Assembly (NCBI RefSeq): GCF_056746865.1
Contig: NZ_CM163382.1
DNA: 64,000 nucleotides
Strand: one strand, 5' to 3'
Part shown: positions 1-64,000 of the stretch, one piece after another
How the letters are laid out: every line of letters starts with the position of its first letter
Position numbering within the stretch: the first letter of the stretch is position 1
Position numbers and translations under genes: made by a program
The notes under the pieces: model-generated
The model's input: the letters and a program-made list of their open reading frames with translations, nothing else
What the model was told of the DNA's origin: nothing
Database searches by the model: none

Positions 1-59
1 GCTATCCAAATAGTGTCATATCATCATATTAATTGTTCTTTTTTCAGGTGAAGGTTCCC

Positions 60-1601
60 ATGCGTCTGGAAGTCTTTTGTGAAGACCGACTCGGTCTGAC
101 CCGCGAATTACTCGATCTACTCGTGCTAAGAGGCATTGATTTACGCGGTATTGAGATTGACCCCATTGGGCGAATCTACCTCAATTTTGCTGAACTGGAG
201 TTTGAGAGTTTCAGCAGTCTGATGGCTGAAATACGCCGTATTGCAGGTGTTACCGATGTCCGTACTGTCCCGTGGATGCCTTCTGAACGTGAGCATCTGG
301 CGTTGAGCGCGTTACTGGAAGCGTTGCCTGAACCTGTGCTCTCTGTCGATATGAAAAGCAAAGTGGATATGGCGAACCCGGCGAGCTGTCAGCTTTTTGG
401 GCAAAAATTGGATCGCCTGCGCAACCATACCGCCGCGCAATTGATTAACGGCTTTAATTTTTTACGCTGGCTGGAAAGCGAACCGCAGGATTCCCATAAC
501 GAGCATGTCGTTATTAATGGACAGAATTTCCTGATGGAGATTACGCCTGTTTATCTTCAGGATGAAAATGATCAACACGTCCTGACCGGTGCGGTGGTGA
601 TGTTGCGATCAACGATTCGTATGGGCCGTCAGTTGCAAAATGTCGCCGCCCAGGATGTCAGCGCCTTTAGTCAAATTGTCGCCGTCAGCCCGAAAATGAA
701 GCATGTTGTCGAACAGGCGCAGAAACTGGCGATGCTAAGCGCGCCATTGCTGATAACCGGTGATACCGGCACCGGAAAAGATCTCTTTGCGTATGCCTGT
801 CATCAGGCAAGCCCACGCGCGGGCAAACCCTATCTGGCGCTGAACTGTGCTTCTATCCCGGAAGATGCGGTCGAGAGTGAACTGTTTGGTCATGCTCCGG
901 AAGGGAAGAAAGGGTTCTTTGAGCAGGCGAACGGTGGTTCGGTACTGCTGGATGAAATAGGTGAGATGTCACCACGGATGCAGGCGAAATTACTGCGTTT
1001 CCTTAATGATGGCACTTTCCGTCGGGTTGGCGAAGACCATGAGGTGCATGTCGATGTGCGGGTGATTTGCGCGACGCAGAAGAATCTTGTCGAACTGGTG
1101 CAAAAAGGCGTGTTCCGTGAAGATCTCTATTATCGTCTGAACGTGTTGACGCTCAATCTGCCGCCGCTACGTGACTGTCCGCAGGACATCATGCCGTTAA
1201 CCGAGCTGTTCGTCGCCCGCTTTGCCGACGAGCAGGGCGTGCCGCGTCCGAAACTGGCCGCTGACCTGAATACTGTACTTACGCGTTATGCGTGGCCGGG
1301 AAATGTGCGGCAGTTAAAGAACGCTATTTATCGCGCACTGACACAACTGGACGGTTATGAGCTGCGTCCACAGGATATTTTGTTACCGGATTATGACGCC
1401 ACAACGGTAGCCGTGGGCGAAGATGCGATGGAAGGTTCGCTGGACGAAATCACCAGCCGTTTTGAACGCTCGGTATTAACCCAGCTTTATCGCAATTATC
1501 CCAGCACGCGCAAACTGGCAAAACGCCTGGGCGTTTCGCATACCGCGATTGCCAATAAGTTGCGGGAATATGGTCTGAGTCAGAAGAAGAACGAAGAGTA
1601 A
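60..1601 (+). CDS. tyrR: Transcriptional regulator TyrR (sigma54-type AAA+ domain plus C-terminal HTH), 513 aa
   Basis: ORF 33..1601; product recognised from MRLEVFCEDRLGLTRELLDLL and GDTGTGKD Walker A; start set to the internal Met that gives the 513 aa expected for TyrR. Confidence 0.93.
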   Translation: MRLEVFCEDRLGLTRELLDLLVLRGIDLRGIEIDPIGRIYLNFAELEFESFSSLMAEIRRIAGVTDVRTVPWMPSEREHLALSALLEALPEPVLSVDMKSKVDMANPASCQLFGQKLDRLRNHTAAQLINGFNFLRWLESEPQDSHNEHVVINGQNFLMEITPVYLQDENDQHVLTGAVVMLRSTIRMGRQLQNVAAQDVSAFSQIVAVSPKMKHVVEQAQKLAMLSAPLLITGDTGTGKDLFAYACHQASPRAGKPYLALNCASIPEDAVESELFGHAPEGKKGFFEQANGGSVLLDEIGEMSPRMQAKLLRFLNDGTFRRVGEDHEVHVDVRVICATQKNLVELVQKGVFREDLYYRLNVLTLNLPPLRDCPQDIMPLTELFVARFADEQGVPRPKLAADLNTVLTRYAWPGNVRQLKNAIYRALTQLDGYELRPQDILLPDYDATTVAVGEDAMEGSLDEITSRFERSVLTQLYRNYPSTRKLAKRLGVSHTAIANKLREYGLSQKKNEE

Positions 1602-1606
1602 GCGCG

Positions 1607-1640
1607 AATATGCCTGATGGTGCAACACCATCAGGCATAT
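1607..1640. terminator. Palindromic hairpin between convergent tyrR and tpx (putative bidirectional terminator)
   Basis: atatgcctgatggtg / caccatcaggcatat inverted repeat seen directly in sequence between the two stop codons. Confidence 0.55.
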
Positions 1641-1644
1641 TAAC

Positions 1645-2151
1645 TTATGCTTTCAGTACAGCCAGAGCTGCTTCGTAATCCGGCTCGGTGGTGATTTCAT
1701 CCACCAGCTGGCTGAAAATCACATTGTCATTTTCATCAATAACCACAACGGCACGCGCTGCCAGACCTTTCAGTGGGCCATCAGCAATTGCCACACCGTA
1801 GGCTTGCAGGAATTCAGCGTTACGGAAAGTGGAGAGGGTGATAACGTTGTTCAGACCTTCTGCGCCGCAGAAACGAGACTGGGCGAACGGCAGATCGGCA
1901 GAGATACACAGCACCCCGGTGTTGTCGATCTCGGTTGCCAGTTGGTTAAACTTACGTACTGATGCGGCGCAAACACCGGTATCAATACTCGGGAAAATGT
2001 TCAGCACTTTGCGTTTACCCGCAAACTGACCGAGGGTGACGTCAGACAGATCTTTTGCCACGAGAGTAAAAGTCTGCGCTTTGCTACCCGCCTGCGGGAT
2101 GGAATTGGCGACTGTAACCGGGTTGCCCTGGAAATGAACGGTTTGTGACAT
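1645..2151 (-). CDS. tpx: Thiol peroxidase (atypical 2-Cys peroxiredoxin), 168 aa
   Basis: ORF translation [22 protein letters not shown]...; length and sequence match Tpx. Confidence 0.93.
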
Positions 2152-2259
2152 GATTATCTTTCCTGTTTACATATAGTTAACGTCACACCTAGTTTATGCT
2201 AACTGTCAATAACACAGCAAACGCTATTTGCGCTTAATCCGCAGACCACCGCGACAACA

Positions 2260-3209
<950 letters not shown>

Positions 3210-3235
<26 letters not shown>

Positions 3236-3938
3236 GATGCCAGCGCAGCAAGTTTGCCATCGCAAAGAGATATTTTTCGCTGGCTTCGTCGGAGGAGATG
3301 GGTGGAAACTCTGCGGTGATGCAATGCAGGTTGAGATCCGCACACCAACTGCCGAAAGAGCCAGGCGTTTCATAACCGACGCTGGTTACCAGAGGCAATT
3401 CAAACGCCTGGGCCAGCCATTCACCTAATTCGCTGTGTCTGGGATCTTCAATACAGGCCAGCGGATCGTGGAATGAGACCACCCAGGCGGGTTGAATGCG
3501 GTGTATAAGCTGGCACAGCGCCTGGGTTTCAGGTTCAGAGCCAGGTTTGTCACCTGTCAGCAATACGACATCACGTTCTTCAGCGGCGCTGTTCCAGCGA
3601 TAAACGGTTTCACCTTCCTTCCAATTCGCCGCCGGAAAGTTTCTGTTTAAATCCACACCATTAGCATTGGCCCGTAACCCCAACTGGCAGCCGTCAGGAT
3701 TCACACACAGCACCACATGATGACGGCGCAAAGAAGGTGTCAACGTCCGCAGAGCACAGGAGAGCGTGACGACCGAAGAGTTTTCATCACCGTGAGTGCC
3801 AGCCAGAATCAAACCACTTTCGCGGCTGGCTGCAGGGGCAGGAAACCAGATTAACGGCGCGCCCAATAATGAACGTCCGTAATGTTCTGTTCCGGGCGGA
3901 AATGCGCCGCGTTCGGCGCGTGGGCGGGTTACGGTCAT
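3210..3938 (-). CDS. mpaA: Murein tripeptide amidase A (zinc carboxypeptidase-like), 242 aa
   Basis: ORF 3210..3998; start set to internal Met (MTVTRPRAERGAF...) giving 242 aa; 3' end overlaps ycjG 3' end on opposite strand. Confidence 0.88.
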
Positions 3939-4033
3939 GATCGTCTCTGGTTCAGGAAGTATTACAGGCAGTGTTGTGCAAATTTTGCGGATTATCAAAT
4001 CCTTTTCTTCAACGCTATGTCATCGATCTTGTA

Positions 4034-4064
4034 TCACTTTTTTGCCGGAAGTTGTTTGCATTTT
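4034..4064. promoter_or_regulatory. Conserved ~30-bp motif upstream of mpaA (near-identical copy upstream of mppA)
   Basis: tcacttttttgccggaagttgtttgcatttt here versus tcacttttttgatggaagttgtttgcatttc at 7145..7175; 28/31 identical. Confidence 0.45.
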
Positions 4065-4228
4065 CATTGATGTGCAGATATTAGAATTGTCGTAATGTTA
4101 TATACATGGCGTATTTTATTCTTACTGGTTCTACACATGTTAATCGCATCTGATTGATCAGTTCACCTTAATAAGTTTAATAAATCGTACTGCACATAGT
4201 ACAGTACGAAGGTAGCTATATAATTGAT

Positions 4229-4867
4229 TTACATGAAGAATGGCTTATCGCCATCAGTCCCGGGCTGATTGATGCCTATATTCTCACCAATGTGTTTCTC
4301 AGGTTTATCGATGATATCTGTAATTAATGCTGCGACACTCTTACGTGATACGATCGTACCTTTGAATGGTTCATTGCGTGAGGTAAGCTCATAATCAATA
4401 ATATCTTCATCGGTCAGCCAGGCAGGGCGAAGAATTGTATATTCCAGTCCAGAAGCCTCAATTGCATCCGCAGCCCTGCGGAATGGTTTTAGGGGCTCAC
4501 CAATAACTGCATTATTCCATTCGCCAAATTTTCCTGGAACTTCATCATAAATACCGAGGGAAAGAACAAAGATCAGACGTTTAACATCACAGGCTTTCAT
4601 CGCAGCGATCACTGAATTTGCCTGAATATCTAAATCTTCCCCCGTAAGGTTGGCATACACAACATCCTGTCCCTGCATGGCCTGCTTCAGTGCCGCATGA
4701 TTCAGTACATCCCCCATAATAATCTTGCTATTAGTTGGATAGGGTTTGTGGATTTTTGCTGGCTGACGGGCAAATAAAGTTTGTTTAATGGTTTGTTTAT
4801 CTGCCAGTTGATTAATCACATGGCGGGCTATCTGACCGCCAGCACCAAGAATCAGTACATTTTTCAT
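4229..4867 (-). CDS. ymjC: NAD(P)-binding NmrA/SDR-like oxidoreductase, 212 aa, uninterrupted
   Basis: N-terminal Rossmann motif ILGAGGQIARHV; position between mpaA and ycjY; symbol assigned by synteny and is less certain than the product class. Confidence 0.7.
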   Translation of the reverse strand: MKNVLILGAGGQIARHVINQLADKQTIKQTLFARQPAKIHKPYPTNSKIIMGDVLNHAALKQAMQGQDVVYANLTGEDLDIQANSVIAAMKACDVKRLIFVLSLGIYDEVPGKFGEWNNAVIGEPLKPFRRAADAIEASGLEYTILRPAWLTDEDIIDYELTSRNEPFKGTIVSRKSVAALITDIIDKPEKHIGENIGINQPGTDGDKPFFM

Positions 4868-4937
4868 GAAACTTTTCCCAGATTATTGGCAGCAATATGC
4901 CAGGCCATATCACTATTACGGATTTGAATATGTTTCA

Positions 4938-5858
4938 TTACAGAGTTTCCTCAAAGAACGGCGCTAATACTGAAATTGCTTCAGCCACATAGACTTTGCC
5001 GTCATAAAGATCCATATGGTTTGCGCCTTCAACAATGTGATAGCGTTTATCCTGGCTTGATGCTCGATCGTACAGGTCGTCACTCATCCATTTGCTCCCT
5101 GCCTGGCTGCCCGCCACAATCTGTATCGGCTGAGTCAGGTACACTTCCGCCATATGGTAAGCATCATAGGTAATAATCTGGTTAAGGCTGCGCAAAGTAG
5201 TGTAACCCGGTGCTGTTGGATACTGCGCGCGAGGGGTGTGGTAATACTCCCAGGCCTGACGCAGTTCTTCGTTCGGCGCATCGGACTCCTTCATTGGTGC
5301 CAGTGGCATGGTGGCGTATTCTCCGCTGCTAATATCGCTGGTTCGGGCGTTTGAACCCGCGTCAACGTATGGTAGGGCATCAATAGATTTCACATTGTTT
5401 TCCCAACCATTACGGAACATCGAACCAATATTGACCGCACTAACAGTACCGATGGCCTTGATGCGGCGATCCTGAATTGCAGCATTGGCTGTATATCCTG
5501 CACCGGCACAAATTCCCATCGCACCAATTCGGCTATTGTCGACATAAGAAAGCGTTGTCAGATAATCAATCACGGCACTGACGTCTTCAGTACGAATGTA
5601 TGGGTTTTCTAACTGACGCGGCTCGCCGCCGCTTTCACCTTGATAAGATGCGTCATAAGCAATAGTGACAAATCCCTTTTCCGCCAGTTTTTCGGCATAG
5701 GTTCCAGCCGTTTGCTCTTTAACGCCCCCACCTGGGTGAGATACCACAATTGCCGGATACTGACGGGTTTCATCAAATTTTGGAGGGAAATAGATCACTG
5801 CAGACAAAGAGATGGTTGGATTATTGCTGTTAGTGAAGCTGACTTTATTATTCATCAT
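4938..5858 (-). CDS. ycjY: Alpha/beta hydrolase (dienelactone hydrolase-like), 306 aa
   Basis: ORF 4938..5870; start set to internal Met for 306 aa; GxSxG-like segment GAMGICAGAGY. Confidence 0.8.
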   Translation of the reverse strand: MMNNKVSFTNSNNPTISLSAVIYFPPKFDETRQYPAIVVSHPGGGVKEQTAGTYAEKLAEKGFVTIAYDASYQGESGGEPRQLENPYIRTEDVSAVIDYLTTLSYVDNSRIGAMGICAGAGYTANAAIQDRRIKAIGTVSAVNIGSMFRNGWENNVKSIDALPYVDAGSNARTSDISSGEYATMPLAPMKESDAPNEELRQAWEYYHTPRAQYPTAPGYTTLRSLNQIITYDAYHMAEVYLTQPIQIVAGSQAGSKWMSDDLYDRASSQDKRYHIVEGANHMDLYDGKVYVAEAISVLAPFFEETL

Positions 5859-5928
5859 TCCGTTCCTCATGGAGTTGTCGGTTCGTTTTAACGGTTGGTG
5901 ATATCACTATAGATATTGATCATTAAGT

Positions 5929-5971
5929 TGATTAGACCCAAAATCATGATTAGACCTATCATTTAAATGAT
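5929..5971. promoter_or_regulatory. Putative LysR-type operator in the ycjY-pgrR divergent region
   Basis: direct repeat tgattagacc x2 (5929..5938, 5947..5956) followed by perfect palindrome atcatttaaatgat (5958..5971), 25 bp upstream of the pgrR ATG. Confidence 0.4.
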
Positions 5972-5995
5972 TAATAGATTGTATGGAGATACTGA

Positions 5996-6895
5996 ATGAA
6001 GCGTGAAGAAATCGCTGATCTGATGGCGTTTGTCGTCGTTGCAGAGGAGCGTAGCTTCACTCGCGCAGCAGCCCGCCTGAGCATGGCGCAGTCAGCTTTA
6101 AGCCAGATAGTGCGCCGTATAGAAGAACGATTGGGATTGCGGCTTCTGACACGAACCACGCGCAGCGTTGTACCCACTGAAGCGGGCGAGCATCTTTTGT
6201 CTGTTCTTGGCCCTATGTTGCATGACATAGATTCTGCCCTGACATCCCTGAGCGATCTGCAGAACCGCCCATCCGGGACAATACGTATTACTACTGTAGA
6301 ACATGCAGCAAAAACGATATTGTTACCAGCTATGCGCACATTCCTGAAATCGCATCCTGAAATTGATATCCAGCTTACCATTGATTATGGTTTGACCGAT
6401 GTCGTTTCTGAACGTTTTGATGCAGGCGTCCGTCTGGGTGGGGAGATGGATAAAGATATGATCGCCATTCGAATCGGGCCAGATATACCAATGGCTATTG
6501 TTGGCTCACCGGATTATTTTTCTCGTCGAAGTGCTCCAACGTCAGTGTCACAATTAATAGATCATCAGGCAATTAATTTGTATCTTCCCACATCGGGTAC
6601 AGCAAATCGCTGGAGATTAATACGCGGTGGACGTGAAGTTCGTGTTCGCATGGAAGGTCAGCTTTTACTGAATACGATAGACCTGATCATTGATGCTGCA
6701 ATTGATGGGCATGGATTGGCGTATCTACCTTATGATCAGGTTGAGCGGGCTATTAAAGAAAAAAAACTGATACGTGTTTTGGATAAATTCACACCAGATT
6801 TACCCGGTTATCACCTGTACTATCCACACCGTCGACATGCTGGCTCGGCATTCTCATTATTTATAGATAGGCTGAAGTATAAAGGTGCTGTTTAG
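5996..6895 (+). CDS. pgrR: LysR-family transcriptional regulator PgrR (YcjZ), 299 aa
   Basis: N-terminal HTH MKREEIADLMAFVVVAEERSFTRAAARLSMAQSALSQ; LysR substrate-binding domain; synteny. Confidence 0.85.
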   Translation: MKREEIADLMAFVVVAEERSFTRAAARLSMAQSALSQIVRRIEERLGLRLLTRTTRSVVPTEAGEHLLSVLGPMLHDIDSALTSLSDLQNRPSGTIRITTVEHAAKTILLPAMRTFLKSHPEIDIQLTIDYGLTDVVSERFDAGVRLGGEMDKDMIAIRIGPDIPMAIVGSPDYFSRRSAPTSVSQLIDHQAINLYLPTSGTANRWRLIRGGREVRVRMEGQLLLNTIDLIIDAAIDGHGLAYLPYDQVERAIKEKKLIRVLDKFTPDLPGYHLYYPHRRHAGSAFSLFIDRLKYKGAV

Positions 6896-7144
6896 CACTA
6901 CTTGCTGATACATTAATTTAATTCTTCTCTTAACGTATTCTCAGTTCCTTTCAACGTTTTGGTCATTTTTTATTCTTCGTACAATGGCGACAGATGCTGA
7001 TTATGATACCGAAAACGGGTTTGAACGTGCGAAGCCCGAACGTAGTGTTCGGAGTTCTATGTGCTTTACCGCATTTTGGAGACTATTATTTACACTAAAT
7101 CTGATTTGATATATTGATACTTAAAACATTTGATGCTTCCTTTG

Positions 7145-7175
7145 TCACTTTTTTGATGGAAGTTGTTTGCATTTC
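7145..7175. promoter_or_regulatory. Conserved ~30-bp motif upstream of mppA (copy of the mpaA-upstream motif)
   Basis: 28/31 identity to 4034..4064; lies 57-87 bp upstream of the mppA start. Confidence 0.45.
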
Positions 7176-7231
7176 TTTAAGGCGAAACAAATAATTACGC
7201 ATCAATTTTAATGTCGGTTAGAGGGAAACTT

Positions 7232-8845
7232 ATGAAGCACTCTGTTTCAGTCACGTGTTGTGCGCTGTTGGTCAGCAGCATTTCTCTTTCGTATGCTGCA
7301 GAAGTTCCGAGCGGCACAGTACTGGCAGAGAAGCAGGAGCTGGTGCGCCACATTAAAGATGAGCCTGCGTCGCTGGATCCCGCTAAAGCCGTGGGCCTGC
7401 CAGAGATTCAGGTCATTCGCGATCTGTTTGAAGGACTGGTGAATCAGAACGAGAAAGGGGAGATTGTCCCCGGCGTTGCGACTCAGTGGAAAAGTAATGA
7501 CAACCGTATCTGGACTTTTACCCTGCGCGATAACGCAAAATGGGCGGATGGCACACTGGTAACGGCGCAAGATTTTGTCTACAGCTGGCAACGTCTGGTG
7601 GACCCTAAAACGCTATCGCCATTTGCATGGTTTGCCGCGCTGGCGGGAATCAACAACGCACAGGCGATTATTGATGGTAAAGCTACGCCTGACCAGCTTG
7701 GCGTCACCGCAGTTGATGCCCATACTTTGAAAATCCAGCTTGATAAACCGTTGCCGTGGTTTGTGAATTTAACCGCTAACTTTGCCTTCTTCCCGGTGCA
7801 AAAAGCCAACGTAGAAAGCAGTAAAGAGTGGACGAAACCCGGAAAACTGATCGGTAATGGCGCTTATGTTCTTAAAGAGCGCGTAGTCAATGAAAAACTG
7901 GTCGTGGTACCGAATACCCATTATTGGGATAACGCCAAAACGGTGCTGCAAAAAGTGACTTTCCTGCCAATTAATCAGGAATCCGCAGCCACTAAGCGTT
8001 ACCTCGCGGGGGATATTGATATCACCGAATCCTTCCCGAAAAATATGTATCAGAAGCTGTTGAAGGATATTCCGGGGCAGGTTTATACGCCGCCGCAGCT
8101 CGGGACCTATTATTATGCGTTTAACACGCAAAAAGGGCCGACGGCAGATCAGCGCGTTCGCCTGGCATTAAGTATGACGATAGATCGCCGCCTGATGACC
8201 GAAAAAGTGTTGGGGACGGGCGAAAAGCCAGCGTGGCATTTTACACCAGATGTTACCGCGGGATTTACGCCGGAACCTTCGCCGTTTGAACAAATGAGTC
8301 AGGAAGAACTGAATGCGCAGGCAAAAACTTTGTTGAGCGCCGCTGGTTATGGTCCGCAAAAACCGCTGAAGCTGACGCTTTTGTATAACACTTCAGAAAA
8401 CCATCAAAAAATTGCGATTGCTGTAGCATCAATGTGGAAAAAGAACCTTGGCGTAGATGTTAAATTGCAAAATCAGGAATGGAAAACCTATATCGATAGC
8501 CGTAACACCGGCAATTTTGATGTTATCCGAGCCTCGTGGGTAGGGGATTATAATGAACCCTCCACTTTCCTGACATTATTAACGTCAACGCATTCAGGAA
8601 ATATTTCACGCTTTAACAATCCGGCATACGACAAAGTACTGGCCCAGGCATCAACGGAAAATACCGTTAAAGCGCGTAATGCCGATTACAACGCGGCAGA
8701 AAAAATCCTCATGGAGCAAGCACCGATTGCACCAATTTATCAATATACCAATGGACGATTAATCAAGCCGTGGCTGAGAGGTTATCCCATTAATAACCCG
8801 GAAGATGTGGCGTACAGTCGGACTATGTATATTGTGAAGCATTGA
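7232..8845 (+). CDS. mppA: Periplasmic murein tripeptide-binding protein (OppA paralogue), 537 aa
   Basis: ORF 7211..8845; start set to internal Met for 537 aa; signal peptide MKHSVSVTCCALLVSSISLSYA; family 5 substrate-binding protein. Confidence 0.88.
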   Translation: MKHSVSVTCCALLVSSISLSYAAEVPSGTVLAEKQELVRHIKDEPASLDPAKAVGLPEIQVIRDLFEGLVNQNEKGEIVPGVATQWKSNDNRIWTFTLRDNAKWADGTLVTAQDFVYSWQRLVDPKTLSPFAWFAALAGINNAQAIIDGKATPDQLGVTAVDAHTLKIQLDKPLPWFVNLTANFAFFPVQKANVESSKEWTKPGKLIGNGAYVLKERVVNEKLVVVPNTHYWDNAKTVLQKVTFLPINQESAATKRYLAGDIDITESFPKNMYQKLLKDIPGQVYTPPQLGTYYYAFNTQKGPTADQRVRLALSMTIDRRLMTEKVLGTGEKPAWHFTPDVTAGFTPEPSPFEQMSQEELNAQAKTLLSAAGYGPQKPLKLTLLYNTSENHQKIAIAVASMWKKNLGVDVKLQNQEWKTYIDSRNTGNFDVIRASWVGDYNEPSTFLTLLTSTHSGNISRFNNPAYDKVLAQASTENTVKARNADYNAAEKILMEQAPIAPIYQYTNGRLIKPWLRGYPINNPEDVAYSRTMYIVKH

Positions 8846-8895
8846 TGTGATGGGAATTGGCGTTACCCTTGTGGATAACGCCAGTGATGTCTGAT

Positions 8896-9927
8896 TTAGC
8901 GACCCTGGTCCGGCGGTGTAATGTTATCCATATACAGCGTCTGGCTGGGGAAGGCAAAGTCCGCGCCGTGTGACTGTACAATATCGATAATCTTCAAATA
9001 AACGTCTTGCTGTGCAGCAAGCCATTCAGCCCATACCGTGGTTTTGGTAAAGCAATAAACCATAATATTCAATGAGGAGTCAGCAAACTGGTTGAAATAA
9101 ACCAGTAAGGTTTGTCGCTGGTCAATGGCCGGGTGATTTTTCAGCATCTCACGTACGGCTTCGACAATAACGCCCACTTTTGCCGCATCCTCATAACGTA
9201 AACCAATGGTCGTGGTAATGCGCCGGTTGGTCATTCGTCCTGGGTTTTCTACGCTGATTGACGAAAACAGCGAGTTCGGTACGTACAACGGACGATTATC
9301 AAAAGTCGTAATCTTGGTAATTCGCCAGCCAATTTCCGATACTGTACCTTCGATATTTCTGTCCGGTGAACGGATCCAGTCGCCAATACTAAAAGGACGG
9401 TCGAAATAGAGCATAATCCCGGAAAAGAAGTTACTCAGAATATCTTTACCGGCCATACCGACAGCCAGACCACCAATACCACCAAAGGTCAACAAGCCAG
9501 AAAGGCTCATGCCGAAATGTTCGCCATAAAGCAGAACAAGCACCACAATAATGGTGATTTTGATGATACGCGACATAATCCGCGCACTGGTGATATCGCG
9601 ACCTTTTTTAATCTGCTGTTTTTCAAACTGATTAATCAGCAGAAATAGCTTAATCGTCAGAATAACCGCAATCAGGGACGTACAGATAAAATCGATAACG
9701 CCTGGGGTGATAAATTTGAGTTTATAGTTTTCTATAACATAATTAATGATGCTACCAACAGCACTGATAATTATGGTGTAGATTAAAAATTGCACCGCAT
9801 GGAATAAAAAACCTTTTCTTTTACGATTTCCGCGGCGAAACCAAAAGCTCATCAGAATCAATGCTGCGCAGCTACCGAAAATAATGACCAGATTAAGCGC
9901 ATTATTTGTAAACAGTTCAGCGATCAT
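8896..9927 (-). CDS. ynaI: MscS-family mechanosensitive channel, 343 aa
   Basis: multi-TM N-terminus and MscS-like beta domain; synteny. Confidence 0.85.
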
Positions 9928-10170
9928 TGTTTTATCAGGCTCCTCCAGATAATTGTCGTCATGCCGGAAACCCCTGGCGGGGCTATTTTACCGCGACAAT
10001 TCATTGAGATCATCAATAGTCAGGGAAGGAAGTAGCAACATTAGCTAACTAATCAATGCGTTGATTGTAAATCCAGCTAAGAGGTGAGGTTTTCAGAGCA
10101 GACAACGGTGAAATGTCATGGTATTGTTACGTTTAGGTAACAAGAAATTTGTCTGCACAAGGATTACATC

Positions 10171-10428
10171 ATGATTATGGCGAAACTGAAGTCAGCGAAA
10201 GGGAAGAAATTTCTCTTTGGTTTGTTGGCGGTTTTCATTATTGCGGCGTCGGTTGTGACTCGCGCGACCATCGGCGGCGTGATAGAACAGTACAATATTC
10301 CGCTGTCTGAGTGGACGACATCAATGTATGTGATTCAGTCATCAATGATTTTTGTTTATAGCCTGGTCTTTACTGTGTTGCTGGCAATCCCGTTGGGAAT
10401 TTATTTCCTTGGCGGCGAAGAGCAGTAA
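10171..10428 (+). CDS. ynaJ: Small inner-membrane protein (DUF2534), 85 aa
   Basis: two predicted TM helices; position between ynaI and uspE. Confidence 0.75.
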   Translation: MIMAKLKSAKGKKFLFGLLAVFIIAASVVTRATIGGVIEQYNIPLSEWTTSMYVIQSSMIFVYSLVFTVLLAIPLGIYFLGGEEQ

Positions 10429-10437
10429 GTAAAAAAT

Positions 10438-10457
10438 AGGCCCGATAACTCGGGCCT
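10438..10457. terminator. Hairpin between convergent ynaJ and uspE
   Basis: aggcccg-ataact-cgggcct inverted repeat. Confidence 0.5.
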
Positions 10458-10477
10458 TGTCAGTTATTGAAGAGTCG

Positions 10478-11428
10478 TTAATCGTCTTCTTCGTCATCCA
10501 GTTCAACGGGTGTCTGATACTGGTCAGGTTTAATGACCAGCAGGTCGCAGCGAAGATGATCAATCACCTGTTCTGCCGTGTTGCCGAGGAATGCTGCTGA
10601 AATACCGGTGCGTCCTACCGTGCCCAGAACCACAATCCCCGCCTGTAAGTGCTCCGCCAAATCAGGAATCACCTCTTCTGGCAGACCTTTTTCTACGTGC
10701 GTCATGTTTTCATTAATGCCGAATTTCTGCCGCAGGGCTTTCATTGCCAGCAAATGTTGCCCACGAATGGCATCGTTATAAACGCTCGGATCAAATTCCG
10801 GCAGTTCAATCGCGATATTAATTGGCGTTACGGGATAAGCGCCAACCAGATGAACTTCGGTATGGTTGACTTGTTCCGCCAGTTCGATCGTCTCTTTGAC
10901 CAGTTTTTCATTGAGCGCATTATGGTACGGCTCTTCACTGGCGAGATTCACCGCCACCAGCGCCTTACCCCCTTCCGGCCACGGCTGGTCTTTCACCATC
11001 CACACCGGGCTTGGGCATTTGCGTAACAGATGCCAGTCCGTTGGCGTAAAAATCACCGCTTCCAGACGGTCATGTTGGTGCGCCATTTTTAGCACCAAAT
11101 CGTGCCCGCCGCTGATCACTTCCTGAATGATGGCTTCGAAAGGACGGTTATGCCAGACCACTTTAATTTCAATGGGAACGCCAGCATTGAGATAATATTT
11201 TGCCTGCTCGTGGATCCAGTCTGTACGCTGGCTGATGACGCCCTGACGCATAGCGGTACGTTCGTCCGGAGAGAGCAGGGTGGTCATTTCGTATGAGAAG
11301 TCATAGATCGGCAAAAAGGCTTTAATTTTGCCACCAATCCGTTGATGTAAATAAACAGCTCGCCGCAATGCTGGTTGGTCGTCCTGGTTAGGATCGATAA
11401 CAACGAGCATGTTCTGATACATAGCCAT
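10478..11428 (-). CDS. uspE: Universal stress protein E (tandem Usp domains), 316 aa
   Basis: ORF 10478..11455; start set to internal Met ([15 protein letters not shown]...) for 316 aa. Confidence 0.9.
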
Positions 11429-11579
11429 ACAGGGTCTCCTTACAACAACTGTCAACGCAGTTTGTAATTAAAAGATTAACCCATATCTGGTGAATGAAAC
11501 AGTGATGAACCTTCTGCCAGATCAATAAATCAGAAAAATTTAATGATATGACAGAAGGATAGTGAGTTATGCGGAAAAA

Positions 11580-12332
11580 TCAGGCAACGTTACGCGTATG
11601 ACCAGCAAGCTGGGCCAGCGCATCGTTATTTTCGATGGTGATGTATTTACCTTTGACTGCCAGCATACCGCTTTTCTGGAAGCGACCCAGCAGACGGCTG
11701 ATGGTTTCTACCGTCAGGCCCAGATAGTTACCGATATCGCCACGAGTCATCGTCAGGCGGAATTCACGAGGGGAGAAGCCGCGTTGGGCAAAACGACGGG
11801 ACAGGTTGTAGATGAATGCAGCCAGACGTTCCTCGGCATTTTTCTTCGACAACAGCAGGATCATGTCCTGATCGCCTTTGATTTCACCGCTCATCAGACG
11901 CATCATCTGCTGACGCAGATTCGGCATTTTACCAGACAAATCGTCCAGCGTTTCGAACGGGATTTCACATACCATCGAGGTTTCCAGCGCCTGCGCGAAG
12001 CTCGGGTGATGACCGCTGCCGATAGCGTCAAATCCCACCAGATCGCCCGCTAAATGGAAACCAGTGATTTGCTCGTCGCCTTGCTCAGTGATGGTATAAC
12101 TTTTAATCGTACCGGAGCGGATGGCATAAAGCGATTTAAGTTCATCTCCAGCCTTAAACAGCGTCTGGCCTTTCTGAATAGGCTTCTTCCGCTCAATGAT
12201 ATTATCAAGCTGATCAAGCTCATGTTCGTTGAGTGTGAACGGGATGCAAAGCTGGCTGATGCTGCAATCCTGGCAATGGATAGCACAACCGCCAGACTGA
12301 ATGCGCCGTATAATTCGCTTTTCCGGGATCAT
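11580..12332 (-). CDS. fnr: Anaerobic global regulator FNR (CRP/FNR family, [4Fe-4S]), 250 aa
   Basis: ORF 11580..12389; start set to internal Met ([29 protein letters not shown]...) for 250 aa; N-terminal Cys cluster and C-terminal HTH. Confidence 0.95.
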
Positions 12333-12526
12333 AGGTCTGCTCAAGCCGTAATTGATATTTGTCAATTTTAACATCTTTTTAGAGAGCAAGTAAGTCTAAG
12401 CAAACCTTAACAGCAGAGAATTCCGATATTAGATGTAAATATATGTCTATCTATTTGAAAACCCTTAAGTTGTTAAGGGTAACTTTACATAAAAGTGTGA
12501 ACAAGCTGGCACAAATTGTTTAATGT

Positions 12527-13042
12527 TTACAGCAAAAGATAACCTTCGTGGCGTAATAACCACTCTTTTCGCTGAACTCCGCCTGCATATCCGGTCATGG
12601 TACCGTTTCTGCCAATGACCCGATGACAAGGCACAACAATGCTGATGGGATTCGATCCGTTTGCCGCACCAACGGCACGCGCCGCACCAGGGCGGCCCAA
12701 TTGTTCAGCCAGTTGGCCGTAATGCATTACCTGCCCGCAGGGGATTGTGCGTAATGTTTTCCAGACTTCGCGCTGAAATGGCGTCCCCCCCGTGGCAGTG
12801 GGAAGCGTATCAATAATGCTAAGATTACCGGCAAAATATTCACGAAGCTTGTCGCTTAAACCACCTGGGTTGGTGGCAGAAATGCGTTCATAGCCTTCTT
12901 TGCGGTAATGGATGTCCAGCAGCTGCACCATGCGTTCGCTGTACTCTTCCCATTCAACCGCCCGCAGGCGAAATTGCTCATCGCAAATCACCCACAGTGG
13001 ACCCAGTGGCGTGACAATTTTTTCTTCAAGTAATCTCAGCAT
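12527..13042 (-). CDS. ogt: O6-methylguanine-DNA methyltransferase, 171 aa
   Basis: active-site motif PCHRVIG present; synteny downstream of fnr. Confidence 0.92.
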
Positions 13043-13052
13043 CCGTTCTCTC

Positions 13053-14579
13053 TTAAGACAAACGTGGGTAAATCCCCGGACCTATCGGCAGACCGACAAG
13101 ATACCACGCCAGCAACATCAGCAGCCATACCACCAAAAAGATAAGTGGATAGGGCAAAACTAACGAATAGTAAGTACCCAGTTTCGCGTCTGGTTTGTAA
13201 CGTTGCAGGAATCCAAGAAACAGTGGAACAAAAGGAGATACCGGCGCTAAAGGCAATACGGATGAGTCGGCAATACGAAAGAGGATTTGCGCAAATGCCG
13301 GGTGAAAGCCAAGTAGCATAAACATCGGTACGAAAATGGGGGCCAGAATCGACCAGATTGCGGAACCGCTGGCGATAAACATGCATAAGAAAGAGGAAAG
13401 CAACGCCAGACCGACAAACGCCGGGATGCCGCTAAGCCCTGAACTTTCCAGTATATCGGTCAGCCCCACGGCGATGAATTTCCCCATGTTGCTCCAGTTA
13501 AACATGGCGACAAACTGGGCGAGGGGAAAAACCATCACGATAAATCCCGCCATCTCTTTCATCGGTTCAATCATTAAATGCGGTAAATCCGCCTGACGTC
13601 GAATTGTGCGGGTAGCGATGCCATAAGCCAGCGAGACCACAAAGAAAAAAAGAATGATCAGTGGCACGATACCTTTAATAAAGGGGGATGGCATCACGGT
13701 GTGATTAATCGGATCGCGCAATATCCCGTTTTCCGGGATCACCATCAGCGCAATCGCAGCAATAAAAAGTAGCGATACGACACCTGCTATGCGTAAACCA
13801 AAACGCTGACTTTCGGTTAATGTCTGCAGTTTCTCATCGCTGTTTCCCTGCCATTGACCTAAACGTGGCTCAATGATTTTGTCGGTTATCAGGCCGCCAA
13901 CAATCGTCAGTACGACTACGGAGCTGGCCATAAAATACCAGTTATCAATTACACTGACGTGCATTTGCGGATTGAACGCAGCCGCAGCCTCCGTGCTGAT
14001 CCCCGACAGCAACACGTCGGTTGTGACAATCAGTAAATTAGCCGTAAAGCCGCAACCTACGCCTGCAATGGCGGCCAGTAAACCTGCAACTGGATGCCTG
14101 CCCACCGCCAGAAAAATCAGCGCACCCATCGGTGGCATGATCACTAACGCCGCATCGGAAGAAATGTGGCTAAAAAAAGCAATAAACAGCACCATATAAC
14201 TGGCGTAGCGGGCATTCACATGCGATGCCATTTTAACCATCAACGCTGGCAGTAAGCCGACGCGCTCCGCCAGACCGGCACCTAAAACCAGCGCCAGGAT
14301 CGCTCCAAGTGGAGCAAAACCGCTAAAGTTTTTAATAACATTGGGTAAAAACCAGTGTAATACTTCCACACTGAGCAGGTTTTTCACGACCACCGGCGTA
14401 CCATCGGTCGGGTTTTTCGCACTGACGCCAAAGGCCGACAAAATTGCTGTCGTCACCATGAGTACGATAATCAAATAGATAAAGAGCAAAAAAGGATGGG
14501 GCACCTTGTTACCAATTCTTTCGACCCAGCCATAGAGCTTCCCGGATTGGGAGGACGACGGTATGGATGACATACTCAT
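13053..14579 (-). CDS. abgT: p-Aminobenzoyl-glutamate transporter (AbgT family), 508 aa
   Basis: ORF 13053..14585; start set to internal Met for 508 aa; polytopic membrane protein. Confidence 0.88.
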
Positions 14580-14615
14580 GGGCATTCCTCGTTTGTTGTG
14601 TTTGCGTTGTTGTTG

Positions 14616-16061
14616 TTATTTTAAAGGTGACGGTGTCACGTTTTTCGGGATAGGGCAGTGATACGGTTGCGTGTCCGTAACTTGCTGATGCTCTTGTTGG
14701 CATTCTTGCAATAGCCCTGAATCAATGAAGAGATTAAGTGTGGTTGCTGCTATAGTTTTCGCCGCCAGCAGCATTCCTTTATGAGCAATAGATGTTCGCC
14801 CCTGGCTAACCAGTTGCCATGTATGTAGCGGGGTACCGACGGCAAAACAGGGACTGAAACACTGGGCAACAGGCAGTTTCCAACTGACGTCGCCGACATC
14901 AGTTGATGCCGCAAGCACGTTATCGGTGGCGGCATATGGAGCGACTTCATTCGCCAGTACCGTTTCACGATGACGTAGTGCAAAAGCCTTGCCGTTTTCG
15001 CCACCGGTTGCAGCGATATTATTCAGACTGTTTTGACGATCGTTGAGGGTGAGCGTAGCCTGAATTTGTTTCGCAAAAGCCAGTTCTTCGCAGTTCCATT
15101 CCGGAGTACCAAAATGGGATAGGGCTCGGTACATGGCATTTTCTAAGGTGCGATTCGGGAGATAACTGGAACAGGCTTTGTCGAAGCGGCATTCAACCGT
15201 GGTTTCGGTCATCAATGCCGCACCTTCGGCGATTTTGGCGACCCGATCATAAATATGCTGCACATCGGTCATTTCGGGGGCGCGGATAAGATAAAGCACT
15301 TCTGCCTGCGCCTGGACCACGTTGGGCGAGATCCCGCCGCTATCTGTGATGGCATAGTGTACGCGCGCTTTTTCAATAATATGTTCGTTGAGGAAGTTGG
15401 TGCCAGTGGTCATCAACGTTACGGCATCAAGGGCGCTGCGTCCCAAATGAGGGGAATTCGCGGCATGTGCTGCGATCCCTTTAAAGCGCCATGATGCCTG
15501 AATGTTTGCCAGCGTGCGGGTATTGAACATACCGGCAAAGGCTTCCGGGTGCCAGGTGAGTGCCGCATCCACATCATCAAATACCCCCTCGCGGACCATG
15601 AACGTTTTACCCGAGCCGCCTTCTTCGCCAGGACAACCATAAAAGCGCACCGTGCCGCCTTGCCCATATTGTTCCAGCCATTTCTTGACGGCTATTGCTG
15701 CGGCAAAGGCGGCGGTTCCCAGCAAATTGTGTCCGCAACCGTGACCATTTTCACCGGGCGTCGCGGATGTAGGTTGCGCGCAACCTGCTTGCTGACTTAA
15801 ACCTGCCAGGGCGTCATATTCCCCCAGCAGGGCGATAACCGGTTTGCCTTGACCAAACGAAGCAATAAAGGCATTTGGGATATTGCCTACGTTGCGGGTA
15901 ACGGTGAAGCCTGCAGACTCCAGCGCCGAAGCCAGATGCTCCGCTGACCAGAACTCTTCAAAACGTGTTTCTGGATGATCCCAGATTTGATCGGCAATAT
16001 CGGTATAACGTTGGCGATCGGCTTCAATCGCATCGTCGATAAAACGATAGATTTCCTGCAT
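14616..16061 (-). CDS. abgB: p-Aminobenzoyl-glutamate hydrolase subunit B (M20 peptidase), 481 aa
   Basis: M20 family features; start overlaps abgA stop by 1 nt. Confidence 0.88.
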   Translation of the reverse strand: MQEIYRFIDDAIEADRQRYTDIADQIWDHPETRFEEFWSAEHLASALESAGFTVTRNVGNIPNAFIASFGQGKPVIALLGEYDALAGLSQQAGCAQPTSATPGENGHGCGHNLLGTAAFAAAIAVKKWLEQYGQGGTVRFYGCPGEEGGSGKTFMVREGVFDDVDAALTWHPEAFAGMFNTRTLANIQASWRFKGIAAHAANSPHLGRSALDAVTLMTTGTNFLNEHIIEKARVHYAITDSGGISPNVVQAQAEVLYLIRAPEMTDVQHIYDRVAKIAEGAALMTETTVECRFDKACSSYLPNRTLENAMYRALSHFGTPEWNCEELAFAKQIQATLTLNDRQNSLNNIAATGGENGKAFALRHRETVLANEVAPYAATDNVLAASTDVGDVSWKLPVAQCFSPCFAVGTPLHTWQLVSQGRTSIAHKGMLLAAKTIAATTLNLFIDSGLLQECQQEHQQVTDTQPYHCPIPKNVTPSPLK

Positions 16062-17371
16062 CAGATACCTCGCGTCCAGGGAAAATTGAGCGCGGTGCGC
16101 GCCAGCGTTTCGACGGCAATAGCGAGAACCTGCTCGTCAAAATCGAATTTTTCGTTGTGATGACCTGCCGCCAGCTGTGTGCCAAACACCATATAGGAGG
16201 CTTGCCCTTTATGTTGCTGCACGCGGGCCATCATTAATGTGGCATCTTCGGAACCCGCAGGCGCTTCAACACGTTCAATGGCTTGATTGACCCCCGGGAC
16301 CTGAGCTGCCTGACTTTGCAACCATGCGACCCATTGCGGCGAAGGAGAACTGGCGGTAGCTGCACCCATCAGACGAGTTTCAACGCCGACACCATACATG
16401 GTTGCTGCGCCCTGAATCGCTTGTTGTGCACGTTCAAAAACATATTGATTAATGACGTCGCTGGCCCCGCGTGTTTCCACTTTCAGCAACGCTGAGGCGG
16501 GAACAACATTACGACCGCTTCCTGCCTGCATAACGCCCACGTTTACTCTGGAAGCGCCTTCGCTGTGCGGGGCGATTGCATGCAGTGCAAGAGTTGCTTG
16601 TGCTGCCGCCAACAAGGCATTGTGACCGTCTTCTGGTTTTGCGCCTGCGTGAGCGGCGGTCCCGGTGAAGTGCGCGTCAAATTTGGTGGTTGCCATAAAA
16701 TTATCACTGCCGCACACCACGGTGCCCGCAGGTACGCCAGTGCCAATGTGCACGGCAGTAAAATAATCAACATCATCCACTACACCTGCATCGACCATCG
16801 CCCGCGCGCCACGCGTACCTTCTTCTGCAGGTTGAAAAATCAGTTTGATGACGCCATGTAGTCCGGACTCGAACTGTTTAAGGGTATGCGCCAGCCCAAG
16901 TCCAATGGCGGTATGTCCATCATGACCACAGGCATGCATCATTCCGGCGTTACATGACGCAAAACCGTCGCGGTAGGGGCGATGGCTGACATCCCGTTCT
17001 TCACTGAGATCCAGCGCGTCCATATCGACACGGAAAGCCATCACCGGACCGGGGCGACCGGTATCCAGGGTAGCGACGATGCCAGTGAAACCGCCTTCAA
17101 AAGCCGCAATCCATTGTTCTAGCGCACCCTGTTGACGAGCGCGCTCGAATTCGCGTTGTAGAGTGAATTCATCAGGTAATCCCATCCGGCTACTTTCATT
17201 AACTACTTCGCGGCCCAGCGCCAGTGAATAACCGAGCTGGTGCAATTCTTCCGCAACAAGGGTGGCAGTGCGGAATTCCACCCAGCCAGACTCTGCATAG
17301 TGGTGAAAATCACGTCGCCAGTGCGATAATTTTGGGGCAAGCGAATTAATAAATTGATTCAAAGACTCCAT
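16061..17371 (-). CDS. abgA: p-Aminobenzoyl-glutamate hydrolase subunit A (M20 peptidase), 436 aa
   Basis: ORF 16061..17386; start set to internal Met for 436 aa. Confidence 0.88.
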   Translation of the reverse strand: MESLNQFINSLAPKLSHWRRDFHHYAESGWVEFRTATLVAEELHQLGYSLALGREVVNESSRMGLPDEFTLQREFERARQQGALEQWIAAFEGGFTGIVATLDTGRPGPVMAFRVDMDALDLSEERDVSHRPYRDGFASCNAGMMHACGHDGHTAIGLGLAHTLKQFESGLHGVIKLIFQPAEEGTRGARAMVDAGVVDDVDYFTAVHIGTGVPAGTVVCGSDNFMATTKFDAHFTGTAAHAGAKPEDGHNALLAAAQATLALHAIAPHSEGASRVNVGVMQAGSGRNVVPASALLKVETRGASDVINQYVFERAQQAIQGAATMYGVGVETRLMGAATASSPSPQWVAWLQSQAAQVPGVNQAIERVEAPAGSEDATLMMARVQQHKGQASYMVFGTQLAAGHHNEKFDFDEQVLAIAVETLARTALNFPWTRGI

Positions 17372-17546
17372 AACCTTTCCCGTCATCAGTAAAAAGTGTG
17401 ACCCGGTTCACGTAGCGATAGTTTTTACTTATCACTAACTGATTTTTCACAGTTTTAACCGTTCATAAATTACCCTGACACAATCATCTGCATTAAAGTA
17501 GATGCCAGTTTCTTTGGTCTGATAAATAACGGTTATCGGTGGCGTC

Positions 17547-18455
17547 ATGGCTTTTCAGGTAAAAATTCATCAAATTCGGGCTTTTGTTGAAGTGGCTCGT
17601 CAGGGCAGCATTCGCGGAGCGAGCCGAATGTTGAATCTGTCGCAACCGGCACTGAGTAAATCTATTCAGGAGCTGGAAGAAGGGTTGGCGGCACAACTCT
17701 TTTTTCGCCGTAGTAAAGGCGTGACGTTAACTGATGCCGGTGAAAGTTTTTATCAGCACGCCAGTCTTATTCTTGAAGAGCTGCGCGCAGCGCAAGAGGA
17801 TATTCGCCAACGACAAGGGCAACTGGCAGGGCAAATTAATATCGGCATGGGGGCCAGTATTTCCCGCAGTCTGATGCCAGCTGTCATATCTCGTTTTCAT
17901 CAGCAGCATCCGCAGGTAAAAGTACGCATTATGGAAGGGCAACTGGTATCGATGATTAATGAATTGCGCCAGGGGGAACTGGATTTCACCATCAATACCT
18001 ATTATCAGGGACCCTACGACCACGAATTTACTTTTGAGAAATTACTGGAAAAGCAATTCGCGATCTTTTGCCGCCCGGGACATCCCGCCATTGGTGCCCG
18101 TTCGATCAAACAGTTACTGGACTACAGCTGGACAATGCCGACGCCACACGGCAGCTACTACAAACACTTGAGTGAATTGCTTGACGATCAGGCGCAAACG
18201 CCACAGGTCGGCGTAGTCTGCGAGACGTTCTCAGCCTGTATCAGTCTGGTGGCAAAAAGCGATTTTCTCAGCATACTACCTGAAGAAATGGGCTGCGATC
18301 CCTTGCACGGACAGGGGCTGGTGATGTTGCCGGTTAGCGAAATTTTACCGAAAGCGACCTATTATTTGATTCAGCGGCGTGATAGTCGCCAGACACCACT
18401 GACCGCGTCATTAATCACGCAATTTCGGCGAGAATGCGGCTATCTGCAAAGTTAA
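17547..18455 (+). CDS. abgR: LysR-family regulator of the abg operon, 302 aa
   Basis: divergent from abgA; N-terminal HTH IHQIRAFVEVARQGSIRGASRMLNLSQPALSKSIQELE. Confidence 0.88.
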   Translation: MAFQVKIHQIRAFVEVARQGSIRGASRMLNLSQPALSKSIQELEEGLAAQLFFRRSKGVTLTDAGESFYQHASLILEELRAAQEDIRQRQGQLAGQINIGMGASISRSLMPAVISRFHQQHPQVKVRIMEGQLVSMINELRQGELDFTINTYYQGPYDHEFTFEKLLEKQFAIFCRPGHPAIGARSIKQLLDYSWTMPTPHGSYYKHLSELLDDQAQTPQVGVVCETFSACISLVAKSDFLSILPEEMGCDPLHGQGLVMLPVSEILPKATYYLIQRRDSRQTPLTASLITQFRRECGYLQS

Positions 18456-18784
18456 AACTGCATAAAAAAATAGAGTCTGTCGACATCCGCCAGACTCTAC
18501 AGTACACACAGCAGTGCATCCGCGTCTTAAATCCGGCATGGTCTCCTCTGCGCCGGTGACTGTGTTATAACGGTTTTAACCTTTAGTTGCCAATTTTCTT
18601 CAGTGACAGATTTCACGAAAATATAAGTTACATTATTAATATCGTGAATGAATAATCATGCATAAGCATTTTGCTTAAAATATCGGCAATATTTGGAACT
18701 TATTACTGGAAATTTGGGTAATACGTTGTTGGACCGACCCGGTCTGGTTATCATATCGCGCTCTTAATTGCGGGAGGATGTAAC

Positions 18785-19348
18785 ATGAACCTTGACGACA
18801 AATCGCTGTTTCTTGACGCCATGGAAGATGTCCAGCCGCTGAAACGTGCTACAGATGTCCACTGGCATCCAACGCGTAACCAACGTGCGCCGCAGCGTAT
18901 CGACACGCTGCAACTTGATAATTTCCTCACCACTGGATTTCTCGACATCATCCCGCTAAGTCAGCCGCTGGAGTTTCGGCGGGAAGGGTTGCAACATGGG
19001 GTGCTGGATAAGCTGCGCAGTGGTAAATATCCGCAACAGGCGAGCCTGAATCTTTTGCGCCAGCCGGTGGAAGAGTGCCGCAAAATGATGTTCAGTTTCA
19101 TTCAACAAGCCATGGCGGATGGTTTGCGTAATGTGCTGATTATTCATGGTAAAGGGCGGGAAGATAAATCGCATGCCAATATTGTCCGCAGCTATGTGGC
19201 GCGCTGGCTGACCGAATTTGATGATGTTCAGGCATATTGCACCGCGCTACCGCATCATGGCGGCAGCGGGGCGTGTTACGTCGCACTACGTAAAACGGCG
19301 CAGGCGAAGCAAGAAAACTGGGAGCGCCACGCTAAGCGCAGTCGTTGA
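18785..19348 (+). CDS. smrA: Smr-domain DNA endonuclease, 187 aa
   Basis: C-terminal Smr domain (IIHGKGRED...); synteny (formerly ydaL). Confidence 0.82.
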   Translation: MNLDDKSLFLDAMEDVQPLKRATDVHWHPTRNQRAPQRIDTLQLDNFLTTGFLDIIPLSQPLEFRREGLQHGVLDKLRSGKYPQQASLNLLRQPVEECRKMMFSFIQQAMADGLRNVLIIHGKGREDKSHANIVRSYVARWLTEFDDVQAYCTALPHHGGSGACYVALRKTAQAKQENWERHAKRSR

Positions 19349-19368
19349 TCTCGAGACGCATCCGCGGC

Positions 19369-20601
19369 TTATGCCGCCAGCACGCGGTTGCGTCCATCAT
19401 TTTTCGCCCGATACAAAGCATCATCAACGCGTTTAAACAGTTCATCGATGCTTTCATTTCCTTCGTGATGCGCCACACCAATGCTGACGGTAAAGCGTGG
19501 TAAGCCCGAAATACTCACTTTTGCCACGCTTACGCGGATAGTTTCAGCCAGCGAAAGCGCGGTATCCAGTGGGGTTCTTGGTAGCAATAAGACAAACTCT
19601 TCGCCTCCCCAACGAAACACCAAATCGCCTTTGCGAGCGCAACTTTCGAGGGTGCGGGCGAGGGCGCATAACACCTCATCACCTTTAGAATGCCCATAGA
19701 GATCGTTAATGTGTTTAAAACGATCGGTGTCGATGAGCAATAAGCTGTAATCCTGAGCGATGGCGAGGTGCTGCATTTGGCCTGGCTCGGTAATGTGGTA
19801 AAACTGTCGCCGATTCAGTAATCCGGTCATCGCGTCATGGTGGGCAGCATGTTCCAGCTGCTCCTCCAGCCGTTTTTGCTCAGTAATATCATGCACAATA
19901 CATAACATGAGCTTGTCGCCATAAATTTCAATCGGCCCAGCATAGGTCTGCACATGACGAGTCGAACCATCCGCCAGTTTATGAACAAAATTCAAAGGCT
20001 TATGGCCACCGGGTAAATGCGAAATTTCATGCATGATAGGCATGACGCGTCGCCCGAGCATATTTATTTCCCAGGTATGTTTCTGGCACATCGTTTCATG
20101 GTTATAGCCATAGAAATTGAGCGCGGCGAGGTTAGCATCGACGATTTGGCCATCTCGTGAGGGGTCAATCAACAACATTGGTGCAGAGTTAGTCAGAAAA
20201 AAGCGCGCATAAAAACCTTGTTTTTTGCGCTGATAATTTGCCGAGCGACTGGCTTTTAAACCCAGCGTTGCCGGTGCTTCGATACCTTCGAAAATAATCA
20301 CCGGTTCTGCTTCTGTCAGCTTTCGCAAAACAAGCCGACAGCTTAATGCTGTTTCCTCTTCTTTACGTTGAACGGTGAGGATTTCGATAATATCGTGTTG
20401 GTTTTGCAGATCGGAGAGGTATTTTGGCAGTTCTTTTTGTGAGGAGACGGAATAGGGACCGGTTCGTAGCTGACTAAACGTGAGGTCTTGCATCAACAGT
20501 CGCGCCGCGCTATTGGCATAAATTAACTGTTCCTCAAAGGGCGAAACGATCCAGACAGGACTGGTGAGTAAGTCCAGGGTATTGAAGTTGTGCGTAATCA
20601 T
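19369..20601 (-). CDS. dgcM: Diguanylate cyclase (tandem PAS + GGDEF), 410 aa
   Basis: ORF 19369..20661; start set to internal Met for 410 aa; GGEEF motif (RWGGEEFVLLL). Confidence 0.88.
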   Translation of the reverse strand: MITHNFNTLDLLTSPVWIVSPFEEQLIYANSAARLLMQDLTFSQLRTGPYSVSSQKELPKYLSDLQNQHDIIEILTVQRKEEETALSCRLVLRKLTEAEPVIIFEGIEAPATLGLKASRSANYQRKKQGFYARFFLTNSAPMLLIDPSRDGQIVDANLAALNFYGYNHETMCQKHTWEINMLGRRVMPIMHEISHLPGGHKPLNFVHKLADGSTRHVQTYAGPIEIYGDKLMLCIVHDITEQKRLEEQLEHAAHHDAMTGLLNRRQFYHITEPGQMQHLAIAQDYSLLLIDTDRFKHINDLYGHSKGDEVLCALARTLESCARKGDLVFRWGGEEFVLLLPRTPLDTALSLAETIRVSVAKVSISGLPRFTVSIGVAHHEGNESIDELFKRVDDALYRAKNDGRNRVLAA

Positions 20602-20834
20602 TGAGATCCCGTTATTTTTATCAATTTTTGTTGCTATCCGATCGCAAAAAAGCCACGTCATATGATCAGATAATTCTGATAATGATAGACGCTATTTAAC
20701 ACTTCACACGGTTTGTATACGGAAAAGCATTTTGCTTTTTGTATTCAATTTAGACAGAATTTTATTAATCATTTCAGGGTAATGGGGTGATGAGATGTTG
20801 CGTAACAGGGCCAGAAGGCTAGACTACAAAATAA

Positions 20835-21839
<1,005 letters not shown>

Positions 21840-21885
21840 CAAAAGAAATTTTCCCAGCTGTCTGTATACAAAAACGCCGCAAAGT

Positions 21886-21899
21886 TTGAGCGAAGTCAA
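21886..21899. promoter_or_regulatory. FNR binding site of the fnrS promoter
   Basis: TTGAG-cgaa-GTCAA dyad centred about 42 bp upstream of the fnrS 5' end (class II position). Confidence 0.7.
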
Positions 21900-21934
21900 T
21901 AAACTCTCTACCCATTCAGGGCAATATCTCTCTT

Positions 21935-22056
21935 GCAGGTGAATGCAACGTCAAGCGATGGGCGTTGCGCTCCATATTGTCTTACTTCCTTTTTTGAATT
22001 ACTGCATAGCACAATTGATTCGTACGACGCCGACTTTGATGAGTCGGCTTTTTTTT
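21935..22056 (+). ncRNA. fnrS: FnrS small regulatory RNA
   Basis: sequence gcaggtgaatgcaacgtcaagcgatgggcg...cgccgactttgatgagtcggcttttttttt matches FnrS as I recall it, with an intrinsic terminator at the 3' end. Confidence 0.88.
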
Positions 22057-22114
22057 TGCCTGTTATTTATCAGCGTCTACCCTTTAAGAGTCCACCCAAT
22101 GACCGGAGGGAAAT

Positions 22115-22288
22115 ATGACGACACTTATTTATTTGCAAATTCCTGTCCCTGAACCGATTCCTGGCGATCCTGTTCCAGTGCCCGATCCGATCCCTCGCCC
22201 GCAACCCATGCCTGACCCACCACCCGATGAAGAACCGATTAAATTGTCGCATCGTGAGCGTAGATCTGCGAGGATACGCGCCTGCTGA
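22115..22288 (+). CDS. Proline-rich small ORF (57 aa) immediately upstream of dbpA; hypothetical
   Basis: ATG preceded by GGAGGG at 5-nt spacing; translation MTTLIYLQIPVPEPIPGDPVPVPDPIPRPQPMPDPPPDEEPIKLSHRERRSARIRAC; below the 60-aa cut-off of the ORF track. Confidence 0.4.
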   Translation: MTTLIYLQIPVPEPIPGDPVPVPDPIPRPQPMPDPPPDEEPIKLSHRERRSARIRAC

Positions 22289-22317
22289 CTTTGCGTCGAT
22301 GACCACGAGAATAGATT

Positions 22318-23691
22318 GTGACCGCTTTTTCTACCCTGAATGTTTTGCCTCCCGCCCAACTCACGAACCTTGATGAGTTGGGTTATTTAACCATGACGCC
22401 GGTGCAGGCCGCCGCGCTTCCGGCGATCCTTGCCGGAAAAGATGTTCGCGTGCAGGCGAAAACCGGCAGCGGCAAAACGGCGGCTTTTGGCCTCGGCTTG
22501 TTACAGCAAATTGATGCGTCGCTATTTCAAACCCAGGCTTTAGTGCTGTGTCCTACGCGTGAACTGGCGGATCAGGTGGCAGGTGAATTGCGTCGGCTGG
22601 CGCGTTTTCTGCCAAATACCAAAATTTTGACGTTGTGCGGTGGTCAACCGTTCGGTATGCAGCGTGATTCGTTGCAACATGCGCCGCATATTATCGTGGC
22701 AACGCCGGGCCGTTTGTTGGATCATCTGCAAAAAGGCACGGTATCACTGGATGCGTTGAATACGCTGGTGATGGATGAGGCCGATCGCATGCTGGATATG
22801 GGATTTAGCGATGCCATTGATGATGTCATCCGTTTTGCGCCTGCATCTCGACAGACGCTTCTGTTTTCGGCAACCTGGCCGGAAGCCATCGCCGCAATCA
22901 GCGGACGAGTGCAACGCGATCCTTTAGCGATTGAAATTGACTCAACAGATGCTCTGCCACCTATTGAACAACAATTTTATGAGACATCCAGCAAAGGCAA
23001 AATTCCGTTGTTGCAAAGGTTATTAAGTTTGCATCAGCCATCCTCTTGCGTGGTGTTTTGCAATACCAAAAAAGATTGCCAGGCTGTCTGCGACGCGCTG
23101 AATGAAGTAGGGCAAAGTGCATTGTCGTTACACGGCGATCTGGAGCAACGTGATCGCGATCAGACCCTGGTACGTTTTGCTAACGGTAGCGCCCGTGTAC
23201 TGGTTGCGACTGATGTTGCTGCTCGAGGTCTGGATATTAAATCGCTTGAGCTGGTGGTGAACTTTGAGCTGGCGTGGGATCCTGAAGTTCATGTACATCG
23301 CATCGGTCGTACAGCGCGTGCAGGAAATAGCGGTCTGGCGATCAGTTTCTGTGCCCCGGAAGAAGCACAGCGGGCCAATATCATTTCTGACATGTTGCAG
23401 ATAAAACTTAACTGGCAAACGCCGCCAGTTAATAGTTCCATTGTGCCGCTGGAAGCCGAAATGGCAACGTTATGTATCGATGGCGGGAAAAAAGCCAAAA
23501 TGCGCCCGGGTGATGTATTAGGTGCGCTGACAGGAGATATCGGGCTTGATGGCGCAGATATTGGCAAAATCGCCGTGCATCCGGCGCATGTCTATGTCGC
23601 GGTGCGTCAGGCTGTTGCTCATAAAGCATGGAAACAGTTACAGGGCGGGAAGATTAAAGGAAAAACGTGCCGGGTGCGGTTATTAAAATAA
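22318..23691 (+). CDS. dbpA: ATP-dependent DEAD-box RNA helicase DbpA (23S rRNA-specific), 457 aa
   Basis: GTG start; Walker A AKTGSGKT, DEAD box (VMDEAD), SAT motif. Confidence 0.92.
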   Translation: MTAFSTLNVLPPAQLTNLDELGYLTMTPVQAAALPAILAGKDVRVQAKTGSGKTAAFGLGLLQQIDASLFQTQALVLCPTRELADQVAGELRRLARFLPNTKILTLCGGQPFGMQRDSLQHAPHIIVATPGRLLDHLQKGTVSLDALNTLVMDEADRMLDMGFSDAIDDVIRFAPASRQTLLFSATWPEAIAAISGRVQRDPLAIEIDSTDALPPIEQQFYETSSKGKIPLLQRLLSLHQPSSCVVFCNTKKDCQAVCDALNEVGQSALSLHGDLEQRDRDQTLVRFANGSARVLVATDVAARGLDIKSLELVVNFELAWDPEVHVHRIGRTARAGNSGLAISFCAPEEAQRANIISDMLQIKLNWQTPPVNSSIVPLEAEMATLCIDGGKKAKMRPGDVLGALTGDIGLDGADIGKIAVHPAHVYVAVRQAVAHKAWKQLQGGKIKGKTCRVRLLK

Positions 23692-23738
23692 TGAAATGTT
23701 GAATCGCAGGGTGCAAGAGTCAACATCTTCTTCGGGAT

Positions 23739-23818
23739 TGCCGGATGCGACGCTGGCCGCGTCTTCTCCGGCCTCCATAAGAGTAGCCCGATAAGCTTGC
23801 GCATCGGGCGCTATCCGG
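23739..23818. repeat. Pair of REP-like palindromic elements (BIME-like) between convergent dbpA and ttcA
   Basis: gccggatgcgacgctggccgcgtcttctccggcc and gcccgataagcttgcgcatcgggcgctatccgg resemble the E. coli REP consensus in opposite orientations. Confidence 0.55.
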
Positions 23819-23819
23819 G

Positions 23820-24755
23820 TTATTTCACTTCAACCACATTCAGTCGTAACTCATCCAACTGATTTTCATCTTCTTCAGGCTGCCAACCCGCCGGTTGTAG
23901 AGGGATCTCTTCGCGATCAAACGCCAGATCACCCCCGTTAACCACTTCAGAACCGTGGGTAATGCCTTTGAAATCGAACAGGTTGGTATCGCACAGATGC
24001 GACGGCACCACATTCTGCATCGCGCTGAACATCGTCTCGATACGCCCCGGATAACGTTTATCCCAGTCACGCAACATGTCAGCAATCACCTGACGTTGCA
24101 GGTTAGGCTGTGAACCGCACAGGTTGCACGGAATAATCGGGAACGCTTTTGCATCGGCAAAGCGCTGAATATCTTTCTCGCGGCAGTAGGCCAGAGGGCG
24201 AATCACGATATGTTTGCCATCATCGCTCATCAGTTTCGGAGGCATACCTTTCATCTTGCCGCCGTAGAACATATTTAAGAACAACGTTTGCAGGATATCG
24301 TCACGATGGTGACCCAGCGCGATCTTCGTCGCTCCCAGTTCCGTTGCGGTACGATAAAGGATACCGCGACGAAGACGAGAACACAGTGAGCAAGTGGTTT
24401 TGCCCTCCGGAATCTTCTCTTTCACGATACCGTAAGTGTTCTCTTCAACAATCTTGTACTCAACGCCCAGCTTTTCAAGATACTCGGGCAGAACGTGTTC
24501 CGGGAAGCCCGGTTGCTTTTGATCGAGGTTAACAGCCACCAGCGAAAAATTGATTGGCGCGCTTTGCTGCAAATTGCGCAGAATTTCCAGCATGGTATAG
24601 CTGTCTTTACCCCCGGAGAGGCAAACCATGATGCGATCGCCTTCTTCAATCATATTGAAGTCAGCAATGGCTTCGCCCACGTTACGACGCAGACGTTTTT
24701 GTAATTTGTTCAGGTTGTATTGTTCTTTCTTACTAATTTCTTGATTTTGCGACAT
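23820..24755 (-). CDS. ttcA: tRNA 2-thiocytidine(32) synthetase TtcA, 311 aa
   Basis: PP-loop SGGKDS and CxxC motifs; synteny. Confidence 0.92.
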
Positions 24756-24930
24756 TTAAAAGCGACTCAATTCGTTATATGGCATCAGAAGAGTATGCGT
24801 CATGCCGGAACGCCCAGCATAAGAAATCTGATATAAAAACTGTGGCGTGTATGGTACGGATTAGAGGGGAAAATGTCAGCACATTTGCGAAATGAATCAA
24901 AAAGCCCGCAGCAATGTGCGGGCGTTAGTG

Positions 24931-25446
<516 letters not shown>

Positions 25447-25505
25447 TTAGATCAAAGGAGGAAGAATAAGCAGAAAAAGCCCGCCATAACAGCGGGCAGG
25501 AGGAT

Positions 25506-26639
25506 TTAGAACTGATAAACCAGACCTAAAGCGACAATATCATCGGTAGAGATGCCATTGGCAGCGTAGAAGCTGTCATCTTCATCCAACAGGTTGATTT
25601 TATAGTCAACGTAGGTGGACATATTTTTGTTGAAATAGTAAGTCGCGCCAACATCGGCGTATTTAACCAGATCTTTATCATCAACACCTGCCGGGTTGTC
25701 TGCACCACCGGCAGCGTGCAGGTCACGGCCTTTAGACATCAGGAAAGAGACTGCCGGACGCAGACCAAAATCAAACTGGTACTGTGCAGTAACTTCAAAG
25801 TTCTGGGTTTTGTTAGCAACAGCATAATCGCTGTCGCCAAACGGGGTCATATTACGCGTTTCTGAATACATGGTTGCCAGGTAAATATTGTTAGCATCGT
25901 ATTTTAGCCCAGCAGTCCACGCGTCTGCTTTATCACCACCCGCCGCAGTATGGTTAACCTGGTCATTGGTGCGGTCAGAAGAGGTGTATGCCGCACCAGC
26001 GCTAAAGCCCATGCCTAAATCATATGTTGTGGAAAGACCCCAGCCGTCACCGTTTTCATGGCGAACATCACGTCCGTTGTTGGTGCCTTCCTGACCATTA
26101 CTGGCACCTTCGTTGTTACCTTGATACTGCACCGCGAAGTTCAGACCATTTACCAGACCGAAGAAATCAGTATTACGATAAGTCGCGACGCCATTGGCAC
26201 GACCAGTCATAAAGTTGTCTGCATTGGTATAAGAGTCACCGCCAAATTCAGGCAGCATATCGGTCCAGCCTTCGATGTCGTACATTACGCCATAATTACG
26301 TCCGTAATCGAAAGAACCGTAATCTGCAAATTTCAATCCGGCAAATGCCAGACGGGTCCATGACTGGTTTTTTGAAGATTCAGTGTTGTTTGCCTGAATA
26401 TTGTATTCCCATTGACCGTAGCCAGTAAGTTGATCGTTAATTTGGGTTTCGCCTTTAAAACCCAGACGCGCATAGCTCTGGTCGCCATCTTTCGCTGAAT
26501 TATCAGAAAAATAATGTAGTCCATCAACTTTGCCATACAGATCTAATTTGTTGCCGTCTTTATTATAAACTTCGGCTGCATGTGCAGCACCTGCGGCGAG
26601 CAGGGTAGGAATTAAAAATGCCAGTACTTTGCTTTTCAT
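25506..26639 (-). CDS. ompN: Outer membrane porin OmpN (OmpC/OmpF family), 377 aa
   Basis: signal peptide [21 protein letters not shown], general-porin signature, C-terminal ...LGLVYQF. Confidence 0.9.
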
Positions 26640-26867
26640 TGAATAAATCCTTTAGTTATTTTATTTGCCTTTTCATCCCCATTTTGGGGAGTGAAAACAT
26701 CCTAAAGGAGAAGTTCCGTTAGCCGATAAATATCATTTGTTACGCCTTAAGTAAAACCTTAATCAAATAATTCTACGGAAATGATGATAAGTTTGGTGAA
26801 TATATTATTGGCGACATATACAAAATAAAAATTATACATTTAAATAGTGATGCGTTATTCTTCGCGG

Positions 26868-26972
26868 GTTATATGCCTTTATTGTCACAAAGATTATTTT
26901 CTGTTGGACCCTTGTTACTGTTTATCCAACAAATAATGAGACAAGCCCGAACAGTCGTCCGGGCTTTTTTTT
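26868..26972 (+). ncRNA. micC: MicC small RNA (ompC-targeting, Hfq-dependent)
   Basis: 5' end gttatatgcctttattgtcaca and 3' terminator aagcccgaacagtcgtccgggctttttttt; divergent from ompN as expected. Confidence 0.8.
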
Positions 26973-27000
26973 AGAATTGGATAATCCTTATCCAGTGCAT

Positions 27001-30000
27001 TTAATCGGTGTTGCTTTTTTCCGCTTTTCCGGCCATTTGTGCCAGGAAGTCATAGCGTTTTTGCAAATCAGCTGCAGCATCTTTCCATAACTGTTCTGCC
27101 ACTTCTGGCTGCTGCGAATTCAGACGACGGAAACGTTGCTCATGAAGTAACGTTTCTTCCAGTGCTTCTGACGGCGGGCGTGAATCCAGCGCCAGCGGCA
27201 GTTTGCCTTCATCGGCACGACGAGGATCGAAGCGATATAGCGGCCAGAAGCCGGTAGCAGTGAGTTGGCGCATCTGGTCGTGGCTGAGAGCCAGATCGTA
27301 ACCATGCTCTTCACACGGGCTATAAGCGATGATCAGCGATGGTCCCGGATACGCTTCCGCTTCCTGAATTGCTTTCACCGTCTGGTTCAGCTGCGCGCCG
27401 AGAGAAATCTGCGCCACATAAACATGGCCGTACATCATCATACTGACGCCAAGATCTTTACGCGCTTTACGTTTGCCGTGCTCGCCAAACTTAGTTACTG
27501 CACCCAGCGGTGTCGCTTTTGACGCCTGACCACCGGTATTGGAATAGCATTGCGTATCCAGCACCAGAATGTTGACGTTTTCCGTCAAACTCAATACATG
27601 ATCCAGACCGCCAAAGCCGATATCGTAAGCCCAGCCGTCGCCACCAATCAGCCAGATTGATTTTTCTACCAGTGCATCTGCGTCACGTAGCAGTTCATGT
27701 GCTTCGGCAACATCGTTGAGTTGCTGGCGTAAAGCTGCAACCTGTTCACGACGAACCTCTGGCGTGGCGTCTGATTTCAACGCAGTCAGTAATTCCGCCG
27801 GGATTTTATCGGCAAATTGATCCAGCAGACGCAGTATGCGGACACGGTGTTGATCGACCGTCAGGCGGAAACCAAGGCCAAATTCGGCGTTATCTTCAAA
27901 CAGCGAGTTCGCCCATGCCGGTCCACGACCGTTGGCATCGGTAGTATACGGTGTAGAGGGCAGGTTACCGCCATAAATTGAAGAACAGCCGGTGGCGTTA
28001 GCGATCAACATCCGGTCGCCATAGAGCTGAGTCAGCAATTTAATATACGGCGTCTCGCCACAACCGGAGCAAGCACCTGAATATTCAAACAGAGGTGTAA
28101 TCAGCTGCGATGTACGAATATCAATACGTTCCAGTTTGCTACGGTCGATTTCTGGGAGGTTGAGGAAGAAATCGTAATTGATTTTCTCTTCTTCGACATG
28201 TTCCAGGCGCGACATCATATTGATGGCTTTAATCTCTGGATTCTGACGGTCTTTCGCCGGGCAAACTTCGACGCACAGGTTACAGCCGGTGCAATCTTCC
28301 GGTGCCACCTGCAAGACATATTTCTGCCCGCGCATATCACGCGATTTTACATCCAGCGAATGCAGGCTGGCAGGGGCGTTTTCCATCGCTTCAGGCGGTA
28401 CCACTTTTGCGCGAATAGCTGAGTGTGGGCAAGCAGCGACGCAGTGGTTACATTGGGTACAGAGTTCCTCTTTCCAGATGGGGATCTCTTCGGCGATATT
28501 GCGTTTTTCCCAGCGCGTGGTGCCCATCGGCCAGGTGCCGTCTGGCGGCAGCGCCGAAACGGGGAGGGCATCACCAAGCCCGGCGAGCATCGCCGCGGTT
28601 ACGGTTTTCACGAAATCAGGGGCGGCATCGGAAACCACTGGCGGTCGATTGGCGCTGTGCGGATTAACCGGCTGCAGCGGAACTTCTTCTACGGATTCAC
28701 GTGCCAGCGCCAGAGCCTGCCAGTTGCGTTCCACCAGATCCTGACCTTTGCTACTGTAACTTTTGGCAATCGCACCCTGCAATTCTGCGAGGGCGCTATC
28801 GCCAGGCAGAATTTGCGTAAGATGGAAAAAAGCCATCTGCATGACGGTATTAATACGGGCCGCCAGACCACATTCGCGGGCGATTTTCGCCGCGTTAATC
28901 ACATAGAAGCGCGCTTTTTTCTGGTTTAACACGGCCTGAACTTCCTGCGGCAAGCGCGACCATACTTCATCTGCGCTGTACGGCGTGTTGAGCAGGAAAA
29001 TGCCGCCAGGTTTTAAACGTTCAGCCATCTGATATTTATCGATAAACTGCAACTGGTGGCAGCCAACAAAATCAGCCTGGGAAATGAGATAAGCGGAACG
29101 AATCGGCTGCTCGCTCACGCGAAGGTGAGAAACCGTCAGGCCGCCCGCCTTTTTGGAGTCGTAAACAAAATAGCCCTGTGCGTACCACGGCGTGGAATTA
29201 CCGATAATCTTGATATTGTTTTTGGTCGCGGAAACGCTGCCATCACTACCAAGGCCATAAAACAAGGCTTCAAGTTTCGCCGAGTTTGGCAGGGTGTTTT
29301 CCGGCAACGGCAGTGACAGATTGGTCACATCATCGTAAATACCAACCGTAAAGCGCGCTTTCGGTTTAGCCGCGTTGAGCTCGGCAAATACCGCCAGTAC
29401 ACAGTCCGGGCCAAATTCTTTGGATGAAAGACCATAGCGCCCACCAATGACACGGGGCAGGGTTTCGCGCTCGCCATTATTAAAGGCTTCTGCCAGTGCG
29501 GTCATCACATCCAGATAGAGCGGTTCTGCCTGGGCACCGGGTTCTTTGGTTCTGTCCAGTACCGCCACGCTGCGTACGGATCCCGGCAGAGCTTGTAGCA
29601 AGTGTTTGGCGGAGAAGGGACGGTACAGGCGAACTTTCAGCACGCCGACTTTTTCGCCACGGGTTAGCAATTCATCAACCACTTCTTCACAGGTGCCAAT
29701 GGCAGAGCCCATCAGGATAATCACCCGTTCCGCTTGCGGATGCCCGTAATACTCAAACGGCTGATACTGACGACCTGTCGCGGCAGCGAAATCATTCATC
29801 GCCTGTTCAACATGGTCATAGACCGCGTTGTACCATGGGTTGGTGGCTTCGCGAGACTGGAAATAAGTGTCAGGATTGGCGGACGTACCGCGGATCACCG
29901 GATGTTCCGGGTTGAGCGCCCGGGCGCGATGAGCATCAATTTCGGCCTGCGGCATCAGTTCAAGAATAGTGTCATCGGCCAGCGGGACAATTTTATTGAT

Positions 30001-30525
30001 CTCGTGGGACGTGCGGAAACCATCAAAGAAATGAATAAATGGCACGCGACTCTTCAGCGTCGCGATGTGCGAAATAAGAGCAAAGTCTTGCGCTTCCTGG
30101 ACGTTTGCTGCACACAACATCGCGCAACCCGTCTGGCGCACCGCCATAACGTCGGAATGATCGCCAAAAATAGAGAGTGCATGTGTGGCAACGGTACGTG
30201 CCGCTACATGCAGGACAAATGGCGTCAGTTCGCCTGCCAGTTTGTACAGCGTCGGGATCATCAGCAGCAAACCCTGCGATGACGTAAACGATGTTGAAAG
30301 GGCACCCGTCTGCAAAGCGCCATGCACGGTAGCGATAGCACCCGCTTCCGACTGCATTTCAACCACGCGTGGTGTGTCTCCCCAGACGTTTTTCAAGCCG
30401 TTTCCGGCCCATGCATCAGCCTGTTCTGCCATCGTGGAACTGGGGGTAATAGGGTAGATGGCGATAACTTCACTGGTGCGAAACGCCACCGAAGCAACCG
30501 CGCCATTACCGTCAATAGTAATCAT
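27001..30525 (-). CDS. ydbK: Pyruvate:flavodoxin/ferredoxin oxidoreductase, 1174 aa
   Basis: PFOR domain order with 4Fe-4S ferredoxin cysteine clusters (CTQCNHCVAACP, CTGCNLCVEVCP) and TPP-binding domain. Confidence 0.93.
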   Translation of the reverse strand: MITIDGNGAVASVAFRTSEVIAIYPITPSSTMAEQADAWAGNGLKNVWGDTPRVVEMQSEAGAIATVHGALQTGALSTSFTSSQGLLLMIPTLYKLAGELTPFVLHVAARTVATHALSIFGDHSDVMAVRQTGCAMLCAANVQEAQDFALISHIATLKSRVPFIHFFDGFRTSHEINKIVPLADDTILELMPQAEIDAHRARALNPEHPVIRGTSANPDTYFQSREATNPWYNAVYDHVEQAMNDFAAATGRQYQPFEYYGHPQAERVIILMGSAIGTCEEVVDELLTRGEKVGVLKVRLYRPFSAKHLLQALPGSVRSVAVLDRTKEPGAQAEPLYLDVMTALAEAFNNGERETLPRVIGGRYGLSSKEFGPDCVLAVFAELNAAKPKARFTVGIYDDVTNLSLPLPENTLPNSAKLEALFYGLGSDGSVSATKNNIKIIGNSTPWYAQGYFVYDSKKAGGLTVSHLRVSEQPIRSAYLISQADFVGCHQLQFIDKYQMAERLKPGGIFLLNTPYSADEVWSRLPQEVQAVLNQKKARFYVINAAKIARECGLAARINTVMQMAFFHLTQILPGDSALAELQGAIAKSYSSKGQDLVERNWQALALARESVEEVPLQPVNPHSANRPPVVSDAAPDFVKTVTAAMLAGLGDALPVSALPPDGTWPMGTTRWEKRNIAEEIPIWKEELCTQCNHCVAACPHSAIRAKVVPPEAMENAPASLHSLDVKSRDMRGQKYVLQVAPEDCTGCNLCVEVCPAKDRQNPEIKAINMMSRLEHVEEEKINYDFFLNLPEIDRSKLERIDIRTSQLITPLFEYSGACSGCGETPYIKLLTQLYGDRMLIANATGCSSIYGGNLPSTPYTTDANGRGPAWANSLFEDNAEFGLGFRLTVDQHRVRILRLLDQFADKIPAELLTALKSDATPEVRREQVAALRQQLNDVAEAHELLRDADALVEKSIWLIGGDGWAYDIGFGGLDHVLSLTENVNILVLDTQCYSNTGGQASKATPLGAVTKFGEHGKRKARKDLGVSMMMYGHVYVAQISLGAQLNQTVKAIQEAEAYPGPSLIIAYSPCEEHGYDLALSHDQMRQLTATGFWPLYRFDPRRADEGKLPLALDSRPPSEALEETLLHEQRFRRLNSQQPEVAEQLWKDAAADLQKRYDFLAQMAGKAEKSNTD

Positions 30526-30798
30526 ATGACACCCTTACATTGCGCAAATGAGGGGCGCACGAAATTGCTGCGCGCCCAGTAGTTATCTTTCAATTTTAGC
30601 AAATGGCTTTCTTCTGCATTTTCGCTTTTGTGTCCCCCACATCAGCGTAATGAATGTTTTGATCAAACAGAGGGCAAAAAAATAGCCATAAAAAAGTAAA
30701 AATGCGGGGCAACGCGCAGGACAGCTCTCGACGCCGCCCTCTGTGCTGCCTATTATTTATGGCGGTGTCGTTTGGCTTGAAGATCAGAGGAAGAAAAG

Positions 30799-31065
30799 AT
30801 GCGAGCAGCGTTTTGGGTAGGGTGTGCCGCTTTATTATTGTCGGCGTGTAGTAGTGAACCTGTTCAGCAGGCGACTGCGGCGCACGTAGCGCCAGGTTTA
30901 AAAGCGTCGATGTCCAGTAGTGGAGAAGCAAATTGTGCAATGATCGGCGGTTCGCTTTCTGTTGCCCGTCAACTGGATGGTACGGCGATTGGGATGTGTG
31001 CATTACCCAACGGCAAACGCTGTAGCGAACAGTCACTTGCCGCCGGGAGCTGTGGCAGCTATTAA
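30799..31065 (+). CDS. ydbJ: Small lipoprotein (DUF333), 88 aa
   Basis: lipobox LLLSAC; synteny. Confidence 0.75.
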   Translation: MRAAFWVGCAALLLSACSSEPVQQATAAHVAPGLKASMSSSGEANCAMIGGSLSVARQLDGTAIGMCALPNGKRCSEQSLAAGSCGSY

Positions 31066-31484
31066 TTCATTAAATCCGCCAGCTTATAAGTTAATGTCTG
31101 TTTCGCGGTCGCCAGCGTTAACTGGTTCGCGGTCAGATCCACTTGTGCACCTTCTTTCAGCATTTCGCTAATGGTGTTATCGAGTTCATTAAGCTGCGGG
31201 TTAGCGCACATCATACGGGTCATTGCCAGCCCTTTGGCTGTCAGTTCACCATTAGACAGTTTGCCTTCACCGCTAAAGCGGTTACACATGCTGCCGGAAA
31301 TCATCATCTTTTCACCAAAGCTGATTTCTGGCGGATTTTTATCGCTGGTCACGGGCTTACCGTTTACGCTTTCCAGCACAAAGCGATGATGCTGTAGCTG
31401 TTCTGGGGTTACAGCAATTTTGTCATTACTTACACATCCCGCCATCAGCAGGCTTAGCGCAACGAGCGCGGCTACTTTCTTCAT
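31062..31484 (-). CDS. hslJ: Heat-shock lipoprotein HslJ (META domain), 140 aa
   Basis: ORF 31062..31496; start set to internal Met for 140 aa; lipobox LMAGC. Confidence 0.85.
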   Translation of the reverse strand: MKKVAALVALSLLMAGCVSNDKIAVTPEQLQHHRFVLESVNGKPVTSDKNPPEISFGEKMMISGSMCNRFSGEGKLSNGELTAKGLAMTRMMCANPQLNELDNTISEMLKEGAQVDLTANQLTLATAKQTLTYKLADLMN

Positions 31485-31594
31485 TGTGGTTCTCAATTAC
31501 AGTTTCTGACTCAGGACTATTTTAAGAATAGAGGATGAAAGGTCTTTGGGGATTATCTGAATAAGCTCCCCTGGAATGCAGGGGAGCGGCAAGA

Positions 31595-32584
31595 TTAAAC
31601 CAGTTCGTTCGGGCAGGTTTCGCCTTTTTCCAGATTGCTTAAGTTTTGCAGCGTAGTCTGAGAAATACTGGTCAGTGCTTCTGCTGTCAGGAATGCCTGG
31701 TGCCCGGTAAACAGCACGTTGTGGCAGGCAGACAGACGACGGAATACGTCATCCTGGATCACGTCGTTGGATTTGTCTTCAAAGAACAGATCGCGTTCGT
31801 TCTCATACACGTCCATACCCAACGAACCAATTTTCTGATTTTTCAGCGCTTCAATTGCCGCCTGAGAATCAATCAATGCACCGCGACTGGTATTGACGAT
31901 CATCACGCCATTTTTCATCTGATCGAAGGCGGCTTCGTTCAACAGATGGTAGTTTTCCGGTGTCAGCGGGCAGTGCAGAGAGATAACGTCTGATTCAGAG
32001 AACAGGGTTGGCAGATCGACATACTCCACACCGAGTTCCAGTGCCGCCGCACTTGGATACGGATCGAATGCCAGCAGACGCATACCAAAACCTTTCAGAA
32101 TGCGCAGCATCGCCACACCGATTTTACCGGTACCGATAACGCCTGCCGTTTTGCCATACATAGTAAAGCCGGTCAGACCTTCCAGAGAGAAGTTGGCGTC
32201 ACGAGTACGCTGATACGCGCGATGAATACGGCGGTTCAGCGTCATCATCATACCGATGGCGTGTTCAGCAACGGCTTCTGGATCATAGGCTGGAACACGG
32301 ACTACTTTCAGCCCCAGTTCTTTTGCCGCGTCAAGGTCGACGTTATTAAAACCGGCACAGCGCAGGGCGATATATTTAACGCCGTGCTTTTTCAGCTCTT
32401 CCAGCACCGGGCGGCTGCCGTCATCGTTTACGAAAATACATACCGCTTCGCAGCCATTGGCAGTTTTAGCGGTTTTTTCCGTCAGCAGAAAGTCAAAAAA
32501 TTCCAGCTCAAAGCCAAAGGACTCGTTCACCTGTTGCAGGTACTTCTTGTCGTACTGTTTTGTGCTATAAACGGCGAGTTTCAT
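31595..32584 (-). CDS. ldhA: Fermentative D-lactate dehydrogenase (NAD-dependent), 329 aa
   Basis: D-isomer 2-hydroxyacid dehydrogenase motifs (GVIGTGKIG); synteny. Confidence 0.93.
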   Translation of the reverse strand: MKLAVYSTKQYDKKYLQQVNESFGFELEFFDFLLTEKTAKTANGCEAVCIFVNDDGSRPVLEELKKHGVKYIALRCAGFNNVDLDAAKELGLKVVRVPAYDPEAVAEHAIGMMMTLNRRIHRAYQRTRDANFSLEGLTGFTMYGKTAGVIGTGKIGVAMLRILKGFGMRLLAFDPYPSAAALELGVEYVDLPTLFSESDVISLHCPLTPENYHLLNEAAFDQMKNGVMIVNTSRGALIDSQAAIEALKNQKIGSLGMDVYENERDLFFEDKSNDVIQDDVFRRLSACHNVLFTGHQAFLTAEALTSISQTTLQNLSNLEKGETCPNELV

Positions 32585-32791
32585 AAGACTTTCTCCAGTG
32601 ATGTTGAATCACATTTAAGCTACTAAAAATATTTTACAAAATTTCAAATATAATTGAAAGCCATGGCGATATTGAAAAATTCATCAACAACTATGCTTAG
32701 TGTAGGCGCAACCTTCAACTGAACGGTTAAACATGCCACAATACCCGTATTGAATGCTTAATTTTTCGCTAAATCAGGATATTAACTACCC

Positions 32792-35431
32792 ATGCTGGGT
32801 AAATATAAAGCCGTTCTCGCGCTGTTATTACTGATTATTCTTGTGCCGTTGACGCTGCTGATGACGCTCGGCTTGTGGGTTCCCACGCTGGCGGGCATCT
32901 GGCTACCGCTCGGGACACGTATTGCATTAGATGAAAGCCCACGCATTACGCGTAAAGGTTTAATCATCCCCGATCTCCGTTATCTGGTGGGAGATTGTCA
33001 GCTTGCGCATATCACCAACGCCAGCCTTTCACATCCCAGCCGCTGGTTATTGAACGTCGGTACGGTAGAACTTGATTCTGCTTGTCTGGCGAAATTGCCG
33101 CAGACGGAGCAATCGCCAGCTGCTCCAAAAACCCTCGCGCAGTGGCAGGCCATGTTGCCTAACACCTGGATCAATATCGATAAACTGATTTTTTCTCCCT
33201 GGCAGGAATGGCAGGGAAAACTCTCTCTCGCATTAACCTCCGATATCCAGCAACTGCGTTATCAGGGCGAAAAAGTTAAATTTCAAGGCCAGCTGAAAGG
33301 GCAACAACTTACAGTCAGCGAACTGGATGTCGTCGCGTTTGAAAATCAGCCGCCGGTTAAACTGGTGGGGGAATTTACTATGCCGCTAGTGCCGGATGGA
33401 CTTCCTGTAAGTGGTCATGCTACTGCGACGTTAAACTTGCCGCAGGAGCCTTCACTGGTGGATGCCGAGCTGGACTGGCAGGAAAATAGCGGGCAATTGA
33501 TTGTGCTGGCACGGGATAATGGCGATCCGTTGCTCGATCTGCCGTGGCAAATTACTCGCCAACAATTGACTGTAAGCGATGGTCGCTGGAGCTGGCCGTA
33601 TGCAGGTTTTCCTTTGAGTGGCAGACTGGGTGTCAAAGTCGACAACTGGCAGGCAGGGCTCGAGAACGCTCTGGTCAGCGGACGACTGAGTGTGCTGACC
33701 CAGGGGCAAGCGGGTAAGGGCAACGCGGTGCTTAATTTTGGCCCTGGAAAATTAAGCATGGATAACAGCCAGCTGCCTTTGCAGCTGACCGGTGAAGCGA
33801 AACAGGCGGATCTCATTTTATATGCCCGCTTACCTGCGCAGCTAAGCGGAAGTCTGACTGACCCAACGCTGGCCTTTGAGCCAGGCGCGTTATTACGTTC
33901 GAAGGGAAGAGTCATCGATTCGCTGGACATCGATGAAATCCGCTGGCCTTTAGCGGGTGTAAAAGTCACCCAACGTGGTGTTGACGGACGTTTGCAGGCC
34001 ATTTTGCAGGCGCATGAAAATGAACTGGGCGATTTCGTGCTGCATATGGATGGGCTGGCGAATGATTTTCTCCCTGACGCTGGCCGCTGGCAGTGGCGCT
34101 ACTGGGGAAAAGGGAGTTTTACACCGATGAATGCCACCTGGGATGTTGCAGGAAAAGGTGAGTGGCATGACAGCACGATTACGCTGACCGATCTCTCCAC
34201 CGGTTTCGACCAGTTACAATACGGTACGATGACGGTAGAAAAGCCGCGATTAATTCTCGACAAGCCCGTCGTCTGGGTACGTGACGCACAGCATCCCTCC
34301 TTTAGCGGCGCGCTGTCACTGGACGCCGGGCAAACGCTGTTCACTGGCGGCAGTGTGTTACCGCCATCAACCTTAAAATTTAGCGTCGATGGACGCGATC
34401 CGACGTATTTCCTATATAAAGGCGATTTACATGCTGGTGAGATTGGCCCGGTTCGGGTAAATGGTCGCTGGGACGGTATTCGTCTGCGCGGTAACGCCTG
34501 GTGGCCTAAACAATCACTGACCGTATTCCAGCCGCTGGTGCCACCCGACTGGAAGATGAACTTACGCGATGGCGAACTGTATGCTCAGGTCGCATTTTCT
34601 GCTGCGCCTGAACAAGGATTCCGCGCGGGAGGGCACGGTGTGTTGAAAGGCGGTAGTGCCTGGATGCCAGATAATCAGGTTAACGGTGTCGATTTTGTCC
34701 TGCCTTTCCGTTTTGCCGATGGAGCCTGGCATCTGGGGACTCGCGGCCCCGTTACGTTGCGAATTGCCGAAGTGATTAATCTGGTGACAGCGAAAAATAT
34801 TACGGCTGATTTGCAAGGGCGCTATCCGTGGACAGAAGAAGAACCATTGTTGTTGACTGATGTTAGCGTCGATGTGTTAGGCGGTAACGTGCTGATGAAA
34901 CAATTACGTATGCCGCAACATGACCCGGCGCTGTTGCGGCTGAATAATCTCTCATCCAGCGAACTGGTTAGCGCCGTCAATCCGAAACAATTCGCCATGT
35001 CCGGGGCATTTAGTGGTGCATTGCCGTTATGGCTAAACAACGAAAAATGGATAGTGAAAGATGGCTGGCTGGCAAATAGCGGGCCAATGACCTTGCGGCT
35101 GGATAAAGACACCGCAGATGCGGTGGTGAAAGGCAATATGACTGCGGGTTCAGCAATTAACTGGTTGCGCTATATGGAAATTAGCCGTTCATCGACAAAT
35201 ATTAATTTAGATAATCTCGGTTTATTAACCATGCAGGCCAACATTACAGGTACCAGTCGCGTTGATGGTAAAAGCGGTACGGTAAACCTTAATTACCATC
35301 ATGAAGAGAATATTTTTACGCTGTGGCGCAGTTTACGCTTTGGCGATAATCTCCAGGCATGGTTGGAGCAGAACGCACGTCTGCCGGGAAATGACTGTCC
35401 GCAAGGAAAAGAGTGTGAGGAAAAACAATGA
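32792..35431 (+). CDS. ydbH: AsmA-like (TamB/YhdP paralogue) envelope protein YdbH, 879 aa
   Basis: N-terminal TM anchor followed by long beta-rich repeat region; stop overlaps ynbE start (ATGA). Confidence 0.88.
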   Translation: MLGKYKAVLALLLLIILVPLTLLMTLGLWVPTLAGIWLPLGTRIALDESPRITRKGLIIPDLRYLVGDCQLAHITNASLSHPSRWLLNVGTVELDSACLAKLPQTEQSPAAPKTLAQWQAMLPNTWINIDKLIFSPWQEWQGKLSLALTSDIQQLRYQGEKVKFQGQLKGQQLTVSELDVVAFENQPPVKLVGEFTMPLVPDGLPVSGHATATLNLPQEPSLVDAELDWQENSGQLIVLARDNGDPLLDLPWQITRQQLTVSDGRWSWPYAGFPLSGRLGVKVDNWQAGLENALVSGRLSVLTQGQAGKGNAVLNFGPGKLSMDNSQLPLQLTGEAKQADLILYARLPAQLSGSLTDPTLAFEPGALLRSKGRVIDSLDIDEIRWPLAGVKVTQRGVDGRLQAILQAHENELGDFVLHMDGLANDFLPDAGRWQWRYWGKGSFTPMNATWDVAGKGEWHDSTITLTDLSTGFDQLQYGTMTVEKPRLILDKPVVWVRDAQHPSFSGALSLDAGQTLFTGGSVLPPSTLKFSVDGRDPTYFLYKGDLHAGEIGPVRVNGRWDGIRLRGNAWWPKQSLTVFQPLVPPDWKMNLRDGELYAQVAFSAAPEQGFRAGGHGVLKGGSAWMPDNQVNGVDFVLPFRFADGAWHLGTRGPVTLRIAEVINLVTAKNITADLQGRYPWTEEEPLLLTDVSVDVLGGNVLMKQLRMPQHDPALLRLNNLSSSELVSAVNPKQFAMSGAFSGALPLWLNNEKWIVKDGWLANSGPMTLRLDKDTADAVVKGNMTAGSAINWLRYMEISRSSTNINLDNLGLLTMQANITGTSRVDGKSGTVNLNYHHEENIFTLWRSLRFGDNLQAWLEQNARLPGNDCPQGKECEEKQ

Positions 35432-35613
35432 AAATTTTACTGGCTGCGTTGACGTCATCTTTTATGCTGGTTGGCTGTACGCCTCGCATTGAAGTCGCTG
35501 CACCTAAGGAACCGATCACTATCAATATGAACGTTAAAATTGAGCATGAGATCATCATCAAGGCAGACAAAGATGTCGAAGAGCTGCTTGAGACTCGTAG
35601 CGATCTTTTCTGA
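35428..35613 (+). CDS. ynbE: Small lipoprotein YnbE, 61 aa
   Basis: lipobox MLVGC; translationally coupled to ydbH. Confidence 0.8.
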   Translation: MKILLAALTSSFMLVGCTPRIEVAAPKEPITINMNVKIEHEIIIKADKDVEELLETRSDLF

Positions 35614-35617
35614 GGCG

Positions 35618-35944
35618 ATGATGAAGAAAACATTACTTCTTTGTGCGTTTCTTGTTGGGCTGGTAAGCAGCAATGTAATGGCATTGACTCTGGATGAAGC
35701 CAGAACTCAGGGGCGGGTAGGTGAAACATTTTATGGTTATCTGGTTGCGCTGAAAACAGATGCTGAAACGCTGGAATTAGTAAAAGATATTAATGAAGCT
35801 CGTAATCTGAGTTACCAACAATTGGCAAAGCAAAATAATGTATCCACTGATGAGATAGCAAAATTGGCAGGGCAAAAAATGGTTGCTCGCGCGAAGCCGG
35901 GAGAATATGTGCAGGGGATTAATGGAAAATGGCTGCAAAAATAA
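35618..35944 (+). CDS. ydbL: Periplasmic protein YdbL (DUF1318), 108 aa
   Basis: ORF 35540..35944; start set to internal Met (MMKKTLLLCAFLVGLVSSNVMA signal peptide) for 108 aa. Confidence 0.8.
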   Translation: MMKKTLLLCAFLVGLVSSNVMALTLDEARTQGRVGETFYGYLVALKTDAETLELVKDINEARNLSYQQLAKQNNVSTDEIAKLAGQKMVARAKPGEYVQGINGKWLQK

Positions 35945-36369
35945 TTTCATATCCATATCCATATTCATTATGTTGCGCCATTTTGTGAATATTTAAGGGA
36001 AAATAAGTTCTGGACTAAGGCGATTTTTATTTGCATCTATTGAATTGTTATAAGTCCGATATAGGGGAGTGTCTATTTTATTTTTGATGGTTTTTTATGT
36101 GTAATTATAATTGTAAGAAATGTTATATTATTTAGTATTTACTGGGTGTATTGTTTTTTAATGCCTTAACCTCTTATTAAATATCATTTAAGTTGAATTG
36201 ACTTCAACGGATAGTATAAATTATTAGAACATCACATATTTTTGATTGGTTCTTTATTTATATTTCTTTCGTGAATATAAACACCAATCATGGTCTTGCG
36301 TTCCGTCAAAAAGGCCCGCTTTTATTTTTGTCGACTGGCGTGCAACGCTCTATTTCTAAGGAAATATAA

Positions 36370-39300
36370 ATGCAAAGGAAAAAATTGTTGTCTGTGTGTG
36401 TGGCGATGGCATTGAGCGGTCAGACATGGGCAACTGATACATCGATCCTGGATATAACTGATGACACCCGGAAATCCAGCAAGATCACATGTCCGGCGAA
36501 TATTCATTCTATTAGCAAAGAGCAGTTAGCTAAATTACCATCAGAATGTCGGGATTCTGATGACAGCGCCGTAATGAGCTGGACTGCAGCTGGCCTGGTT
36601 GCAGTCGTTACAGGAGCCGCGGTGATGGCGCTTAATGATGGTGATCATCATGACAGTTCAGAACCAGATGACGGTGGTGATACACCTGTTCCACCAGATG
36701 ACGGTGGTGATACACCTGTTCCACCAGATGACGGTGGTGATACACCTGTTCCTCCAGATGACGGTGGCGATACACCAGTTCCACCAGACGATGGTGGCGA
36801 TACACCAGTTCCACCAGACGACGGTGGTGATACACCTGTTCCTCCAGATGACGGTGGCGACGTCACTCCACCAAAAGAGCCCAAAATCTTCAATAACAGT
36901 GTCACATTCGACGAAGACAAAGGCACGCTGCAAATTCGCAATGCCACCTTTACCTACAGCAAAAACAGTGATGGAAGTTACACCCTGACGGCTGAAGATG
37001 GCCGAACCTCTATTGTGCAGGGCTGGGATGTCGACACCGATGCCAATACGGTAGAAATTACCGGCGTGAATAACCTTGGCGGTATGACGTGGTGTTACGG
37101 TAAAGACGGCATTATCTATATCACCAAAACCGTCGGCGCAACGGTGGATGACCCCGCGAACAGCAACGTATTTAACCTCAGCGATGCGGTGCTCACCGAC
37201 CAGGGCGGTAATGCCGCGCTGAATGGCGCGACGGTGATTGAAATAAACGGCAGCAGGATCGCCCTTAATAACGACGGTGATATTTCTGCTACGGGAAAAG
37301 ATTCTGTGGTTGTGGCGATAACCGGAAACGATATTACCGTTAACAATAACGGCCATATGGTTGTCGATGGCGGCACAGCGGGCGTGGTTAACGGCGATCG
37401 TGCAATCCTGAATAACCGCGGTGATGCAGTGATCACTAACGGCGGCACGGGTGTCATTGTGACGGGTGACAACGCGGTTATCAACAACATGGGGCAAAGC
37501 GATATTGATGGCGACAACTCGGTATCGGTAAAAGTTGCAGGAAACGCAACCAGAATCAGAATGGAAGGCGGGATCAATGTCAGCGGTGGCGCGCATGGCA
37601 TTGATGCCACCGGTGATAATAACGAAGTCAGCAACAAGGGCAACATTTCGGTGGTGGATGCGCATTCCACGGGCGTGCTGCTGAACGGCGATCGCGCGTC
37701 ATTCATTAATATGGGTGATATTAACGTTAGCGGAGGTGCAGCGGACGATCACTCTAATGGTGTGCAGATCAACGGCGATAACAGTACCTTTATCAACGTT
37801 GGAGATTTAAATGCCGACGACAGGGCGACCGGGGTGAAAATTAACGGTGACGCCAGCGACATTGCCCTGGCCGGGGCGATGCATGTCGGGGATTTTTCCA
37901 CCGGGCTGGAGGTGATGGGTAAAAACAATGATCTGTCGTTGTCCACCAATATGATGGATGTCACCGGGAAACAGTCCACCGGGGTGACCATTACAGGTGA
38001 TGATAATACCATTGATATCACCGGTGATATGGTCGTTGATCAAAACTCTGTCGGGGCGAAAATTGTCGGCGATCGCGTTTCGTTGCAACAGAAAGGTGAT
38101 ATTACCGTTAACGGTGCGGGGCACGGCGTTGAAGTCAGCGGTAGTAAGACGACAATCAATAATCAGGGCAAACTGACCGTAAAAGATCAAGACTCAATCG
38201 GTATCGTTATCACCGGAGATGACGCGCAATTTACTACCGTGGGTGAGATTGATGTCTCGCTGAACGGTACGGGTGTTGCGATCAGCGGCGATCGTGAACA
38301 AGTGAATTTGAGCGGTGATATAAATGTCATTCAGGAGCGTGACGGCAGCGGTACTTTCCAGGGCGGAACGGGCATCAGCATAATGAGCAACGACAGCAGT
38401 ATGCTGTTGACGGGAAACATTAATGTGACGTCCAGTATGGGGGACCAACCGTCCACCTCACCCCAGTCGTTAACCGGCGTTACCATCGAGGGGGAAAACA
38501 ATACTGTCGATCTGGAAGGCGACATCAATATTACTGTCGATTCGGATTACCTGGGGGATGAAAACAGTCTTTACGGCGTGGTTGTTTTGGGTACAAACAA
38601 CACCATCAATCTCGATGGTGGTATCAATATCTCTGGTGATAGTGGTGGACATACTATCAAAGGTGTGCAGGTAACAGGAAATAATACCGTCAATATAAGT
38701 GGTCATTCCGTAATGAATACCCGACAGATATTGGGATCCTTCTCTCTGATTTCGGTGGCTGATGGCGGGAATGTCATATTTGATGAAAACGCGATAACCG
38801 AGATTCAGAGTTCAGTGAGAGATAGTGACTATCTTTTTTTCGATGCATCGTTAATTGTTGCTACGGGAAACCAGTCTGTTATTCAGAACAACGGCATTAT
38901 TAATACAACCGATGCTCAAGAATTAATGATGGCGAATTCGGGGGCGCAAGTTGTCAATGCCGGGGTGATTAATATCAGGCCAGATGCTGAATCACACACT
39001 TTCTTTGCTGGAATGATGGCAAGAAGCGATGACTCGCAGGCAAAAAATGCCTCCGGAGGAACAATCAATCTGACATCCATTACCCGGCCTTTTAGCAGCG
39101 GAGGATTTAACGAGCGCCCGATCAAATGGTATCACAACACGGGTTATGCCTTGTTGGCCAGTAATTACGGATCGGTAATCAATGAAACAGGAGCAACCAT
39201 TAATTTGCATGGTGCAGGAACCTATGGTGTTTCCGCTTCAAAAGGAACGGCGACCAATGCGGGCGAGATAAATGTCGACGGCTTTGTTCCAATAGTAGAT

Positions 39301-42189
39301 GAAAACGGTAATATTATTGATGAAACTTACTGGCAGACCAATTCCGTATATCTGATGGGGGGCGGGATGTTGGCAGGTTCAACGGATACCGGCGACGGTG
39401 ATGCTAAAGCGGTGAATACCGGTATCATCAACGTTAAGAATGAAGGCTTCGGCATGCTGGCGATGAACGGTGGGACCGTTGTAAACCAAGGGACAATCAA
39501 TCTCACCGCCGATGAGGGCGTGACGAAGCAGCAAGATAACCAACTGTTCGCGATGGGAGCCATTCAGGGTGGTCTGGCGATTAATGACCAGGATGGGGTT
39601 ATTAATATTAACACTGATATTGGCCAGGCGTTTTATAAAGATGGCACCGGCACCATTCTCAACTATGGAAAAATTAATCTTTTCGGTAATCCAATGGATG
39701 AAAGTGATTCCCACATTGGCGTTACGCCGGATGACAAAGATATTCTCAGTGAGCTGTCTGGCAGCGGCGAGAGCATCAGTAAAACTACAACTAGCGACGG
39801 TTTTATCGCAGTTAATAACCTGGCAAACTATGGCGACGAAACGCTTAACGGCGACGTTATAGCAAATGGCTGGATATTCAACCAACCTGATGCCAGCCTA
39901 ACAATCAACGGCGAACTGAGCGTAAACCAGGGGTTGGAAAACAGTGGTCACCTGGATGTTGACAGCATTAACAGCAAAACCACGATATATAACCGTGAAA
40001 CAGGGAGCATAACAACCGATCTGCTGACGTTGAATGGCGCGGTTTCCTTCTTTAATGAAGGCGAATTTAATGGTTCAATTACCGGAGACAGCTACCAACA
40101 GAATGTGGTGAATACCGATGAAATGACGGTGACCGAAGATGGCCACTCACTCGTCAACGGAAGTTTCCTGTTCTTCAATGAGGCTGGCGCGACCCTGACA
40201 AATAGCGGTAATGCGGTAACGGGCGGGGAAAACGCGATTATTCATGTAACCAGAACCAGTGATTCTGTTTCGCAGGTTAACCGTGGCACCATCACGGCCA
40301 CAAATGGCTATAGCGCAATCAAAACTGAAAATACTGGCTCGAACAGTAACGGGAAATGGATTTGGAATACGGAAACAGGAGTGATAAATGGTATTAATCC
40401 TGCTGCACCGTTGGTTGATTTAGGACGAGGTTATAACTTTGCTAACGCTGGCGTTATTAATGTTCAGGGCGATAATGCAGTGGGCATCAGTGGCGGCACA
40501 ACCAGCTATGTTGTCCAGTTGGTGAACAGTGGCATCATTAATGTGGGTACTGAGCAGGGGCAACTGGATGGAACCAACGGCGAAGGTTTAATTGGTATTA
40601 AGGGCAATGGTCGGGAAACGACAATTAATAACACGCAAACGGGTGTGATTAATGTCTATGCCGATAACTCCTGGGCGTTTGGTGGGCAAACGAAAGCCAT
40701 CATTAACAACGGTGAAATTAATCTGCTGTGTGACACCGGATGCGATATTTATGCTCCAGGAACGACGGGGGCGCAAAACGATCACAACGGTACTGCGGAT
40801 ATTACCGTACCAGAGGCATCAACCACGCCGCCACAAGGTAATGTTCCAACGCCACCTGTCGATTCAAATGCACCGCAACTGCTGAGCAACTATACCATTG
40901 GTACCAACAGCGACGGGAGTTCGGGTACGCTCAGCGCGAATAACCTGGTTATTGGCGACAACGTGAGTGTTAACGCCGGGTTTAGTGCAGGAACTGCGGA
41001 CACCACCGTTGTCGTTAACGATGTATTCAAAGGCGAAAACATCAGCGGTGTGGATAACATCGTTTCCTCTACTGTTGTCTGGAACGCTAAAGGCAGCACC
41101 GATGCCAGCGGCAACGTTGACGTCACTATGAGCAAAAACGCTTATACCGATGTGGCGACCGATGCTTCGGTGAATGACGTCGCGAAAGCACTGGATGCGG
41201 GTTACACCAACAACGAGCTGTATACCAGCCTGAACGTCGGCACGACTGCCGAACTGAACAGTGCCCTGAAACAGGTCAGCGGTAGCCAGGCGACCACGGT
41301 ATTCCGCGAAGCGCGCGTGCTAAGCAACCGCTTTAGCATGCTGGCGGATGCCGCACCGAAAGTGGGTAACGGTCTGGCGTTCAACGTTGTTGCGAAAGGC
41401 GATCCGCGCGCGGAGCTGGGGAACAATACCGAGTACGACATGCTGGCATTGCGTAAAACCATCGACCTGAGCGAAAGCCAGACGATGAGTCTGGAGTACG
41501 GTATCGCGCGCCTCGATGGCGACGGTGCGCAGAAAGCGGGTGATAATGGCGTTACAGGCGGTTATAGCCAGTTCTTTGGCCTGAAACATCAGATGTCCTT
41601 CGACAACGGCATGAACTGGAATAACGCATTGCGTTATGACGTTCACAACCTTGACAGCAGCCGTTCGATTGCATTTAGCAACACAAACAAAACGGCTGAT
41701 ACCGACGTGAAGCAGCAGTACCTGGAGTTCCGCAGCGAAGGGGCGAAGACTTTCGAACCGAGCGAAGGACTGAAGGTTACGCCATATGCGGGTGTTAAAC
41801 TGCGTCACACACTGGAAGGTGGCTATCAAGAGCGCAATGCCGGAGACTTTAACCTGAATATGAACAGTGGCAGCGAAACGGCGGTGGACAGCATCGTCGG
41901 GTTGAAACTGGATTACGCAGGTAAAGACGGCTGGAGCGCTAGCGCTACGCTGGAAGGCGGGCCGAACCTGAGCTACGCGAAGAGCCAGCGTACGGCAAGC
42001 CTGGCAGGCGCAGGCAGTCAGCACTTTAATGTCGATGACGGTCAGAAGGGCGGCGGCATCAACAGCCTGGCAAGCGTCGGCGTGAAGTACAGCAGCAAAG
42101 AAAGTTCGCTGAATCTGGATGCTTACCACTGGAAAGAGGACGGCATCAGCGATAAAGGCGTGATGCTGAACTTCAAGAAAACGTTCTAA
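36370..42189 (+). CDS. ydbA: Large autotransporter (type Va) adhesin-like protein, 1939 aa, uninterrupted
   Basis: signal peptide, six full DDGGDTPVPP decapeptide repeats, long Gly/Asn/Thr-rich beta-helix-like passenger, C-terminal approx 280-aa beta-barrel ending ...VMLNFKKTF. Confidence 0.85.
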   Translation: MQRKKLLSVCVAMALSGQTWATDTSILDITDDTRKSSKITCPANIHSISKEQLAKLPSECRDSDDSAVMSWTAAGLVAVVTGAAVMALNDGDHHDSSEPDDGGDTPVPPDDGGDTPVPPDDGGDTPVPPDDGGDTPVPPDDGGDTPVPPDDGGDTPVPPDDGGDVTPPKEPKIFNNSVTFDEDKGTLQIRNATFTYSKNSDGSYTLTAEDGRTSIVQGWDVDTDANTVEITGVNNLGGMTWCYGKDGIIYITKTVGATVDDPANSNVFNLSDAVLTDQGGNAALNGATVIEINGSRIALNNDGDISATGKDSVVVAITGNDITVNNNGHMVVDGGTAGVVNGDRAILNNRGDAVITNGGTGVIVTGDNAVINNMGQSDIDGDNSVSVKVAGNATRIRMEGGINVSGGAHGIDATGDNNEVSNKGNISVVDAHSTGVLLNGDRASFINMGDINVSGGAADDHSNGVQINGDNSTFINVGDLNADDRATGVKINGDASDIALAGAMHVGDFSTGLEVMGKNNDLSLSTNMMDVTGKQSTGVTITGDDNTIDITGDMVVDQNSVGAKIVGDRVSLQQKGDITVNGAGHGVEVSGSKTTINNQGKLTVKDQDSIGIVITGDDAQFTTVGEIDVSLNGTGVAISGDREQVNLSGDINVIQERDGSGTFQGGTGISIMSNDSSMLLTGNINVTSSMGDQPSTSPQSLTGVTIEGENNTVDLEGDINITVDSDYLGDENSLYGVVVLGTNNTINLDGGINISGDSGGHTIKGVQVTGNNTVNISGHSVMNTRQILGSFSLISVADGGNVIFDENAITEIQSSVRDSDYLFFDASLIVATGNQSVIQNNGIINTTDAQELMMANSGAQVVNAGVINIRPDAESHTFFAGMMARSDDSQAKNASGGTINLTSITRPFSSGGFNERPIKWYHNTGYALLASNYGSVINETGATINLHGAGTYGVSASKGTATNAGEINVDGFVPIVDENGNIIDETYWQTNSVYLMGGGMLAGSTDTGDGDAKAVNTGIINVKNEGFGMLAMNGGTVVNQGTINLTADEGVTKQQDNQLFAMGAIQGGLAINDQDGVININTDIGQAFYKDGTGTILNYGKINLFGNPMDESDSHIGVTPDDKDILSELSGSGESISKTTTSDGFIAVNNLANYGDETLNGDVIANGWIFNQPDASLTINGELSVNQGLENSGHLDVDSINSKTTIYNRETGSITTDLLTLNGAVSFFNEGEFNGSITGDSYQQNVVNTDEMTVTEDGHSLVNGSFLFFNEAGATLTNSGNAVTGGENAIIHVTRTSDSVSQVNRGTITATNGYSAIKTENTGSNSNGKWIWNTETGVINGINPAAPLVDLGRGYNFANAGVINVQGDNAVGISGGTTSYVVQLVNSGIINVGTEQGQLDGTNGEGLIGIKGNGRETTINNTQTGVINVYADNSWAFGGQTKAIINNGEINLLCDTGCDIYAPGTTGAQNDHNGTADITVPEASTTPPQGNVPTPPVDSNAPQLLSNYTIGTNSDGSSGTLSANNLVIGDNVSVNAGFSAGTADTTVVVNDVFKGENISGVDNIVSSTVVWNAKGSTDASGNVDVTMSKNAYTDVATDASVNDVAKALDAGYTNNELYTSLNVGTTAELNSALKQVSGSQATTVFREARVLSNRFSMLADAAPKVGNGLAFNVVAKGDPRAELGNNTEYDMLALRKTIDLSESQTMSLEYGIARLDGDGAQKAGDNGVTGGYSQFFGLKHQMSFDNGMNWNNALRYDVHNLDSSRSIAFSNTNKTADTDVKQQYLEFRSEGAKTFEPSEGLKVTPYAGVKLRHTLEGGYQERNAGDFNLNMNSGSETAVDSIVGLKLDYAGKDGWSASATLEGGPNLSYAKSQRTASLAGAGSQHFNVDDGQKGGGINSLASVGVKYSSKESSLNLDAYHWKEDGISDKGVMLNFKKTF
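36667..36870 (+). repeat. In-frame 30-bp tandem repeat array inside ydbA (six full units plus a degenerate seventh)
   Basis: gatgacggtggtgatacacctgttccacca repeated with synonymous variation; encodes DDGGDTPVPP. Confidence 0.9.
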
Positions 42190-42208
42190 TTTTTAGCATG
42201 TGATACAC

Positions 42209-42242
42209 AAACCGCAATGCTGATACAGGTTGCGGTTTTTTA
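42209..42242 (+). terminator. Rho-independent terminator downstream of ydbA
   Basis: aaccgcaa-tgctgatacagg-ttgcggtt hairpin followed by TTTTTT. Confidence 0.7.
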
Positions 42243-42396
42243 TTGCCGGATGCGATGCTTTAGGCGTTTTGTTTTGGTGTCTTCAAGGATAACAGAGCAA
42301 CTCATCCAGTAATCTTGTTTACGCCTTCGCATTATTTATCTCTTTTCGTTTCTATACTGATTTTTCTTAATCCGTTTTATTACAGGGCAGGGTGCG

Positions 42397-43257
42397 ATGA
42401 GCAGCAATACATTTACTCTCGGTACAAAATCCGTTAACCGTCTTGGTTATGGCGCGATGCAACTGGCAGGTCCTGGGGTTTTTGGCCCCCCAAGAGATCG
42501 CCACGTCGCTATAACCGTGCTGCGTGAGGCGCTGGCATTGGGCGTCAATCACATTGATACCAGCGACTTTTATGGTCCGCACGTCACCAATCAGATTATC
42601 CGCGAAGCGCTTTATCCTTACTCTGACGACCTGACAATTGTCACTAAAATTGGTGCGCGGCGTGGAGAGGACGCATCCTGGTTGCCCGCATTTTCTCCGG
42701 CAGAGCTGCAAAAAGCGGTGCACGATAATCTACGTAATCTCGGGCTGGACGTACTGGATGTGGTTAACTTGCGCATTATGATGGGGGATGGTCATGGCCC
42801 AGCGGAAGGATCGATAGAAGCCAGCCTGACCGTGCTGGCAGAGATGCAACAACAAGGCCTGGTAAAACATATTGGCCTAAGCAACGTCACACCGACGCAG
42901 GTTGCAGAGGCGCGCAAGATTGTCGAAATCGTCTGTGTGCAGAACGAATACAACATTGCTCATCGTGCTGATGACGCAATGATTGAAGCTTTGGCTCGTG
43001 ACGGCATTGCCTACGTGCCGTTCTTTCCGCTCGGGGGCTTTACGCCGCTGCAATCTTCCACGCTTTCCGATGTTGCTGCGAGCCTGGGTGCAACACCAAT
43101 GCAGGTGGCGCTGGCGTGGCTGTTACAACGTTCACCGAATATTTTGCTGATCCCAGGGACGTCTTCTGTTGCGCATTTACGGGAGAATATGGCTGCTGAA
43201 AAATTGCATCTTTCTGAGGAAGTGTTGTCTACGTTGGATGGTATTTCGCGAGAATAA
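42397..43257 (+). CDS. ydbC: Aldo-keto reductase family oxidoreductase, 286 aa
   Basis: AKR fold motifs; synteny. Confidence 0.85.
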   Translation: MSSNTFTLGTKSVNRLGYGAMQLAGPGVFGPPRDRHVAITVLREALALGVNHIDTSDFYGPHVTNQIIREALYPYSDDLTIVTKIGARRGEDASWLPAFSPAELQKAVHDNLRNLGLDVLDVVNLRIMMGDGHGPAEGSIEASLTVLAEMQQQGLVKHIGLSNVTPTQVAEARKIVEIVCVQNEYNIAHRADDAMIEALARDGIAYVPFFPLGGFTPLQSSTLSDVAASLGATPMQVALAWLLQRSPNILLIPGTSSVAHLRENMAAEKLHLSEEVLSTLDGISRE

Positions 43258-43320
43258 CGAATATACAAAAGGGAAAGATGCATTTCCCTTTTGTTTCTTT
43301 TTTAATGGCATGGAGTGCAT

Positions 43321-45627
43321 ATGTTTAAGCCCAGGATTTGCAGCTGGATAGGTTTACTTCCCCTGTTTATGCTGAGTCTTCCAGTACAGGCGGAACTTCG
43401 ATGTGTTGCAAATGCAGTTGATATTGAACCATTTTTTTCTGCGGCTACCGCTGAAGATAAACAACAAGTTGAACAAGCTATCAACAGTAGCGTGAATCTT
43501 GTCCCCTTCGGTTTATCTGCATCGGACTGGAAAGTGCATCGTGGCGATTTAGTGGTAGAAGGTAATATAGAGAGTAATCAAAAATTGATTGTTCTTGGCA
43601 ATTTGACAGTCAAAGGTAATATTTCCACTTTCTCTCTTTCTAATCCATGGGTTATTCTCGGTAACGTGACGGCAACGAATATAGTTACGGATTCACCACT
43701 GTTAATTACCGGTTCGATAAATGCAAGTGGACTGGTATTTATCGACTCATATTACGATAATCCGTCTACGATTAAGGGGAGTATTAATGCGCGTGGGATA
43801 TTTATCAATGACATAATTGCACCTGTTGTTGCGTCTTCGACAAATAGTGAATTCATGGTCCGTGCGAGTGACAAAAATGACACTGAAAATGTCAAAAAAG
43901 CGCTGATGATAATAAATCCTGATGCATATTATTGGGGCCTAATAAATGATGAAGATGCTCTGAAAGAAATTTTTAAGCGAAGCAATATTCGCATGGCAGG
44001 GAATGTCTGTAATCTGATGAAAAAAGAAGCGCTGTTTCGCCCTAAGCCTTCTCCTGAGTTAGTGCAGGAATTACAAATGCTGGATGAAGGCAACGTTGCT
44101 GCATTTGAAGGACGAGACATTGCGACATTTGATCTTGCCATAATGCGAACTCTCCCAAGGCTTAAAGGAATTTCAGCTAACCTACGCAAACAACTTATTA
44201 ATAGCAATGATGAACAAACGATTGAAAGTATGGCGAGATATATGCCTGACAATGAGATTCTGGAGTTGACCGATCAGCAATTGGGTTACCAGCCTGTTGT
44301 TCTGGGGTTGCTCGACCGTGAACCGCTCTCTGTCGAAATAATGACGCGAATGAGTCATCTACCTGATGGTGTCGGTCCGTTGAATCTTGCGCTACGTGAA
44401 AATCTCCCTCTGGATATCGTCATGACTCTGGCGAAAAGAGATTGGGATATGATCATTCAGGAGCTTTATAAAGATGCGTGGTTATTGCCCGAATCCATTA
44501 TTGATGGCTATATCCGCAGTGATGATTCCTCTATTCGTCAGGTCGGTGCTGGAGGACAACTCAGCTACAATCAGGCAATGCAGTTGGCGAACGATTCATC
44601 AAACGATGTTGTCACAAGCTTAGCGTCAAAGCTGGCAGAGATGAAACACCATGGTCAATTGTTGCGGATGACGCCACAAGAGAGTGACAAAATAGCAGTA
44701 TATTTACACCAAAAATTCGAGAATGACGATGATCTAATACGTGTGTTATTTTTAGCATTGCCAGATAACTTACAGTTTAATTTTGTTAAAAAGATGGAGA
44801 AAAAATTTCCTGCCTATTTTTGCTGTGGGGATATGCAGGTAATTCACTCTGACGCTGCTTTACAACGGTTATTGACACGTTTCAACGATCCTGCGGGGTG
44901 GAGTAATCTGGCGAAAAATCAGTATCTGAGTACGGCGATGAAACAAAAAATTTGGCATCGCGCTTTATCGCATCGAAAAAATAATCCGAAAGCAGATTCT
45001 GCAGCATATGAAACCAGCGCTGATATGATTTTGTCTGAGCTGATTAGCCACGGTGAAGTTGATGACCAGATGCTATTAAATGCCACCTCTCTGATACGTT
45101 CGGAAGGCTGGGACTTTTTAGAGAGTGCATTAGTTAGTTGGGATAATTTACCCGCTGTTGTCCTCAAGGAATTACAGCAAAATATGCCACGCAATGATAT
45201 TTGGGCGAAGTTTTTTCTGAAGCAGGAAAACAGCTCTCGTGCGCAGGTTAACGAAGCGTTACGTGTTTATTATGCACTAGACCCCGATGCGTTAGCACAA
45301 CTGGATGTACTGGCAAAACAACCGGATCGTATATGGTGGAGTACGCTGGCGAAAAGCAATCTTACATTTTTCAAGTTCGGCGCACTTAACAATCGCCATA
45401 CACCGTCTGCGGCACTGGCGGCAGAAATTGATCCCGAGTGGTGGATTATGGCGATGAATAATCCCCGTTTTCCAGTTGATGTATTGAAGGCGAGGCTGAA
45501 ACGTGATCCTTTGCTGGCGTTAGAGCTTGTTAACCCTGAACTGGATTTAGTTCGGCAGCTGGCGCTTAACGGTAAGACGCGCGCAATACGGGAACAAGCG
45601 ATGAGAAAACTTGATGAGTTGCATTGA
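43321..45627 (+). CDS. ydbD: Uncharacterised secreted protein YdbD, 768 aa
   Basis: ORF 43315..45627; start set to internal Met for 768 aa; signal peptide ...LSLPVQA. Confidence 0.8.
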   Translation: MFKPRICSWIGLLPLFMLSLPVQAELRCVANAVDIEPFFSAATAEDKQQVEQAINSSVNLVPFGLSASDWKVHRGDLVVEGNIESNQKLIVLGNLTVKGNISTFSLSNPWVILGNVTATNIVTDSPLLITGSINASGLVFIDSYYDNPSTIKGSINARGIFINDIIAPVVASSTNSEFMVRASDKNDTENVKKALMIINPDAYYWGLINDEDALKEIFKRSNIRMAGNVCNLMKKEALFRPKPSPELVQELQMLDEGNVAAFEGRDIATFDLAIMRTLPRLKGISANLRKQLINSNDEQTIESMARYMPDNEILELTDQQLGYQPVVLGLLDREPLSVEIMTRMSHLPDGVGPLNLALRENLPLDIVMTLAKRDWDMIIQELYKDAWLLPESIIDGYIRSDDSSIRQVGAGGQLSYNQAMQLANDSSNDVVTSLASKLAEMKHHGQLLRMTPQESDKIAVYLHQKFENDDDLIRVLFLALPDNLQFNFVKKMEKKFPAYFCCGDMQVIHSDAALQRLLTRFNDPAGWSNLAKNQYLSTAMKQKIWHRALSHRKNNPKADSAAYETSADMILSELISHGEVDDQMLLNATSLIRSEGWDFLESALVSWDNLPAVVLKELQQNMPRNDIWAKFFLKQENSSRAQVNEALRVYYALDPDALAQLDVLAKQPDRIWWSTLAKSNLTFFKFGALNNRHTPSAALAAEIDPEWWIMAMNNPRFPVDVLKARLKRDPLLALELVNPELDLVRQLALNGKTRAIREQAMRKLDELH

Positions 45628-45795
45628 ATAACAGCGTTATATTTTTAACTATTTGATTAATTGGGGATAATCATTCCTGACAGTGAGCCCCAGTACCTTG
45701 ATATATTCTGATTTTTTAATGAAGCGGCGTGTTGCGATATCTCTGCCAGGGCAATTGATGCACCATAGCGCAAACCGTATTATCAAGGATTGATA

Positions 45796-46401
45796 ATGAC
45801 GCTCTACCAGATAAAACCGCTCTTTCAGTCGCTGTTAAGGCCGACGATGTTTTGGCTTCATAAGCTGCAAGTGTCTGCAAATCAGATCACACTTGCCGCT
45901 TTGGCACTTTCTCTTCTCACCGGTTTGTTGTTGGCGTTGGTGCCATATCCTGGCATGTTTCTGCTATTGCCCATCGTGCTTTTTGTCCGTATGGCACTCA
46001 ATGCGCTGGATGGCATGATGGCGCGTGAGTGCAATCAGCAAACACGTCTTGGGGCGATTTTGAATGAAACAGGCGATGTTATTTCCGATATTGCGCTTTA
46101 TTTACCGTTTTTATTTTTACCGGAAAGTAACGCATCACTCGTAATACTCATGTTATTTTGCACCATATTGACCGAGTTTTGCGGTTTACTCGCGCAGACG
46201 ATTAACGGTATTCGTAGTTATGTCGGTCCATTTGGCAAAAGCGATCGCGCGTTAATATTTGGTCTGTGGGGGCTGGCCATTGCCATTTATCCACAATGGA
46301 TGCAATGGAATAATTTTTTATGGAGCATTGCTTCAATTCTGCTTCTCTGGACTGCGATTAATCGTTGTCGGAGTGTGCTTTTTATGAGTGCTGAAAGATA
46401 A
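45796..46401 (+). CDS. ynbA: CDP-alcohol phosphatidyltransferase family membrane protein, 201 aa
   Basis: CDP-OH transferase-like motif (ALDGMMAR...GAILNETGDVISDIALY); first gene of a four-gene cluster. Confidence 0.8.
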   Translation: MTLYQIKPLFQSLLRPTMFWLHKLQVSANQITLAALALSLLTGLLLALVPYPGMFLLLPIVLFVRMALNALDGMMARECNQQTRLGAILNETGDVISDIALYLPFLFLPESNASLVILMLFCTILTEFCGLLAQTINGIRSYVGPFGKSDRALIFGLWGLAIAIYPQWMQWNNFLWSIASILLLWTAINRCRSVLFMSAER

Positions 46402-47297
46402 TGCTGGAAAAATCTCTGGCAACACTTTTCGCGTTGTTAATTTTAGCAACGCTGATAAACCGTTTTCTGGTATGGCGGTTACCGGAGAGAAAAGGGGGGG
46501 AGGTTACATTACGTATTCGTACCTGGTGGGGCATCGTCATTTGTTTTTCACTGGTGATTTCAGGTCCACGCTGGATGACGTTGACGTTTTTTGCGCTGAT
46601 AAGTTTTCTGGCATTGAAAGAATATTGTACGCTTATATCTGTACATTTTCCGCGTTGGTTATATTGGGGTATTCCTCTTAACTATTTGCTTATCGGTTTT
46701 AATTGTTTTGAGCTGTTTCTGTTATTTATACCTTTGGCTGGGTTTCTGATATTAGCCACCTGGCGAGTTTTTGTGGGTGACCCCTCCGGTTGTCTGCATA
46801 CCGTGAGCGCCATTTTTTGGGGCTGGATAATGACCGTTTTCGCCTTGAGTCATGCCGCCTGGTTGTTAATGTTGCCAACCATAAATATCCAGGGCGAGGC
46901 GTTACTGGTGTTATTTCTTTTGGCATTAACCGAGTCAAACGATATTGCACAGTATTTATGGGGGAAATCCTGCGGCAGAAGAAAAGTGGTCCCCAAAGTC
47001 AGCCCGGGAAAAACGCTGGAAGGTCTGGTGGGGGGCGTAATCACTACTATGATTGTGTCACTGATTATTGGACCGTTACTGACACCGCTAAATACATTAC
47101 AGGCATTATTAGCGGGTTTGTTAATTGGTATTAGTGGTTTTTGCGGCGATGTAGTGATGTCAGCCATCAAACGAGATGTTGGAGTTAAAGATAGTGGAAA
47201 ACTATTACCCGGACATGGCGGACTCCTTGACAGGATTGACTCATTAATTTTCACCGCTCCGGTATTTTTTTATTTTATTCGCTACTGCTGTTACTGA
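46401..47297 (+). CDS. ynbB: CDP-diglyceride synthetase (CdsA) paralogue, 298 aa
   Basis: CTP-transferase signature ...SAIKRDVGVKDSGKLLPGHGGLLDRIDSLIF at the C-terminus; TAATG overlap with ynbA. Confidence 0.82.
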   Translation: MLEKSLATLFALLILATLINRFLVWRLPERKGGEVTLRIRTWWGIVICFSLVISGPRWMTLTFFALISFLALKEYCTLISVHFPRWLYWGIPLNYLLIGFNCFELFLLFIPLAGFLILATWRVFVGDPSGCLHTVSAIFWGWIMTVFALSHAAWLLMLPTINIQGEALLVLFLLALTESNDIAQYLWGKSCGRRKVVPKVSPGKTLEGLVGGVITTMIVSLIIGPLLTPLNTLQALLAGLLIGISGFCGDVVMSAIKRDVGVKDSGKLLPGHGGLLDRIDSLIFTAPVFFYFIRYCCY

Positions 47298-47312
47298 AGG
47301 AAAATAGAGAAA

Positions 47313-50376
<3,064 letters not shown>

Positions 50377-50429
50377 GCGGATTGAGATGTGGACTGAATA
50401 TCTACAGTCCACATCAAGATCGTGTCCGG

Positions 50430-51044
<615 letters not shown>

Positions 51045-51235
51045 TTATAGATGTTTGAATGGGCGATGCCCCGTTGCTTGCTGACACTTTATTCACAATC
51101 CTGCCACAGAGATAGCGCAATAAATCGAAGCCTATGTTCGAATTTATTGAACAACGCATAGAAAGCCGCGATGTGGTACTCTATATCTATCATTTAAAAG
51201 AAAATTAATCAGGCAGCCTACTGCCCACTAACGTT

Positions 51236-54200
51236 ATGACAGAACAACAAAAATTGACCTTTACGGCCTTGCAGCAGCGGCTGGATTCGCTGATGCTGCG
51301 CGACAGACAGCGTTTTTCTCGCCGTCTGCACGGTGTTAAGAAGGTTAAAAATCCTGATGCACAACAGGCCATTTTCCAGGAGATGGCGAAAGAGATTGAC
51401 CAGGCGGCAGGGAAAGTCCTGCTGCGTGAAGCGGCACGACCGGAAATCACTTATCCCGACAATTTGCCGGTTAGTCAGAAAAAGCAGGACATTCTCGACG
51501 CGATTCGTGATCACCAGGTGGTGATCGTCGCCGGGGAAACCGGTTCCGGTAAAACGACTCAGCTACCGAAAATCTGTATGGAGCTGGGGCGCGGGATTAA
51601 AGGGCTGATCGGTCATACCCAACCGCGTCGCCTGGCGGCACGAACGGTGGCGAACCGTATTGCGGAAGAGCTGAAAACGGAGCCGGGCGGTTGCATCGGT
51701 TACAAAGTGCGTTTCAGCGATCACGTAAGTGATAACACGATGGTCAAGCTGATGACCGACGGTATCCTGCTGGCGGAGATCCAGCAAGACCGCCTGCTGA
51801 TGCAGTACGACACTATCATTATTGACGAAGCGCACGAACGTAGCCTGAATATCGATTTTCTGCTCGGCTATTTGAAAGAGTTGCTGCCGCGGCGTCCTGA
51901 CCTAAAAATCATTATCACTTCCGCGACTATCGACCCGGAACGCTTTTCGCGCCACTTTAATAATGCGCCGATTATCGAAGTCTCCGGTCGGACCTATCCG
52001 GTGGAAGTGCGCTATCGCCCGATTGTTGAAGAAGCCGATGACACCGAGCGCGATCAGTTGCAGGCGATTTTTGACGCCGTAGACGAACTGAGTCAGGAAA
52101 GCCCTGGCGACATTCTGATCTTTATGAGTGGTGAGCGGGAAATTCGCGATACCGCCGATGCGCTGAACAAGCTGAACTTACGCCATACCGAAATCTTGCC
52201 GCTTTATGCGCGGCTTTCGAACAGCGAACAGAACCGCGTGTTCCAGTCGCACAGCGGACGGCGTATTGTGCTGGCGACCAACGTCGCGGAAACGTCGCTG
52301 ACCGTTCCGGGGATTAAATACGTTATCGACCCAGGTACGGCGCGTATCAGCCGCTACAGCTATCGCACCAAAGTGCAGCGTTTGCCGATTGAGCCCATTT
52401 CGCAGGCGTCTGCCAACCAGCGTAAAGGCCGCTGTGGTCGTGTGTCCGAAGGGATCTGTATTCGTCTCTATTCCGAAGACGATTTCCTCTCGCGCCCGGA
52501 GTTTACCGATCCGGAGATTCTGCGTACCAACCTGGCCTCGGTTATTTTACAGATGACCGCGCTGGGGTTGGGCGATATCGCCGCGTTCCCATTTGTCGAA
52601 GCACCGGATAAACGTAATATCCAGGATGGCGTGCGTCTGCTCGAAGAGCTGGGCGCGATCACCACGGATGAACAGGCCAGCGCCTATAAACTGACACCGC
52701 TCGGTCGCCAGCTTTCGCAATTGCCTGTCGATCCTCGTCTGGCGCGTATGGTGCTGGAAGCGCAAAAACATGGCTGCGTGCGTGAGGCGATGATTATCAC
52801 GTCCGCGCTCTCCATTCAGGATCCGCGCGAGCGTCCGATGGATAAACAGCAGGCATCGGACGAAAAACATCGCCGCTTCCACGACAAAGAATCCGACTTC
52901 CTCGCGTTTGTAAATCTGTGGAATTATCTTGGCGAGCAGCAAAAGGCGCTTTCTTCCAACGCCTTCCGTCGCCTGTGTCGTACCGATTATCTCAACTATC
53001 TGCGCGTGCGCGAATGGCAGGATATCTACACCCAGTTGCGCCAGGTGGTGAAAGAACTTGGCATTCCGGTTAACAGCGAACCGGCGGAGTATCGTGAAAT
53101 TCACATTGCGTTGCTGACGGGTTTACTTTCCCATATCGGCATGAAAGATGCCGATAAACAAGAATATACCGGCGCACGTAACGCGCGTTTCTCCATTTTC
53201 CCCGGTTCCGGCTTATTTAAAAAGCCGCCGAAATGGGTAATGGTGGCGGAACTGGTAGAAACCAGCCGCCTGTGGGGGCGCATTGCGGCACGTATCGACC
53301 CTGAATGGGTAGAACCCGTTGCTCAGCATTTGATTAAACGCACCTACAGCGAACCGCACTGGGAACGGGCGCAGGGCGCGGTGATGGCAACGGAAAAAGT
53401 CACTGTTTATGGTTTGCCGATTGTTGCTGCGCGTAAGGTCAACTACAGCCAGATCGATCCGGCGTTATGTCGTGAACTCTTTATTCGCCACGCGCTGGTG
53501 GAAGGTGACTGGCAGACGCGTCACGCATTCTTCCGTGAAAACCTGAAACTGCGGGCCGAAGTGGAAGAGCTGGAACACAAATCACGTCGCCGCGATATTC
53601 TGGTTGATGACGAAACGCTGTTTGAGTTTTACGACCAGCGCATCAGCCACGATGTGATCTCAGCACGTCACTTCGACAGCTGGTGGAAAAAAGTCAGCCG
53701 CGAAACGCCTGATTTGCTCAACTTTGAAAAGAGCATGTTGATCAAAGAAGGGGCGGAAAAGATCAGCAAGCTGGATTATCCGAACTTCTGGCATCAGGGC
53801 AATCTCAAGCTGCGTTTGAGCTATCAGTTTGAGCCCGGCGCGGATGCTGACGGTGTGACTGTGCATATCCCGCTGCCGTTACTTAACCAGGTTGAGGAGA
53901 GTGGGTTTGAGTGGCAGATCCCCGGCCTGCGTCGTGAACTGATCATCGCACTGATTAAATCATTGCCGAAACCAGTACGCCGTAATTTTGTACCTGCGCC
54001 AAACTATGCCGAAGCGTTTTTAGGCCGCGTCACACCGCTGGAATTGCCGTTGCTCGACAGCCTTGAACGAGAGCTACGGCGGATGACTGGCGTCACCGTT
54101 GACCGCGAAGACTGGCACTGGGATCAGGTGCCCGATCACCTGAAAATCACATTCCGCGTGGTGGATGACAAAAACAAGAAGCTAAAAGAAGGGCGCTCAT

Positions 54201-55138
54201 TACAAGATCTGAAAGATGCTCTGAAAGGCAAAGTACAGGAAACGCTATCTGCCGTGGCGGATGACGGTATCGAGCAGAGTGGCTTACATATCTGGAGTTT
54301 TGGTCAGCTGCCGGAAAGCTACGAACAGAAGCGTGGCAACTACAAAGTGAAGGCGTGGCCAGCGTTGGTGGATGAGCGCGACAGTGTGGCGATCAAACTG
54401 TTTGATAACCCGCTGGAGCAAAAACAGGCAATGTGGAACGGTCTTCGCCGTCTACTGCTGCTGAATATTCCATCGCCGATCAAGTATTTGCATGAGAAGT
54501 TGCCAAACAAAGCCAAACTTGGGCTGTACTTTAACCCGTATGGCAAAGTGCTGGAGCTGATAGACGACTGTATCTCCTGCGGTGTGGATCAACTGATCGA
54601 CGCCAATGGTGGCCCGGTCTGGACGGAAGAAGGTTTTGCTGCGCTGCATGAAAAAGTCCGTGCTGAACTGAACGACACGGTGGTGGATATTGCGAAGCAG
54701 GTCGAGCAAATCCTTACTGCGGTGTTCAATATCAATAAACGTCTGAAAGGGCGGGTGGATATGACCATGGCGCTGGGGCTTTCTGACATTAAAGCGCAGA
54801 TGGGCGGGTTGGTATATCGCGGTTTCGTCACTGGTAACGGCTTCAAACGGTTGGGCGACACGCTGCGTTATTTGCAGGCGATTGAAAAACGGCTGGAAAA
54901 ACTGGCGGTTGACCCACATCGCGACCGAGCTCAGATGCTGAAAGTCGAAAATGTCCAGCAGGCGTGGCAGCAATGGATCAACAAACTGCCGCCCGCACGT
55001 CGTGAGGATGAAGACGTGAAAGAGATCCGCTGGATGATAGAAGAGCTGCGCGTTAGTTACTTCGCTCAACAACTTGGTACGCCTTATCCGATTTCAGATA
55101 AGCGTATTTTGCAGGCGATGGAGCAGATTAGCGGTTAA
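51236..55138 (+). CDS. hrpA: ATP-dependent DEAH-box RNA helicase HrpA, 1300 aa
   Basis: Walker A GETGSGKTTQ, DEAH (IIDEAHERS), HA2/OB domains. Confidence 0.93.
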   Translation: MTEQQKLTFTALQQRLDSLMLRDRQRFSRRLHGVKKVKNPDAQQAIFQEMAKEIDQAAGKVLLREAARPEITYPDNLPVSQKKQDILDAIRDHQVVIVAGETGSGKTTQLPKICMELGRGIKGLIGHTQPRRLAARTVANRIAEELKTEPGGCIGYKVRFSDHVSDNTMVKLMTDGILLAEIQQDRLLMQYDTIIIDEAHERSLNIDFLLGYLKELLPRRPDLKIIITSATIDPERFSRHFNNAPIIEVSGRTYPVEVRYRPIVEEADDTERDQLQAIFDAVDELSQESPGDILIFMSGEREIRDTADALNKLNLRHTEILPLYARLSNSEQNRVFQSHSGRRIVLATNVAETSLTVPGIKYVIDPGTARISRYSYRTKVQRLPIEPISQASANQRKGRCGRVSEGICIRLYSEDDFLSRPEFTDPEILRTNLASVILQMTALGLGDIAAFPFVEAPDKRNIQDGVRLLEELGAITTDEQASAYKLTPLGRQLSQLPVDPRLARMVLEAQKHGCVREAMIITSALSIQDPRERPMDKQQASDEKHRRFHDKESDFLAFVNLWNYLGEQQKALSSNAFRRLCRTDYLNYLRVREWQDIYTQLRQVVKELGIPVNSEPAEYREIHIALLTGLLSHIGMKDADKQEYTGARNARFSIFPGSGLFKKPPKWVMVAELVETSRLWGRIAARIDPEWVEPVAQHLIKRTYSEPHWERAQGAVMATEKVTVYGLPIVAARKVNYSQIDPALCRELFIRHALVEGDWQTRHAFFRENLKLRAEVEELEHKSRRRDILVDDETLFEFYDQRISHDVISARHFDSWWKKVSRETPDLLNFEKSMLIKEGAEKISKLDYPNFWHQGNLKLRLSYQFEPGADADGVTVHIPLPLLNQVEESGFEWQIPGLRRELIIALIKSLPKPVRRNFVPAPNYAEAFLGRVTPLELPLLDSLERELRRMTGVTVDREDWHWDQVPDHLKITFRVVDDKNKKLKEGRSLQDLKDALKGKVQETLSAVADDGIEQSGLHIWSFGQLPESYEQKRGNYKVKAWPALVDERDSVAIKLFDNPLEQKQAMWNGLRRLLLLNIPSPIKYLHEKLPNKAKLGLYFNPYGKVLELIDDCISCGVDQLIDANGGPVWTEEGFAALHEKVRAELNDTVVDIAKQVEQILTAVFNINKRLKGRVDMTMALGLSDIKAQMGGLVYRGFVTGNGFKRLGDTLRYLQAIEKRLEKLAVDPHRDRAQMLKVENVQQAWQQWINKLPPARREDEDVKEIRWMIEELRVSYFAQQLGTPYPISDKRILQAMEQISG

Positions 55139-55162
55139 CACTGCTATTTGCCTGATAAATCT

Positions 55163-55197
55163 AAAACCCGGTAAGCATTTAGCGCCGGGTTTTTTCT
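55163..55197 (+). terminator. Rho-independent terminator downstream of hrpA
   Basis: aaaacccggt-aagcatttagcg-ccgggtttttt hairpin plus T-tract. Confidence 0.7.
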
Positions 55198-55243
55198 TTA
55201 TGAATTCTGAAAAATAGCAAGGGAGATACTCCTTACGTGCTTA

Positions 55244-55543
55244 TTACAAATCTGCTTGATGAGGACGATATACTGGATACCAAATATTACTGCAACAAAG
55301 AACTTCACTGTTTTTGTCAGAAATAAAAATCGTAATTTCCATATCATCCCAACCTTTAACATCTCTGACTACCATCCATAATGGAATATCAAGGCCGTAT
55401 GATTTCATACCATCAGGAAGAAATTTAATAGCAGTGATTTTGTATGCCAGCGAGCCATTAAGATTATACTTTTTACAATATTTTTCTGCTATCGAATTCA
55501 CTTTGTTTTCAGTAAGAATAGGAGCGATTATTTTATTATTCAT
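55244..55543 (-). CDS. Hypothetical small protein (99 aa), AT-rich, translationally coupled to the upstream SUKH-like gene
   Basis: start ATG overlaps upstream stop (ATGA); GGAG 4 nt upstream; translation MNNKIIAPILTENKVNSIAEKYCKKYNLNGSLAYKITAIKFLPDGMKSYGLDIP...; no family recognised. Confidence 0.5.
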   Translation of the reverse strand: MNNKIIAPILTENKVNSIAEKYCKKYNLNGSLAYKITAIKFLPDGMKSYGLDIPLWMVVRDVKGWDDMEITIFISDKNSEVLCCSNIWYPVYRPHQADL

Positions 55544-56034
55544 GAGACTCCACATTGCTGTAAATAAAGAATAATTTCAACTTGCATTTCCACTAACTCA
55601 CCAAAATTTTCAAAGCATAACTCACAAGGGAAATCACCGACATCATCGGAAAATATACCAAAATCATGAATGAGAATATAAATTTTTAGGCTGTTGCGGT
55701 CAAGAAAAGCTACACTCCCATCGCCAAAACTGCCAACAGGAAAAGGATCAATGTTGTTCAATAATGGATATTCTTTTTTATAATCTTCCCATTGTTGCAA
55801 AAATAGAGGGTAATATCTGTCCAGATCCTTCAAAGTATAAATTTGAGGATCGACAAAATGACATGCGCCAAAATGAGACAATAACTGCCGATAGTCTTTT
55901 GGAATATGTGTTGCGTATTTATCCTCAAATAAAAGAAGGTTATCTTCAGTTTCCGGAGCGGTTACGCAACCTGTAAGTCCTGTTGTTTTTACGGCAGGCC
56001 AGGCGGTTTCTAAAATTTGAAACATTTTTTCCAT
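55540..56034 (-). CDS. SUKH/Smi1-Knr4-like putative immunity protein (164 aa)
   Basis: motifs resembling SUKH-1: ...HIPKDYRQLLSHFGACHF... and ...PFPVGSFGDGSVAFLDRNSLKIYILIHD...; AT-rich relative to flanks. Confidence 0.55.
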   Translation of the reverse strand: MEKMFQILETAWPAVKTTGLTGCVTAPETEDNLLLFEDKYATHIPKDYRQLLSHFGACHFVDPQIYTLKDLDRYYPLFLQQWEDYKKEYPLLNNIDPFPVGSFGDGSVAFLDRNSLKIYILIHDFGIFSDDVGDFPCELCFENFGELVEMQVEIILYLQQCGVS

Positions 56035-56423
56035 GTATGTTTCTCGACATATAGTATTATGTTGATGAATAAAAAGGACAATTTGTCTCCTTAGACGGAT
56101 AGTAGTTTATAGCTCAGGCCAGATATTATTCAATTTAAATTTAAGGATTTCCCATTAATGAGCGTGTTGCAAATGTTCCCATTGATTGAGAAATATAAGA
56201 ATGAATATTTCATAAATATCACACCAACTTATCTGTCACTTAAAAATGATAGAACATTATGTTATTGATGTTTTATCAACAGTTTCTCCGCAAATACAGT
56301 ATGACTAAAACCAGTGTCTGGTTCGCGATGGCGCGATAGAAAAAGGATCATCTTCCTTTCAGAGTGCTCCGCTTCTCACTATTATCTCACGCAGTATTCT
56401 TAAAGGAACGATAAGGAGGAACC

Positions 56424-57224
56424 ATGAACATTACCCCGTTTCCGACGCTTTCGCCGGCAACCATAGATGCTATAAATGTTATCGGACAGTGGCTGGCGCA
56501 GGATGATTTCTCCGGTGAGGTGCCGTATCAGGCCGATTGCGTGATCCTTGCAGGCAATGCGGTTATGCCGACTATCGACGCGGCATGTAAGATTGCTCGC
56601 GATCAGCAAATTCCTTTACTGATTAGTGGTGGTATCGGTCACTCGACAACTTTTTTGTATAGCGCCATCGCACAGCATCCGCACTACAACACTATCCGCA
56701 CCACTGGCAGAGCAGAAGCGACCATCCTGGCGGATATCGCTCATCAGTTCTGGCATATTCCGCATGAAAAAATCTGGATTGAAGACCAGTCAACAAACTG
56801 TGGTGAAAACGCACGCTTTAGCATCGCGCTATTGAATCAGGCCGTAGAACGAGTTCACACAGCTATCGTTGTTCAGGACCCCACCATGCAGCGGCGCACG
56901 ATGGCGACGTTCCGCCGTATGACCGGGGACAATCCCGATGCACCACGCTGGTTGAGTTATCCCGGATTCGTTCCTCAGTTAGGAAATAACGCAGACAGTG
57001 TAATCTTTATTAATCAGTTACAAGGATTATGGCCGGTTGAGCGTTATCTATCACTACTCACTGGCGAGCTGCCGCGTTTACACGATGATAGCGATGGCTA
57101 CGGTCCCCGCGGGCGAGATTTTATTGTTCACGTTGATTTTCCGGCAGAAGTCATCCAGGCATGGCAAACGCTGAAACACGATGCGGTGCTCATCGAGGCG
57201 ATGGAAAGTCGCTCGTTACGTTAA
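56424..57224 (+). CDS. ydcF: DUF218 (YdcF) family protein, 266 aa
   Basis: strong SD AAGGAGG upstream; synteny between hrpA and aldA. Confidence 0.85.
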
Positions 57225-57420
57225 AAATTGCCCGTTTGTGAACCACTTGTTTGCAAACGGGCATGACTCCTGACGTTTATTTCTGCCTTTTATTCCTTTT
57301 ACACTTGTTTTTATGAAGCCCTTCACAGAATTGTCCTTTCACGATGCCGTCTCTATGATGATTGATGTTAATTAACAATGCATTTACCAAAAACAAACAT
57401 ATAAATCACAGGAGTCGCCC

Positions 57421-58860
57421 ATGTCAGTACCCGTTCAACATCCTATGTATATCGATGGACAGTTTGTTACCTGGCGTGGAGACGCATGGATTGATGTGGT
57501 AAACCCTGCTACAGAGGCGGTCATTTCCCGCATACCCGATGGTCAGGCCGAGGATGCCCGTAAGGCAATCGATGCAGCAGAACGTGCACAACCAGAATGG
57601 GAAGCGTTGCCTGCCATTGAACGCGCCAGTTGGTTGCGCAAAATCTCCGCCGGGATCCGCGAACGCGCCGGTGAAATCAGTGCGCTGATTGTTGAAGAAG
57701 GGGGCAAGATCCAGCAGCTGGCTGAAGTTGAAGTGGCTTTTACTGCGGACTATATCGATTACATGGCGGAGTGGGCACGGCGTTATGAAGGTGAGATTAT
57801 TCAAAGCGATCGTCCAGGAGAAAATATTCTTCTGTTTAAACGTGCGCTTGGCGTGACTACCGGCATTCTGCCGTGGAACTTCCCGTTCTTCCTCATTGCC
57901 CGCAAAATGGCTCCCGCTCTTTTGACCGGTAATACCATCGTCATTAAACCCAGTGAATTTACACCAAACAATGCGATTGCTTTTGCCAAAATTGTCGATG
58001 AAATAGGCCTTCCACGCGGTGTGTTTAACCTTGTGCTGGGGCGTGGTGAAACCGTTGGGCAAGAACTGGCGGGTAACCCAAAGGTCGCAATGGTCAGTAT
58101 GACAGGCAGCGTCTCTGCAGGTGAAAAGATCATGGCGACTGCAGCAAAAAACATCACAAAAGTGTGTCTGGAATTGGGTGGTAAAGCACCAGCTATCGTA
58201 ATGGACGATGCCGATCTTGAACTGGCAGTCAAAGCCATCGTTGATTCACGCGTCATTAATAGTGGACAAGTGTGTAACTGTGCAGAACGTGTTTATGTAC
58301 AGAAAGGCATTTATGATCAGTTCGTCAATCGGCTGGGTGAAGCGATGCAGGCGGTGCAATTTGGTAACCCCGCTGAGCGCAACGACATTGCGATGGGGCC
58401 GTTGATTAACGCCGCGGCGCTGGAAAGGGTCGAGCAAAAAGTGGCGCGCGCAGTAGAAGAGGGGGCGAGAGTGGCGTTGGGGGGCAAGGCAGTAGAGGGG
58501 AAAGGATATTATTATCCGCCGACATTGCTGCTGGATGTTCGCCAGGAAATGTCGATTATGCACGAGGAAACCTTTGGCCCGGTGCTGCCAGTGGTCGCAT
58601 TTGACACGCTGGAAGAGGCTATCTCAATGGCTAATGACAGTGATTACGGCCTGACCTCATCACTCTATACCCAAAATCTGAACGTCGCGATGAAAGCCAT
58701 TAAAGGGCTGAAGTTTGGTGAAACTTACATCAACCGTGAAAACTTCGAAGCTATGCAAGGATTCCACGCCGGATGGCGTAAATCCGGTATTGGCGGCGCA
58801 GATGGCAAACATGGCCTGCATGAATACCTGCAGACCCAGGTGGTTTATTTACAGTCGTAA
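57421..58860 (+). CDS. aldA: Lactaldehyde dehydrogenase (NAD-dependent aldehyde dehydrogenase), 479 aa
   Basis: ALDH catalytic motifs (ELGGKAP, Cys in QVCNCAERVYV). Confidence 0.93.
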   Translation: MSVPVQHPMYIDGQFVTWRGDAWIDVVNPATEAVISRIPDGQAEDARKAIDAAERAQPEWEALPAIERASWLRKISAGIRERAGEISALIVEEGGKIQQLAEVEVAFTADYIDYMAEWARRYEGEIIQSDRPGENILLFKRALGVTTGILPWNFPFFLIARKMAPALLTGNTIVIKPSEFTPNNAIAFAKIVDEIGLPRGVFNLVLGRGETVGQELAGNPKVAMVSMTGSVSAGEKIMATAAKNITKVCLELGGKAPAIVMDDADLELAVKAIVDSRVINSGQVCNCAERVYVQKGIYDQFVNRLGEAMQAVQFGNPAERNDIAMGPLINAAALERVEQKVARAVEEGARVALGGKAVEGKGYYYPPTLLLDVRQEMSIMHEETFGPVLPVVAFDTLEEAISMANDSDYGLTSSLYTQNLNVAMKAIKGLKFGETYINRENFEAMQGFHAGWRKSGIGGADGKHGLHEYLQTQVVYLQS

Positions 58861-58901
58861 TGAGTGAAAGAGGCGGAGGTTTTTTCCTCCGCCTGTGTGC
58901 G

Positions 58902-59903
58902 TCAGAGTTTAGCGAATTTTTCGAGGGTGCGAATGAGCTGTGTGACGAAGCCATATTCGTTATCGTACCAGGCGACCGTTTTCACCAGTTGTAAATCGCC
59001 CACGGCGGTAATTTCGGTTTGCGTGGCATCAAACACCGACCCGAAATGGCTGCCTATGATATCAGAAGAGACTATTTCTTCATCGGTATAACCAAATGAC
59101 TCGTTATTGTTTGTCGCGTTTTTAAGCGCGTTGTTCACCTCTTCGGCAGTCACTTTTTTTCCAAGAATAGACACCAGTTCAGTCACCGAACCGGTTTTCA
59201 CGGGTACGCGTTGTGCATGACCTTTCAGTTTGCCGCTCAGTTCTGGGATCACCAGACCAATGGCTTTTGCCGCCCCCGTAGTGTGGGGAATGATATTTTC
59301 TGCCGCTGCACGTGAAGCGCGTAGATCTTTACCACGCGGGCCATCCACCAGTGACTGAGTGCCGGTATAGGCATGAATGGTCGTCATCGTGCCGACTTCT
59401 ATTCCGAAACTGTCGTGCAAGGCTTTGGCCATCGGTGCAAGACAATTAGTGGTGCATGACGCCACGGAAACAATGGTGTCGTTGCCATCCAGTGTGTCGT
59501 CATTGACGTTATAAACGATGGTTTTCATTTCACCGGCAGGGGCGGAAATCAACACCTTCTTCGCACCAGCATCAAGATGCGCCTGCGATTTCTCGGCGGA
59601 GGTATAAAAGCCAGTACATTCGACAATGATTTCTGCGCCTTTCGCTTTCCACGGAATATTTTTAGCCTCTTTTTCGGCGTAAACCGCGATACTTTTCCCA
59701 TCAACGATAAGTGAATCTTCCGTAAAATCAACGCGCCAGGGGAACGGTCCATAGTTTGAATCATGTTTCAGCAGGTAGGCGAGAATTTTTGGGGAAGTGA
59801 GATCATTAATAGCGACAACATCTATGTTGCTTTTGACTTCAAGTAATCGACGCAATACCAGTCGACCGATACGACCAAAACCGTTAATACCAACTTTACT
59901 CAT
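58902..59903 (-). CDS. gapC: Glyceraldehyde-3-phosphate dehydrogenase paralogue, 333 aa, uninterrupted
   Basis: N-terminal NAD-binding [10 protein letters not shown], catalytic SCTTNCLAP; one continuous frame. Confidence 0.88.
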
Positions 59904-60091
59904 GGTTTTCTCCTGTCAGGAACGTTCGGATGAAAATTGATCCTTTCCAGGCTTAGACCAGGATGGCGGGATGGGCAATCTACATTCTTGCCGTGAAACG
60001 TAACGTACTGAAAACGGGTGAACAATATTTAATGAAATTTTAAGAAAAGCTCGTTATGTTAACGGAAAATTGTTTTAAAGCAGGAAATGTT

Positions 60092-60622
60092 ATGGAAAAT
60101 AAATACTCAAGGTTACAAATCAGCATTCACTGGCTGGTCTTTTTGCTGGTTATCGCAGCGTATTGCGCAATGGAGTTTCGTGGTTTCTTCCCACGTAGCG
60201 ATCGACCACTCATCAACATGATTCATGTTTCCTGTGGCATATCAATTCTCGTGCTGATGGTGGTTCGTCTTTTGTTAAGGCTGAAATACCCAACCCCGCC
60301 GATTATACCTAAGCCAAAACCGATGATGACGGGACTGGCGCATTTGGGACATTTGGTGATCTATCTCCTGTTTATTGCGCTGCCAGTGATTGGTTTGGTG
60401 ATGATGTATAACCGGGGTAACCCATGGTTTGCGTTTGGTTTGACGATGCCTTACGCTTCAGAGGCCAATTTCGAACGGGTTGATAGCTTAAAGTCGTGGC
60501 ATGAAATGCTGGCGAATCTGGGATATTTTGTCATCGGGTTGCACGCTGCGGCTGCACTGGCACACCACTATTTCTGGAAGGACAACACACTTCTACGCAT
60601 GATGCCGCGTAAACGTTCCTGA
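60092..60622 (+). CDS. cybB: Cytochrome b561, 176 aa
   Basis: ORF 60056..60622; start set to internal Met (MENKYSRLQISIHWLVF...) for 176 aa; four TM helices with conserved His. Confidence 0.88.
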   Translation: MENKYSRLQISIHWLVFLLVIAAYCAMEFRGFFPRSDRPLINMIHVSCGISILVLMVVRLLLRLKYPTPPIIPKPKPMMTGLAHLGHLVIYLLFIALPVIGLVMMYNRGNPWFAFGLTMPYASEANFERVDSLKSWHEMLANLGYFVIGLHAAAALAHHYFWKDNTLLRMMPRKRS

Positions 60623-60866
60623 AGGATATTTAAAGAAAACGCCTGTACTAAAACCGACCCGTGGTACAGGCGAAGAATACGGGTCTACATCGGAAGCGCC
60701 TATTATATTTATTTGTATGACAAATAAAACCATAATCCTTATCCATACGTCCATCTGGCTTATTTTTAATCAATTCACCCGATCTTTGATCTCATCAACG
60801 GTATCAAAATAAACCAGCGTATAACGTTCAAATCGAACATAAGATTCGATAAACCATGGAGGTTAT

Positions 60867-61040
60867 ATGAAAAAATTGGCACTTATCTTGGTTATGGGAG
60901 CGCTTGTTTCCTTTTATGCCGATGCCGGGCGCAAACCCTGTTCTGGTTCGAAAGGGGGGATCTCACACTGTACGGCAGGCGGCAAATTTGTTTGTAATGA
61001 TGGTTCTATTAGTGCATCGAAAAAAACATGCACTAACTGA
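60867..61040 (+). CDS. ydcA: Small secreted/lipoprotein-like protein YdcA, 57 aa
   Basis: GGAGG SD 4 nt upstream of ATG; MKKLALILVMGALVSFYADAGRKPCSGSKGGISHCTAGGKFVCNDGSISASKKTCTN; below ORF-track cut-off. Confidence 0.75.
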   Translation: MKKLALILVMGALVSFYADAGRKPCSGSKGGISHCTAGGKFVCNDGSISASKKTCTN

Positions 61041-61111
61041 AGTGTAAAAGGGGTGCCATGAGAAAATGAATCTGCTAGTCAGATGCGCGGGGAAAATCCC
61101 CGCGCTTGCCC

Positions 61112-61319
<208 letters not shown>

Positions 61320-61650
61320 TCGTTGGCCTCGGTTGATAGAAATATCGGTCGGGGCCTTCGTCTTTCTGATTCCCGGTTAGCCTGAAAACAGAAAGTCTCA
61401 GGCACCCGCAGGCATCCTATGAGTTTTCCTTAGGGACGAAAATAATCACTTCACGAAATTGCGTGCTGTTTTCCAGAATTTTTTGTCATTCGGTTTAGCC
61501 ATTCGTTACTCTCTTCATTCCAATAGCATTAATTTTCTCTGCAATAATTGTTGTAAAAATGTGACGCAAAGAGGTTTTTGGTCATAAGTAATTACCGTCA
61601 AGTGCCGATGACTTTCTATCAGGAGTAAACCTGGACGAGAGACAACGGTA

Positions 61651-63291
61651 ATGAATACAACTCCCTCACAGCGATTAGGTTTTTTGCATCACATCAGGCT
61701 GGTTCCGTTATTTGCCTGCATTCTTGGCGGTATCTTAGTTCTATTCGCATTAAGTTCAGCTCTGGCTGGCTATTTCCTCTGGCAGGCCGATCGCGATCAG
61801 CGTGATGTTACTGCGGAGATTGAGATTCGGACCGGGTTAGCGAACAGTTCAGATTTTTTGCGTTCAGCCCGGATCAATATGATTCAGGCTGGTGCTGCGA
61901 GTCGTATTGCTGAAATGGAAGCAATGAAGCGAAATATTGCGCAAGCCGAATCGGAGATTAAACAGTCGCAGCAAGGTTATCGTGCTTATCAGAATCGGTC
62001 GGTGAAAACACCTGCTGATGAAGCCCTCGACACTGAATTAAATCAACGCTTCCAGGCTTATATCACGGGTATGCAACCGATGTTGAAATATGCCAAAAAT
62101 GGCATGTTTGAAGCGATTATCAATCATGAAAGTGAGCAGATCCGACCGCTGGATAATGCTTATACCGATATTTTGAGCAAAGCCGTTAAGATACGTAGCG
62201 CCAGAGCCAACCAACTGGCGGAACTGGCCCATCAGCGCACCCGCCTGGGTGGGATGTTCATGATTGGCGCGTTTGTGCTTGCCCTGGTCATGACGCTGAT
62301 AACATTTATAGTGCTACGTCGGATCGTCATTCGTCCACTGCAACATGCCGCACAACGGATTGAAAAAATCGCCAGTGGTGATCTGACGATGAATGATGAA
62401 CCGGCGGGTCGTAATGAAATCGGTCGCTTAAGTCGTCATTTACAGCAAATGCAGCATTCACTGGGGATGACAGTAGGGACTGTTCGACAGGGTGCGGAAG
62501 AGATTTATCGTGGCACCAGCGAAATTTCAGCTGGCAATGCGGACCTTTCATCTCGCACTGAAGAACAAGCGGCGGCAATTGAACAAACTGCCGCCAGCAT
62601 GGAGCAACTCACTGCGACGGTGAAACAGAATGCAGATAACGCGCATCATGCCAGCAAACTGGCGCAGGAGGCTTCTATTAAAGCCAGCGATGGCGGGCAG
62701 ACGGTTTCCGGTGTAGTAAAAACGATGGGCGCTATCTCCACGAGTTCGAAGAAAATTTCCGAGATCACCGCCGTCATCAACAGTATTGCTTTCCAGACGA
62801 ATATTCTGGCATTGAATGCTGCCGTTGAAGCCGCGCGAGCGGGTGAGCAAGGACGTGGATTTGCCGTTGTCGCCAGCGAAGTACGGACACTCGCAAGCCG
62901 CAGCGCTCAGGCGGCGAAAGAGATTGAAGGCTTGATCAGTGAATCAGTCAGGTTAATTGACCTGGGGTCGGATGAGGTGGCAACGGCAGGGAAAACCATG
63001 AGCACTATTGTTGATGCCGTCGCGAGTGTCACACATATCATGCAGGAAATTGCCGCCGCCTCGGATGAGCAAAGTAGGGGCATAACGCAGGTTAGCCAGG
63101 CGATTTCTGAAATGGATAAGGTGACGCAACAGAATGCTTCTCTGGTAGAAGAAGCCTCAGCAGCGGCGGTGTCCCTTGAAGAACAGGCTGCACGATTAAC
63201 TGAGGCGGTGGACGTATTCCGTCTGAACAAACATTCTGTGTCGGCAGAACCTCGCGGAGCGGGTGAACCAGTTAGTTTCGCTACGGTGTGA
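61651..63291 (+). CDS. trg: Methyl-accepting chemotaxis protein III (ribose/galactose sensor), 546 aa
   Basis: two TM segments, HAMP, conserved MCP signalling domain with methylation sites ([25 protein letters not shown]). Confidence 0.92.
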
Positions 63292-63303
63292 AAATGTTCA
63301 AGG

Positions 63304-63324
63304 AAGGGATCGACAGATCCCTTC
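63304..63324. terminator. Perfect 9-bp hairpin between convergent trg and ydcI
   Basis: gaagggatc-gaca-gatcccttc. Confidence 0.55.
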
Positions 63325-63329
63325 ACCTT

Positions 63330-64000
63330 TCAGAACGGCATTGATTTTCGAATAGCGTTAATCATCAACTGGCAACCAGAAGAGAACGTTGCATCTACGC
63401 GGGTCAGTATTCCAATCGGTTCGCCTGCACCATGTCCCGGAACAGGCAGGGCCACCAGCGTGGCATGACGCAGGTCGTCTTTTACAGCGCCAGAAGGGAC
63501 AAACCACACGTAGTCGTATTCAACCGTAAGTTGACGAGATAGCGAAGCAGACAGCGTTTCGATACAACCCGAAGGAATTTTACATCCCTGGCTCTGCACT
63601 AATGCATCTGAATGCTGGCGTGGCGCAGTGCCTTCTGGTGATACAATGACCGGCCATTCCAGCACCCGGCTTAGCGTTACGTTCTCCTGAAGTAGCGGAT
63701 GATTAGGGCGGACAACCAGCTTCAGCGATTCAAGAAACAGCAGTTCGTAATTAAGTCCGGTCATCAGTTCAGGATCTGACATCCGACCAATGCCGATATC
63801 GATTTCCCCGGTTTTTAAACCCGCCAGAATCATAGGGTTACTCATTGTCGCAACTTGCAAGGTCGTCTCTTTTTGTTGCTGATGAAACTGACCTATAACC
63901 GAAGGTAATATCCCCAGTGCCGCAGTCGGTAGTGCACCAACCCTGACGACATCATTATTAAGACCTTCTTTACGATGAAGCGACTGTCCGGCAGTGTTGA
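63330..64000 (-). CDS. ydcI: LysR-family transcriptional regulator, C-terminal part (5' end beyond window)
   Basis: LysR substrate-binding domain in ORF 63330..63860; reading frame continues to the window edge; synteny after trg. Confidence 0.7.
   Translation of the reverse strand, partial: NTAGQSLHRKEGLNNDVVRVGALPTAALGILPSVIGQFHQQQKETTLQVATMSNPMILAGLKTGEIDIGIGRMSDPELMTGLNYELLFLESLKLVVRPNHPLLQENVTLSRVLEWPVIVSPEGTAPRQHSDALVQSQGCKIPSGCIETLSASLSRQLTVEYDYVWFVPSGAVKDDLRHATLVALPVPGHGAGEPIGILTRVDATFSSGCQLMINAIRKSMPF

Follow-up and report, generated by a model that had tools for sequence, protein, structure and literature searches.

Direct repeats bracketing a block of DNA are known from insertion sequences and transposons, where repeats of the target lie immediately outside the inserted DNA, and from genomic islands and prophages, whose attL and attR sites place a core on both sides of the element where the empty site holds one. 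Target duplications left by transposons are typically 2-14 bp, with a length that is fixed for each element. A short conserved intergenic motif adjoining a LysR-type gene can also suggest an operator of the regulator, and PgrR, a LysR-type protein, has been named as a regulator of peptidoglycan recycling. In the 64-kb window of DNA analysed here, a 31-bp motif adjoins pgrR in just this way, with one copy upstream of mpaA and another upstream of mppA, two genes of the murein tripeptide pathway. A motif pair with a regulator gene between its members looks like the signature of a regulon, a tempting lead that our findings argue is false: the pair is very probably the scar of an insertion, namely the flanking duplication left by the single insertion of a block carrying pgrR. 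We found no description of the insertion or the repeats in the literature on ycjY, ymjC, ymjD, mpaA and pgrR. The features of the locus, by position in the window, are as follows.

3210-3938, minus strand: mpaA, murein tripeptide amidase (NCBIfam NF007897, 478.9 bits against a cutoff of 157; RefSeq annotation).
3939-4033, minus strand: mpaA-proximal ancestral spacer, with conserved blocks GCAGTGTTGTGCAAA (3972-3986) and TCAAAT (3999-4004) in a 21-species alignment.
4034-4064, plus strand: left copy of the motif, TCACTTTTTTGCCGGAAGTTGTTTGCATTTT (sequence reading and pattern search).
4065-7144, no strand: inserted cassette of 3,080 bp, holding ymjC, a ymjD remnant, ycjY, pgrR and a queH pseudogene fragment; missing in 72 species and 174 E. 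coli genomes.
4185-4209, minus strand: terminator-like hairpin just 3' of ymjC, with an 11-bp stem and a 3-nt loop followed by UUUAUU.
4229-4867, minus strand: intact ymjC, 212 aa, an SDR-type (NAD_binding_10), NAD(P)H-binding protein (annotation and family match).
4864-4938, minus strand: ymjD remnant of 24 codons, keeping only the N-terminal end of a second alpha/beta hydrolase gene.
4938-5858, minus strand: ycjY, alpha/beta hydrolase (RefSeq annotation, near-identical loci).
5918-5973, plus strand: dyad boxes GATCATTAAGTTGATTA (5918-5934) and TATCATTTAAATGATTA (5957-5973) in the ycjY-pgrR spacer, with arms conserved in Pluralibacter.
5996-6895, plus strand: pgrR (ycjZ), LysR-type regulator, divergent from ycjY (RefSeq annotation and family search).
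6993-7067, plus strand: queH pseudogene fragment of 25 codons at the right cassette end (as annotated by RefSeq in the corresponding part of strain CEC03102; translation).
7145-7175, plus strand: right copy of the motif, TCACTTTTTTGATGGAAGTTGTTTGCATTTC (sequence reading and pattern search).
7176-7231, plus strand: mppA-proximal ancestral spacer, with an invariant 15-nt block GAAACAAATAATTAC (7184-7198) that includes the -10 hexamer AATAAT (7190-7195).
7232-8845, plus strand: mppA, murein tripeptide binding protein, translation beginning MKHSVSV (RefSeq annotation, near-identical loci).

The original prediction of a near-identical pair was borne out, with 28 of 31 positions equal and 3 different, as were the placements it gave: the left copy spans 95-126 nt upstream of the start of mpaA, the right copy ends 56 nt ahead of the mppA ATG (7232), and pgrR lies between them, with gene names taken from the RefSeq annotation of near-identical E. 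coli loci. A repeat search extended the pair weakly to 37 nt (4027-4063 and 7138-7174, 86%), by far the longest direct repeat within 3000-9000. No further match with up to 3 mismatches was found in the window by pattern search, and 100 dinucleotide-preserving shuffles gave no chance match to the motif. Searching genome-wide for further copies, as had been proposed, we found a 40-nt query in 5,419 of 5,426 complete E. coli genomes, with 2 places per genome at the median and never more than 4, and the median two places are both the mpaA/mppA locus. The motif is thus specific to this locus rather than a dispersed or generic repeat, and in E. coli genomes it lacks the many copies at unrelated loci that mark REP, BIME, ERIC and MITE elements. 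Among known RNA families (Rfam), none matched across 3800-7400, where a lone sub-threshold RAGATH-10 match fell inside pgrR.

We sought the state of the locus without pgrR in 72 species representatives from more than 15 genera that have an uninterrupted mpaA-mppA spacer, including Citrobacter, Enterobacter, Klebsiella, Kluyvera, Leclercia, Pluralibacter and others, as well as E. albertii, E. whittamii and three further Escherichia lineages. In all of these Enterobacteriaceae mpaA and mppA are directly divergent, with a spacer of mostly 180-190 bp (range 138-316), and the proposed check of conservation across the family revealed a single copy of the motif in 70 of the 72 spacers. The cassette was present at this locus in none of the 72 species and, in the genera examined, nowhere outside Escherichia. 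An uninterrupted site of 182 bp was also found in 174 of the 5,426 complete E. coli genomes (e.g., AR_0077, ST648 and MS6198). In the window, the pieces on either side of the cassette measure 126 bp (3939-4064) and 87 bp (7145-7231), which less the 31-bp overlap gives 182 bp. E. coli AR_0077 and all five Escherichia loci that lack the cassette have a spacer of exactly this length. In an alignment of 21 species and the two E. coli pieces, these pieces join end to end along the cassette-free Escherichia spacers. Thus, 4065-7144 was inserted, and a segment of the target was duplicated on its two sides. As expected of an indel scar, the flanks minus one repeat rebuild the empty site exactly and the content between them is foreign. 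The two copies do share the plus-strand orientation while their genes lie on opposite strands, as had been pointed out, but this is not odd, since a direct duplication predicts it. Chance similarity between two AT-rich intergenic stretches, for which the AT-richness of the region is the only argument, is refuted by the shuffles and by the base-for-base rebuilding of a known 182-bp sequence, and we give it virtually no credence.

The same repeats could in principle have worked in the other direction, with the two-copy cassette state being ancestral and the single-copy spacers derived from it by a deletion between the repeats. A crossover between direct repeats of 31 bp would yield the clean empty site observed, and it may account for part or even all of the 174 empty E. 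coli, which may be either ancestral or secondary precise excisions. As a general account, however, this polarity is highly improbable given the spread of the single-copy state over 72 species and more than 15 genera, the restriction of the cassette at this locus to Escherichia, the occurrence of its gene module at other loci elsewhere, and the foreign G+C content and queH stub, which indicate acquisition. In addition, a flanking base is T (TATGTTATCG) in empty E. coli and in neighbouring species, whereas it is C in the cassette-bearing E. coli examined.

Under the preferred reading of a single insertion, mpaA and mppA of the ancestor would have diverged from a spacer of ~182 bp with the segment in a single copy. 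A foreign block of 3.1 kb (~4 kb in its fullest form) would then have entered this spacer in the ancestry of most E. coli, carrying an SDR gene, two alpha/beta hydrolase genes, the divergent LysR regulator gene pgrR and the remnant of an adjoining queH gene. The two junctions would be offset, the left one falling 31 bp, or perhaps as much as 38 bp, rightward of the other; the target stretch in between now stands on both sides in the same orientation. The right copy still belongs to the TTGCAT-17-AATAAT element of mppA. The left copy would be a relic, free to decay after losing its -10, while mpaA would keep its long-standing upstream sequence.

The content of the cassette fits an origin outside this locus. 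Its G+C content is 44.1%, compared to 52.1% in the left flank. Homologues of YcjY with 82-85% identity were found in Rhizobium, Sphingobium, Burkholderia and Pluralibacter, and the divergent module of a LysR gene, ycjY and a second hydrolase gene lies at unrelated loci in Pluralibacter, where the LysR partner is 79% identical to PgrR, and on a JGI metagenome contig; on another contig the module adjoins a nuo-type (NADH dehydrogenase) gene cluster. In O157-like strains the second hydrolase gene, ymjD, has its full length but a frameshift; other genera have it intact. We read the queH fragment as a piece of the donor genome's neighbouring gene. A donor with contiguous genes for the SDR protein, the second hydrolase, YcjY, PgrR and QueH was not found among the YcjY matches, the closest non-identical of which were E. 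coli-like loci or modules at other loci.

How the block entered can be narrowed by what it carries. Annotation and family searches of all cassette genes revealed no transposase or integrase, and the cassette ends have no terminal inverted repeats of at least 7 nt. Unlike an insertion sequence or transposon, which would bring a short duplication, inverted repeats and a transposase, the cassette is flanked by a repeat of 31-38 bp, and its open reading frames encode only an SDR protein, a hydrolase and a LysR regulator. Since transposase, integrase and terminal repeats are lacking and the cassette ends inside a gene fragment, the recombination was most likely illegitimate and not element-encoded. 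No direct repeats flank the LysR-YcjY module at three other loci, so there appears to be no general mechanism by which this module makes duplications. Counting against the insertion-scar account, a duplication of 31-38 bp exceeds the classical transposon duplications, and the exact-boundary edge of a 673-bp deletion in other strains is not predicted by simple illegitimate recombination.

This deletion, of 4065-4737, truncates ymjC in K-12-type strains, and its left edge is the cassette boundary, exact to the base. This brings in the possibility that the 31-bp segment is a preferred recombination site, with the pgrR cassette moving into and out of the mpaA/mppA promoter as a circle by crossover inside the segment, which we consider unlikely. 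Were it so, the same spot would attract both the K-12-type deletion and the cdtABC toxin island of Salmonella arizonae and diarizonae, and a core promoter would be a recurrent entry point for foreign DNA. The more specific proposal, in which the segment is an att-like or homology site and the excised circle re-integrates through RecA or a recombinase acting in trans, is slightly less likely still. In line with such mobility, the island is flanked by direct repeats, a core on both sides answers to a single core in the empty sites as at attL and attR, and 174 E. coli have clean single-copy empty sites. Moreover, Escherichia sp. E1V33 has a left copy of the coli type (GTTG) and a right copy of the native type (GTTA), as a crossover inside the motif would give; the K-12-type deletion begins at the identical boundary; and the junction of the unrelated cdt island in Salmonella diarizonae falls inside the motif. 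Against it, annotation and family searches of all cassette genes found no integrase or other recombinase in or beside the element, nor is there a transposase or a terminal inverted repeat. A gene fragment forms its right end, as random breakage would typically leave, and the LysR-YcjY module sits at three other loci without flanking direct repeats. E. coli genomes hold the motif at no other locus, and the Salmonella island replaced the mppA side without duplicating the motif. A prophage att site was also considered in E. coli MFDS1019527, where a tail-fibre gene abuts mppA; the prophage join replaces the 5' end of mppA, away from the motif, and we rejected this candidate.

The segment that was duplicated is, as judged from conservation and consensus, the upstream half of a promoter-like element of mppA, comprising a T-tract and a -35 hexamer. 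In the right copy these are the T-tract at 7149-7154 and TTTGCA (7166-7171) or TTGCAT (7167-7172). The spacing of TTTGCA-18-AATAAT (equivalent to TTGCAT-17-AATAAT) is invariant in 72 of 72 species, as is the presence of AATAAT, with the sequence between the hexamers varying, and a consensus scan also flagged 7166-7195 as promoter-like. Together with the -10 that follows it, the right copy thus presents sigma-70-like hexamers 17 ± 1 nt apart at a position conserved across species, and TTGCAT-17-AATAAT presumably drives mppA, just ahead of whose ATG lies the ribosome-binding site AGAGGGA. A sigma-54 reading of the conserved GGCAGTGTTGTGCAAA block was set aside, its spacing being one base below consensus by eye. 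Upstream of mpaA, a simple scan of 3939-4033 gave no sigma-70 match; this stretch presumably holds mpaA's own promoter or control region.

The fates of the two copies appear to differ. The right copy has GAT in place of the ancestral GCC at 7155-7157 but is still contiguous with the upstream region of mppA, and its changes (GCC to GAT and a 1-nt T deletion) sit in columns that also vary between genera. The left copy agrees with the empty site over its first 30 positions (4034-4063), retains a -35-like TTTGCA (4055-4060) and has kept its position relative to the mpaA start; the cassette separates it from the -10. At two O157-like loci the left copy reads TTTGTA, with the mutated GC pair being invariant in 72 of 72 species, which suggests that this copy is decaying. 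It is well conserved within E. coli, a species too young for this to prove or disprove constraint. The pair in E1V33 looks younger, with a single difference in 30 positions and GCC in both copies.

These findings bear on the original prediction of a shared operator or promoter element. The promoter part holds, in that the right copy contributes the -35 and T-tract of the putative mppA promoter. The operator part is not supported as the cause of the two copies, which stem from the duplication of one ancestral segment at the insertion of the cassette. A version in which a single factor, be it PgrR or some other, binds both copies and so coordinates the two genes, with both copies being needed and hence kept, seems to us improbable, a shade more so than movement of the cassette by crossover in the segment. 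The segment does lie upstream of both genes of one pathway, the ancestral single copy stood between divergent mpaA and mppA, and a 5' block, TCA-n(1-2)-TTT, shows more conservation across genera than the -35 hexamer by itself would call for. The duplication also preserved the segment for both genes, and such an insertion may have been the least harmful. Yet duplication alone fully accounts for the two copies and their common orientation. Furthermore, the motif is older than pgrR at this locus, with 70 of 72 species having a single copy and none having pgrR here. The motif and the regulator therefore do not co-occur across genomes as a PgrR operator should, and in Pluralibacter a PgrR orthologue is encoded elsewhere in the genome while the mpaA-mppA spacer holds a single copy. 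The left copy tolerates change in its most conserved block in O157-like strains. Neither mppA nor the spacer upstream of mpaA is among the published SELEX or RegulonDB targets of PgrR (PMC5934670; PMC10505187).

In K-12, the only genomic-SELEX target of PgrR in this locus is the ycjY/ycjZ spacer (PMC5934670), and RegulonDB lists ycjG, ycjXF-tyrR and ycjY-ymjDC-mpaA as its targets (PMC10505187 supplements). The dyad boxes GATCATTAAGTTGATTA and TATCATTTAAATGATTA in the ycjY-pgrR spacer are candidate PgrR operators. The motif shares with this spacer a longest common word of 7 nt, and a search that tolerated 3 mismatches found the dyad TATCAT-N4-ATGATTA neither in the two copies nor anywhere in 3939-4228 and 6896-7231. 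The insertion scar suggests that PgrR came in with a foreign cassette as its regulator, a private LysR regulator of a widely travelled set of hydrolase genes that landed upstream of mpaA. The reported control of mpaA runs via the ycjY-ymjDC-mpaA operon, as defined in K-12, and since PgrR came with the cassette, this control may be an accident of position.

It may also depend on the 673-bp deletion, which removes the terminator-like hairpin at 4185-4209 between the cassette genes and mpaA in K-12-type strains. The hairpin has a dG of -15.9 kcal/mol (z of -3.3), and 0 of 200 shuffles folded equally well. Among complete E. coli genomes, roughly 40% have the K-12-type deletion, ~54% keep the hairpin and 3% are without the cassette. 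With the hairpin kept in some strains and the cassette missing in others, regulation of mpaA probably varies among E. coli strains.

Compared with the known systems, the locus differs from attL/attR pairs in having no integrase, in a core that lies outside a tRNA or other usual att locus, in a cassette that ends in a gene fragment, and in having no known second copy in the genome or attP on the element. Compared with the operator of a LysR-type regulator, the 31-bp motif is without T-N11-A dyad symmetry, unlike the TATCAT-N4-ATGATTA dyads. The right copy resembles a sigma-70 promoter with a UP-like T-tract, with TTGCAT as the -35 and AATAAT as the -10, 17 nt apart, and a T-tract that precedes the -35 by ~20 nt. 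It departs from such a promoter in that the conserved -10 block GAAACAAATAATTAC, at 15 nt, is longer than the hexamer requires, and this invariant block may also hold a regulator site. Genomic islets and indels with a duplicated target, which enter by illegitimate or short-homology recombination, resemble the locus in having a foreign block in a conserved site, single-copy empty sites, direct repeats, passenger genes and a fragment of a donor's neighbouring gene. The difference is that the duplicated stretch of 31-38 bp is here half of a promoter-like element, and the scar thus resembles a regulatory motif.

Two near-identical copies of a 31-bp motif, at 4034-4064 and 7145-7175 and both on the + strand, were seen both by reading the sequence and by pattern search, agreeing at 28/31 positions as originally predicted. 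They lie on either side of a group of genes between mpaA and mppA in the window, a stretch of an E. coli chromosome with the gene order tyrR, tpx, ycjG, mpaA (-), ymjC (-), ycjY (-), pgrR (+), mppA (+), ynaI, and form the longest direct repeat within 3000-9000, with a weak extension to 37 nt. Allowing up to 3 mismatches, we found no further match elsewhere in the 64-kb window, and none in 100 dinucleotide-preserving shuffles. The motif occurs at a median of two places per genome among 5,419 complete E. coli genomes. The window, shuffle and genome counts thus indicate that the pair is real and locus-specific, and not a dispersed repeat.

We collected mpaA neighbourhoods from 80 Enterobacteriaceae species representatives and mapped their flanking genes. 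The genes mpaA and mppA are directly divergent in 72/80, in genera that include Citrobacter, Enterobacter, Klebsiella, Raoultella, Kluyvera, Leclercia, Lelliottia, Pluralibacter, Kosakonia and Trabulsiella, and likewise in five Escherichia lineages (E. albertii, E. whittamii, Escherichia sp. MOD1-EC7003 and two records labelled E. coli that are separate species representatives). The spacer between them is mostly 180-190 bp long in these 72 species (range 138-316) and exactly 182 bp in 5/5 of the Escherichia lineages. The motif is conserved across Enterobacteriaceae, a point to which the original prediction had looked, and is present as a single copy in 70/72 uninterrupted spacers. In the window, the mpaA start and the far edge of the left copy enclose 126 bp of spacer (3939-4064), and another 87 bp run from the first base of the right copy up to the mppA start (7145-7231); less the 31-bp overlap these two pieces sum to 182 bp, and once joined they line up with the empty Escherichia spacers base by base. 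Therefore, 4065-7144 is a 3,080-bp insertion, and the two motif copies are one ancestral segment duplicated at both junctions. The shared orientation of the copies, previously flagged as puzzling, is the expected outcome of such a direct duplication. The motif pair is thus very probably an insertion scar, a reading that largely replaces that of a shared operator; we found no description of the pair or the scar in the searchable literature.

The inserted block, hereafter the cassette, is foreign. It carries the following features:

4185-4209, - strand: strong terminator-like hairpin, directly downstream of ymjC
ymjC, - strand: NAD(P)H-binding SDR
4864-4938: ymjD, a 24-codon N-terminal stub of a second alpha/beta hydrolase gene
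4938-5858, - strand: ycjY, alpha/beta hydrolase
5918-5934 and 5957-5973: dyads GATCATTAAGTTGATTA and TATCATTTAAATGATTA, in the ycjY-pgrR spacer
pgrR, + strand: LysR regulator
6993-7067, cassette right end: queH pseudogene fragment of 25 codons (RefSeq annotation)

The G+C content of the cassette is 44.1%, versus 52.1% to its left. No transposase or integrase genes and no terminal inverted repeats were found in it. The second hydrolase gene, of which the window has lost ~880 bp, is full length and frameshifted in the O157-like form of strain CEC03102 (locus L089, 1989-2919), and intact beside YcjY in Pluralibacter and in metagenome contigs. The queH fragment is a relic of a gene that neighboured the cassette in the donor genome. 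Homologues of YcjY with 82-85% identity occur in Rhizobium, Mesorhizobium, Agrobacterium, Sphingobium, Burkholderia and Pluralibacter; for alpha- and beta-proteobacteria this is far over the usual inter-class orthologue identity, which suggests that the LysR-hydrolase module has recently spread widely by horizontal transfer. The divergent LysR/YcjY/second-hydrolase unit is found at an unrelated place in Pluralibacter gergoviae, near lacI/lacZ-like genes, as well as in a JGI metagenome contig and, in another contig, directly after a nuo-type (NADH dehydrogenase) gene cluster. PgrR and the Pluralibacter LysR protein share 79% identity, and the mpaA-mppA spacer of Pluralibacter is itself uninterrupted. 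None of these other loci has flanking direct repeats around the unit, so the E. coli duplication seems to have arisen once, from the integration event, and not to be a property of the module.

Within E. coli the locus is variable. The uninterrupted 182-bp site is present in 174/5,426 complete genomes (e.g., AR_0077, ST648 and MS6198). One flank base is T in empty E. coli and in a neighbouring species and C in the cassette-bearing E. coli examined, and appears to favour an ancestral state of these 174 sites over precise excision. Segment 4065-4737 is kept in 2,942 complete genomes, among them the fuller form with the second hydrolase gene (CEC03102). By subtraction, ~40% have either the 673-bp deletion of K-12 type, by which ymjC is truncated, or a different rearrangement. 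Escherichia sp. E1V33 carries the cassette in its K-12 form, with copies that differ at only 1/30 positions and both retain GCC; the right copy of E. coli therefore changed from GCC to GAT after the duplication. Two further alterations were seen at this spacer. In E. coli MFDS1019527 a prophage tail-fibre gene adjoins mppA (L084, 3480-5980), and phage-side sequence stands in for the first ~50 bases of mppA and the entire region upstream of it, so that this mppA has a different N-terminus. The 316-bp spacer of Kluyvera genomosp. 1 (L079) has ~130 bp extra between the mpaA-side conserved blocks and the motif, another sign of this spacer accepting insertions.

Anchoring the 72 uninterrupted spacers on a conserved hexamer gave the consensus ataTCAatTTTctg.c.gAAGttaTTTGCAtTTC....tg.cGAAACAAATAATTAC. 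All 72/72 species have TTTGCA (or a one-base variant), exactly 18 nt, then AATAAT, equivalently read as TTGCAT, 17 nt, AATAAT, and the sequence between the hexamers varies. Fixed hexamers and spacing around varying sequence are the signature of a sigma-70-type promoter, and a simple consensus scan recovers the same site at 7166-7195, which would be expected to drive mppA. The duplicated 31 bp therefore comprise the -35 hexamer and, ~20 nt upstream of it, a T-tract. The right copy remains joined to the -10 (7190-7195) and the mppA ribosome-binding site; at the left copy, cassette DNA stands where the -10 was. The O157-like left copy reads TTTGTA, altering a GC pair that is invariant in 72/72 species. 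The changes in the right copy (GCC to GAT and, in O157-like strains, loss of a single T) affect alignment columns in which the genera differ as well. Judged from these substitutions, the two copies appear to decay asymmetrically, as expected. Two further conserved blocks were observed: GCAGTGTTGTGCAAA near mpaA (3972-3986), nearly invariant in the 21 species aligned, and GAAACAAATAATTAC spanning the mppA -10 (7184-7198), at least 80% conserved at every position in 72 species. Both are longer than promoter hexamers require and may contain sites for a regulator of the ancestral divergent pair.

The original prediction took the two copies for a shared operator of mpaA and mppA, possibly bound by PgrR. 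Evidence of three kinds speaks against PgrR as the ligand. First, the motif predates the arrival of pgrR at this locus; the examined genera conserve it, and none of them has pgrR here. Second, it does not resemble the ycjY-pgrR spacer, with which its longest common word is a 7-mer. The dyads in that spacer, whose arms are conserved in the orthologous Pluralibacter spacer, are candidate PgrR operators. No match to this dyad was found at up to 3 mismatches in or around either motif copy. Third, genomic SELEX in K-12, where both motif copies are present, named ycjY/ycjZ in this locus, and the mppA and mpaA upstream spacers are missing from the published target list (PMC5934670); the PgrR targets that RegulonDB gives are ycjG, ycjXF-tyrR and the ycjY-ymjDC-mpaA operon (PMC10505187 supplements). 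Action of some other factor on the conserved TCA...TTT block is possible. In the ancestral spacer this block was upstream of each of the divergent genes, and after the duplication each gene still has it.

Both the ycjY-ymjDC-mpaA operon and the repression of this operon by PgrR were defined from work on K-12. In strains with the long form, to which the window belongs, the hairpin at 4185-4209 (11-bp stem, dG -15.9 kcal/mol, z -3.3) separates the cassette genes from mpaA, and the K-12-type deletion takes it out, so that co-transcription of ycjY and mpaA may be strain-dependent. Where the hairpin is retained, mpaA may rely for the most part on the ancestral region upstream of it (3939-4033), unaltered by the duplication. 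In that case PgrR would belong to an imported hydrolase cassette as its resident regulator, and the place where this cassette landed would account for the link between PgrR and murein-peptide recycling. On the other side of mpaA (-), its 3' end overlaps that of ycjG (+) by 26 bp (3210-3235), a convergent pair listed as an excludon (PMC12288877).

That the motif segment is a favoured site of recombination seems improbable to us, though three observations leave it a low probability. The K-12-type deletion, with ends at 4064/4065 and 4737/4738 (also L082 1360-1366; L004), begins precisely at the left edge of the cassette, and its junction, GCATTTT/ATTAGTTGG, is identical in K-12 and E1V33. The E1V33 copies, coli-like on the left and native-like on the right, look as though a crossover had taken place within the motif. 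An island of 3.1-3.4 kb occupies the mpaA-mppA spacer in Salmonella enterica subsp. arizonae and diarizonae:

L023 7449-9677 (arizonae): cytolethal distending toxin island, cdtA-cdtB-cdtC
L024 7374-9602 (diarizonae): cytolethal distending toxin island, cdtA-cdtB-cdtC

Of the Salmonella proteins, CdtB reaches 378.9 bits against NF011787, and CdtA gives a match to Pfam PF03498. In diarizonae the motif contains the mpaA-side junction (TATCAACTTTCTGCCGGA/TACAGAC); on the mppA promoter side the sequence has been replaced, without duplication.

We prefer a single insertion with duplication of the motif segment. A classical transposon footprint would be shorter than the 31-38 bp duplicated here; together with the lack of recombination functions in the cassette and the broken gene at its right end, this length favours illegitimate or short-homology recombination, by which a linear foreign fragment would have been integrated with staggered junctions.

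Follow-up and report, generated by a model that had tools for sequence, protein, structure and literature searches.

Human biliverdin-IX-beta reductase, which is also a flavin reductase (BLVRB, BVR-B), and the anaerobilin reductase ChuY of Escherichia coli are NADPH-dependent hydride-transfer enzymes that lack the tyrosine–lysine pair of the classical short-chain dehydrogenases/reductases (SDRs). Both are single-domain folds of ∼205–215 residues belonging to the NAD_binding_10 family, and they are the nearest characterised folds to the 212-residue reductase examined here, with TM-scores of 0.75–0.80 at a sequence identity of only ∼20%. BLVRB (PDB 1HDO) was recovered with E-values of 3e-15 by Foldseek and 2.5e-5 by phmmer, and ChuY (PDB 5FFQ and 5GUY) with values of 4e-11 and 4.5e-6, respectively. 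The genetic settings differ, however, since the ChuY gene is part of a haem-utilisation operon, whereas the present reductase is encoded with two alpha/beta hydrolases and a LysR-family regulator, and no link between the reductase and tetrapyrroles or flavins was found in this analysis. The closest solved relative that is not an ortholog is a short-chain dehydrogenase/reductase of Veillonella parvula (PDB 3R6D, 4IPT, 4HNG and 4HNH), which shares ∼30% identity over the full length, including a C-terminal G(T/D)..DKP(F/Y)F motif; as a structural-genomics target without an assigned function, it adds nothing concerning the substrate. The top Foldseek match overall is an ortholog from Shigella flexneri, PDB 3QVO, released in 2011 (E 1.5e-34, TM-score 0.87–0.93), to which all 212 residues of the reductase align with only three amino acid substitutions. 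That structure was deposited under the name 'Rossmann-fold NAD(P)-binding family protein / NmrA family protein', with its function left unassigned.

The MppA/MpaA/YcjG pathway, which was worked out in K-12, proceeds by uptake, amide hydrolysis and epimerisation of murein peptide, and needs no redox step. YcjY of K-12 has a solved structure (PDB 5XB6); the protein has been put forward, as a guess, as a cPHB polymerase (PMC3709699), and over-expression of ycjY leads to filamentation (PMC3614548). Regulon tables for K-12 list ycjY-ymjDC-mpaA as an operon controlled by PgrR, which is called a regulator of peptidoglycan recycling (PMC5934670, PMC5210515), and K-12 is also the source for the naming of PgrR in that role (PMC3946193). 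Additionally, a pangenome study linked resistance to lactic acid with 'ymjC', a name that may stand there for the fragment or for the full gene (PMC9602453). The literature on ymjC, ymjD, ycjY, PgrR, 3QVO and 5XB6 yielded no biochemical function for either the reductase or YcjY, and no papers citing 3QVO or 5XB6 were found in the literature searched.

The window, by which is meant the whole stretch of 64,000 nucleotides that was analysed, has the following genes at and around the reductase locus.

3210..3938, minus strand: mpaA, murein tripeptide amidase, a resident gene downstream of the cassette and hence of the SDR gene (NCBIfam PRK10602, E 2e-144, and annotation)
4229..4867, minus strand: intact SDR gene, the full-length form of K-12 ymjC (open reading frame, Pfam NAD_binding_10 and annotation, WP_000800177.1)
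4864..4938, minus strand: ymjD-like open reading frame of 24 codons, an in-frame deletion remnant of hyd2 (sequence comparison with intact Hyd2)
4938..5858, minus strand: ycjY, 306-aa alpha/beta hydrolase, first gene of the cassette operon, upstream of the SDR gene (domain searches and annotation)
5996..6895, plus strand: pgrR (ycjZ), LysR-family regulator, divergent from ycjY (domain searches and annotation)
7232..8845, plus strand: mppA, murein tripeptide binding protein, a resident gene flanking the cassette at its other end (annotation)

An uninterrupted 212-aa ymjC gene between mpaA and ycjY had been reported in the sequence-only reading of this DNA, and the gene is indeed a continuous ATG-to-stop frame of 212 codons on the minus strand, with the flanking genes confirmed. 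The best-matching genome is that of the uropathogenic strain 118UI, which is 100% identical over window positions 3900–5000, and in which the protein encoded at the same coordinates is annotated as 'SDR family oxidoreductase' (WP_000800177.1). The intact gene is already known, being common, annotated and structurally solved. With regard to the neighbouring hydrolase, the UilS lactonase model was the top NCBIfam match of YcjY, but its score of 87 bits against a cut-off of 400 led to that identity not being assigned.

The genomic context of the reductase was examined in other species using one genome per species, which yielded 80 loci, spread over alpha-, beta- and gamma-proteobacteria, Myxococcus, Acidobacteria and some further groups; at 61 of them the flanking sequence was sufficient. 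The partner found most regularly is Hyd2, the name given here to a 310-aa alpha/beta hydrolase whose gene, where present in E. coli, lies between those for the reductase and YcjY. An ortholog of Hyd2 was found near the reductase at 51 of the 61 loci, and directly upstream of it in 39, while a YcjY ortholog was near the reductase at 39 loci and at least one of the two hydrolases at 54. A LysR homologue was similarly close at 51 of 61. None of the 61 adequately flanked loci, and none of the 80 overall, has MpaA, MppA or YcjG within 8 kb of the reductase. Around homologues of 67–83% identity, the order LysR (divergent), YcjY-type, Hyd2-type, reductase recurs in Salmonella/Klebsiella aerogenes, Serratia, Stenotrophomonas and Pseudomonas aeruginosa, often with genes for classical SDRs, flavodoxin-like proteins or an OYE-type flavin reductase coming after this core; additional redox genes of these kinds are nearby at 33 of the 80 loci. 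In Burkholderia a Hyd2-type gene, a classical SDR and the reductase are found together, with a YcjY-type gene further downstream and no LysR gene called. The window itself carries pgrR divergent from ycjY, a hyd2 remnant and the SDR gene, and so belongs to the cassette class as this was defined in the present analysis.

Judged from its surroundings, the cassette looks mobile and horizontally spread: that of P. aeruginosa adjoins conjugative-transfer genes (TrbI, CagX, VirB8 and TrbL), and a Cupriavidus plasmid carries two copies (loci L040 and L094). A separate observation concerns the Salmonella/Klebsiella aerogenes loci (L007–L009, ∼8990–10980), in which genes whose products match domains of nucleotide-second-messenger anti-phage defence, either AGS_C with PycTM or SMODS with SLATT, are located a few genes downstream of the cassette, which suggests that in these organisms it may sit in a variable genomic island.

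The conserved neighbourhood identifies the paralogous hydrolases YcjY and Hyd2, together with the regulator PgrR, as the functional partners of the reductase, so that a substrate is better sought among small molecules of ester, lactone or conjugated type than in peptidoglycan. The reading preferred here, to which a probability of roughly 0.6 is attached, is that the product is a functional reductase using NAD(P)H, and that its gene closes an accessory cassette which is under LysR control, has spread horizontally and would conduct a hydrolase/reductase route on a small molecule. The enzyme belongs to the NAD_binding_10, or biliverdin-IX-beta-reductase-like, branch of atypical SDRs, and is encoded last in an order consisting of the divergent regulator, the hydrolases YcjY and Hyd2, and then the reductase. 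One or both of the alpha/beta hydrolases would open an ester, lactone or C–C bond of the small molecule, whereupon the reductase, with NADPH as donor, would reduce a carbonyl, quinone or other conjugated group by hydride transfer, either in the substrate or in the product; the reverse order, with the reductase acting before the hydrolase, is also allowed for. PgrR, for its part, would sense this compound, presumably an ester, a lactone or a conjugated molecule. The cassette is in decay in E. coli, the window having lost Hyd2 while keeping the reductase, and K-12 having lost in addition the 166 C-terminal residues of the reductase. The parts of this reading that were shown here are the integrity of the gene, its family, the insertion, the conserved neighbourhood and purifying selection, whereas cofactor preference, reaction order and substrate class are inferred.

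The hyd2 gene is carried by O157:H7, O145, O111 and many commensal strains, the encoded protein being 42% identical to YcjY. Independent decay is frequent, hyd2 having a frameshift in O157:H7 and an internal stop in one O145 strain. In the window, the cassette is already partly decayed, with hyd2 reduced to a remnant in which MKHIQIRNSDMAWHIAAN corresponds to Hyd2 residues 1–18 and the LG that follows it to the last two residues of Hyd2. The ymjD gene is likewise composed of hyd2 codons 1–18, joined through one junction codon to the final two codons of hyd2, and the junction of the in-frame deletion is identical in the window and K-12. K-12 ymjD terminates at a TAA after 21 aa, whereas the window has AAA at that position, and the frame extends over 24 codons to the start of the SDR gene. 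Since the ATG of the remnant overlaps the ycjY stop (TAATG), and the TGA stop of the remnant overlaps the SDR ATG (ATGA), ycjY, the ymjD-like frame and the SDR gene are tied into one operon. Recombination between the hydrolase paralogues was considered as a cause of hyd2 loss and rejected, as at 42% protein identity the two genes share no long DNA match, and the event is a simple in-frame deletion inside hyd2.

A further 12 nt located just before the reductase start have been lost from both the window and K-12. Strains with hyd2 retain them (ATGAGAAATATT) in frame before the reductase ATG, as is evident on comparing locus L004 (3440–3530) with window positions 4850–4950, and many database homologues of the reductase have 216 residues as opposed to the 212 of the window. 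On this comparison, the N-terminus of the window reductase is probably four residues shorter than that of the ancestral protein.

In K-12 MG1655, the interval between mpaA and ycjY contains only ymjC (b4525, 60 aa) and ymjD (b4673, 21 aa). The statement in the sequence-only reading that this locus is a fragment or pseudogene in K-12 was correct, with neither the blastn alignment nor the MG1655 annotation revealing an identical intact gene there: window positions 4069..4728 (660 bp) are missing, which deprives K-12 of the reductase's 166 C-terminal codons and stop, a hairpin and 160 nt of spacer. The K-12 YmjC protein consists of reductase residues 1–46, which are identical, followed by 14 read-through residues from what was formerly spacer upstream of mpaA. 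The deletion junction has ∼1 nt of microhomology, and the deletion end at window position 4069 is 5 nt from the cassette boundary (repeat edge 4063). The sequence of events would seem to have run from a four-gene form (pgrR, ycjY, hyd2 and SDR), via loss of hyd2 to give the window type, to the K-12 type by means of the 660-bp deletion. The ymjC and ymjD genes of K-12 can be accounted for down to the single base as what two deletions, one after the other, left of a cassette of four genes.

Among 5426 complete E. coli genomes surveyed, the SDR-bearing segment that is missing in K-12 was present in 2900 (53%). The hyd2 gene was also present in 1272 (23%), and the exact arrangement of the window was observed in 1640 (30%), while most of the remaining genomes, about 45%, have the K-12-like state. 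The intact reductase is, then, the commoner state in E. coli, while its loss from ∼45% of genomes indicates that it is dispensable. In one strain the reductase gene is split by IS5. Between two and eight matches to the locus, depending on the query, were on plasmid-labelled records, and these could be either misassigned replicons or true transfers.

Since Hyd2, the partner found most regularly, has been deleted from the window, this strain may no longer be able to operate the original pathway, and the reductase could conceivably be an intact but functionally orphaned relic that has yet to decay. The reduction of Hyd2 to a 24-codon remnant would fit such a scenario, as would the repeated decay within E. 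coli, encompassing the damaged hyd2 alleles of O157:H7 and O145 and the SDR gene split by IS5 or truncated in ∼45% of genomes. It is nevertheless considered unlikely: comparison with three other E. coli alleles revealed 7–8 synonymous but only 0–3 non-synonymous changes, with dN/dS values of ∼0.1 within E. coli and of 0.03–0.05 against Salmonella, Serratia and Pseudocitrobacter, and the reductase is thus under purifying selection. Moreover, 1640 genomes retain the arrangement of the window type, the gene is still translationally coupled to the open reading frames before it, and YcjY, as a paralogue of Hyd2 that is still present, could cover the hydrolytic step.

That the product is an enzyme of the reductase type is suggested by its family membership and conserved residues. 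The sequence-only reading had described an NAD(P)-binding, NmrA/SDR-like protein with an N-terminal Rossmann motif, and domain searches upheld this description. The Rossmann motif is LILGAGGQIA, with the glycine-rich dinucleotide motif G8-A-G-G11-Q-I-A14 present on the Rossmann unit. Pfam NAD_binding_10, the family of NAD(P)H-binding atypical SDRs, matches residues 8–189 over model positions 1–184 of 184 with 184.1 bits against a cut-off of 27.2 (E 3e-54), a whole-model score above the gathering threshold that places the protein in this family. Weaker Pfam matches are confined to the N-terminal part (NmrA, 1.3e-10; Epimerase, 1.6e-7), and that to NmrA (PF05368), which spans residues 2–100 of the 212-aa protein over model positions 3–104 of 298, falls short of membership. 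The adh_short family is absent from the Pfam matches of the reductase, and none of the NCBIfam functional models scored above its curated cut-off.

Conservation was assessed in 13 homologues of 67–83% identity from alpha-, beta- and gamma-proteobacteria. Residues invariant in this set include Gly8, Gly11, Arg34, L104-G-I-Y-D-E109 (within the motif SLGIYDE), Arg130 and Arg131, as well as Trp117, Asn118, Trp150, Tyr159, Arg175, His192 and a C-terminal DGDKP.F motif, with Ala14 and Ser103 kept in at least 90% of the homologues. In the AlphaFold model (mean pLDDT 82), a strand at residues 2–7 is followed by a helix at 12–21, and strand beta-2 comprises residues 27–33, such that Arg34 is the residue directly after beta-2. 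An arginine in this position of a Rossmann fold is associated with a preference for NADPH, and the reductase probably prefers that cofactor, as judged purely from the invariant Arg34 of the predicted model. The confidence of the model is low at the invariant loop 105–125, as would be expected if this were a mobile lid over the substrate, and the shape of the active site is therefore not readable from the model. The region apparently corresponding to the YxxxK of classical SDRs, as placed by eye, is K127-P-F129-R-R-A-A-D134, with no tyrosine or lysine at the expected spacing; the sole conserved tyrosine near this segment is Y107 of SLGIYDE.

The presence of PFRRAAD where a classical SDR would have YxxxK, again as placed by eye, might be taken to indicate that the protein does not catalyse a reaction at all, and instead acts as an NmrA-like, NAD(P)-sensing regulator that modulates, for example, PgrR without reducing a substrate, as could the partial NmrA match at residues 2–100 and the deposition of 3QVO as an 'NmrA family protein'. 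Such a role is improbable, however, given that NAD_binding_10 is matched over its full length and far more strongly, and that the 212-aa protein matches only positions 3–104 of the 298-position NmrA model. BVR-B and ChuY, the closest characterised structures, are enzymes despite also being without the Tyr–Lys pair. Furthermore, invariant polar residues are situated outside the dinucleotide site (Y107, D108, E109, W117, N118, R130, R131, W150, Y159, R175 and H192), and the gene is in an operon with enzymes.

The position of the cassette next to mpaA was examined by comparison with related genera. The cassette is absent at this position in Citrobacter, Enterobacter mori and Klebsiella oxytoca, where ∼185 bp separate the divergently transcribed mppA and mpaA; ycjG, tpx and tyrR come next, just as they do in E. 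coli. In the window, by comparison, the cassette lies between two direct repeats.

4027..4063, no strand: 37-nt direct repeat, mpaA-side copy, 86% identical to 7138–7174
7138..7174, no strand: 37-nt direct repeat, mppA-side copy, at a spacing of 3111 nt from the mpaA-side copy

The repeat sequence is present as a single copy in the mppA–mpaA intergenic region of Citrobacter, and the alignment of that region to the window splits, with one side resuming at 7145 and the other at 4063, and with ∼30 nt matching both. The GC content is 0.39–0.49 inside the block as opposed to 0.51–0.56 in its flanks. Taken together, the direct repeats, the low GC content and the uninterrupted mppA–mpaA arrangement in three genera mark pgrR-ycjY-(hyd2)-SDR as an inserted foreign block, and the alignments are best explained by its insertion into the mppA/mpaA control region in the Escherichia lineage, with duplication of the target sequence. 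Since the cassette appears to be an insertion, its adjacency to mpaA would reflect the insertion site as opposed to a shared function.

These data bear on the suggestion in the sequence-only reading that an intact gene could clarify the function of a ycjY-ymjC-mpaA unit in murein-peptide metabolism, on which the intact reductase proved to have no evident bearing. A role in murein-peptide catabolism with MpaA, for example on a product of L-Ala-gamma-D-Glu-meso-Dap breakdown, is very improbable, in that the location of the reductase gene directly upstream of mpaA on the same strand and the PgrR-controlled ycjY-ymjDC-mpaA operon of the K-12 regulon tables are countered by the lack of MpaA, MppA or YcjG within 8 kb at all 61 species loci, by the retention of mppA-mpaA-ycjG without the cassette in Citrobacter, Enterobacter and Klebsiella, by the insertion between direct repeats, by the gap and terminator-like hairpin that separate the SDR gene from mpaA, and by the absence of the reductase from K-12, the strain in which the MppA/MpaA/YcjG pathway was worked out.

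At the opposite end of the block, the RefSeq annotation of several strains places a 75-bp fragment named 'epoxyqueuosine reductase QueH' between pgrR and mppA (L003 6974–7048, L004 6473–6547 and L005 6491–6565). This corresponds to the pgrR–mppA spacer of the window, and might be either a leftover of what once surrounded the cassette or an artefact of annotation.

The gap between the SDR stop and mpaA is 290 nt, and contains the following element.

4185..4209, minus strand: terminator-like hairpin, an 11-bp stem followed by UUUAUUAA, starting 20 nt past the SDR stop

The 96 nt around the hairpin fold with −20.5 kcal/mol (z −2.4), and from its sequence the hairpin is a putative terminator. It is unchanged in four E. 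coli alleles, which are too alike for this conservation to be informative. No terminator was found after the reductase in the Serratia locus, and an Rfam scan of window positions 3000–7400 returned nothing credible (best E-values 0.23 and 0.33). The hairpin is inside the segment deleted from K-12, where no terminator-like site is left between ycjY and mpaA. Additionally, the K-12 junction creates a sigma-70-like TCCACA-16-TAAAAT, with TAAAAT as the −10-like hexamer, directed towards mpaA (L001 4721–4748), while a promoter scan of the window identified no sigma-70-like promoter upstream of mpaA.

A tentative interpretation, one that is more doubtful than otherwise, is that the operon link between PgrR and mpaA is a by-product of the K-12 deletion, and that PgrR is the cassette's own regulator, having arrived together with the hydrolases and the reductase, and senses an unrelated small molecule, namely the cassette substrate. 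The 660-bp deletion, in taking with it the 3' end of the SDR gene, the hairpin and 160 nt of spacer, would have fused the cassette operon to mpaA, whereas in the ∼53% of E. coli with an intact reductase, mpaA would be transcribed mainly from its native promoter. Results obtained in K-12 on the control of mpaA by PgrR may not transfer to half of E. coli strains, the strains concerned being those that keep the reductase and the downstream hairpin, many pathogenic strains among them.

Two other regions of the window appear to differ from K-12. An intact gene for a 1939-aa autotransporter is annotated in the matching strain at window positions 36370–42189 on the plus strand. The K-12 counterpart, ydbA, is a pseudogene broken by insertion sequences, and the autotransporter gene would be another case of a gene that is intact in the window where that of K-12 is broken. 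At positions 23820–25365, ttcA is followed directly by uspF. The Rac prophage adjoins ttcA in K-12, and the window strain thus appears to be without Rac.

Follow-up and report, generated by a model that had tools for sequence, protein, structure and literature searches.

A conserved 70-bp block with an ATCA-N6-TGAT dyad between ycjY and pgrR as the probable operator of the LysR-type regulator PgrR in Escherichia coli

Results

The ycjY-pgrR locus

This work concerns the spacer between the divergent genes ycjY and pgrR in a 64-kb stretch of DNA, the whole of which is referred to as the window. Positions 5600-6300 of the window are a 100% match to E. coli strain 7/2, and this segment is present in 5226 of 5426 complete genomes. 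The genes at the locus are:

2270-3235, plus strand: ycjG, by annotation
3210-3938, minus strand: mpaA, by annotation
4229-4867, minus strand: SDR gene (intact ymjC), by annotation
4938-5858, minus strand: ycjY, alpha/beta hydrolase, by annotation in strain 7/2 and K-12 and by Pfam alpha/beta-hydrolase families
5996-6895, plus strand: pgrR (ycjZ), LysR-type regulator, by Pfam and by annotation as pgrR in strain 7/2 and K-12
7232-8845, plus strand: mppA, by annotation

The ycjY gene is the first gene of an operon (ycjY, SDR/ymjC, mpaA) that is divergent from pgrR. Two Pfam domains are found in PgrR, HTH_1 at residues 7-65 (1.6e-21) and LysR_substrate at residues 90-294 (1.5e-35), and the pgrR gene starts with an ATG at 5996 with a Shine-Dalgarno sequence, GGAG, at 5985-5988. 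The spacer is 137 bp long and differs from that of K-12 MG1655 at a single base (5982). The SDR gene is intact here and encodes an NAD(P)-binding protein of 212 amino acids, while the K-12 annotation has at that position only the short fragments ymjC and ymjD. The spacer carries the following features:

5906-5975, no strand: conserved control block of about 70 bp, the probable extent of the PgrR operator and both core promoters
5906-5911, minus strand: candidate ycjY -10, TATAGT, a conserved TAnnnT; predicted start at about 5899
5919-5932, no strand: site A, the imperfect dyad ATCATTAAGTTGAT, which overlaps repeat copy 1 and has its center 39 bp from that of the palindrome
5929-5938, plus strand: direct repeat copy 1, TGATTAGACC, with GATTAGAC as its deeply conserved part; proposed as the second, promoter-proximal site (ABS), in the predicted -35 region of ycjY
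5947-5956, plus strand: direct repeat copy 2, TGATTAGACC; elsewhere a degenerate half-site (consensus ttgg.c); inside the spacer of the candidate pgrR promoter
5957-5962, plus strand: candidate pgrR -10, TATCAT, from the promoter scan; overlaps the left arm of the palindrome
5958-5971, no strand: perfect palindrome ATCATTTAAATGAT, of the form ATCA-N6-TGAT; proposed as the recognition site (RBS) that a PgrR dimer would bind with high affinity

A preliminary description of this DNA had reported a direct repeat followed by a perfect palindrome, and both are present. From start to start the repeat copies are spaced by 18 bp, which leaves a gap of 8 bp, and T5957 is the sole base between the second copy and the 14-bp palindrome, which lies 25 bp from the pgrR ATG (24 nt between). 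The same description had fitted the palindrome to the T-N11-A pattern, which was wrong: the palindrome reads ATC-N8-GAT, i.e. T-N10-A, whereas the classical LysR box is longer by one base, and because its length is even a symmetric T-N11-A is impossible. Non-symmetric T-N11-A matches exist, but these are trivial in AT-rich DNA. Site A has 81% identity to positions 5958-5973 and a single mismatch to ATCATTNNNATGAT; through its overlap with repeat copy 1, the repeat unit amounts in essence to the right half-site of site A followed by TAGACC. A 10-bp palindrome, AATCATGATT, is located at 5942-5951. Another perfect 10-bp palindrome, GTGATATCAC, lies at 5898-5907, at the edge of the predicted ycjY start and -10, and is kept in some enterobacterial lineages only.

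Of 20,000 dinucleotide-preserving shuffles of the 137-bp spacer, 283 (1.4%) contained a perfect palindrome of 14 bp or longer, 99 (0.5%) contained a direct repeat of 10 bp or longer within 30 bp, and a single one contained both. A chance origin of the repeat and the palindrome is unlikely. Such elements are also scarce in the window as a whole, where just three perfect palindromes reach 14 bp and just five direct-repeat segments, spaced by 10-30 bp, reach 10 bp; three of these segments come from one 30-bp tandem array near 36.7 kb. The exact repeat unit occurs in the window in these two copies alone, and two of the nine ATCA-N6-TGAT sites in the 64 kb fall in the ycjY-pgrR spacer. The regions upstream of ycjG, mpaA and mppA lack both ATCA-N6-TGAT and GATTAGAC, and nothing in them resembles ATCATTNNNATGAT at two or fewer mismatches.

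Binding and regulation by PgrR

Gel-shift and footprinting experiments with PgrR, together with repression of ycjY-ymjDC-mpaA, were reportedly described by Shimada, Yamazaki & Ishihama 2013 (Genes Cells 18:123). Genomic SELEX with PgrR (formerly YcjZ) gave a peak in the ycjY/ycjZ spacer, at a resolution coarser than the base pair (PMC5934670); by coordinate conversion the peak, at U00096.2 1389946, corresponds to about position 5927 of the window. The targets of PgrR in RegulonDB are ycjG, ycjXF-tyrR and ycjY-ymjDC-mpaA (PMC5934670; PMC4797297). In DAP-seq, likewise short of base-pair resolution, PgrR was enriched 5632-fold at the pgrR promoter, compared with 4413 for LacI at lacZYA and 5027 for GlnG at glnALG (PMC10505187 Supplementary Data 6). 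Knockdown of pgrR by CRISPRi in PPTP-seq raised the activity of the pgrR promoter (log2 +0.97, -logP 10), and negative autoregulation of pgrR was confirmed with a tunable-TF library, whose authors cite a known PgrR site on the pgrR promoter (PMC10505187). For the ycjY promoter, the effects of the pgrR knockdown were positive and not significant (log2 +0.60, +0.28 and +0.34; PMC10505187).

Published experiments show, then, that PgrR binds the spacer very strongly and represses its own promoter. The two roles that had been expected for the site, autoregulation and control of the divergent ycjY transcript, are in outline supported; the effect on the ycjY promoter in PPTP-seq was small. Since binding to the spacer and negative autoregulation were already published, the feature mostly rediscovers an established E. 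coli operator. The PgrR region of E. coli K-12 (Shimada 2013) has the same locus, the same regulator, the same repression of pgrR and of ycjY-ymjDC-mpaA and the same SELEX peak position, and nothing essential differs; what is added here, by comparative genomics, is a base-level delimitation (5906-5975) and the ATCA-N6-TGAT dyad. A full-text search of the literature with the literal motif sequences returned unrelated papers only, and a hit to 'PGRR' (PMC12710356) was discarded as a database acronym rather than the gene.

Conservation in enterobacteria and within E. coli

A genome scan with PgrR yielded orthologs with 85-88% amino acid identity in Citrobacter, Kluyvera, Pseudocitrobacter, Shimwellia, Serratia and a MAG, in addition to an Escherichia sp., and enterobacterial column counts were made with 11 sequences from 5 lineages. 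Third-codon identity in pgrR, between E. coli and the orthologs and among four groups, was 0.41-0.53, which is saturated, so that the set amounts to about five independent lineages. In these 11 sequences, 49 of the 69 columns of the block at 5907-5975 were invariant and the mean column identity was 0.945, whereas in the right flank up to the ATG (5976-5995) none of 20 columns was invariant and the identity was 0.57. The palindrome had 13 of 14 columns invariant, repeat copy 1 had 8 of 10, and repeat copy 2 had 5 of 10; the sequence ACTATAG, in the candidate ycjY -10 region, was also invariant. The second copy reads TGATTGGACT, CGATAGGACC or TGATTGGTCT in other enterics. The perfect direct repeat that had been emphasized is present in Escherichia and specific to it, and only copy 1, with its GATTAGAC, is conserved beyond this genus.

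Within E. coli, the block was identical in 4481 of 5220 genomes and the 69 bp on its left in 4229 of 5215, a comparison that is uninformative; at least one change within the 69-bp block was found in 738 of the 5220 genomes. A common variant, present in O157:H7 (strain PV15-279), is an A to T change at 5940, in the 8 bp between the repeats. In E. coli Z1323PEC0013 (L027), an IS1A element is inserted between the repeat copies (equivalent to about 5936-5944) with the target duplication GACCCAAAA; it splits the operator and cuts ycjY off from the palindrome.

Conservation on plasmids and metagenome contigs

A tblastn search of plasmids identified PgrR homologs with 60-74% identity on plasmids of Rhizobium tropici, Agrobacterium and Kozakia and with 88% identity on Klebsiella IncF plasmids; for the alphaproteobacterial homologs from plasmids and metagenomes together the range was 60-76%. 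Each plasmid homolog is divergent from a YcjY ortholog, which is usually followed by a second hydrolase and sometimes by an SDR. LysR homologs with 53-56% identity and other neighbors (L020-L024) were set aside; they share just fragments such as GATTAG. For the metagenome contigs, the scan pattern was GATTAGASGGNTAAT-N12-TATCA, with the right arm left free. It gave 11 matches, eight of which were directly upstream of a pgrR-like start (M-R/K-R-D-E-I-A-D-L), and a TGAT stood at the dyad offset in all eight pgrR-linked matches vs none of the three chance matches.

Most of the homolog spacers share one ungapped layout with that of E. coli: a minus-strand TAnnnT, 18 nt, GATTAGA(C/G), 20 nt, and TATCA-N6-TGAT. 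This architecture adjoins pgrR orthologs on the Klebsiella, Rhizobium, Agrobacterium and Kozakia plasmids and on the 8 metagenome contigs, and GATTAGA(C/G) is found at the fixed distance of 20 nt from TATCA on the Rhizobium, Agrobacterium and Kozakia plasmids. The exception is the spacer of A. pusense (L019), which is without GATTAGAC and has a second dyad in its place. In a set of 20 distinct sequences, the minus-strand hexamer TAnnnT (TATAGT, TAGATT, TACCAT, TATCTT, TAAATT) was present in every one, with a constant 18 nt between it and GATTAGA; among the candidates for the ycjY -10 it is the sole hexamer whose -10 character and offset are kept in all 20. Because GATTAGA was a selection criterion for the metagenome loci and for the extraction of these 20 sequences, they give no independent support for the GATTAGA motif itself. 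Repeat copy 2 reads TTATTAGGCC, GCTTGGCCT or TCATGGCCC in the alphaproteobacterial homologs, and the dyad of site A is not kept in them, the invariant parts being only ATT (5922-5924) and GAT.

Covariation at dyad positions 5 and 10 is partial, with T/A, C/G and many T/G combinations; the seemingly clean covariation of the plasmid homologs is weakened by the frequent T/G in the metagenome sequences. The recognition-helix segment AQSALSQIVRR is identical wherever GATTAGAC and the dyad are intact (I-A-Q-S-G in Kozakia), and L019 and L010, whose upstream element is divergent with GATTAGAC lost, have a changed segment. In alphaproteobacteria, 2-3 nt separate the dyad from the start codon, and the GAGG at the center of the dyad doubles as a Shine-Dalgarno sequence; the center and right arm (TGAGGTGAT) thus also serve translation, 6 nt before the ATG, and conservation there is not purely operator-driven. 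In enterics, there is instead a variable insertion of 24 nt with its own Shine-Dalgarno sequence.

The same comparison bears on whether this AT-rich cluster of TGAT and ATCA is primarily the target of another protein such as H-NS or Fur. It has been found that hns knockdown significantly raises the activity of the ycjY promoter (log2 +0.88), with one independent line of binding evidence in the same table (PMC10505187). For Fur, the best match to the 19-mer consensus GATAATGATAATCATTATC is 13/19, at 5942-5960, but this is a weak match, about 25 positions in the window scoring at least 13/19, and we found no Fur data for the ycjY-pgrR locus. Moreover, the same architecture is present on GC-rich alphaproteobacterial plasmids, always next to a pgrR ortholog, and an element that travels with pgrR in this way fits a cognate regulator and not a nucleoid or iron regulator of the host. 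A primary role of H-NS or Fur is therefore highly improbable, although H-NS probably contributes in E. coli in addition to PgrR.

Promoters in the spacer

The promoter scan gave TAGACC-18-TATCAT for pgrR, with 9 of 12 consensus positions and with TAGACC supplied by repeat copy 1; the region contained two promoter-like matches vs 0.5 expected. An alternative pgrR promoter found by eye, TTGATC (5916-5921)-17-CAAAAT (5939-5944), matches at 8/12, which is below the scan threshold, and its hexamer at 5939-5944 is conserved as CAAAAT/GATAAT. The predicted -35 of ycjY is poor (TAATCA, 3/6). Two transcription starts reported near the spacer lie in pgrR: a minus-strand start at about 6537 (U00096.2 1390556), 667 nt upstream of ycjY and antisense to pgrR, and a plus-strand start of mppA at about 6743 (1390762), 489 nt upstream of mppA and inside the 3' end of pgrR (Kim et al. 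2012). No start within the spacer was found in Kim 2012 (whose starts are one inside pgrR in antisense, one of mpaA and one of mppA), in Cho 2014, which has an RNAP peak only, or in the supplement texts of Ettwiller 2016, of SMRT-Cappable-seq and of ROSE, as far as these texts go. All promoter positions, including the assignment of sites to -65 and -35, are therefore predictions.

Such hexamers might by themselves account for the feature, as overlapping core promoters on both strands and no operator, with TAGACC/TATCAT serving pgrR and TCTAAT, the reverse complement of the ATTAGA inside each repeat copy, serving as the ycjY -10. In addition to the scan, exactly these elements have been proposed within an RpoD-holoenzyme SELEX peak, namely TAGACC-18-TATCAT for pgrR and ATGATA-19-TCTAAT for ycjY (PMC3946193), and an RNAP ChIP peak at U00096.2 1389941-1390291, about 5922-6272 of the window, extends over the 5' end of pgrR and the right-hand portion of the spacer (Cho 2014). 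However, the spacing between ATGATA and TCTAAT is 20 nt by our count, not 19, and purified PgrR alone is sufficient for the 5632-fold DAP-seq peak. Conservation is also far wider than two hexamers, about 50 of the 70 positions being invariant, and the right arm of the dyad, AATGATTAAT, is invariant in enterics even though its location downstream of the -10 is one at which promoter function requires no particular sequence. Furthermore, several alphaproteobacterial homologs have TATCAC and thus lack the key T at -7. Part of the conservation must stem from the promoter hexamers themselves, but promoters in place of an operator are an improbable explanation of the whole block.

A sigma-E promoter for ycjY was also considered, in which the repeated minus-strand GGTCTAATCA would provide -10 elements (GTCTAA). 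This hexamer resembles the sigma-E -10 of rpoE P2. A strong RpoE-holoenzyme SELEX peak (17.2) is located in the spacer, and both pgrR and ycjY have been called RpoE-dependent promoters (PMC5493296). However, there is no GGAACTT-like -35 at 15-17 nt upstream of either minus-strand TCTAA (the best match is 3/7), and repeat copy 2 reads TCCAA instead of TCTAA in other enterics. With -35 matches of 3/7 at most, the candidate was rejected, and there is very little likelihood that sigma-E explains the repeats.

Discussion

The evidence on binding and conservation argues strongly that the 70-bp block (5906-5975) serves as the operator of PgrR and overlaps the promoters from which pgrR and ycjY are divergently transcribed. 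Repeats and palindrome together would form the core of this operator, interleaved with the core promoters of the two genes. A better description than one that stresses T-N11-A and a perfect repeat, both of which we drop, is a conserved ATCA-N6-TGAT dyad with upstream sites containing GATTAGAC in a 70-bp block. The length of this phylogenetic footprint is consistent with the extended protection given by LysR-type proteins (50-60 bp or more).

LysR-type operators generally combine an RBS with a T-N11-A motif near -65 (e.g. NodD, ATC-N9-GAT) and an ABS near the -35 of the divergent target promoter (e.g. Maddocks & Oyston 2008). The PgrR region resembles this classical arrangement in that regulator and target are divergent genes with the site in their shared spacer, in that the strong dyad would overlap the regulator's own promoter and is predicted at -65.5, and in that a weaker upstream site would lie over the target -35 within a constrained region of about 70 bp, both positions being counted from a start that is itself predicted. 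In contrast to the canonical box, the dyad of PgrR (ATC-N8-GAT) is shorter by one base, and PgrR has so far been described solely as a repressor.

Judging from its anatomy and conservation, the dyad at 5958-5971 would be the high-affinity recognition site of one PgrR dimer. It would lie over the -10/+1 of pgrR if TATCAT is the -10, or at about +7 to +21 if CAAAAT is, and either position could lead to autorepression. The repeat copies, at 18 bp, are too far apart for one dimer, and the second dimer of a PgrR tetramer may occupy the less symmetric upstream part, which comprises site A (5919-5932) and both TGATTAGACC repeats. With the predicted ycjY start at about 5899, the centers would fall at -65.5 for the palindrome, at -52.5 for copy 2 of the repeat and at -34.5 for copy 1. 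Without ligand, PgrR would sit on the promoter-proximal site and block ycjY, whereas a ligand could cause a shift to the distal site, as in the sliding-dimer model for LTTRs such as BenM, so that ycjY would be relieved and possibly activated; pgrR would be autorepressed throughout, with or without ligand.

In BenM/CatM of Acinetobacter, sites 1, 2 and 3 are about 21 bp apart, and the inducer switches the tetramer from sites 1+3 to sites 1+2. The PgrR operator may be similar, as it has three 14-bp frames containing ATCA or TGAT (5958-5971, 5937-5950 and 5919-5932), whose centers are 21 and 18 bp apart (39 overall) and the outermost of which overlaps the target promoter. However, the middle frame has a right half-site only, and the resemblance is best taken as a lead. 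This specific assignment of RBS and ABS and the sliding-dimer switch are plausible, if tentative, and we hold to them less firmly than to the block being the operator.

The context of the operator is that of a cassette. A 37-bp direct repeat is located upstream of mpaA (4027-4063) and of mppA (7138-7174), with 86% identity and a core, CACTTTTTTGNNGGAAGTTGTTTGCATTT, that agrees at 27 of 29 positions, and it brackets the SDR, ycjY and pgrR genes. It is probably the motif of 'finding 4' in the preliminary description, which had raised the question of whether PgrR recognizes that motif as well. The 37-bp repeat has neither ATCA-N6-TGAT nor GATTAGAC, and thus nothing suggests that PgrR recognizes this repeat as it would the dyad; the repeat may represent either a regulatory site common to both genes or the footprint of a cassette insertion. 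A sigma-54 promoter in this shared motif was rejected, as by our own count its GG and GC are one base too close. By tblastn, ycjY was divergent from pgrR in all 20 non-Escherichia loci, and neither mpaA nor mppA was found near the cassette in any of these 20, which suggests that in the Escherichia lineage the SDR-ycjY-pgrR cassette was inserted between two divergent genes, mpaA and mppA. The pgrR-ycjY unit, in many cases with a second hydrolase and an SDR, is found on Klebsiella IncF, Rhizobium, Agrobacterium and Kozakia plasmids (L016-L019, L025, L028-L037), where the loci often adjoin IS elements or integrases. YcjY identity across the cassette loci is 74-93%, and about 80-85% for the alphaproteobacterial ones. 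The pgrR-ycjY unit with its operator is a mobile cassette on plasmids of Gamma- and Alphaproteobacteria that is without mpaA or mppA.

The presence of the cassette on plasmids without mpaA and mppA calls into question the specificity of PgrR for peptidoglycan recycling. A bolder and rather doubtful possibility is that PgrR is not primarily a repressor of peptidoglycan recycling; it would instead be the cognate, ligand-switched LysR-type regulator of a mobile cassette of alpha/beta hydrolase (YcjY), in many cases a second hydrolase, and SDR, with a three-site operator and an insertion in Escherichia. If so, the 70-bp operator may be a three-site sliding-dimer switch, in which the dyad serves as RBS and the ABS may be either a TGATTAGACC copy or site A; PgrR would be a repressor in the ligand-free state and could become an activator of ycjY on binding a non-murein ligand, and its control of mpaA may be a by-product of read-through after the insertion.

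The present analysis corrects the earlier assignment of the site as a T-N11-A box, and the base-level model of the operator, with the dyad and the GATTAGAC sites at 5906-5975, could guide mutagenesis. The mobile cassette context, in turn, may help to identify the ligand of PgrR.

Follow-up and report, generated by a model that had tools for sequence, protein, structure and literature searches.

The ynaI-ynaJ spacer of an Escherichia coli genome as the unoccupied counterpart of the K-12 IS5F site

Organization of the ynaI-ynaJ region

The window, i.e., the whole stretch of 64,000 nucleotides that was analyzed, contains the genes mppA (+), ynaI (-), ynaJ (+), uspE (-) and fnr (-), in the order found in E. 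coli. Since ynaI occupies 8896..9927 and ynaJ 10171..10428, the spacer between these two divergent genes is exactly 243 bp long (Table 1). The preliminary description presented it as an intergenic region of this length without a transposase frame, which is borne out by the list of open reading frames and by blastn and tblastn searches over the 64 kb. No open reading frame of at least 40 aa lies wholly within 9928..10170, and the sole frame that begins there, a 53-aa TTG frame from 10149, runs into ynaJ out of frame. A blastn search of the whole 64-kb window with the IS5F DNA of K-12 returned only chance matches of at most 26 nt, and a tblastn search of the same sequence with the InsH4 protein returned nothing significant. 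Neither an element of ~1.2 kb with an IS5-family DDE transposase nor terminal inverted repeats with a duplicated 4-bp target were found at the site, and remnants of IS5 ends or of their inverted repeats are absent from the spacer, which reads ATTAG-CTAA-CTAATC. The spacer appears to be a plain divergent promoter region that carries no mobile element.

Table 1. Positions, in the window, of the ynaI-ynaJ spacer, its flanking genes and the insertion targets discussed in the text
Feature	Position	Strand	Description and basis
ynaI	8896..9927	-	343 aa, MscS-family low-conductance mechanosensitive channel; Pfam MS_channel domains; labeled ynaI in E. coli 118UI
ynaI-ynaJ divergent intergenic spacer	9928..10170	.	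243 bp, uninterrupted; allele of the K-12 IS5F site without the element
GGAAGTAGC	10028..10036	.	9-bp target doubled by IS1A in WEM25 (beach water); empty in the window
TTAG-CTAA-CTAA	10041..10052	.	Three abutting YTAR tetramers, including the 8-bp palindrome TTAGCTAA; from the sequence and the list of YTAR sites
CTAA	10045..10048	.	IS5 target tetranucleotide, single in the window; from the K-12 junctions and the overlap of blastn blocks; doubled around IS5F (K-12) and ISKpn26 (Eco_23-3571)
CAGAG	10094..10098	.	5-bp target doubled by an IS481-like element of ~1096 bp in JMF1 (wildebeest); empty in the window
ynaJ	10171..10428	+	85 aa, small membrane protein; Pfam DUF2534, E = 4.5e-41; annotated in 118UI

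A sigma-70 promoter scan of 9800..10300 yielded no site at the threshold of the tool. By eye, a weak candidate promoter of ynaJ consists of CAGACA (10099..10104), a 17-nt spacer and TGgTATTGT ending at 10127, and a candidate TAAAAT is present on the ynaI strand at 9990..9985. A terminator-like hairpin on the plus strand (9962..9989) was discarded as within chance expectation, with 1 found vs 0.4 expected in a scan of 9800..10300. A perfect 6-bp inverted repeat, AATCAA-TGCG-TTGATT (10051..10066), abuts the IS5 target. The consensus of the FNR site is TTGAT-N4-ATCAA; in the repeat, the FNR half-sites stand in swapped order, so that in this form it does not constitute an FNR site. An Rfam scan of 9000..11000 by E-value detected no structured RNA, and a scan of the whole window with gathering scores gave no match near the spacer. 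Elsewhere, the gathering-score matches (18462..18557, 21935..22052, 26865..26980, 60633..60696 and 61256..61407) correspond to the known sRNAs McaS, FnrS, MicC and RydC and the Sok antitoxin of hokB, at K-12-like positions.

In other parts of the window, ttcA (23820..24755) is directly followed by uspF (24931..25365). In K-12, the same two genes are separated by the 23-kb Rac cryptic prophage (1411899..1434958), which is absent from the window; the Rac attachment site is therefore empty. At 35621..42189, the window passes from ydbL to an intact autotransporter gene of 5820 bp (36370..42189), repetitive at 36663..36860 with a period of ~30 bp; in K-12, feaR-feaB-tynA come after ydbL. The interval between hrpA and ydcF encodes, on the minus strand (55244..56034), a 99-aa hypothetical protein and a 164-aa protein of the SMI1/KNR4 family, and a short pseudogene fragment adjoins these two genes. 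Proteins of the SMI1/KNR4 family are often annotated as toxin-immunity proteins.

IS5F of K-12 and its target

The annotation of the MG1655 chromosome (NC_000913.3) places "insertion sequence:IS5F" at 1396044..1397238, with insH4 (b1331), between ynaI (b1330) and ynaJ (b1332). The preliminary description had placed an IS5 copy (insH) at this locus of K-12, and the RefSeq annotation proves it right. The converse, namely, that K-12 has no IS5 between ynaI and ynaJ, can be dismissed given the annotated IS5F and given that the K-12-lineage copy is also described in two publications (PMC11677980, Table 1; PMC2072959). IS5F is 1195 bp long and is bounded by the terminal inverted repeats GGAAGGTGCGAA(C/T)AAG, its ends being GGAAGGTGCGAACAAG and CTTATTCGCACCTTCC. 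The product is a protein of 326 aa with the Pfam domains DDE_Tnp_1 and DUF772. Against the NCBIfam model of the IS5 family (NF033581, cut-off 140 bits), this transposase scores 366 bits, and that of E. coli Eco_23-3571, discussed below, scores 366.8 bits.

The K-12 junctions read ...ATTAG-CTAA/GGAAGGTGCGAACAAG...IS5...CTTATTCGCACCTTCC/CTAA-CTAATCAATG or, with a longer left flank, ...CAACATTAG-CTAA/IS5/CTAA-CTAATCAATG..., the slashes marking the ends of the element. In the blastn alignment of the window with K-12, the blocks 5005..10048 and 10045..12806 abut IS5F and share exactly the tetranucleotide CTAA. The target duplication that the preliminary description proposed to locate by such an alignment is thereby identified, and the window holds it as a single copy through which the left and right flanks of K-12 are contiguous. 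The lengths agree with this, the K-12 spacer being 1442 bp (243 + 1195 + 4). The target is 117 bp from the start codon of ynaI and 122 bp from that of ynaJ (ATG in both cases).

The consensus of IS5 targets is YTAR, which the CTAA at this position fits; CTAA and CTAG are the IS5 target sites named in a study of IS5 transposition in BW25113 (PMC11677980). The cluster of YTAR tetramers that includes the target is located in a low-GC part of the spacer (32-41% GC in 41-bp windows). Thus, the window shares with the IS5F locus of K-12 the position, the target tetranucleotide and the flanks, which align through CTAA on both sides, but has neither the 1195-bp element nor the second CTAA, and differs by one substitution. 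This substitution, at 10006 (G in the window vs C), is the only difference within the spacer from the K-12 pre-insertion allele, which is the allele of strain RM14721 (see below). Over the flanks, the divergence of the window from K-12 is 1.3-1.5%, so that the window is not a recent K-12 derivative that lost IS5.

Distribution of the occupied and empty sites

An exact 48-mer across the K-12 junction is present in 354 of the 5,426 complete E. coli genomes, in one copy each and always on the chromosome. In a sample of 60 genomes drawn evenly from these carriers, all 60 are laboratory derivatives of K-12, as judged by strain name, genome size and coordinates rather than by phylogeny; among them are MG1655, W3110, EMG2, DH1, DH5alpha, BW25113/Keio, MC4100, MC1061, C600, J53, JM109, XL1-Blue and EPI300. 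A 60-mer that spans the empty site occurs without interruption in ~5,011 of the 5,426 genomes (~92%); these represent diverse pathotypes and serotypes, with O157:H7, SE15, O104:H4 and a strain of avian pathogenic E. coli (APEC) among them. A 1.3-kb query of the locus is covered to at least 80% in 5,053 genomes. Some 60 of the 5,426 genomes fall in neither class as defined by the 60-mer and the K-12 junction, which is explained in part by the IS1A, IS481-like and ISKpn26 insertions described in the next section.

Outside E. coli, an exact 22-mer spanning the site, searched against one genome per bacterial species, matched at least one other species. In this outgroup, Escherichia sp. MOD1-EC7003, the site is empty and carries TTAGCTAACTAA, and the locus is 95-96% identical to the window; the outgroup evidence comes from this one Escherichia species. 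The MOD1-EC7003 contig does not have ~3.1 kb that correspond to 4064..7144 of the window (an SDR-family oxidoreductase gene, ycjY and pgrR), and the flanks tyrR..mpaA and mppA..ynaJ are collinear with the window at 95-96% identity.

A 3-kb reconstruction of the empty K-12 allele, used as a search query, turned up three strains, RM14721, WEM25 and JMF1. RM14721, from dog faeces, has an empty 243-bp spacer and shows 0 mismatches in 1900 nt to the K-12 sequence from which IS5 and one CTAA have been removed; it is a natural genome that combines the flanking haplotype of K-12 with the absence of the element. The site is empty in the outgroup and in most lineages and is occupied by IS5F in one clade, which is delimited by strain names rather than by a tree.

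Because the site is empty in diverse lineages, in a separate Escherichia species and in RM14721 with its K-12-identical flanks, the empty state would be ancestral and the K-12 IS5 derived. The preliminary description had called the locus "probably the ancestral empty site", a view to which the confinement of the carriers to K-12, the ~5,011 empty genomes, MOD1-EC7003 and RM14721 lend support. By these comparisons of sequences, the window almost certainly comes from an E. coli outside the K-12 lineage and retains an ancestral spacer that was never occupied, and IS5F would have been gained in the K-12 lineage. The ancestral state would then have been an uninterrupted 243-bp spacer with a single CTAA, kept by the window strain; in the K-12 lineage, an IS5 copy (IS5F, insH4) would have inserted in the CTAA equivalent to 10045..10048, and the insertion would have doubled these 4 bp. 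The exact junctions, the one CTAA vs two and the distribution among the genomes are observed directly, and the direction of change is inferred.

The opposite direction of change appears very improbable. It would require that this CTAA was occupied in an ancestor by IS5 or by a different member of the IS5 family, and that a precise excision restored a single target. Such an excision would indeed leave exactly one CTAA, as observed; the site does attract elements of the IS5 family, with two independent insertions at one tetranucleotide; and the second CTAA that adjoins the target (CTAACTAA, 10045..10052) superficially resembles a target duplication that was kept. However, the empty state prevails in ~92% of the genomes and extends to the outgroup species and to RM14721, and no IS5 sequence is present across the 64-kb window. 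Furthermore, the frequency of CTAACTAA is not below chance (2 copies in the window vs 0.85 expected) and the motif is also found in MOD1-EC7003, by which its interpretation as an excision footprint is ruled out. The ynaI/ynaJ copy of IS5 is one of eleven in BW25113, and it has been reported that IS5 transposes mainly by a copy/paste route, such that occupied sites stay occupied (PMC11677980); a clean loss from an occupied site is accordingly unlikely.

An artefact of assembly, with a real IS copy collapsed out of the source sequence, is an explanation to which we give next to no credence. Insertion sequences are multi-copy repeats at which short-read assemblies often break or collapse, but the normal outcome is a contig break rather than a seamless join with a single copy of the target, and the identical seamless 60-mer occurs in the 5,011 complete genomes. 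Moreover, the complete genome of E. coli 118UI, a urinary isolate from Mexico City, matches the entire window collinearly at 1597904..1661903 of NZ_CP032515.1; 4 of the 64,000 positions are mismatched (99.99% identity). The reading that we favor is still that of a gain in the K-12 lineage at a site that the window strain never had occupied. The difference between the strains is ordinary and already on record: the window has the allele without the IS5 insertion that is specific to K-12.

Other insertions in the spacer and effects on neighboring genes

Across the genome collection, four independent insertions were found in the spacer, IS5F, ISKpn26, an IS1A and an IS481-like element, all within the central 70 bp. 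In Eco_23-3571, isolated from an African green monkey in St Kitts, a 1196-bp ISKpn26 (2525..3720 of the locus L006 extracted from NZ_CM176496.1) occupies the CTAA equivalent to 10045..10048, with CTAA on both sides. This single additional genome came to light with a query for the junction that IS5 would form in the opposite orientation. The ISKpn26 copy uses the same target as IS5F of K-12 and generates the same 4-bp duplication, but it is 91% identical to IS5 and inserted in the opposite orientation, whereas the window is empty. Eco_23-3571 is not a K-12 derivative, its flanks being 99.2-99.3% identical to those of K-12. The flanks of WEM25, JMF1 and RM14721 are 100% identical to K-12. The JMF1 transposase scores 223.5 bits against the model of the IS481 family, for which the cut-off is 224. 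Outside the spacer, RM14721 carries an IS1X2 between ynaJ and uspE, at the equivalent of 10448..10456 of the window.

The repeated insertions may reflect a true target preference, or insertions may simply be tolerated between the two divergent promoters. It is conceivable, although we rather doubt it, that the segment 10028..10098, and above all TTAG-CTAA-CTAA, is a preferred landing site for insertion sequences and that insertions at this place, including IS5F, measurably rewire the expression of ynaI or ynaJ. That IS5, ISKpn26, IS1A and an IS481-like element have all used this spacer is new, though of modest weight.

Located between two divergent promoters, IS5F of K-12 is in the type of position from which IS5 can alter the expression of its neighbors. 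Insertions of IS5 upstream of bglGFB, flhDC, glpFK and fucAO change promoter activity. Assays of IS5 insertions upstream of these same four operons were employed in the BW25113 study (PMC11677980), in which a mutant of BW25113 deleted for the ynaI/ynaJ copy of IS5 was also constructed. Effects of this type are irrelevant to the window, which does not have the element. A literature search for promoter data on ynaI or ynaJ, or for an effect of IS5F on the expression of either gene, found nothing relevant.

A consequence of a different kind is documented for the genes directly to the right of the spacer. In a W3110 stock, high-frequency recombination of the b1331 IS5 with another copy adjacent to ogt deletes ynaJ-uspE-fnr, and similar fnr deletions have been reported for MG1655 stocks (PMC2072959). 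The effects of IS5 on fnr are the topic for which Sawers (2005, J Bacteriol 187:2609) is cited in PMC2072959 and PMC3149613. This deletion involves the copy on the ynaI side, b1331, and needs the ogt-side IS5 as well. The window has neither copy, and with no IS5 in the 64 kb, this route to the loss of ynaJ-uspE-fnr is closed to the window strain.

The finding matters little beyond bookkeeping: IS5F would be an acquisition of the K-12 lineage, and the window strain would have the natural ynaI-ynaJ promoter region. When the regulation of ynaI or ynaJ is studied in K-12, both genes have the same 1.2-kb element ~120 bp upstream, an arrangement that differs from the wild type. If insertions in this spacer do rewire the expression of the neighboring genes, K-12 would not be a typical reference where the regulation of ynaI and ynaJ is concerned.

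Follow-up and report, generated by a model that had tools for sequence, protein, structure and literature searches.

An fnrS-linked small-protein gene of Escherichia coli, ynaL, and selection on the proline-rich core of its product

Identity of the ynaL reading frame

The window, a stretch of 64 000 nucleotides from contig NZ_CM163382.1 (assembly GCF_056746865.1), carries the small gene ynaL at positions 22115–22288 of the plus strand. ynaL is already known: it is annotated, it belongs to a Pfam family and its product was detected experimentally in 2018. Taking all the comparisons reported below jointly, we consider it moderately probable that ynaL is a real protein-coding gene with independent expression and that the selected product is the peptide itself.

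The reading frame begins with ATG at 22115 and ends with TGA at 22286–22288 (57 codons plus stop), and its translation is exactly MTTLIYLQIPVPEPIPGDPVPVPDPIPRPQPMPDPPPDEEPIKLSHRERRSARIRAC. The first-pass annotation of the window, made from the letters alone, had described a proline-rich frame of 57 codons here, with an identical translation. It had placed this frame between fnrS and dbpA, in agreement with the positions of fnrS upstream (21935–22052) and of the dbpA GTG downstream (22318). It had also put the end of the frame 30 bp before that GTG; the adjacency holds and the distance is in fact 29 nt. A GGAGGG Shine–Dalgarno motif, likewise recorded at first pass, is present at 22105–22110 (plus strand), 4–5 nt ahead of the ATG. 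The listed orthologues mostly carry motifs of the GGAG/GGAGG type (GGAGG, GGAG, GAGG, AGGA), and a few have AAGG or GGGAG.

The RefSeq product of this interval (WP_001296046.1) is labelled ‘proline-rich small protein YnaL’, and the ynaL-bearing stretch is found in 5392 of 5426 complete E. coli genomes. The Pfam model PF23677 (‘Protein YnaL-like’) matches the product over model positions 1–57 of 57 (E = 2.2e-40, 136.8 bits), and all 120 of the YnaL homologues listed carry this domain. A search of the NCBIfam profiles gave no YnaL-specific model; the matches were compositional (TonB, internalin and similar) and far below the cut-offs.

VanOrsdel et al. (2018, PMC6001520) detected an identical 57-residue protein of E. 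coli K-12 by chromosomal SPA-tagging and immunoblotting, and tetracycline ribosome profiling was positive for it in the same study. YnaL-SPA was seen in ordinary LB cultures, and the tagged protein builds up at full length in vivo (PMC6001520). The reading frame in the window has the same sequence and the same ‘fnrS / dbpA > > >’ place as in Table 1 of that paper, which gives 1409308–1409481 as the K-12 coordinates of ynaL and whose authors suggested that ynaL and dbpA form an operon. Among the papers searched for ynaL, this report alone (main text) was relevant, and a search of them for data on ynaL expression conditions, transcription start, rpoS or efp found none. The suggestion made at first pass that the frame encodes a genuine small protein is thus borne out by the RefSeq entry, PF23677, SPA-tag detection and the codon-level selection in the core described below.

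Association with fnrS and gene neighbourhood

The conserved upstream neighbour of ynaL is the small RNA gene fnrS (plus strand; full-length match to Rfam RF01796, 134.8 bits). The terminator scan places its intrinsic terminator at 22029–22057 (plus strand); this has an 8-bp stem with five GC pairs, a 4-nt loop and a run of nine T (T9), and it is conserved in the alignment. An fnrS seed, an anchor that is independent of ynaL, was used to collect at least 120 loci. In all 107 loci listed, zntB lies upstream of fnrS. A ynaL frame is found downstream of the anchor in at least 93 loci other than that of the window (about 90 related species, an exact match to the 22-nt seed being required), and these orthologous frames constitute the comparison set. 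The median spacer after the terminator T-run is 58 nt, and the spacer between fnrS and ynaL measures 50–69 nt in 85 of the 96 loci listed. The adjacency holds across Enterobacteriaceae and Erwiniaceae; among the loci listed, those of Serratia, Hafnia, Edwardsiella, Dickeya, Brenneria and Lonsdalea have no ynaL beside fnrS.

Downstream, two arrangements are found. dbpA follows ynaL directly in at least 43 loci (type A). In type B loci, the frame is followed by a hairpin (at least 44 loci) and there is no dbpA alongside; among those listed, the next gene is a convergent ttcA in 35 (81–92% identity) and a ttcA-like gene on the plus strand in six. The comparison of loci therefore shows that ynaL travels with fnrS, some 58 nt after its terminator, and not with dbpA, and that in at least about 40 species it has the layout of a stand-alone gene closed by a terminator-like hairpin.

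Even where dbpA is adjacent, the position of the ynaL stop varies: it lies roughly 30 to 60 nt ahead of dbpA or, in K. oxytoca, overlaps it, and nine type A species have early stops. Kluyvera has lost the frame and kept dbpA together with the conserved DNA upstream of it; ynaL is dispensable in Kluyvera. The proteins of Pantoea, Erwinia, Cedecea and Buttiauxella match PF23677, a model built around the E. coli-type sequence, over the core only (model positions 12–41; 14 of 20 at E ≤ 1e-3) and have a different tail.

Coding constraint and structure of the peptide

Conservation and codon-substitution analysis across relatives had been proposed at first pass as a check on the frame. It reveals coding constraint in the core (a dN/dS of about 0.1, with values above 2 when the frame is shifted), and this result does not extend to the last 15 codons, for which the ratio is 0.89. 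All dN/dS values given here are pooled pairwise values without phylogenetic correction. Substitutions among the 93 listed orthologues show a 3-base periodicity, and indels in the core are in-frame only.

The first 12 codons (22115–22150, plus strand) form a variable N-terminal segment, with pN of 0.53 and dN/dS of 0.41 among type A sequences. Codons 13–42 (EPIPGDPVPVPDPIPRPQPMPDPPPDEEPI; 22151–22240, plus strand) encode the proline-rich acidic core of about 30 residues, whose consensus among the listed orthologues is …DPxPxPDPIPRPQPxPDPPP…. Here dN/dS in frame is 0.10–0.14 (0.136 overall, 0.097 in type A and 0.114 in type B), compared with 2.2–6.2 in shifted frames; the type B tail has a similar value, 0.106. 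Entropy at the three codon positions of the core is 0.72, 0.67 and 1.64 bits, 2.4 times higher at the third. All four CCN codons are used at the invariant prolines of the listed orthologues, and one conserved serine is encoded by AGY in some orthologues and by TCN in others. In the window, the RNA of the core is C-rich, with a GC skew of −0.40. The conserved positions of the core also include residues that are neither proline nor acidic (I, R, Q, V/T). These substitution patterns show strong purifying selection at the amino-acid level on the core in Enterobacteriaceae and Erwiniaceae.

That the frame is a chance or non-coding feature, conserved through an RNA or DNA function only, is hardly conceivable. 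Such a reading fits the last 15 codons, which have no coding signature, and nothing else: for the core it is refuted by the periodicity, by the frame-specific dN/dS, by the in-frame indels and by the experimental detection of the protein (PMC6001520).

The AlphaFold model of YnaL is an extended chain with no secondary structure (pLDDT 85–94 in the core, pTM 0.23). A PDB sequence search with YnaL returned nothing at E ≤ 1.

Predicted promoter of ynaL

A standard σ70 promoter scan of positions 21700–22500 gave no sites, and the candidate promoter motifs emerged only from comparative alignment. The predicted −35 element, TTGCCT (22056–22061, plus strand), overlaps the end of the fnrS T-run. The predicted extended −10 element is TCTACCCTTTA (22076–22086, plus strand), which is σS-like; its hexamer TACCCT (22078–22083) agrees with TATAAT at just three of six positions in E. 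coli.

These elements keep their positions across the loci. TTGCCT, TTGCCA or TTGGCT stands 16–18 nt upstream of a −10-like hexamer in 61 of the 85 loci listed, and TAnnCT is found 28–33 nt ahead of the ATG in 85 of the 93 listed loci, compared with 18 per cent of shuffles. Where insertions lengthen the spacer, a new TTGCCA or TTGGCT occurs at the correct spacing. The σS extended −10 consensus, quoted in PMC5650638 from Weber (2005) as KCTAYRCTTAA, agrees in this quoted form with TCTACCCTTTA at nine of 11 positions. At least nine of the 11 are matched at a fixed distance from the ATG in 83 per cent of the 93 listed loci, against 3.8 per cent of shuffles, and C(−13) is present in 89 of the 93. 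The alignment thus indicates that ynaL probably has its own σS-type promoter behind the fnrS terminator. Transcription from it would start near 22088–22092. Given such a promoter and the strong Shine–Dalgarno motif, good expression would be expected in stationary phase or under stress.

Alternatively, ynaL might have no promoter of its own and depend on transcription that passes through the fnrS terminator; fnrS–ynaL would then in effect be a bifunctional, FNR-activated anaerobic transcript. The short distance from the fnrS T-run to the ATG and the persistence of the adjacency in two families are consistent with this. The strength of the terminator, the positionally conserved −35/−10 pair in the spacer, re-created where insertions lengthen it, and the detection of YnaL-SPA in ordinary LB cultures all oppose it, and we regard read-through as distinctly unlikely.

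The ynaL tail and the predicted dbpA promoter region

Codons 43–57 of E. coli ynaL (‘tail A’, KLSHRERRSARIRAC; 22241–22285, plus strand) are translated, and they are conserved as DNA and not as protein. In this tail pN is 0.129 and pS is 0.145, with no frame preference; the pS of the core in the same genomes is 0.59, four times higher. The nine type A species with early stops end the frame before the tail, and Kluyvera retains the tail sequence without the frame.

Two blocks stand out in this region. The first, CCGATTAAATTGTCGC (22235–22250, plus strand), is nearly invariant in 41 type A species and lies at −48 to −33 from the predicted transcription start of dbpA. The second, AGATCTGCGAGGATACGCGCC (22262–22282, plus strand), is also invariant and is the predicted core promoter of dbpA, with TG at 22267–22268, the hexamer GAGGAT at 22270–22275 and a GC-rich discriminator, ACGCGCC, at 22276–22282. 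GAGGAT is a poor −10 hexamer, with G at −12. In seven loci where dbpA lies elsewhere, this block aligns in register with CTGC-TAnnnT-GCGCGCC, which stands at the same distance (42–45 nt) ahead of dbpA. We infer that in E. coli ynaL the final 15 codons are constrained as dbpA promoter DNA and not as protein. Transcription from this predicted promoter would start near 22282–22285, at about the ynaL stop codon, and dbpA mRNAs initiated there would therefore lack the ynaL frame.

The dbpA gene itself, coding for an ATP-dependent RNA helicase (22318–23691, plus strand; RefSeq and the list of open reading frames), has a conserved GTG start. Its ribosome-binding site had been called weak at first pass, and rightly so: only a conserved Shine–Dalgarno-like cGAGA (22306–22310, plus strand) precedes the GTG.

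An RNA element in the ynaL tail and the dbpA 5′ region was considered and rejected. The single-sequence fold is no better than that of shuffles (z = 0.11), the alignment fold of 28 species reaches −3.9 kcal/mol with no covarying pairs, and between 21000 and 23000 Rfam finds only fnrS at E ≤ 1. The terminator scan gave no plus-strand terminator between ynaL and dbpA. The tail words UCGUGAG and UACGCG were likened by eye to the 23S rRNA sequence around helix 92, the target of DbpA; this likeness was dismissed as chance, because UCGUGAG lies where the alignment is variable and because so short a match is to be expected. The invariant blocks were also compared by eye with the consensus of a CsrA-type GGA hairpin and of σE, σ28 and σ54 promoters, and none of these agrees in spacing or consensus.

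Polyproline motifs and the possible control of dbpA

Codons 35–37 of ynaL (CCA CCA CCC; 22217–22225, plus strand) encode PPP within DPPPD. By the definition of ‘strong’ EF-P motifs as quoted in PMC11162784, PP[PWDNG] or [PDA]PP, residues 34–38 (DPPPD) hold three overlapping strong motifs (DPP, PPP and PPD). Judging from DPPPD, EF-P is probably needed for efficient synthesis of YnaL. Such a need would be a property of the YnaL protein and not evidence of a sensor role.

PPP occurs somewhere in 81 of the 93 listed orthologues and is missing in 12; PP occurs in 88. Proline is found at the three columns aligned with PPP in 91/93, 83/93 and 65/92 of them, respectively. PP is wholly missing in E. 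albertii, the closest relative among the loci listed, and in two Citrobacter species. PP dipeptides are rarer than composition predicts (2.9 versus 5.3 per peptide).

The first-pass annotation had also raised the possibility of a regulatory upstream frame coupling dbpA translation to translational status. In this model, EF-P-dependent pausing at PPP would set the arrival of ribosomes at the ynaL stop, 29 nt ahead of the weak start of dbpA, or would set Rho termination ahead of dbpA, and DbpA would follow translational status. Several facts speak for it: the operon suggested by VanOrsdel et al. (PMC6001520), the short gap without a terminator in E. coli, the dbpA GTG with only cGAGA ahead of it, the three EF-P motifs, and the C-rich, G-poor RNA of the frame (GC skew −0.40), a composition favoured by Rho. 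When ribosomes stall in a first cistron, the genes behind it can be subject to polarity; EF-P maintains the coupling of transcription and translation, and when it is lost, polyproline stalls are followed by termination of both the Rho-dependent and the intrinsic kind (Elgamal et al. 2016, PMC5021804).

Against these stand the equal conservation of the core where no dbpA follows, the Kluyvera loci that keep dbpA and its upstream DNA without the frame, the variable distance from stop to GTG, the orthologues without PPP (E. albertii having no PP at all), the absence of a conserved RNA structure linking the frame to dbpA, and the predicted dbpA promoter in the 3′ end of ynaL, whose mRNAs would lack the frame. 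A leader peptide would be expected to keep its target gene behind it on one transcript, and no such gene is conserved; nor were alternative RNA structures, a terminator or a sequestered ribosome-binding site found between the frame and a target. Coupling to dbpA is thus not supported as the reason for the frame, and we consider it unlikely. Read-through transcripts may still give ynaL a secondary effect on dbpA in particular lineages.

EF-P-dependent polyproline proteins such as CadC share the strong XPPX motifs of YnaL. They differ from YnaL in that PPP is not universal in its family, and dbpA apparently has its own promoter.

Comparison with leader peptides and other small proteins

The MgtL leader of mgtA (Salmonella and E. 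coli) resembles YnaL in being a short frame of alternating proline and acidic residues (EPDPTP, compared with PEPIPGDPVPVPDP… and DPDP in YnaL), and it is the closest precedent for the idea that translating such a frame reports translational status. MgtL has 17 residues and lies within a long structured leader, and its downstream gene is controlled through alternative RNA structures. YnaL, in contrast, has 44–65 residues, of which about 30 are conserved, and is followed by no structured RNA and often by no downstream gene.

Intrinsic ribosome destabilization (IRD) is expected where prolines stand among acidic residues early in the chain, with three or more D/E/P per 6-residue window. By inspection, every such window of residues 10–41 of E. 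coli YnaL has three or more D/E/P; the motif starts at residue 10 and not directly after the initiator Met. The core is the kind of hard-to-translate sequence used by leader peptides (mgtL EPDPTP, yagN DPDPEPE), and a role in cis for its translation may therefore exist.

In the strongest form of this idea, ynaL would be a cis-acting sensor of the MgtL type. Stalled or abortive translation of the core (in response to Mg2+, EF-P or prolyl-tRNA) would serve as the signal and would decide what becomes of the ynaL transcript itself, or of transcription into a neighbouring promoter or terminator, the peptide being a by-product. The resemblance of the core and type B tail motifs to the IRD sequences of mgtL and yagN (reviewed in PMC12856214), the early position of the motif (about residue 10–13) and the presence of PPP or PP in most listed orthologues favour it. 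Type B transcripts, however, have nothing downstream to regulate, only a hairpin and then a convergent ttcA; the 30 or so residues selected at dN/dS of about 0.1, including I, R, Q and V/T, are more than stalling needs; PP dipeptides are under-represented; and tagged YnaL builds up at full length in vivo. We find this sensor rather improbable.

A more elaborate version seems very unlikely. In it the core, acidic, interrupted by prolines and containing DPPPD, would be kept for deliberately hard translation, serving to gauge the status of ribosomes, EF-P or Mg2+. The E. coli clade would have connected this gauge to ribosome biogenesis: transcription that begins at the σS-type ynaL promoter would cross the dbpA core promoter in the 3′ end of ynaL and, depending on the passage of ribosomes through the core, continue into dbpA or be cut by Rho on the C-rich RNA.

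Two further comparisons concern the peptide and its locus. The proline-rich spacer of TonB, a protein of 239 residues, resembles YnaL in its alternating X-Pro acidic/basic repeats and its predicted extended rod. The matches of YnaL to TonB models are weak and compositional (NCBIfam NF008084, E = 2.9e-4, far below the curated cut-off; Pfam TonB_N, E = 0.75). Homology was rejected: the TonB segment is a linker in a membrane protein, whereas YnaL is a whole protein without a membrane anchor. Small RNA loci that also encode small proteins include SgrS/SgrT and Spot 42/SpfP. As in these, the ynaL gene is tightly tied to the gene of a conserved Hfq-dependent small RNA; unlike SgrT and SpfP, it lies after the fnrS terminator, not inside the small RNA, and apparently has its own promoter.

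Proposed history and significance

Under the preferred explanation, an independently expressed gene selected for its peptide, YnaL would be an extended, polyproline-II-like, non-globular acidic peptide acting in trans by binding a partner. Action in trans is suggested by the selection pattern and the stand-alone layout of the gene. In the clade of Escherichia, Salmonella, Citrobacter, Enterobacter and Klebsiella, dbpA, together with a promoter region of its own, would have come to lie directly behind the core, replacing the ancestral tail (…DPDPxPIIDPPPH) and terminator. With the dbpA promoter region in this position, the final 15 codons of the E. coli protein would be read through the dbpA core promoter.

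The de novo detection of a small-protein gene at positions 22115–22288 was correct, and the gene is real, but it is not a discovery. What the comparison adds is that YnaL is no oddity of E. coli: it is order-wide and linked to fnrS, with a selected acidic polyproline core of about 30 residues. The C-terminus of the E. coli protein appears to be an evolutionary by-product of the dbpA promoter region placed behind this core. For functional work, the core and not the tail is the part to delete or tag, and changing the last 15 codons, by mutation or by a C-terminal tag, will probably disturb the expression of dbpA. The promoter predicted for dbpA is discriminator-rich, as one would expect for a gene of ribosome biogenesis.

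The ynaL gene and its surroundings

The ORF between fnrS and dbpA runs on the plus strand from an ATG at 22115 to a TGA at 22286–22288 (57 codons; translation MTTLIYLQIPVPEPIPGDPVPVPDPIPRPQPMPDPPPDEEPIKLSHRERRSARIRAC), behind a GGAGGG Shine–Dalgarno sequence (22105–22110). On its 5′ side lies fnrS (21935–22052; Rfam RF01796, 134.8 bits), for which the terminator scan returned 22029–22057; on its 3′ side the GTG start of dbpA follows at 22318, 29 nt past the ynaL stop, with a conserved cGAGA as the sole Shine–Dalgarno-like element. The first-pass annotation had described the position and length of the ORF, its GGAGGG and the weak dbpA ribosome-binding site accurately. The window is E. coli DNA. 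Along 551 nt the sequence around the ORF matches strain 118UI with 100% identity, and the ORF-bearing stretch was found in 5392 of 5426 complete E. coli genomes. Another short ORF (15 codons, 20795–20842, plus strand), directly 5′ of zntB, is the RefSeq 'protein YnaN' (gene label ydaN).

RefSeq names the ORF ynaL ('proline-rich small protein YnaL', WP_001296046.1), Pfam family PF23677 matches it over positions 1–57 (E = 2.2e-40), and name and domain are common to homologues of Citrobacter, Salmonella, Enterobacter, Klebsiella, Kosakonia, Leclercia and Raoultella. The identical 57-aa protein was detected by chromosomal SPA-tagging and immunoblot (VanOrsdel et al. 2018, PMC6001520); as noted there, a tetracycline ribosome-profiling screen was also positive. 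The ORF had been read as either a genuine small protein or a regulatory leader of dbpA with an EF-P-dependent pause; the small-protein half of this reading is therefore established. ynaL is an already known gene, and the checks first proposed for it have largely been done by others. Among the papers searched, ynaL is treated only by VanOrsdel et al. 2018 (PMC6001520), who raised a possible operon with dbpA.

Orthologues and coding constraint

One genome per species was scanned with an exact 22-nt fnrS seed, without bias toward the ORF, giving at least 120 loci; the sample depends on this seed, and all locus counts are among the matches listed. In these, zntB lies 5′ of fnrS in 107 of the 107 loci with enough flank, and 93 usable loci carry a YnaL-like ORF with an ATG, at a median of 58 nt past the fnrS T-run and mostly behind a GGAG/GGAGG-type Shine–Dalgarno sequence. 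The genera include Escherichia, Citrobacter, Salmonella, Enterobacter, Klebsiella, Kosakonia, Lelliottia, Pantoea, Erwinia, Mixta, Cedecea, Buttiauxella, Pluralibacter, Siccibacter, Mangrovibacter and, at greater distance from fnrS, Pectobacterium. No YnaL-like ORF was found beside fnrS in the listed Serratia, Hafnia, Edwardsiella, Dickeya, Brenneria and Lonsdalea loci. In three Pectobacterium loci (L027, L029, L067) and one of Acerihabitans (L007) the ORF lies about 130–530 nt, not about 58 nt, past the T-run, and the sequence is more divergent (…VEPIPIIPNDPTPRPLPDPPPIPDPPPTGPEHEP…), which points to inserted DNA separating ynaL from fnrS in Pectobacteriaceae.

Codon alignment of the 93 listed orthologues gave entropies of 0.72, 0.67 and 1.64 bits at codon positions 1, 2 and 3. 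All four CCN codons are used at invariant prolines, and both AGY and TCN at one conserved serine. The proline-rich acidic core (codons 13–42, 22151–22240; consensus …S-D-P-x-P-T-D-P-V-P-x-P-D-P-I-P-R-P-Q-P-x-P-D-P-P-P…P-I) is under coding constraint, with a dN/dS (pooled pairwise Nei–Gojobori values) of 0.136 in frame versus 2.2 and 3.4 in shifted frames. Two types of 3′ tail follow the core. Tail B (…DPDPxPIIDPPPH[RM]; dN/dS 0.106) also evolves as protein. The E. coli-type tail A (codons 43–57, KLSHRERRSARIRAC, 22241–22285) lacks coding constraint: pN is 0.129 and pS 0.145 (ratio 0.89, no frame preference), and the core of these same genomes shows four times the synonymous divergence. Tail A is therefore conserved as nucleotides. 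This is in line with the stop ahead of tail A in nine of the listed type A species, with Klebsiella oxytoca (L061), where the stop is lost and an 84-codon ORF overlaps the dbpA start, and with E. coli E69 (L063), where an in-frame 33-nt core deletion (equivalent to about 22145–22180) leaves a 46-aa product. The deletion looks like slippage between repeated CCTGT(C/G)CC(T/C)GA(A/T)CCGAT(T/C)CCT units (PVPEPIP, PVPDPIP).

Linkage to fnrS rather than dbpA

Among the loci listed, dbpA lies 3′ of the ORF in 43, every one of type A. The 44 listed type B loci have a GC-rich hairpin within a few tens of bases 3′ of the ORF, followed in 35 of them by a convergent ttcA (81–92% identity); here ynaL is a stand-alone gene with a core as constrained as in E. 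coli. A subset of type B, from Erwinia (L103, L094, L047, L050, L075, L017), has a plus-strand ttcA-like gene in place of the convergent one (297 aa where complete, 65–70% identity to E. coli TtcA), possibly a ttcA paralogue in a differing local gene order. In the three loci long enough (L094, L103 and also L031), dbpA lies about 1.3–1.6 kb past fnrS.

Three Kluyvera species (L036, L078, L098) carry a deletion of about 150–170 nt that includes the predicted ynaL promoter, Shine–Dalgarno sequence, ATG and core, and keep fnrS, the tail A nucleotides and dbpA. This natural knockout shows ynaL to be dispensable for keeping dbpA. With the core equally constrained where dbpA is not adjacent, a role as dbpA leader is not supported; ynaL belongs with fnrS. 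In the simplest history, the ancestral order would have been zntB, fnrS, ynaL, terminator and convergent ttcA; dbpA, together with its upstream region, would then have been placed behind the core in the Escherichia-to-Klebsiella clade, replacing the old tail and terminator.

Predicted promoters

All promoter statements, for ynaL and dbpA alike, are drawn from conservation. The 58-nt spacer contains TTTTTTTTGCCt and, 16–18 nt further on, tCTAcCCTtaaag. TAnnCT occurs 28–33 nt 5′ of the ATG in 85 of the 93 listed loci (18% of shuffles), with a correctly spaced TTGCCT, TTGCCA or TTGGCT in 61 of the 85, including loci with an insertion-lengthened spacer. In 83% of listed loci, versus 3.8% of shuffles, at least 9 of 11 positions agree with KCTAYRCTTAA, the consensus for σS extended −10 elements (Weber 2005, as quoted in PMC5650638); the predicted ynaL element TCTACCCTTTA (22076–22086) matches 9 of 11. 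A standard σ70 scan of the region found no site. Probably, ynaL has its own σS-type promoter. The predicted −35, TTGCCT (22056–22061), overlaps the terminal T residues of the fnrS terminator (22049–22057), a conserved arrangement; there could be mutual interference between ynaL initiation and the transcription or termination of fnrS.

Two blocks, CCGATTAAAnTGTCGC (block 1, 22235–22250) and AGATCTGnGAGGATACGCGCC (block 2, 22262–22282), are nearly invariant in 41 species, and both persist in Kluyvera. RNA structure was rejected for both (single-sequence fold z = 0.11; alignment fold without a covarying pair). In seven listed loci where dbpA lies elsewhere (L074, L094, L031, L103, L092, L090, L117), CTGC-TAnnnT-GCGCGCC precedes dbpA by about 45 nt, versus 42 in type A, with the hexamers TAGAAT, TAATAT, TACACT (three times), TAAACT and TAGCAT; automatic alignment places it in register with type A TCTGC-GAGGAT-ACGCGCC. 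Block 2 is thus the predicted dbpA core promoter, with a GC-rich discriminator (GCGCGCC/ACGCGCC) behind an extended −10 (TGn), and this arrangement appears conserved across Enterobacterales. The E. coli-clade hexamer GAGGAT is non-canonical, with G at −12, yet invariant in the 41 species. Transcription would start at about 22282–22285, at the ynaL stop codon, and these mRNAs would lack the ynaL ORF. Block 1, at −48 to −33 from this predicted start, may be a UP element, a −35 or a regulator site. GC-rich discriminators are characteristic of promoters under growth-rate and ppGpp (stringent) control, such as rrnB P1, and one of this type is plausible for dbpA as a ribosome-biogenesis helicase.

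The YnaL peptide

AlphaFold with 38 orthologues predicted no secondary structure (pTM 0.23) and pLDDT of 85–94 along the core only, which in the model means an extended, locally stiff chain. The N-terminus is variable among orthologues, and inspection of their alignment revealed no signal peptide or membrane-length hydrophobic segment. A PDB sequence search found no relative; kinship with TonB was rejected, the matches being compositional.

Under the published definition of strong EF-P motifs, DPPPD holds three, and EF-P is therefore likely to assist YnaL synthesis. A sensor role for the motif is weakened: PPP is absent from 12 of the 93 listed orthologues, PP itself is missing from five (E. 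albertii and two Citrobacter species among them), and PP dipeptides are rarer than composition predicts (2.9 versus 5.3 per peptide), the build being alternating X-Pro. The core resembles the 'proline-intermitted acidic' intrinsic ribosome destabilization sequences of mgtL (EPDPTP) and yagN (DPDPEPE), EF-P loss can give Rho-dependent polarity past polyproline stalls (PMC5021804), and the ORF RNA is C-rich (GC skew −0.40). For these reasons, transcripts reading through into dbpA may be subject to a cis effect in particular lineages, although the comparative evidence lends it no support.

The initial interpretation was thus half right: the protein is real and the dbpA leader is not supported. 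On balance we favour, with some reserve, a composite model in which YnaL, expressed from a σS-type promoter, would act in trans as an extended acidic peptide and bind a partner. To the known gene the analysis adds its linkage to fnrS in two families, a mosaic of conserved core and putatively promoter-derived tail, and two predicted promoters.

Follow-up and report, generated by a model that had tools for sequence, protein, structure and literature searches.

The 5' end of ttcA is a known integration site of Rac and Rac-like lambdoid prophages in E. coli. In K-12 MG1655 (NC_000913.3), the RefSeq annotation gives the order dbpA, ttcA, intR, xisR ... ynaE, ynaM, ttcC (a pseudogene), uspF, ompN, and the "cryptic prophage Rac" feature spans 1411899-1434958, or 23,060 bp. 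CP-933R (EDL933), Sp10 (Sakai) and Rac-SA53 (KU052037.1) use the same ttcA attachment site and likewise have a surrogate ttcA 5' end beside an IntR-type integrase. A comparable arrangement exists at icd, where e14 and phage 21 integrate at the 3' end of the gene and supply a replacement gene end; here too, the phage brings an imperfect duplicate that keeps the interrupted host gene functional. Rac differs from e14 and phage 21 in replacing the 5' end of its host gene (the start codon and the first 8 codons) rather than the 3' end, and because it is the 5' end that is replaced, the native upstream region is parted from ttcA in lysogens.

The effect of losing Rac has been described in K-12 by Liu et al. 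(2015, Sci Rep 5:16074, PMC4632033), who published the attL, attR and attB sequences and reported that Rac is excision proficient. Experimental excision changes four N-terminal residues of TtcA, the matching between attL and attR being imperfect, and regenerates an allele termed TtcA', which strains without a ttcA prophage also have and which the authors interpreted as the ancient allele. They further placed CP-933R and Sp10 at this same site.

A sequence-only reading of the window (the whole 64,000-nt stretch of DNA analyzed here) had reported that ttcA is followed after about 175 bp by uspF with no integrase or phage genes, and had described Rac as separating these two genes in K-12. The window is chromosomal DNA of E. 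coli. The RefSeq annotation of NC_000913.3 agrees with the K-12 order so described, and the spacer in the window proved to be exactly 175 bp according to both the open reading frame (ORF) list and the sequence, with no integrase or phage ORF at 24756-24930 (Table 1). The two genes are also direct neighbors in the annotation of 118UI (NZ_CP032515.1), a urine isolate from Mexico City that is collinear with the window and differs from it by 4 mismatches in 64,000 positions (99.99% identity). Pfam searches assigned the flanking products to the PP-loop family (PF01171, E 1.2e-13) for ttcA and to the Usp family (PF00582, E 3.6e-31) for uspF.

Table 1. Features of the ttcA-uspF locus, in window coordinates
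Feature	Position	Strand	Description and basis
ttcA	23820-24755	-	tRNA 2-thiocytidine(32) synthetase, 311 aa, intact; ORF and annotated ttcA in 118UI
Minimal common core TTGTTCAGGTTGTAT	24706-24720	.	15 bp; five-way alignment
attB core, exact identity block TTGTTCAGGTTGTATTGTTCTTTCTT	24706-24731	.	26 bp; ttcA CDS nt 25-50, codons 9-17; common to K-12 attL and attR
Native ttcA first 8 codons (ATG TCG CAA AAT CAA GAA ATT AGT)	24732-24755	-	Three-way alignment
Native ttcA upstream (promoter/5'-UTR) region and uspF 3' end region	24756-24930	-	Alignment to K-12
Sigma-70 promoter-like site (CTGACA, 17 nt, TACCAT) facing ttcA	24851-24879	-	Consensus scan
uspF terminator-like hairpin GCCCGCA-CATTGC-TGCGGGC, then TTTTTGATTC	24904-24923	-	Begins 8 nt past the uspF stop codon
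uspF	24931-25365	-	Universal stress protein F, 144 aa; annotated uspF in 118UI and K-12

We compared the window with a 34-kb K-12 locus covering ttcA, Rac and uspF using blastn. Exactly two alignments were obtained, both of them host flanks: positions 1-5942 of the K-12 locus matched window positions 18806-24748 with 98.2% identity, and positions 28960-34001 matched 24706-29741 with 97.5% identity, such that the two overlapped at window 24706-24748. Searching with the whole K-12 locus returned no match in the window to the intervening 23 kb of Rac DNA. The host flanks of K-12 Rac therefore abut in the window with no extra DNA between them, and given that the two are joined, the site is empty, as the sequence-only reading had proposed. 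The strain is without Rac at the ttcA site, and we are close to certain that the window contains the unoccupied attB of Rac or Rac-like lambdoid prophages, lying inside the 5' end of ttcA; no observation spoke against this reading. CP-933R, Sp10 and Rac-SA53 represent occupied sites, with an attL and an attR, whereas the window is their unoccupied counterpart. The emptiness of a site is a question of presence or absence, to which a test against chance is inapplicable.

Where exactly the attachment core lies was a separate matter. The sequence-only reading had sought it within the 175-bp spacer, but aligning the window jointly with the ttcA-intR and ynaM-ttcC junctions of K-12 (a three-way alignment) instead placed a block of exact identity, the 26-bp TTGTTCAGGTTGTATTGTTCTTTCTT, at 24706-24731, inside ttcA. 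The 64-kb window has a single copy of this block, and the K-12 locus has two (5900-5925 and 28960-28985), attL and attR. Both K-12 copies coincide exactly with the ends of the RefSeq Rac feature, position 1411899 being the first base of the block, and the GenBank record of Rac-SA53 (KU052037.1) labels the corresponding 26 bp as attP/attB. To the right of the block, a 24-bp stretch of imperfect similarity (24732-24755) runs up to the ttcA start codon. By these alignments, the attB core falls within the first 50 nt of ttcA, 25 to 50 bp left of the spacer. The earlier description of Rac as adjoining the 5' end of ttcA was correct as to position, but the prophage is not merely adjacent: it is inserted inside the 5' coding region, where it replaces the start and eight codons.

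Comparison with a second prophage narrowed this block. In Rac-SA53, only 15 bp are exactly identical between the element's own two junctions. In a five-way alignment of the window with the two junctions of K-12 Rac and the two of Rac-SA53, TTGTTCAGGTTGTAT was the sole block identical throughout. Starting at window-equivalent position 24721, the attL of Rac-SA53 no longer follows attB and attR, while the attR of Rac-SA53 retains the attB sequence. This pattern of identity suggests that the strand exchange (overlap) region probably lies within 24706-24720.

The N terminus of TtcA also bears on the state of this site. TtcA of the window starts with MSQNQEIS, and its first 17 residues are identical to those of the translated K-12 ttcC pseudogene, in which the displaced original start of ttcA persists. 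K-12 TtcA starts with MQENQQITKKEQYNL, the phage-type first eight residues being MQENQQIT, and the two proteins differ only at residues 2, 3, 6, 8 and 290. The MSQNQEIS terminus is the ancestral (TtcA') form and MQENQQIT is supplied by Rac; that the window preserves the ancestral ttcA 5' region, as had been suggested from the sequence, is thus borne out by its agreement with translated ttcC. The K-12 delta-rac strain with its TtcA' protein (Liu et al. 2015, PMC4632033) matches the window in locus, core, MSQNQEIS terminus, four differing residues and the neighbors ttcA and uspF. The window differs from it in coming from a natural isolate background rather than an engineered K-12 derivative, with flanks 97.5-98.2% identical to those of K-12 and an additional TtcA difference (G290 in the window versus C290 in K-12).

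These comparisons are compatible with a simple model of integration, in which the phage tyrosine integrase IntR would recombine the core at 24706-24731 with the phage attP, strand exchange would take place inside the 15-bp common block, as its sequence identity suggests, and XisR would be required for excision. In lysogens such as K-12, the comparison shows the 23,060 bp of prophage DNA lying between two core copies, and the phage end beside intR brings codons 1-8 of ttcA in imperfect form, with their own ATG. Because the phage end carries these codons, ttcA stays intact in lysogens with four altered residues, and the original first 17 codons are left beside uspF as ttcC. The window shows the other state, with a single core copy, the ancestral N terminus and the native 175-bp upstream region running directly into uspF.

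The features of IntR and of the phage arms fit this model. Arm-binding and catalytic domains are expected for a lambda-type heterobivalent tyrosine integrase, and Pfam identified both an Arm-DNA-bind_2 domain (PF12167, E 3.9e-26) and a Phage_integrase domain (PF00589, E 6.6e-23) in IntR. Of the six copies of the motif GGGGCAAA across the 34-kb K-12 locus, five are in the phage arms next to the cores, with two approximately 50-60 bp from attL (locus 5974-5992) and three approximately 110-145 bp from attR (28817-28854). Rac-SA53 repeats the pattern, with a pair of copies next to each of its att sites, attL and attR (L005 796-814; L006 1019-1045), and there is none near the window site, at 24400-25100. 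From their placement, these repeats are likely candidates for arm-type IntR binding sites. The likeness to lambda-type integration consists of the arm-binding and tyrosine recombinase domains of IntR, the short core and the repeated motifs in the phage arms. Neither the ORF list nor the 118UI annotation places an integrase or excisionase next to the core in the window. As an attB should, the window has just the simple core-type partner.

We also searched a phage collection with an attP reconstructed from the K-12 prophage junctions. No record covered at least 80% of the query, and no free circular attP was found; the matches were prophage-derived records with either attL (the core and intR arm) or attR. 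Among those with attR was "Salmonella phage SPF_0923", a record that in fact contains the host genes uspF and ompN. Another record labeled as a phage, ON032529.1, really ends in host DNA (uspF, ompN and ydbK).

The spacer itself is purely host DNA and free of phage sequence, since it matches the spacer between ttcC and uspF of K-12 at 99.4% identity and differs from it in length by a single 1-bp indel (175 versus 176 bp). The hairpin downstream of uspF has a 7-pair stem with 6 G-C pairs and a T tract, and is probably the intrinsic terminator of that gene. The promoter-like site facing ttcA matches 9 of 12 consensus positions, and as one such site was found where 0.5 would be expected in shuffled sequence, the match is not significant alone; it might at most be put forward as a weak candidate for the native ttcA promoter. 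An Rfam scan of 20000-28000 placed no family within the spacer and matched only FnrS and MicC elsewhere. These small RNA genes, fnrS (21935-22052, 134.8 bits) and micC (26865-26980, 105.7 bits), are in their expected places flanking the ttcA-uspF-ompN block. Two candidate genes in this interval were set aside. A 51-aa ORF with a GTG start (24800-24955, minus strand) overlaps the uspF terminator and 3' end and is unannotated in the RefSeq records of both K-12 and 118UI, and a "hypothetical protein" assigned to the same spacer in ON032529.1 has the same overlaps and is likewise absent from the K-12 and 118UI annotations.

Lysogeny changes what lies upstream of ttcA. In lysogens, the native 175-bp upstream region is displaced 23 kb from the gene, and in the K-12 annotation ttcA follows intR, on the same strand, after 51 bp. 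Given this separation of ttcA from its native upstream region, Rac-type lysogeny might alter ttcA transcription. The only promoter mentioned in PMC4632033 is that of flhDC, so this question was apparently not addressed there. Tentatively, and with somewhat more doubt than confidence, we propose both that lysogeny may alter ttcA transcription (e.g., by read-through from intR) and, separately, that the recombination core proper may be 24706-24720 and thus shorter than the 26 bp annotated.

We then asked how common the empty site is, using as a probe the 100 bp centered on the core (24681-24780) and scoring a genome as contiguous when at least 80% of the probe was covered in one piece. The junction was intact in 2490 of the 5410 complete E. 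coli genomes with any match to the probe (46%), and a 1.1-kb probe gave 2488 contiguous genomes. In the remaining genomes (approximately 54%), the probe was broken at its position 26 (attR type) or 68 (attL type), equivalent to window 24706 and 24748, and a further class breaks at window 24859. Genome RIVM_C029670 has a remnant of approximately 2.3 kb between ttcA and uspF, in which there are fragments of an integrase and of DUF1627 along with a frameshifted metal ABC permease; its attR side is deleted up to window-equivalent 24859. Even O157:H7 genomes are polymorphic at the ttcA site, NE122 being contiguous and NE 1092-2 split. We also noted 9 or 10 matches to the junction probe on plasmids, and sit (manganese/iron ABC transporter) genes beside attR in some ttcA-site prophages or remnants (L003 3799-5984; L009 1-2294).

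The known integration hot spot at ttcA commonly occurs in three states, one of them empty. An empty ttcA site is already known and ordinary, and the site, the core, the ancestral TtcA and the effect of excision have all been published (PMC4632033). The sequence-only reading had suggested that this strain is useful for defining attB, but it is not special in this respect: the att sequences and the four-residue change were already in print, ttcC is annotated in K-12, and approximately 46% of genomes are empty.

An empty site could have arisen in more than one way. One alternative is that the site once held a Rac-like prophage and was restored by precise IntR/XisR excision, such that it is only secondarily empty. 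Excision-proficient Rac regenerates exactly the TtcA' allele of the window (PMC4632033), and the variable occupancy within O157:H7 suggests frequent gain or loss. However, the window bears no positive sign of a former prophage, precise excision being scarless, and Liu et al. interpreted TtcA' as an ancient allele (PMC4632033); we regard a secondarily empty site as rather unlikely. Because precise excision restores exactly the sequence seen in the window, the same sequence is expected from either history and cannot tell a never-occupied site from an excised one, and since occupancy differs even among O157:H7 genomes, both histories are plausible.

A second alternative is that the spacer is what remains of a heavily degraded prophage and not a clean empty site. 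Many E. coli genomes have such remnants, as RIVM_C029670 illustrates, but the spacer of the window is nearly identical in sequence and length to the K-12 host segment, the TtcA N terminus is ancestral rather than phage type, and blastn matched no Rac sequence to the window. We found no integrase fragment or non-host DNA between ttcA and uspF, the spacer being host type, and rejected a degraded remnant, which retains next to no probability. Finally, we checked whether ttcA and uspF simply adjoin in all E. coli, K-12 included, with nothing missing, and this is not so: intR through ynaM and ttcC stand between the two genes in NC_000913.3, the 23,060-bp Rac intervening, and approximately 54% of complete genomes are split.

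Several other differences between the window and K-12 were noted away from the attachment site. At window 10045-10048 there is no IS5F, an element that K-12 has between ynaI and ynaJ (1396044-1397238), and the K-12 alignments overlap there by 4 bp, consistent with an empty IS5 target site. Approximately 660 bp of the window (4068-4729) is missing from K-12; in 118UI, an SDR-family oxidoreductase is annotated as intact at 4229-4867 (minus strand), where all that K-12 has is ymjC and ymjD, both small fragments. At 35942-41074, the window lacks the feaR-feaB-tynA-paaZ-paaABCDEFGHIJK-paaXY cluster that K-12 has between ydbL and a ydbA-type autotransporter gene (K-12 1446201-1472898 unmatched). That autotransporter gene is intact in the window (5820 nt, approximately 36371-42190), unlike K-12 ydbA, which IS2D and IS30C interrupt. 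The 5' part of the window gene gave no megablast alignment to K-12, and the gene contains a tandem repetition with a 30-bp register at 36663-36860, where offset matches to the same 118UI gene are approximately 90-93% identical. Between hrpA and ydcF, approximately 1.15 kb (55195-56351) stands in place of 142 bp of K-12 and encodes an SMI1/KNR4-family protein, a small hypothetical protein and a short gene fragment, a content that looks like an orphan immunity-gene islet. K-12 gapC is a pseudogene, whereas the gene at the gapC position (window approximately 56900-57900; 118UI 1656805-1657806) carries the annotation of an intact type I glyceraldehyde-3-phosphate dehydrogenase in 118UI.

With no Rac at ttcA, recET, ralR, kilR, trkG and the other Rac genes are also missing at that locus in this strain. 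The empty site has little significance beyond annotation, and it provides a clean reference attB for typing prophages at the ttcA site, some of which have cargo such as sit genes in other strains.
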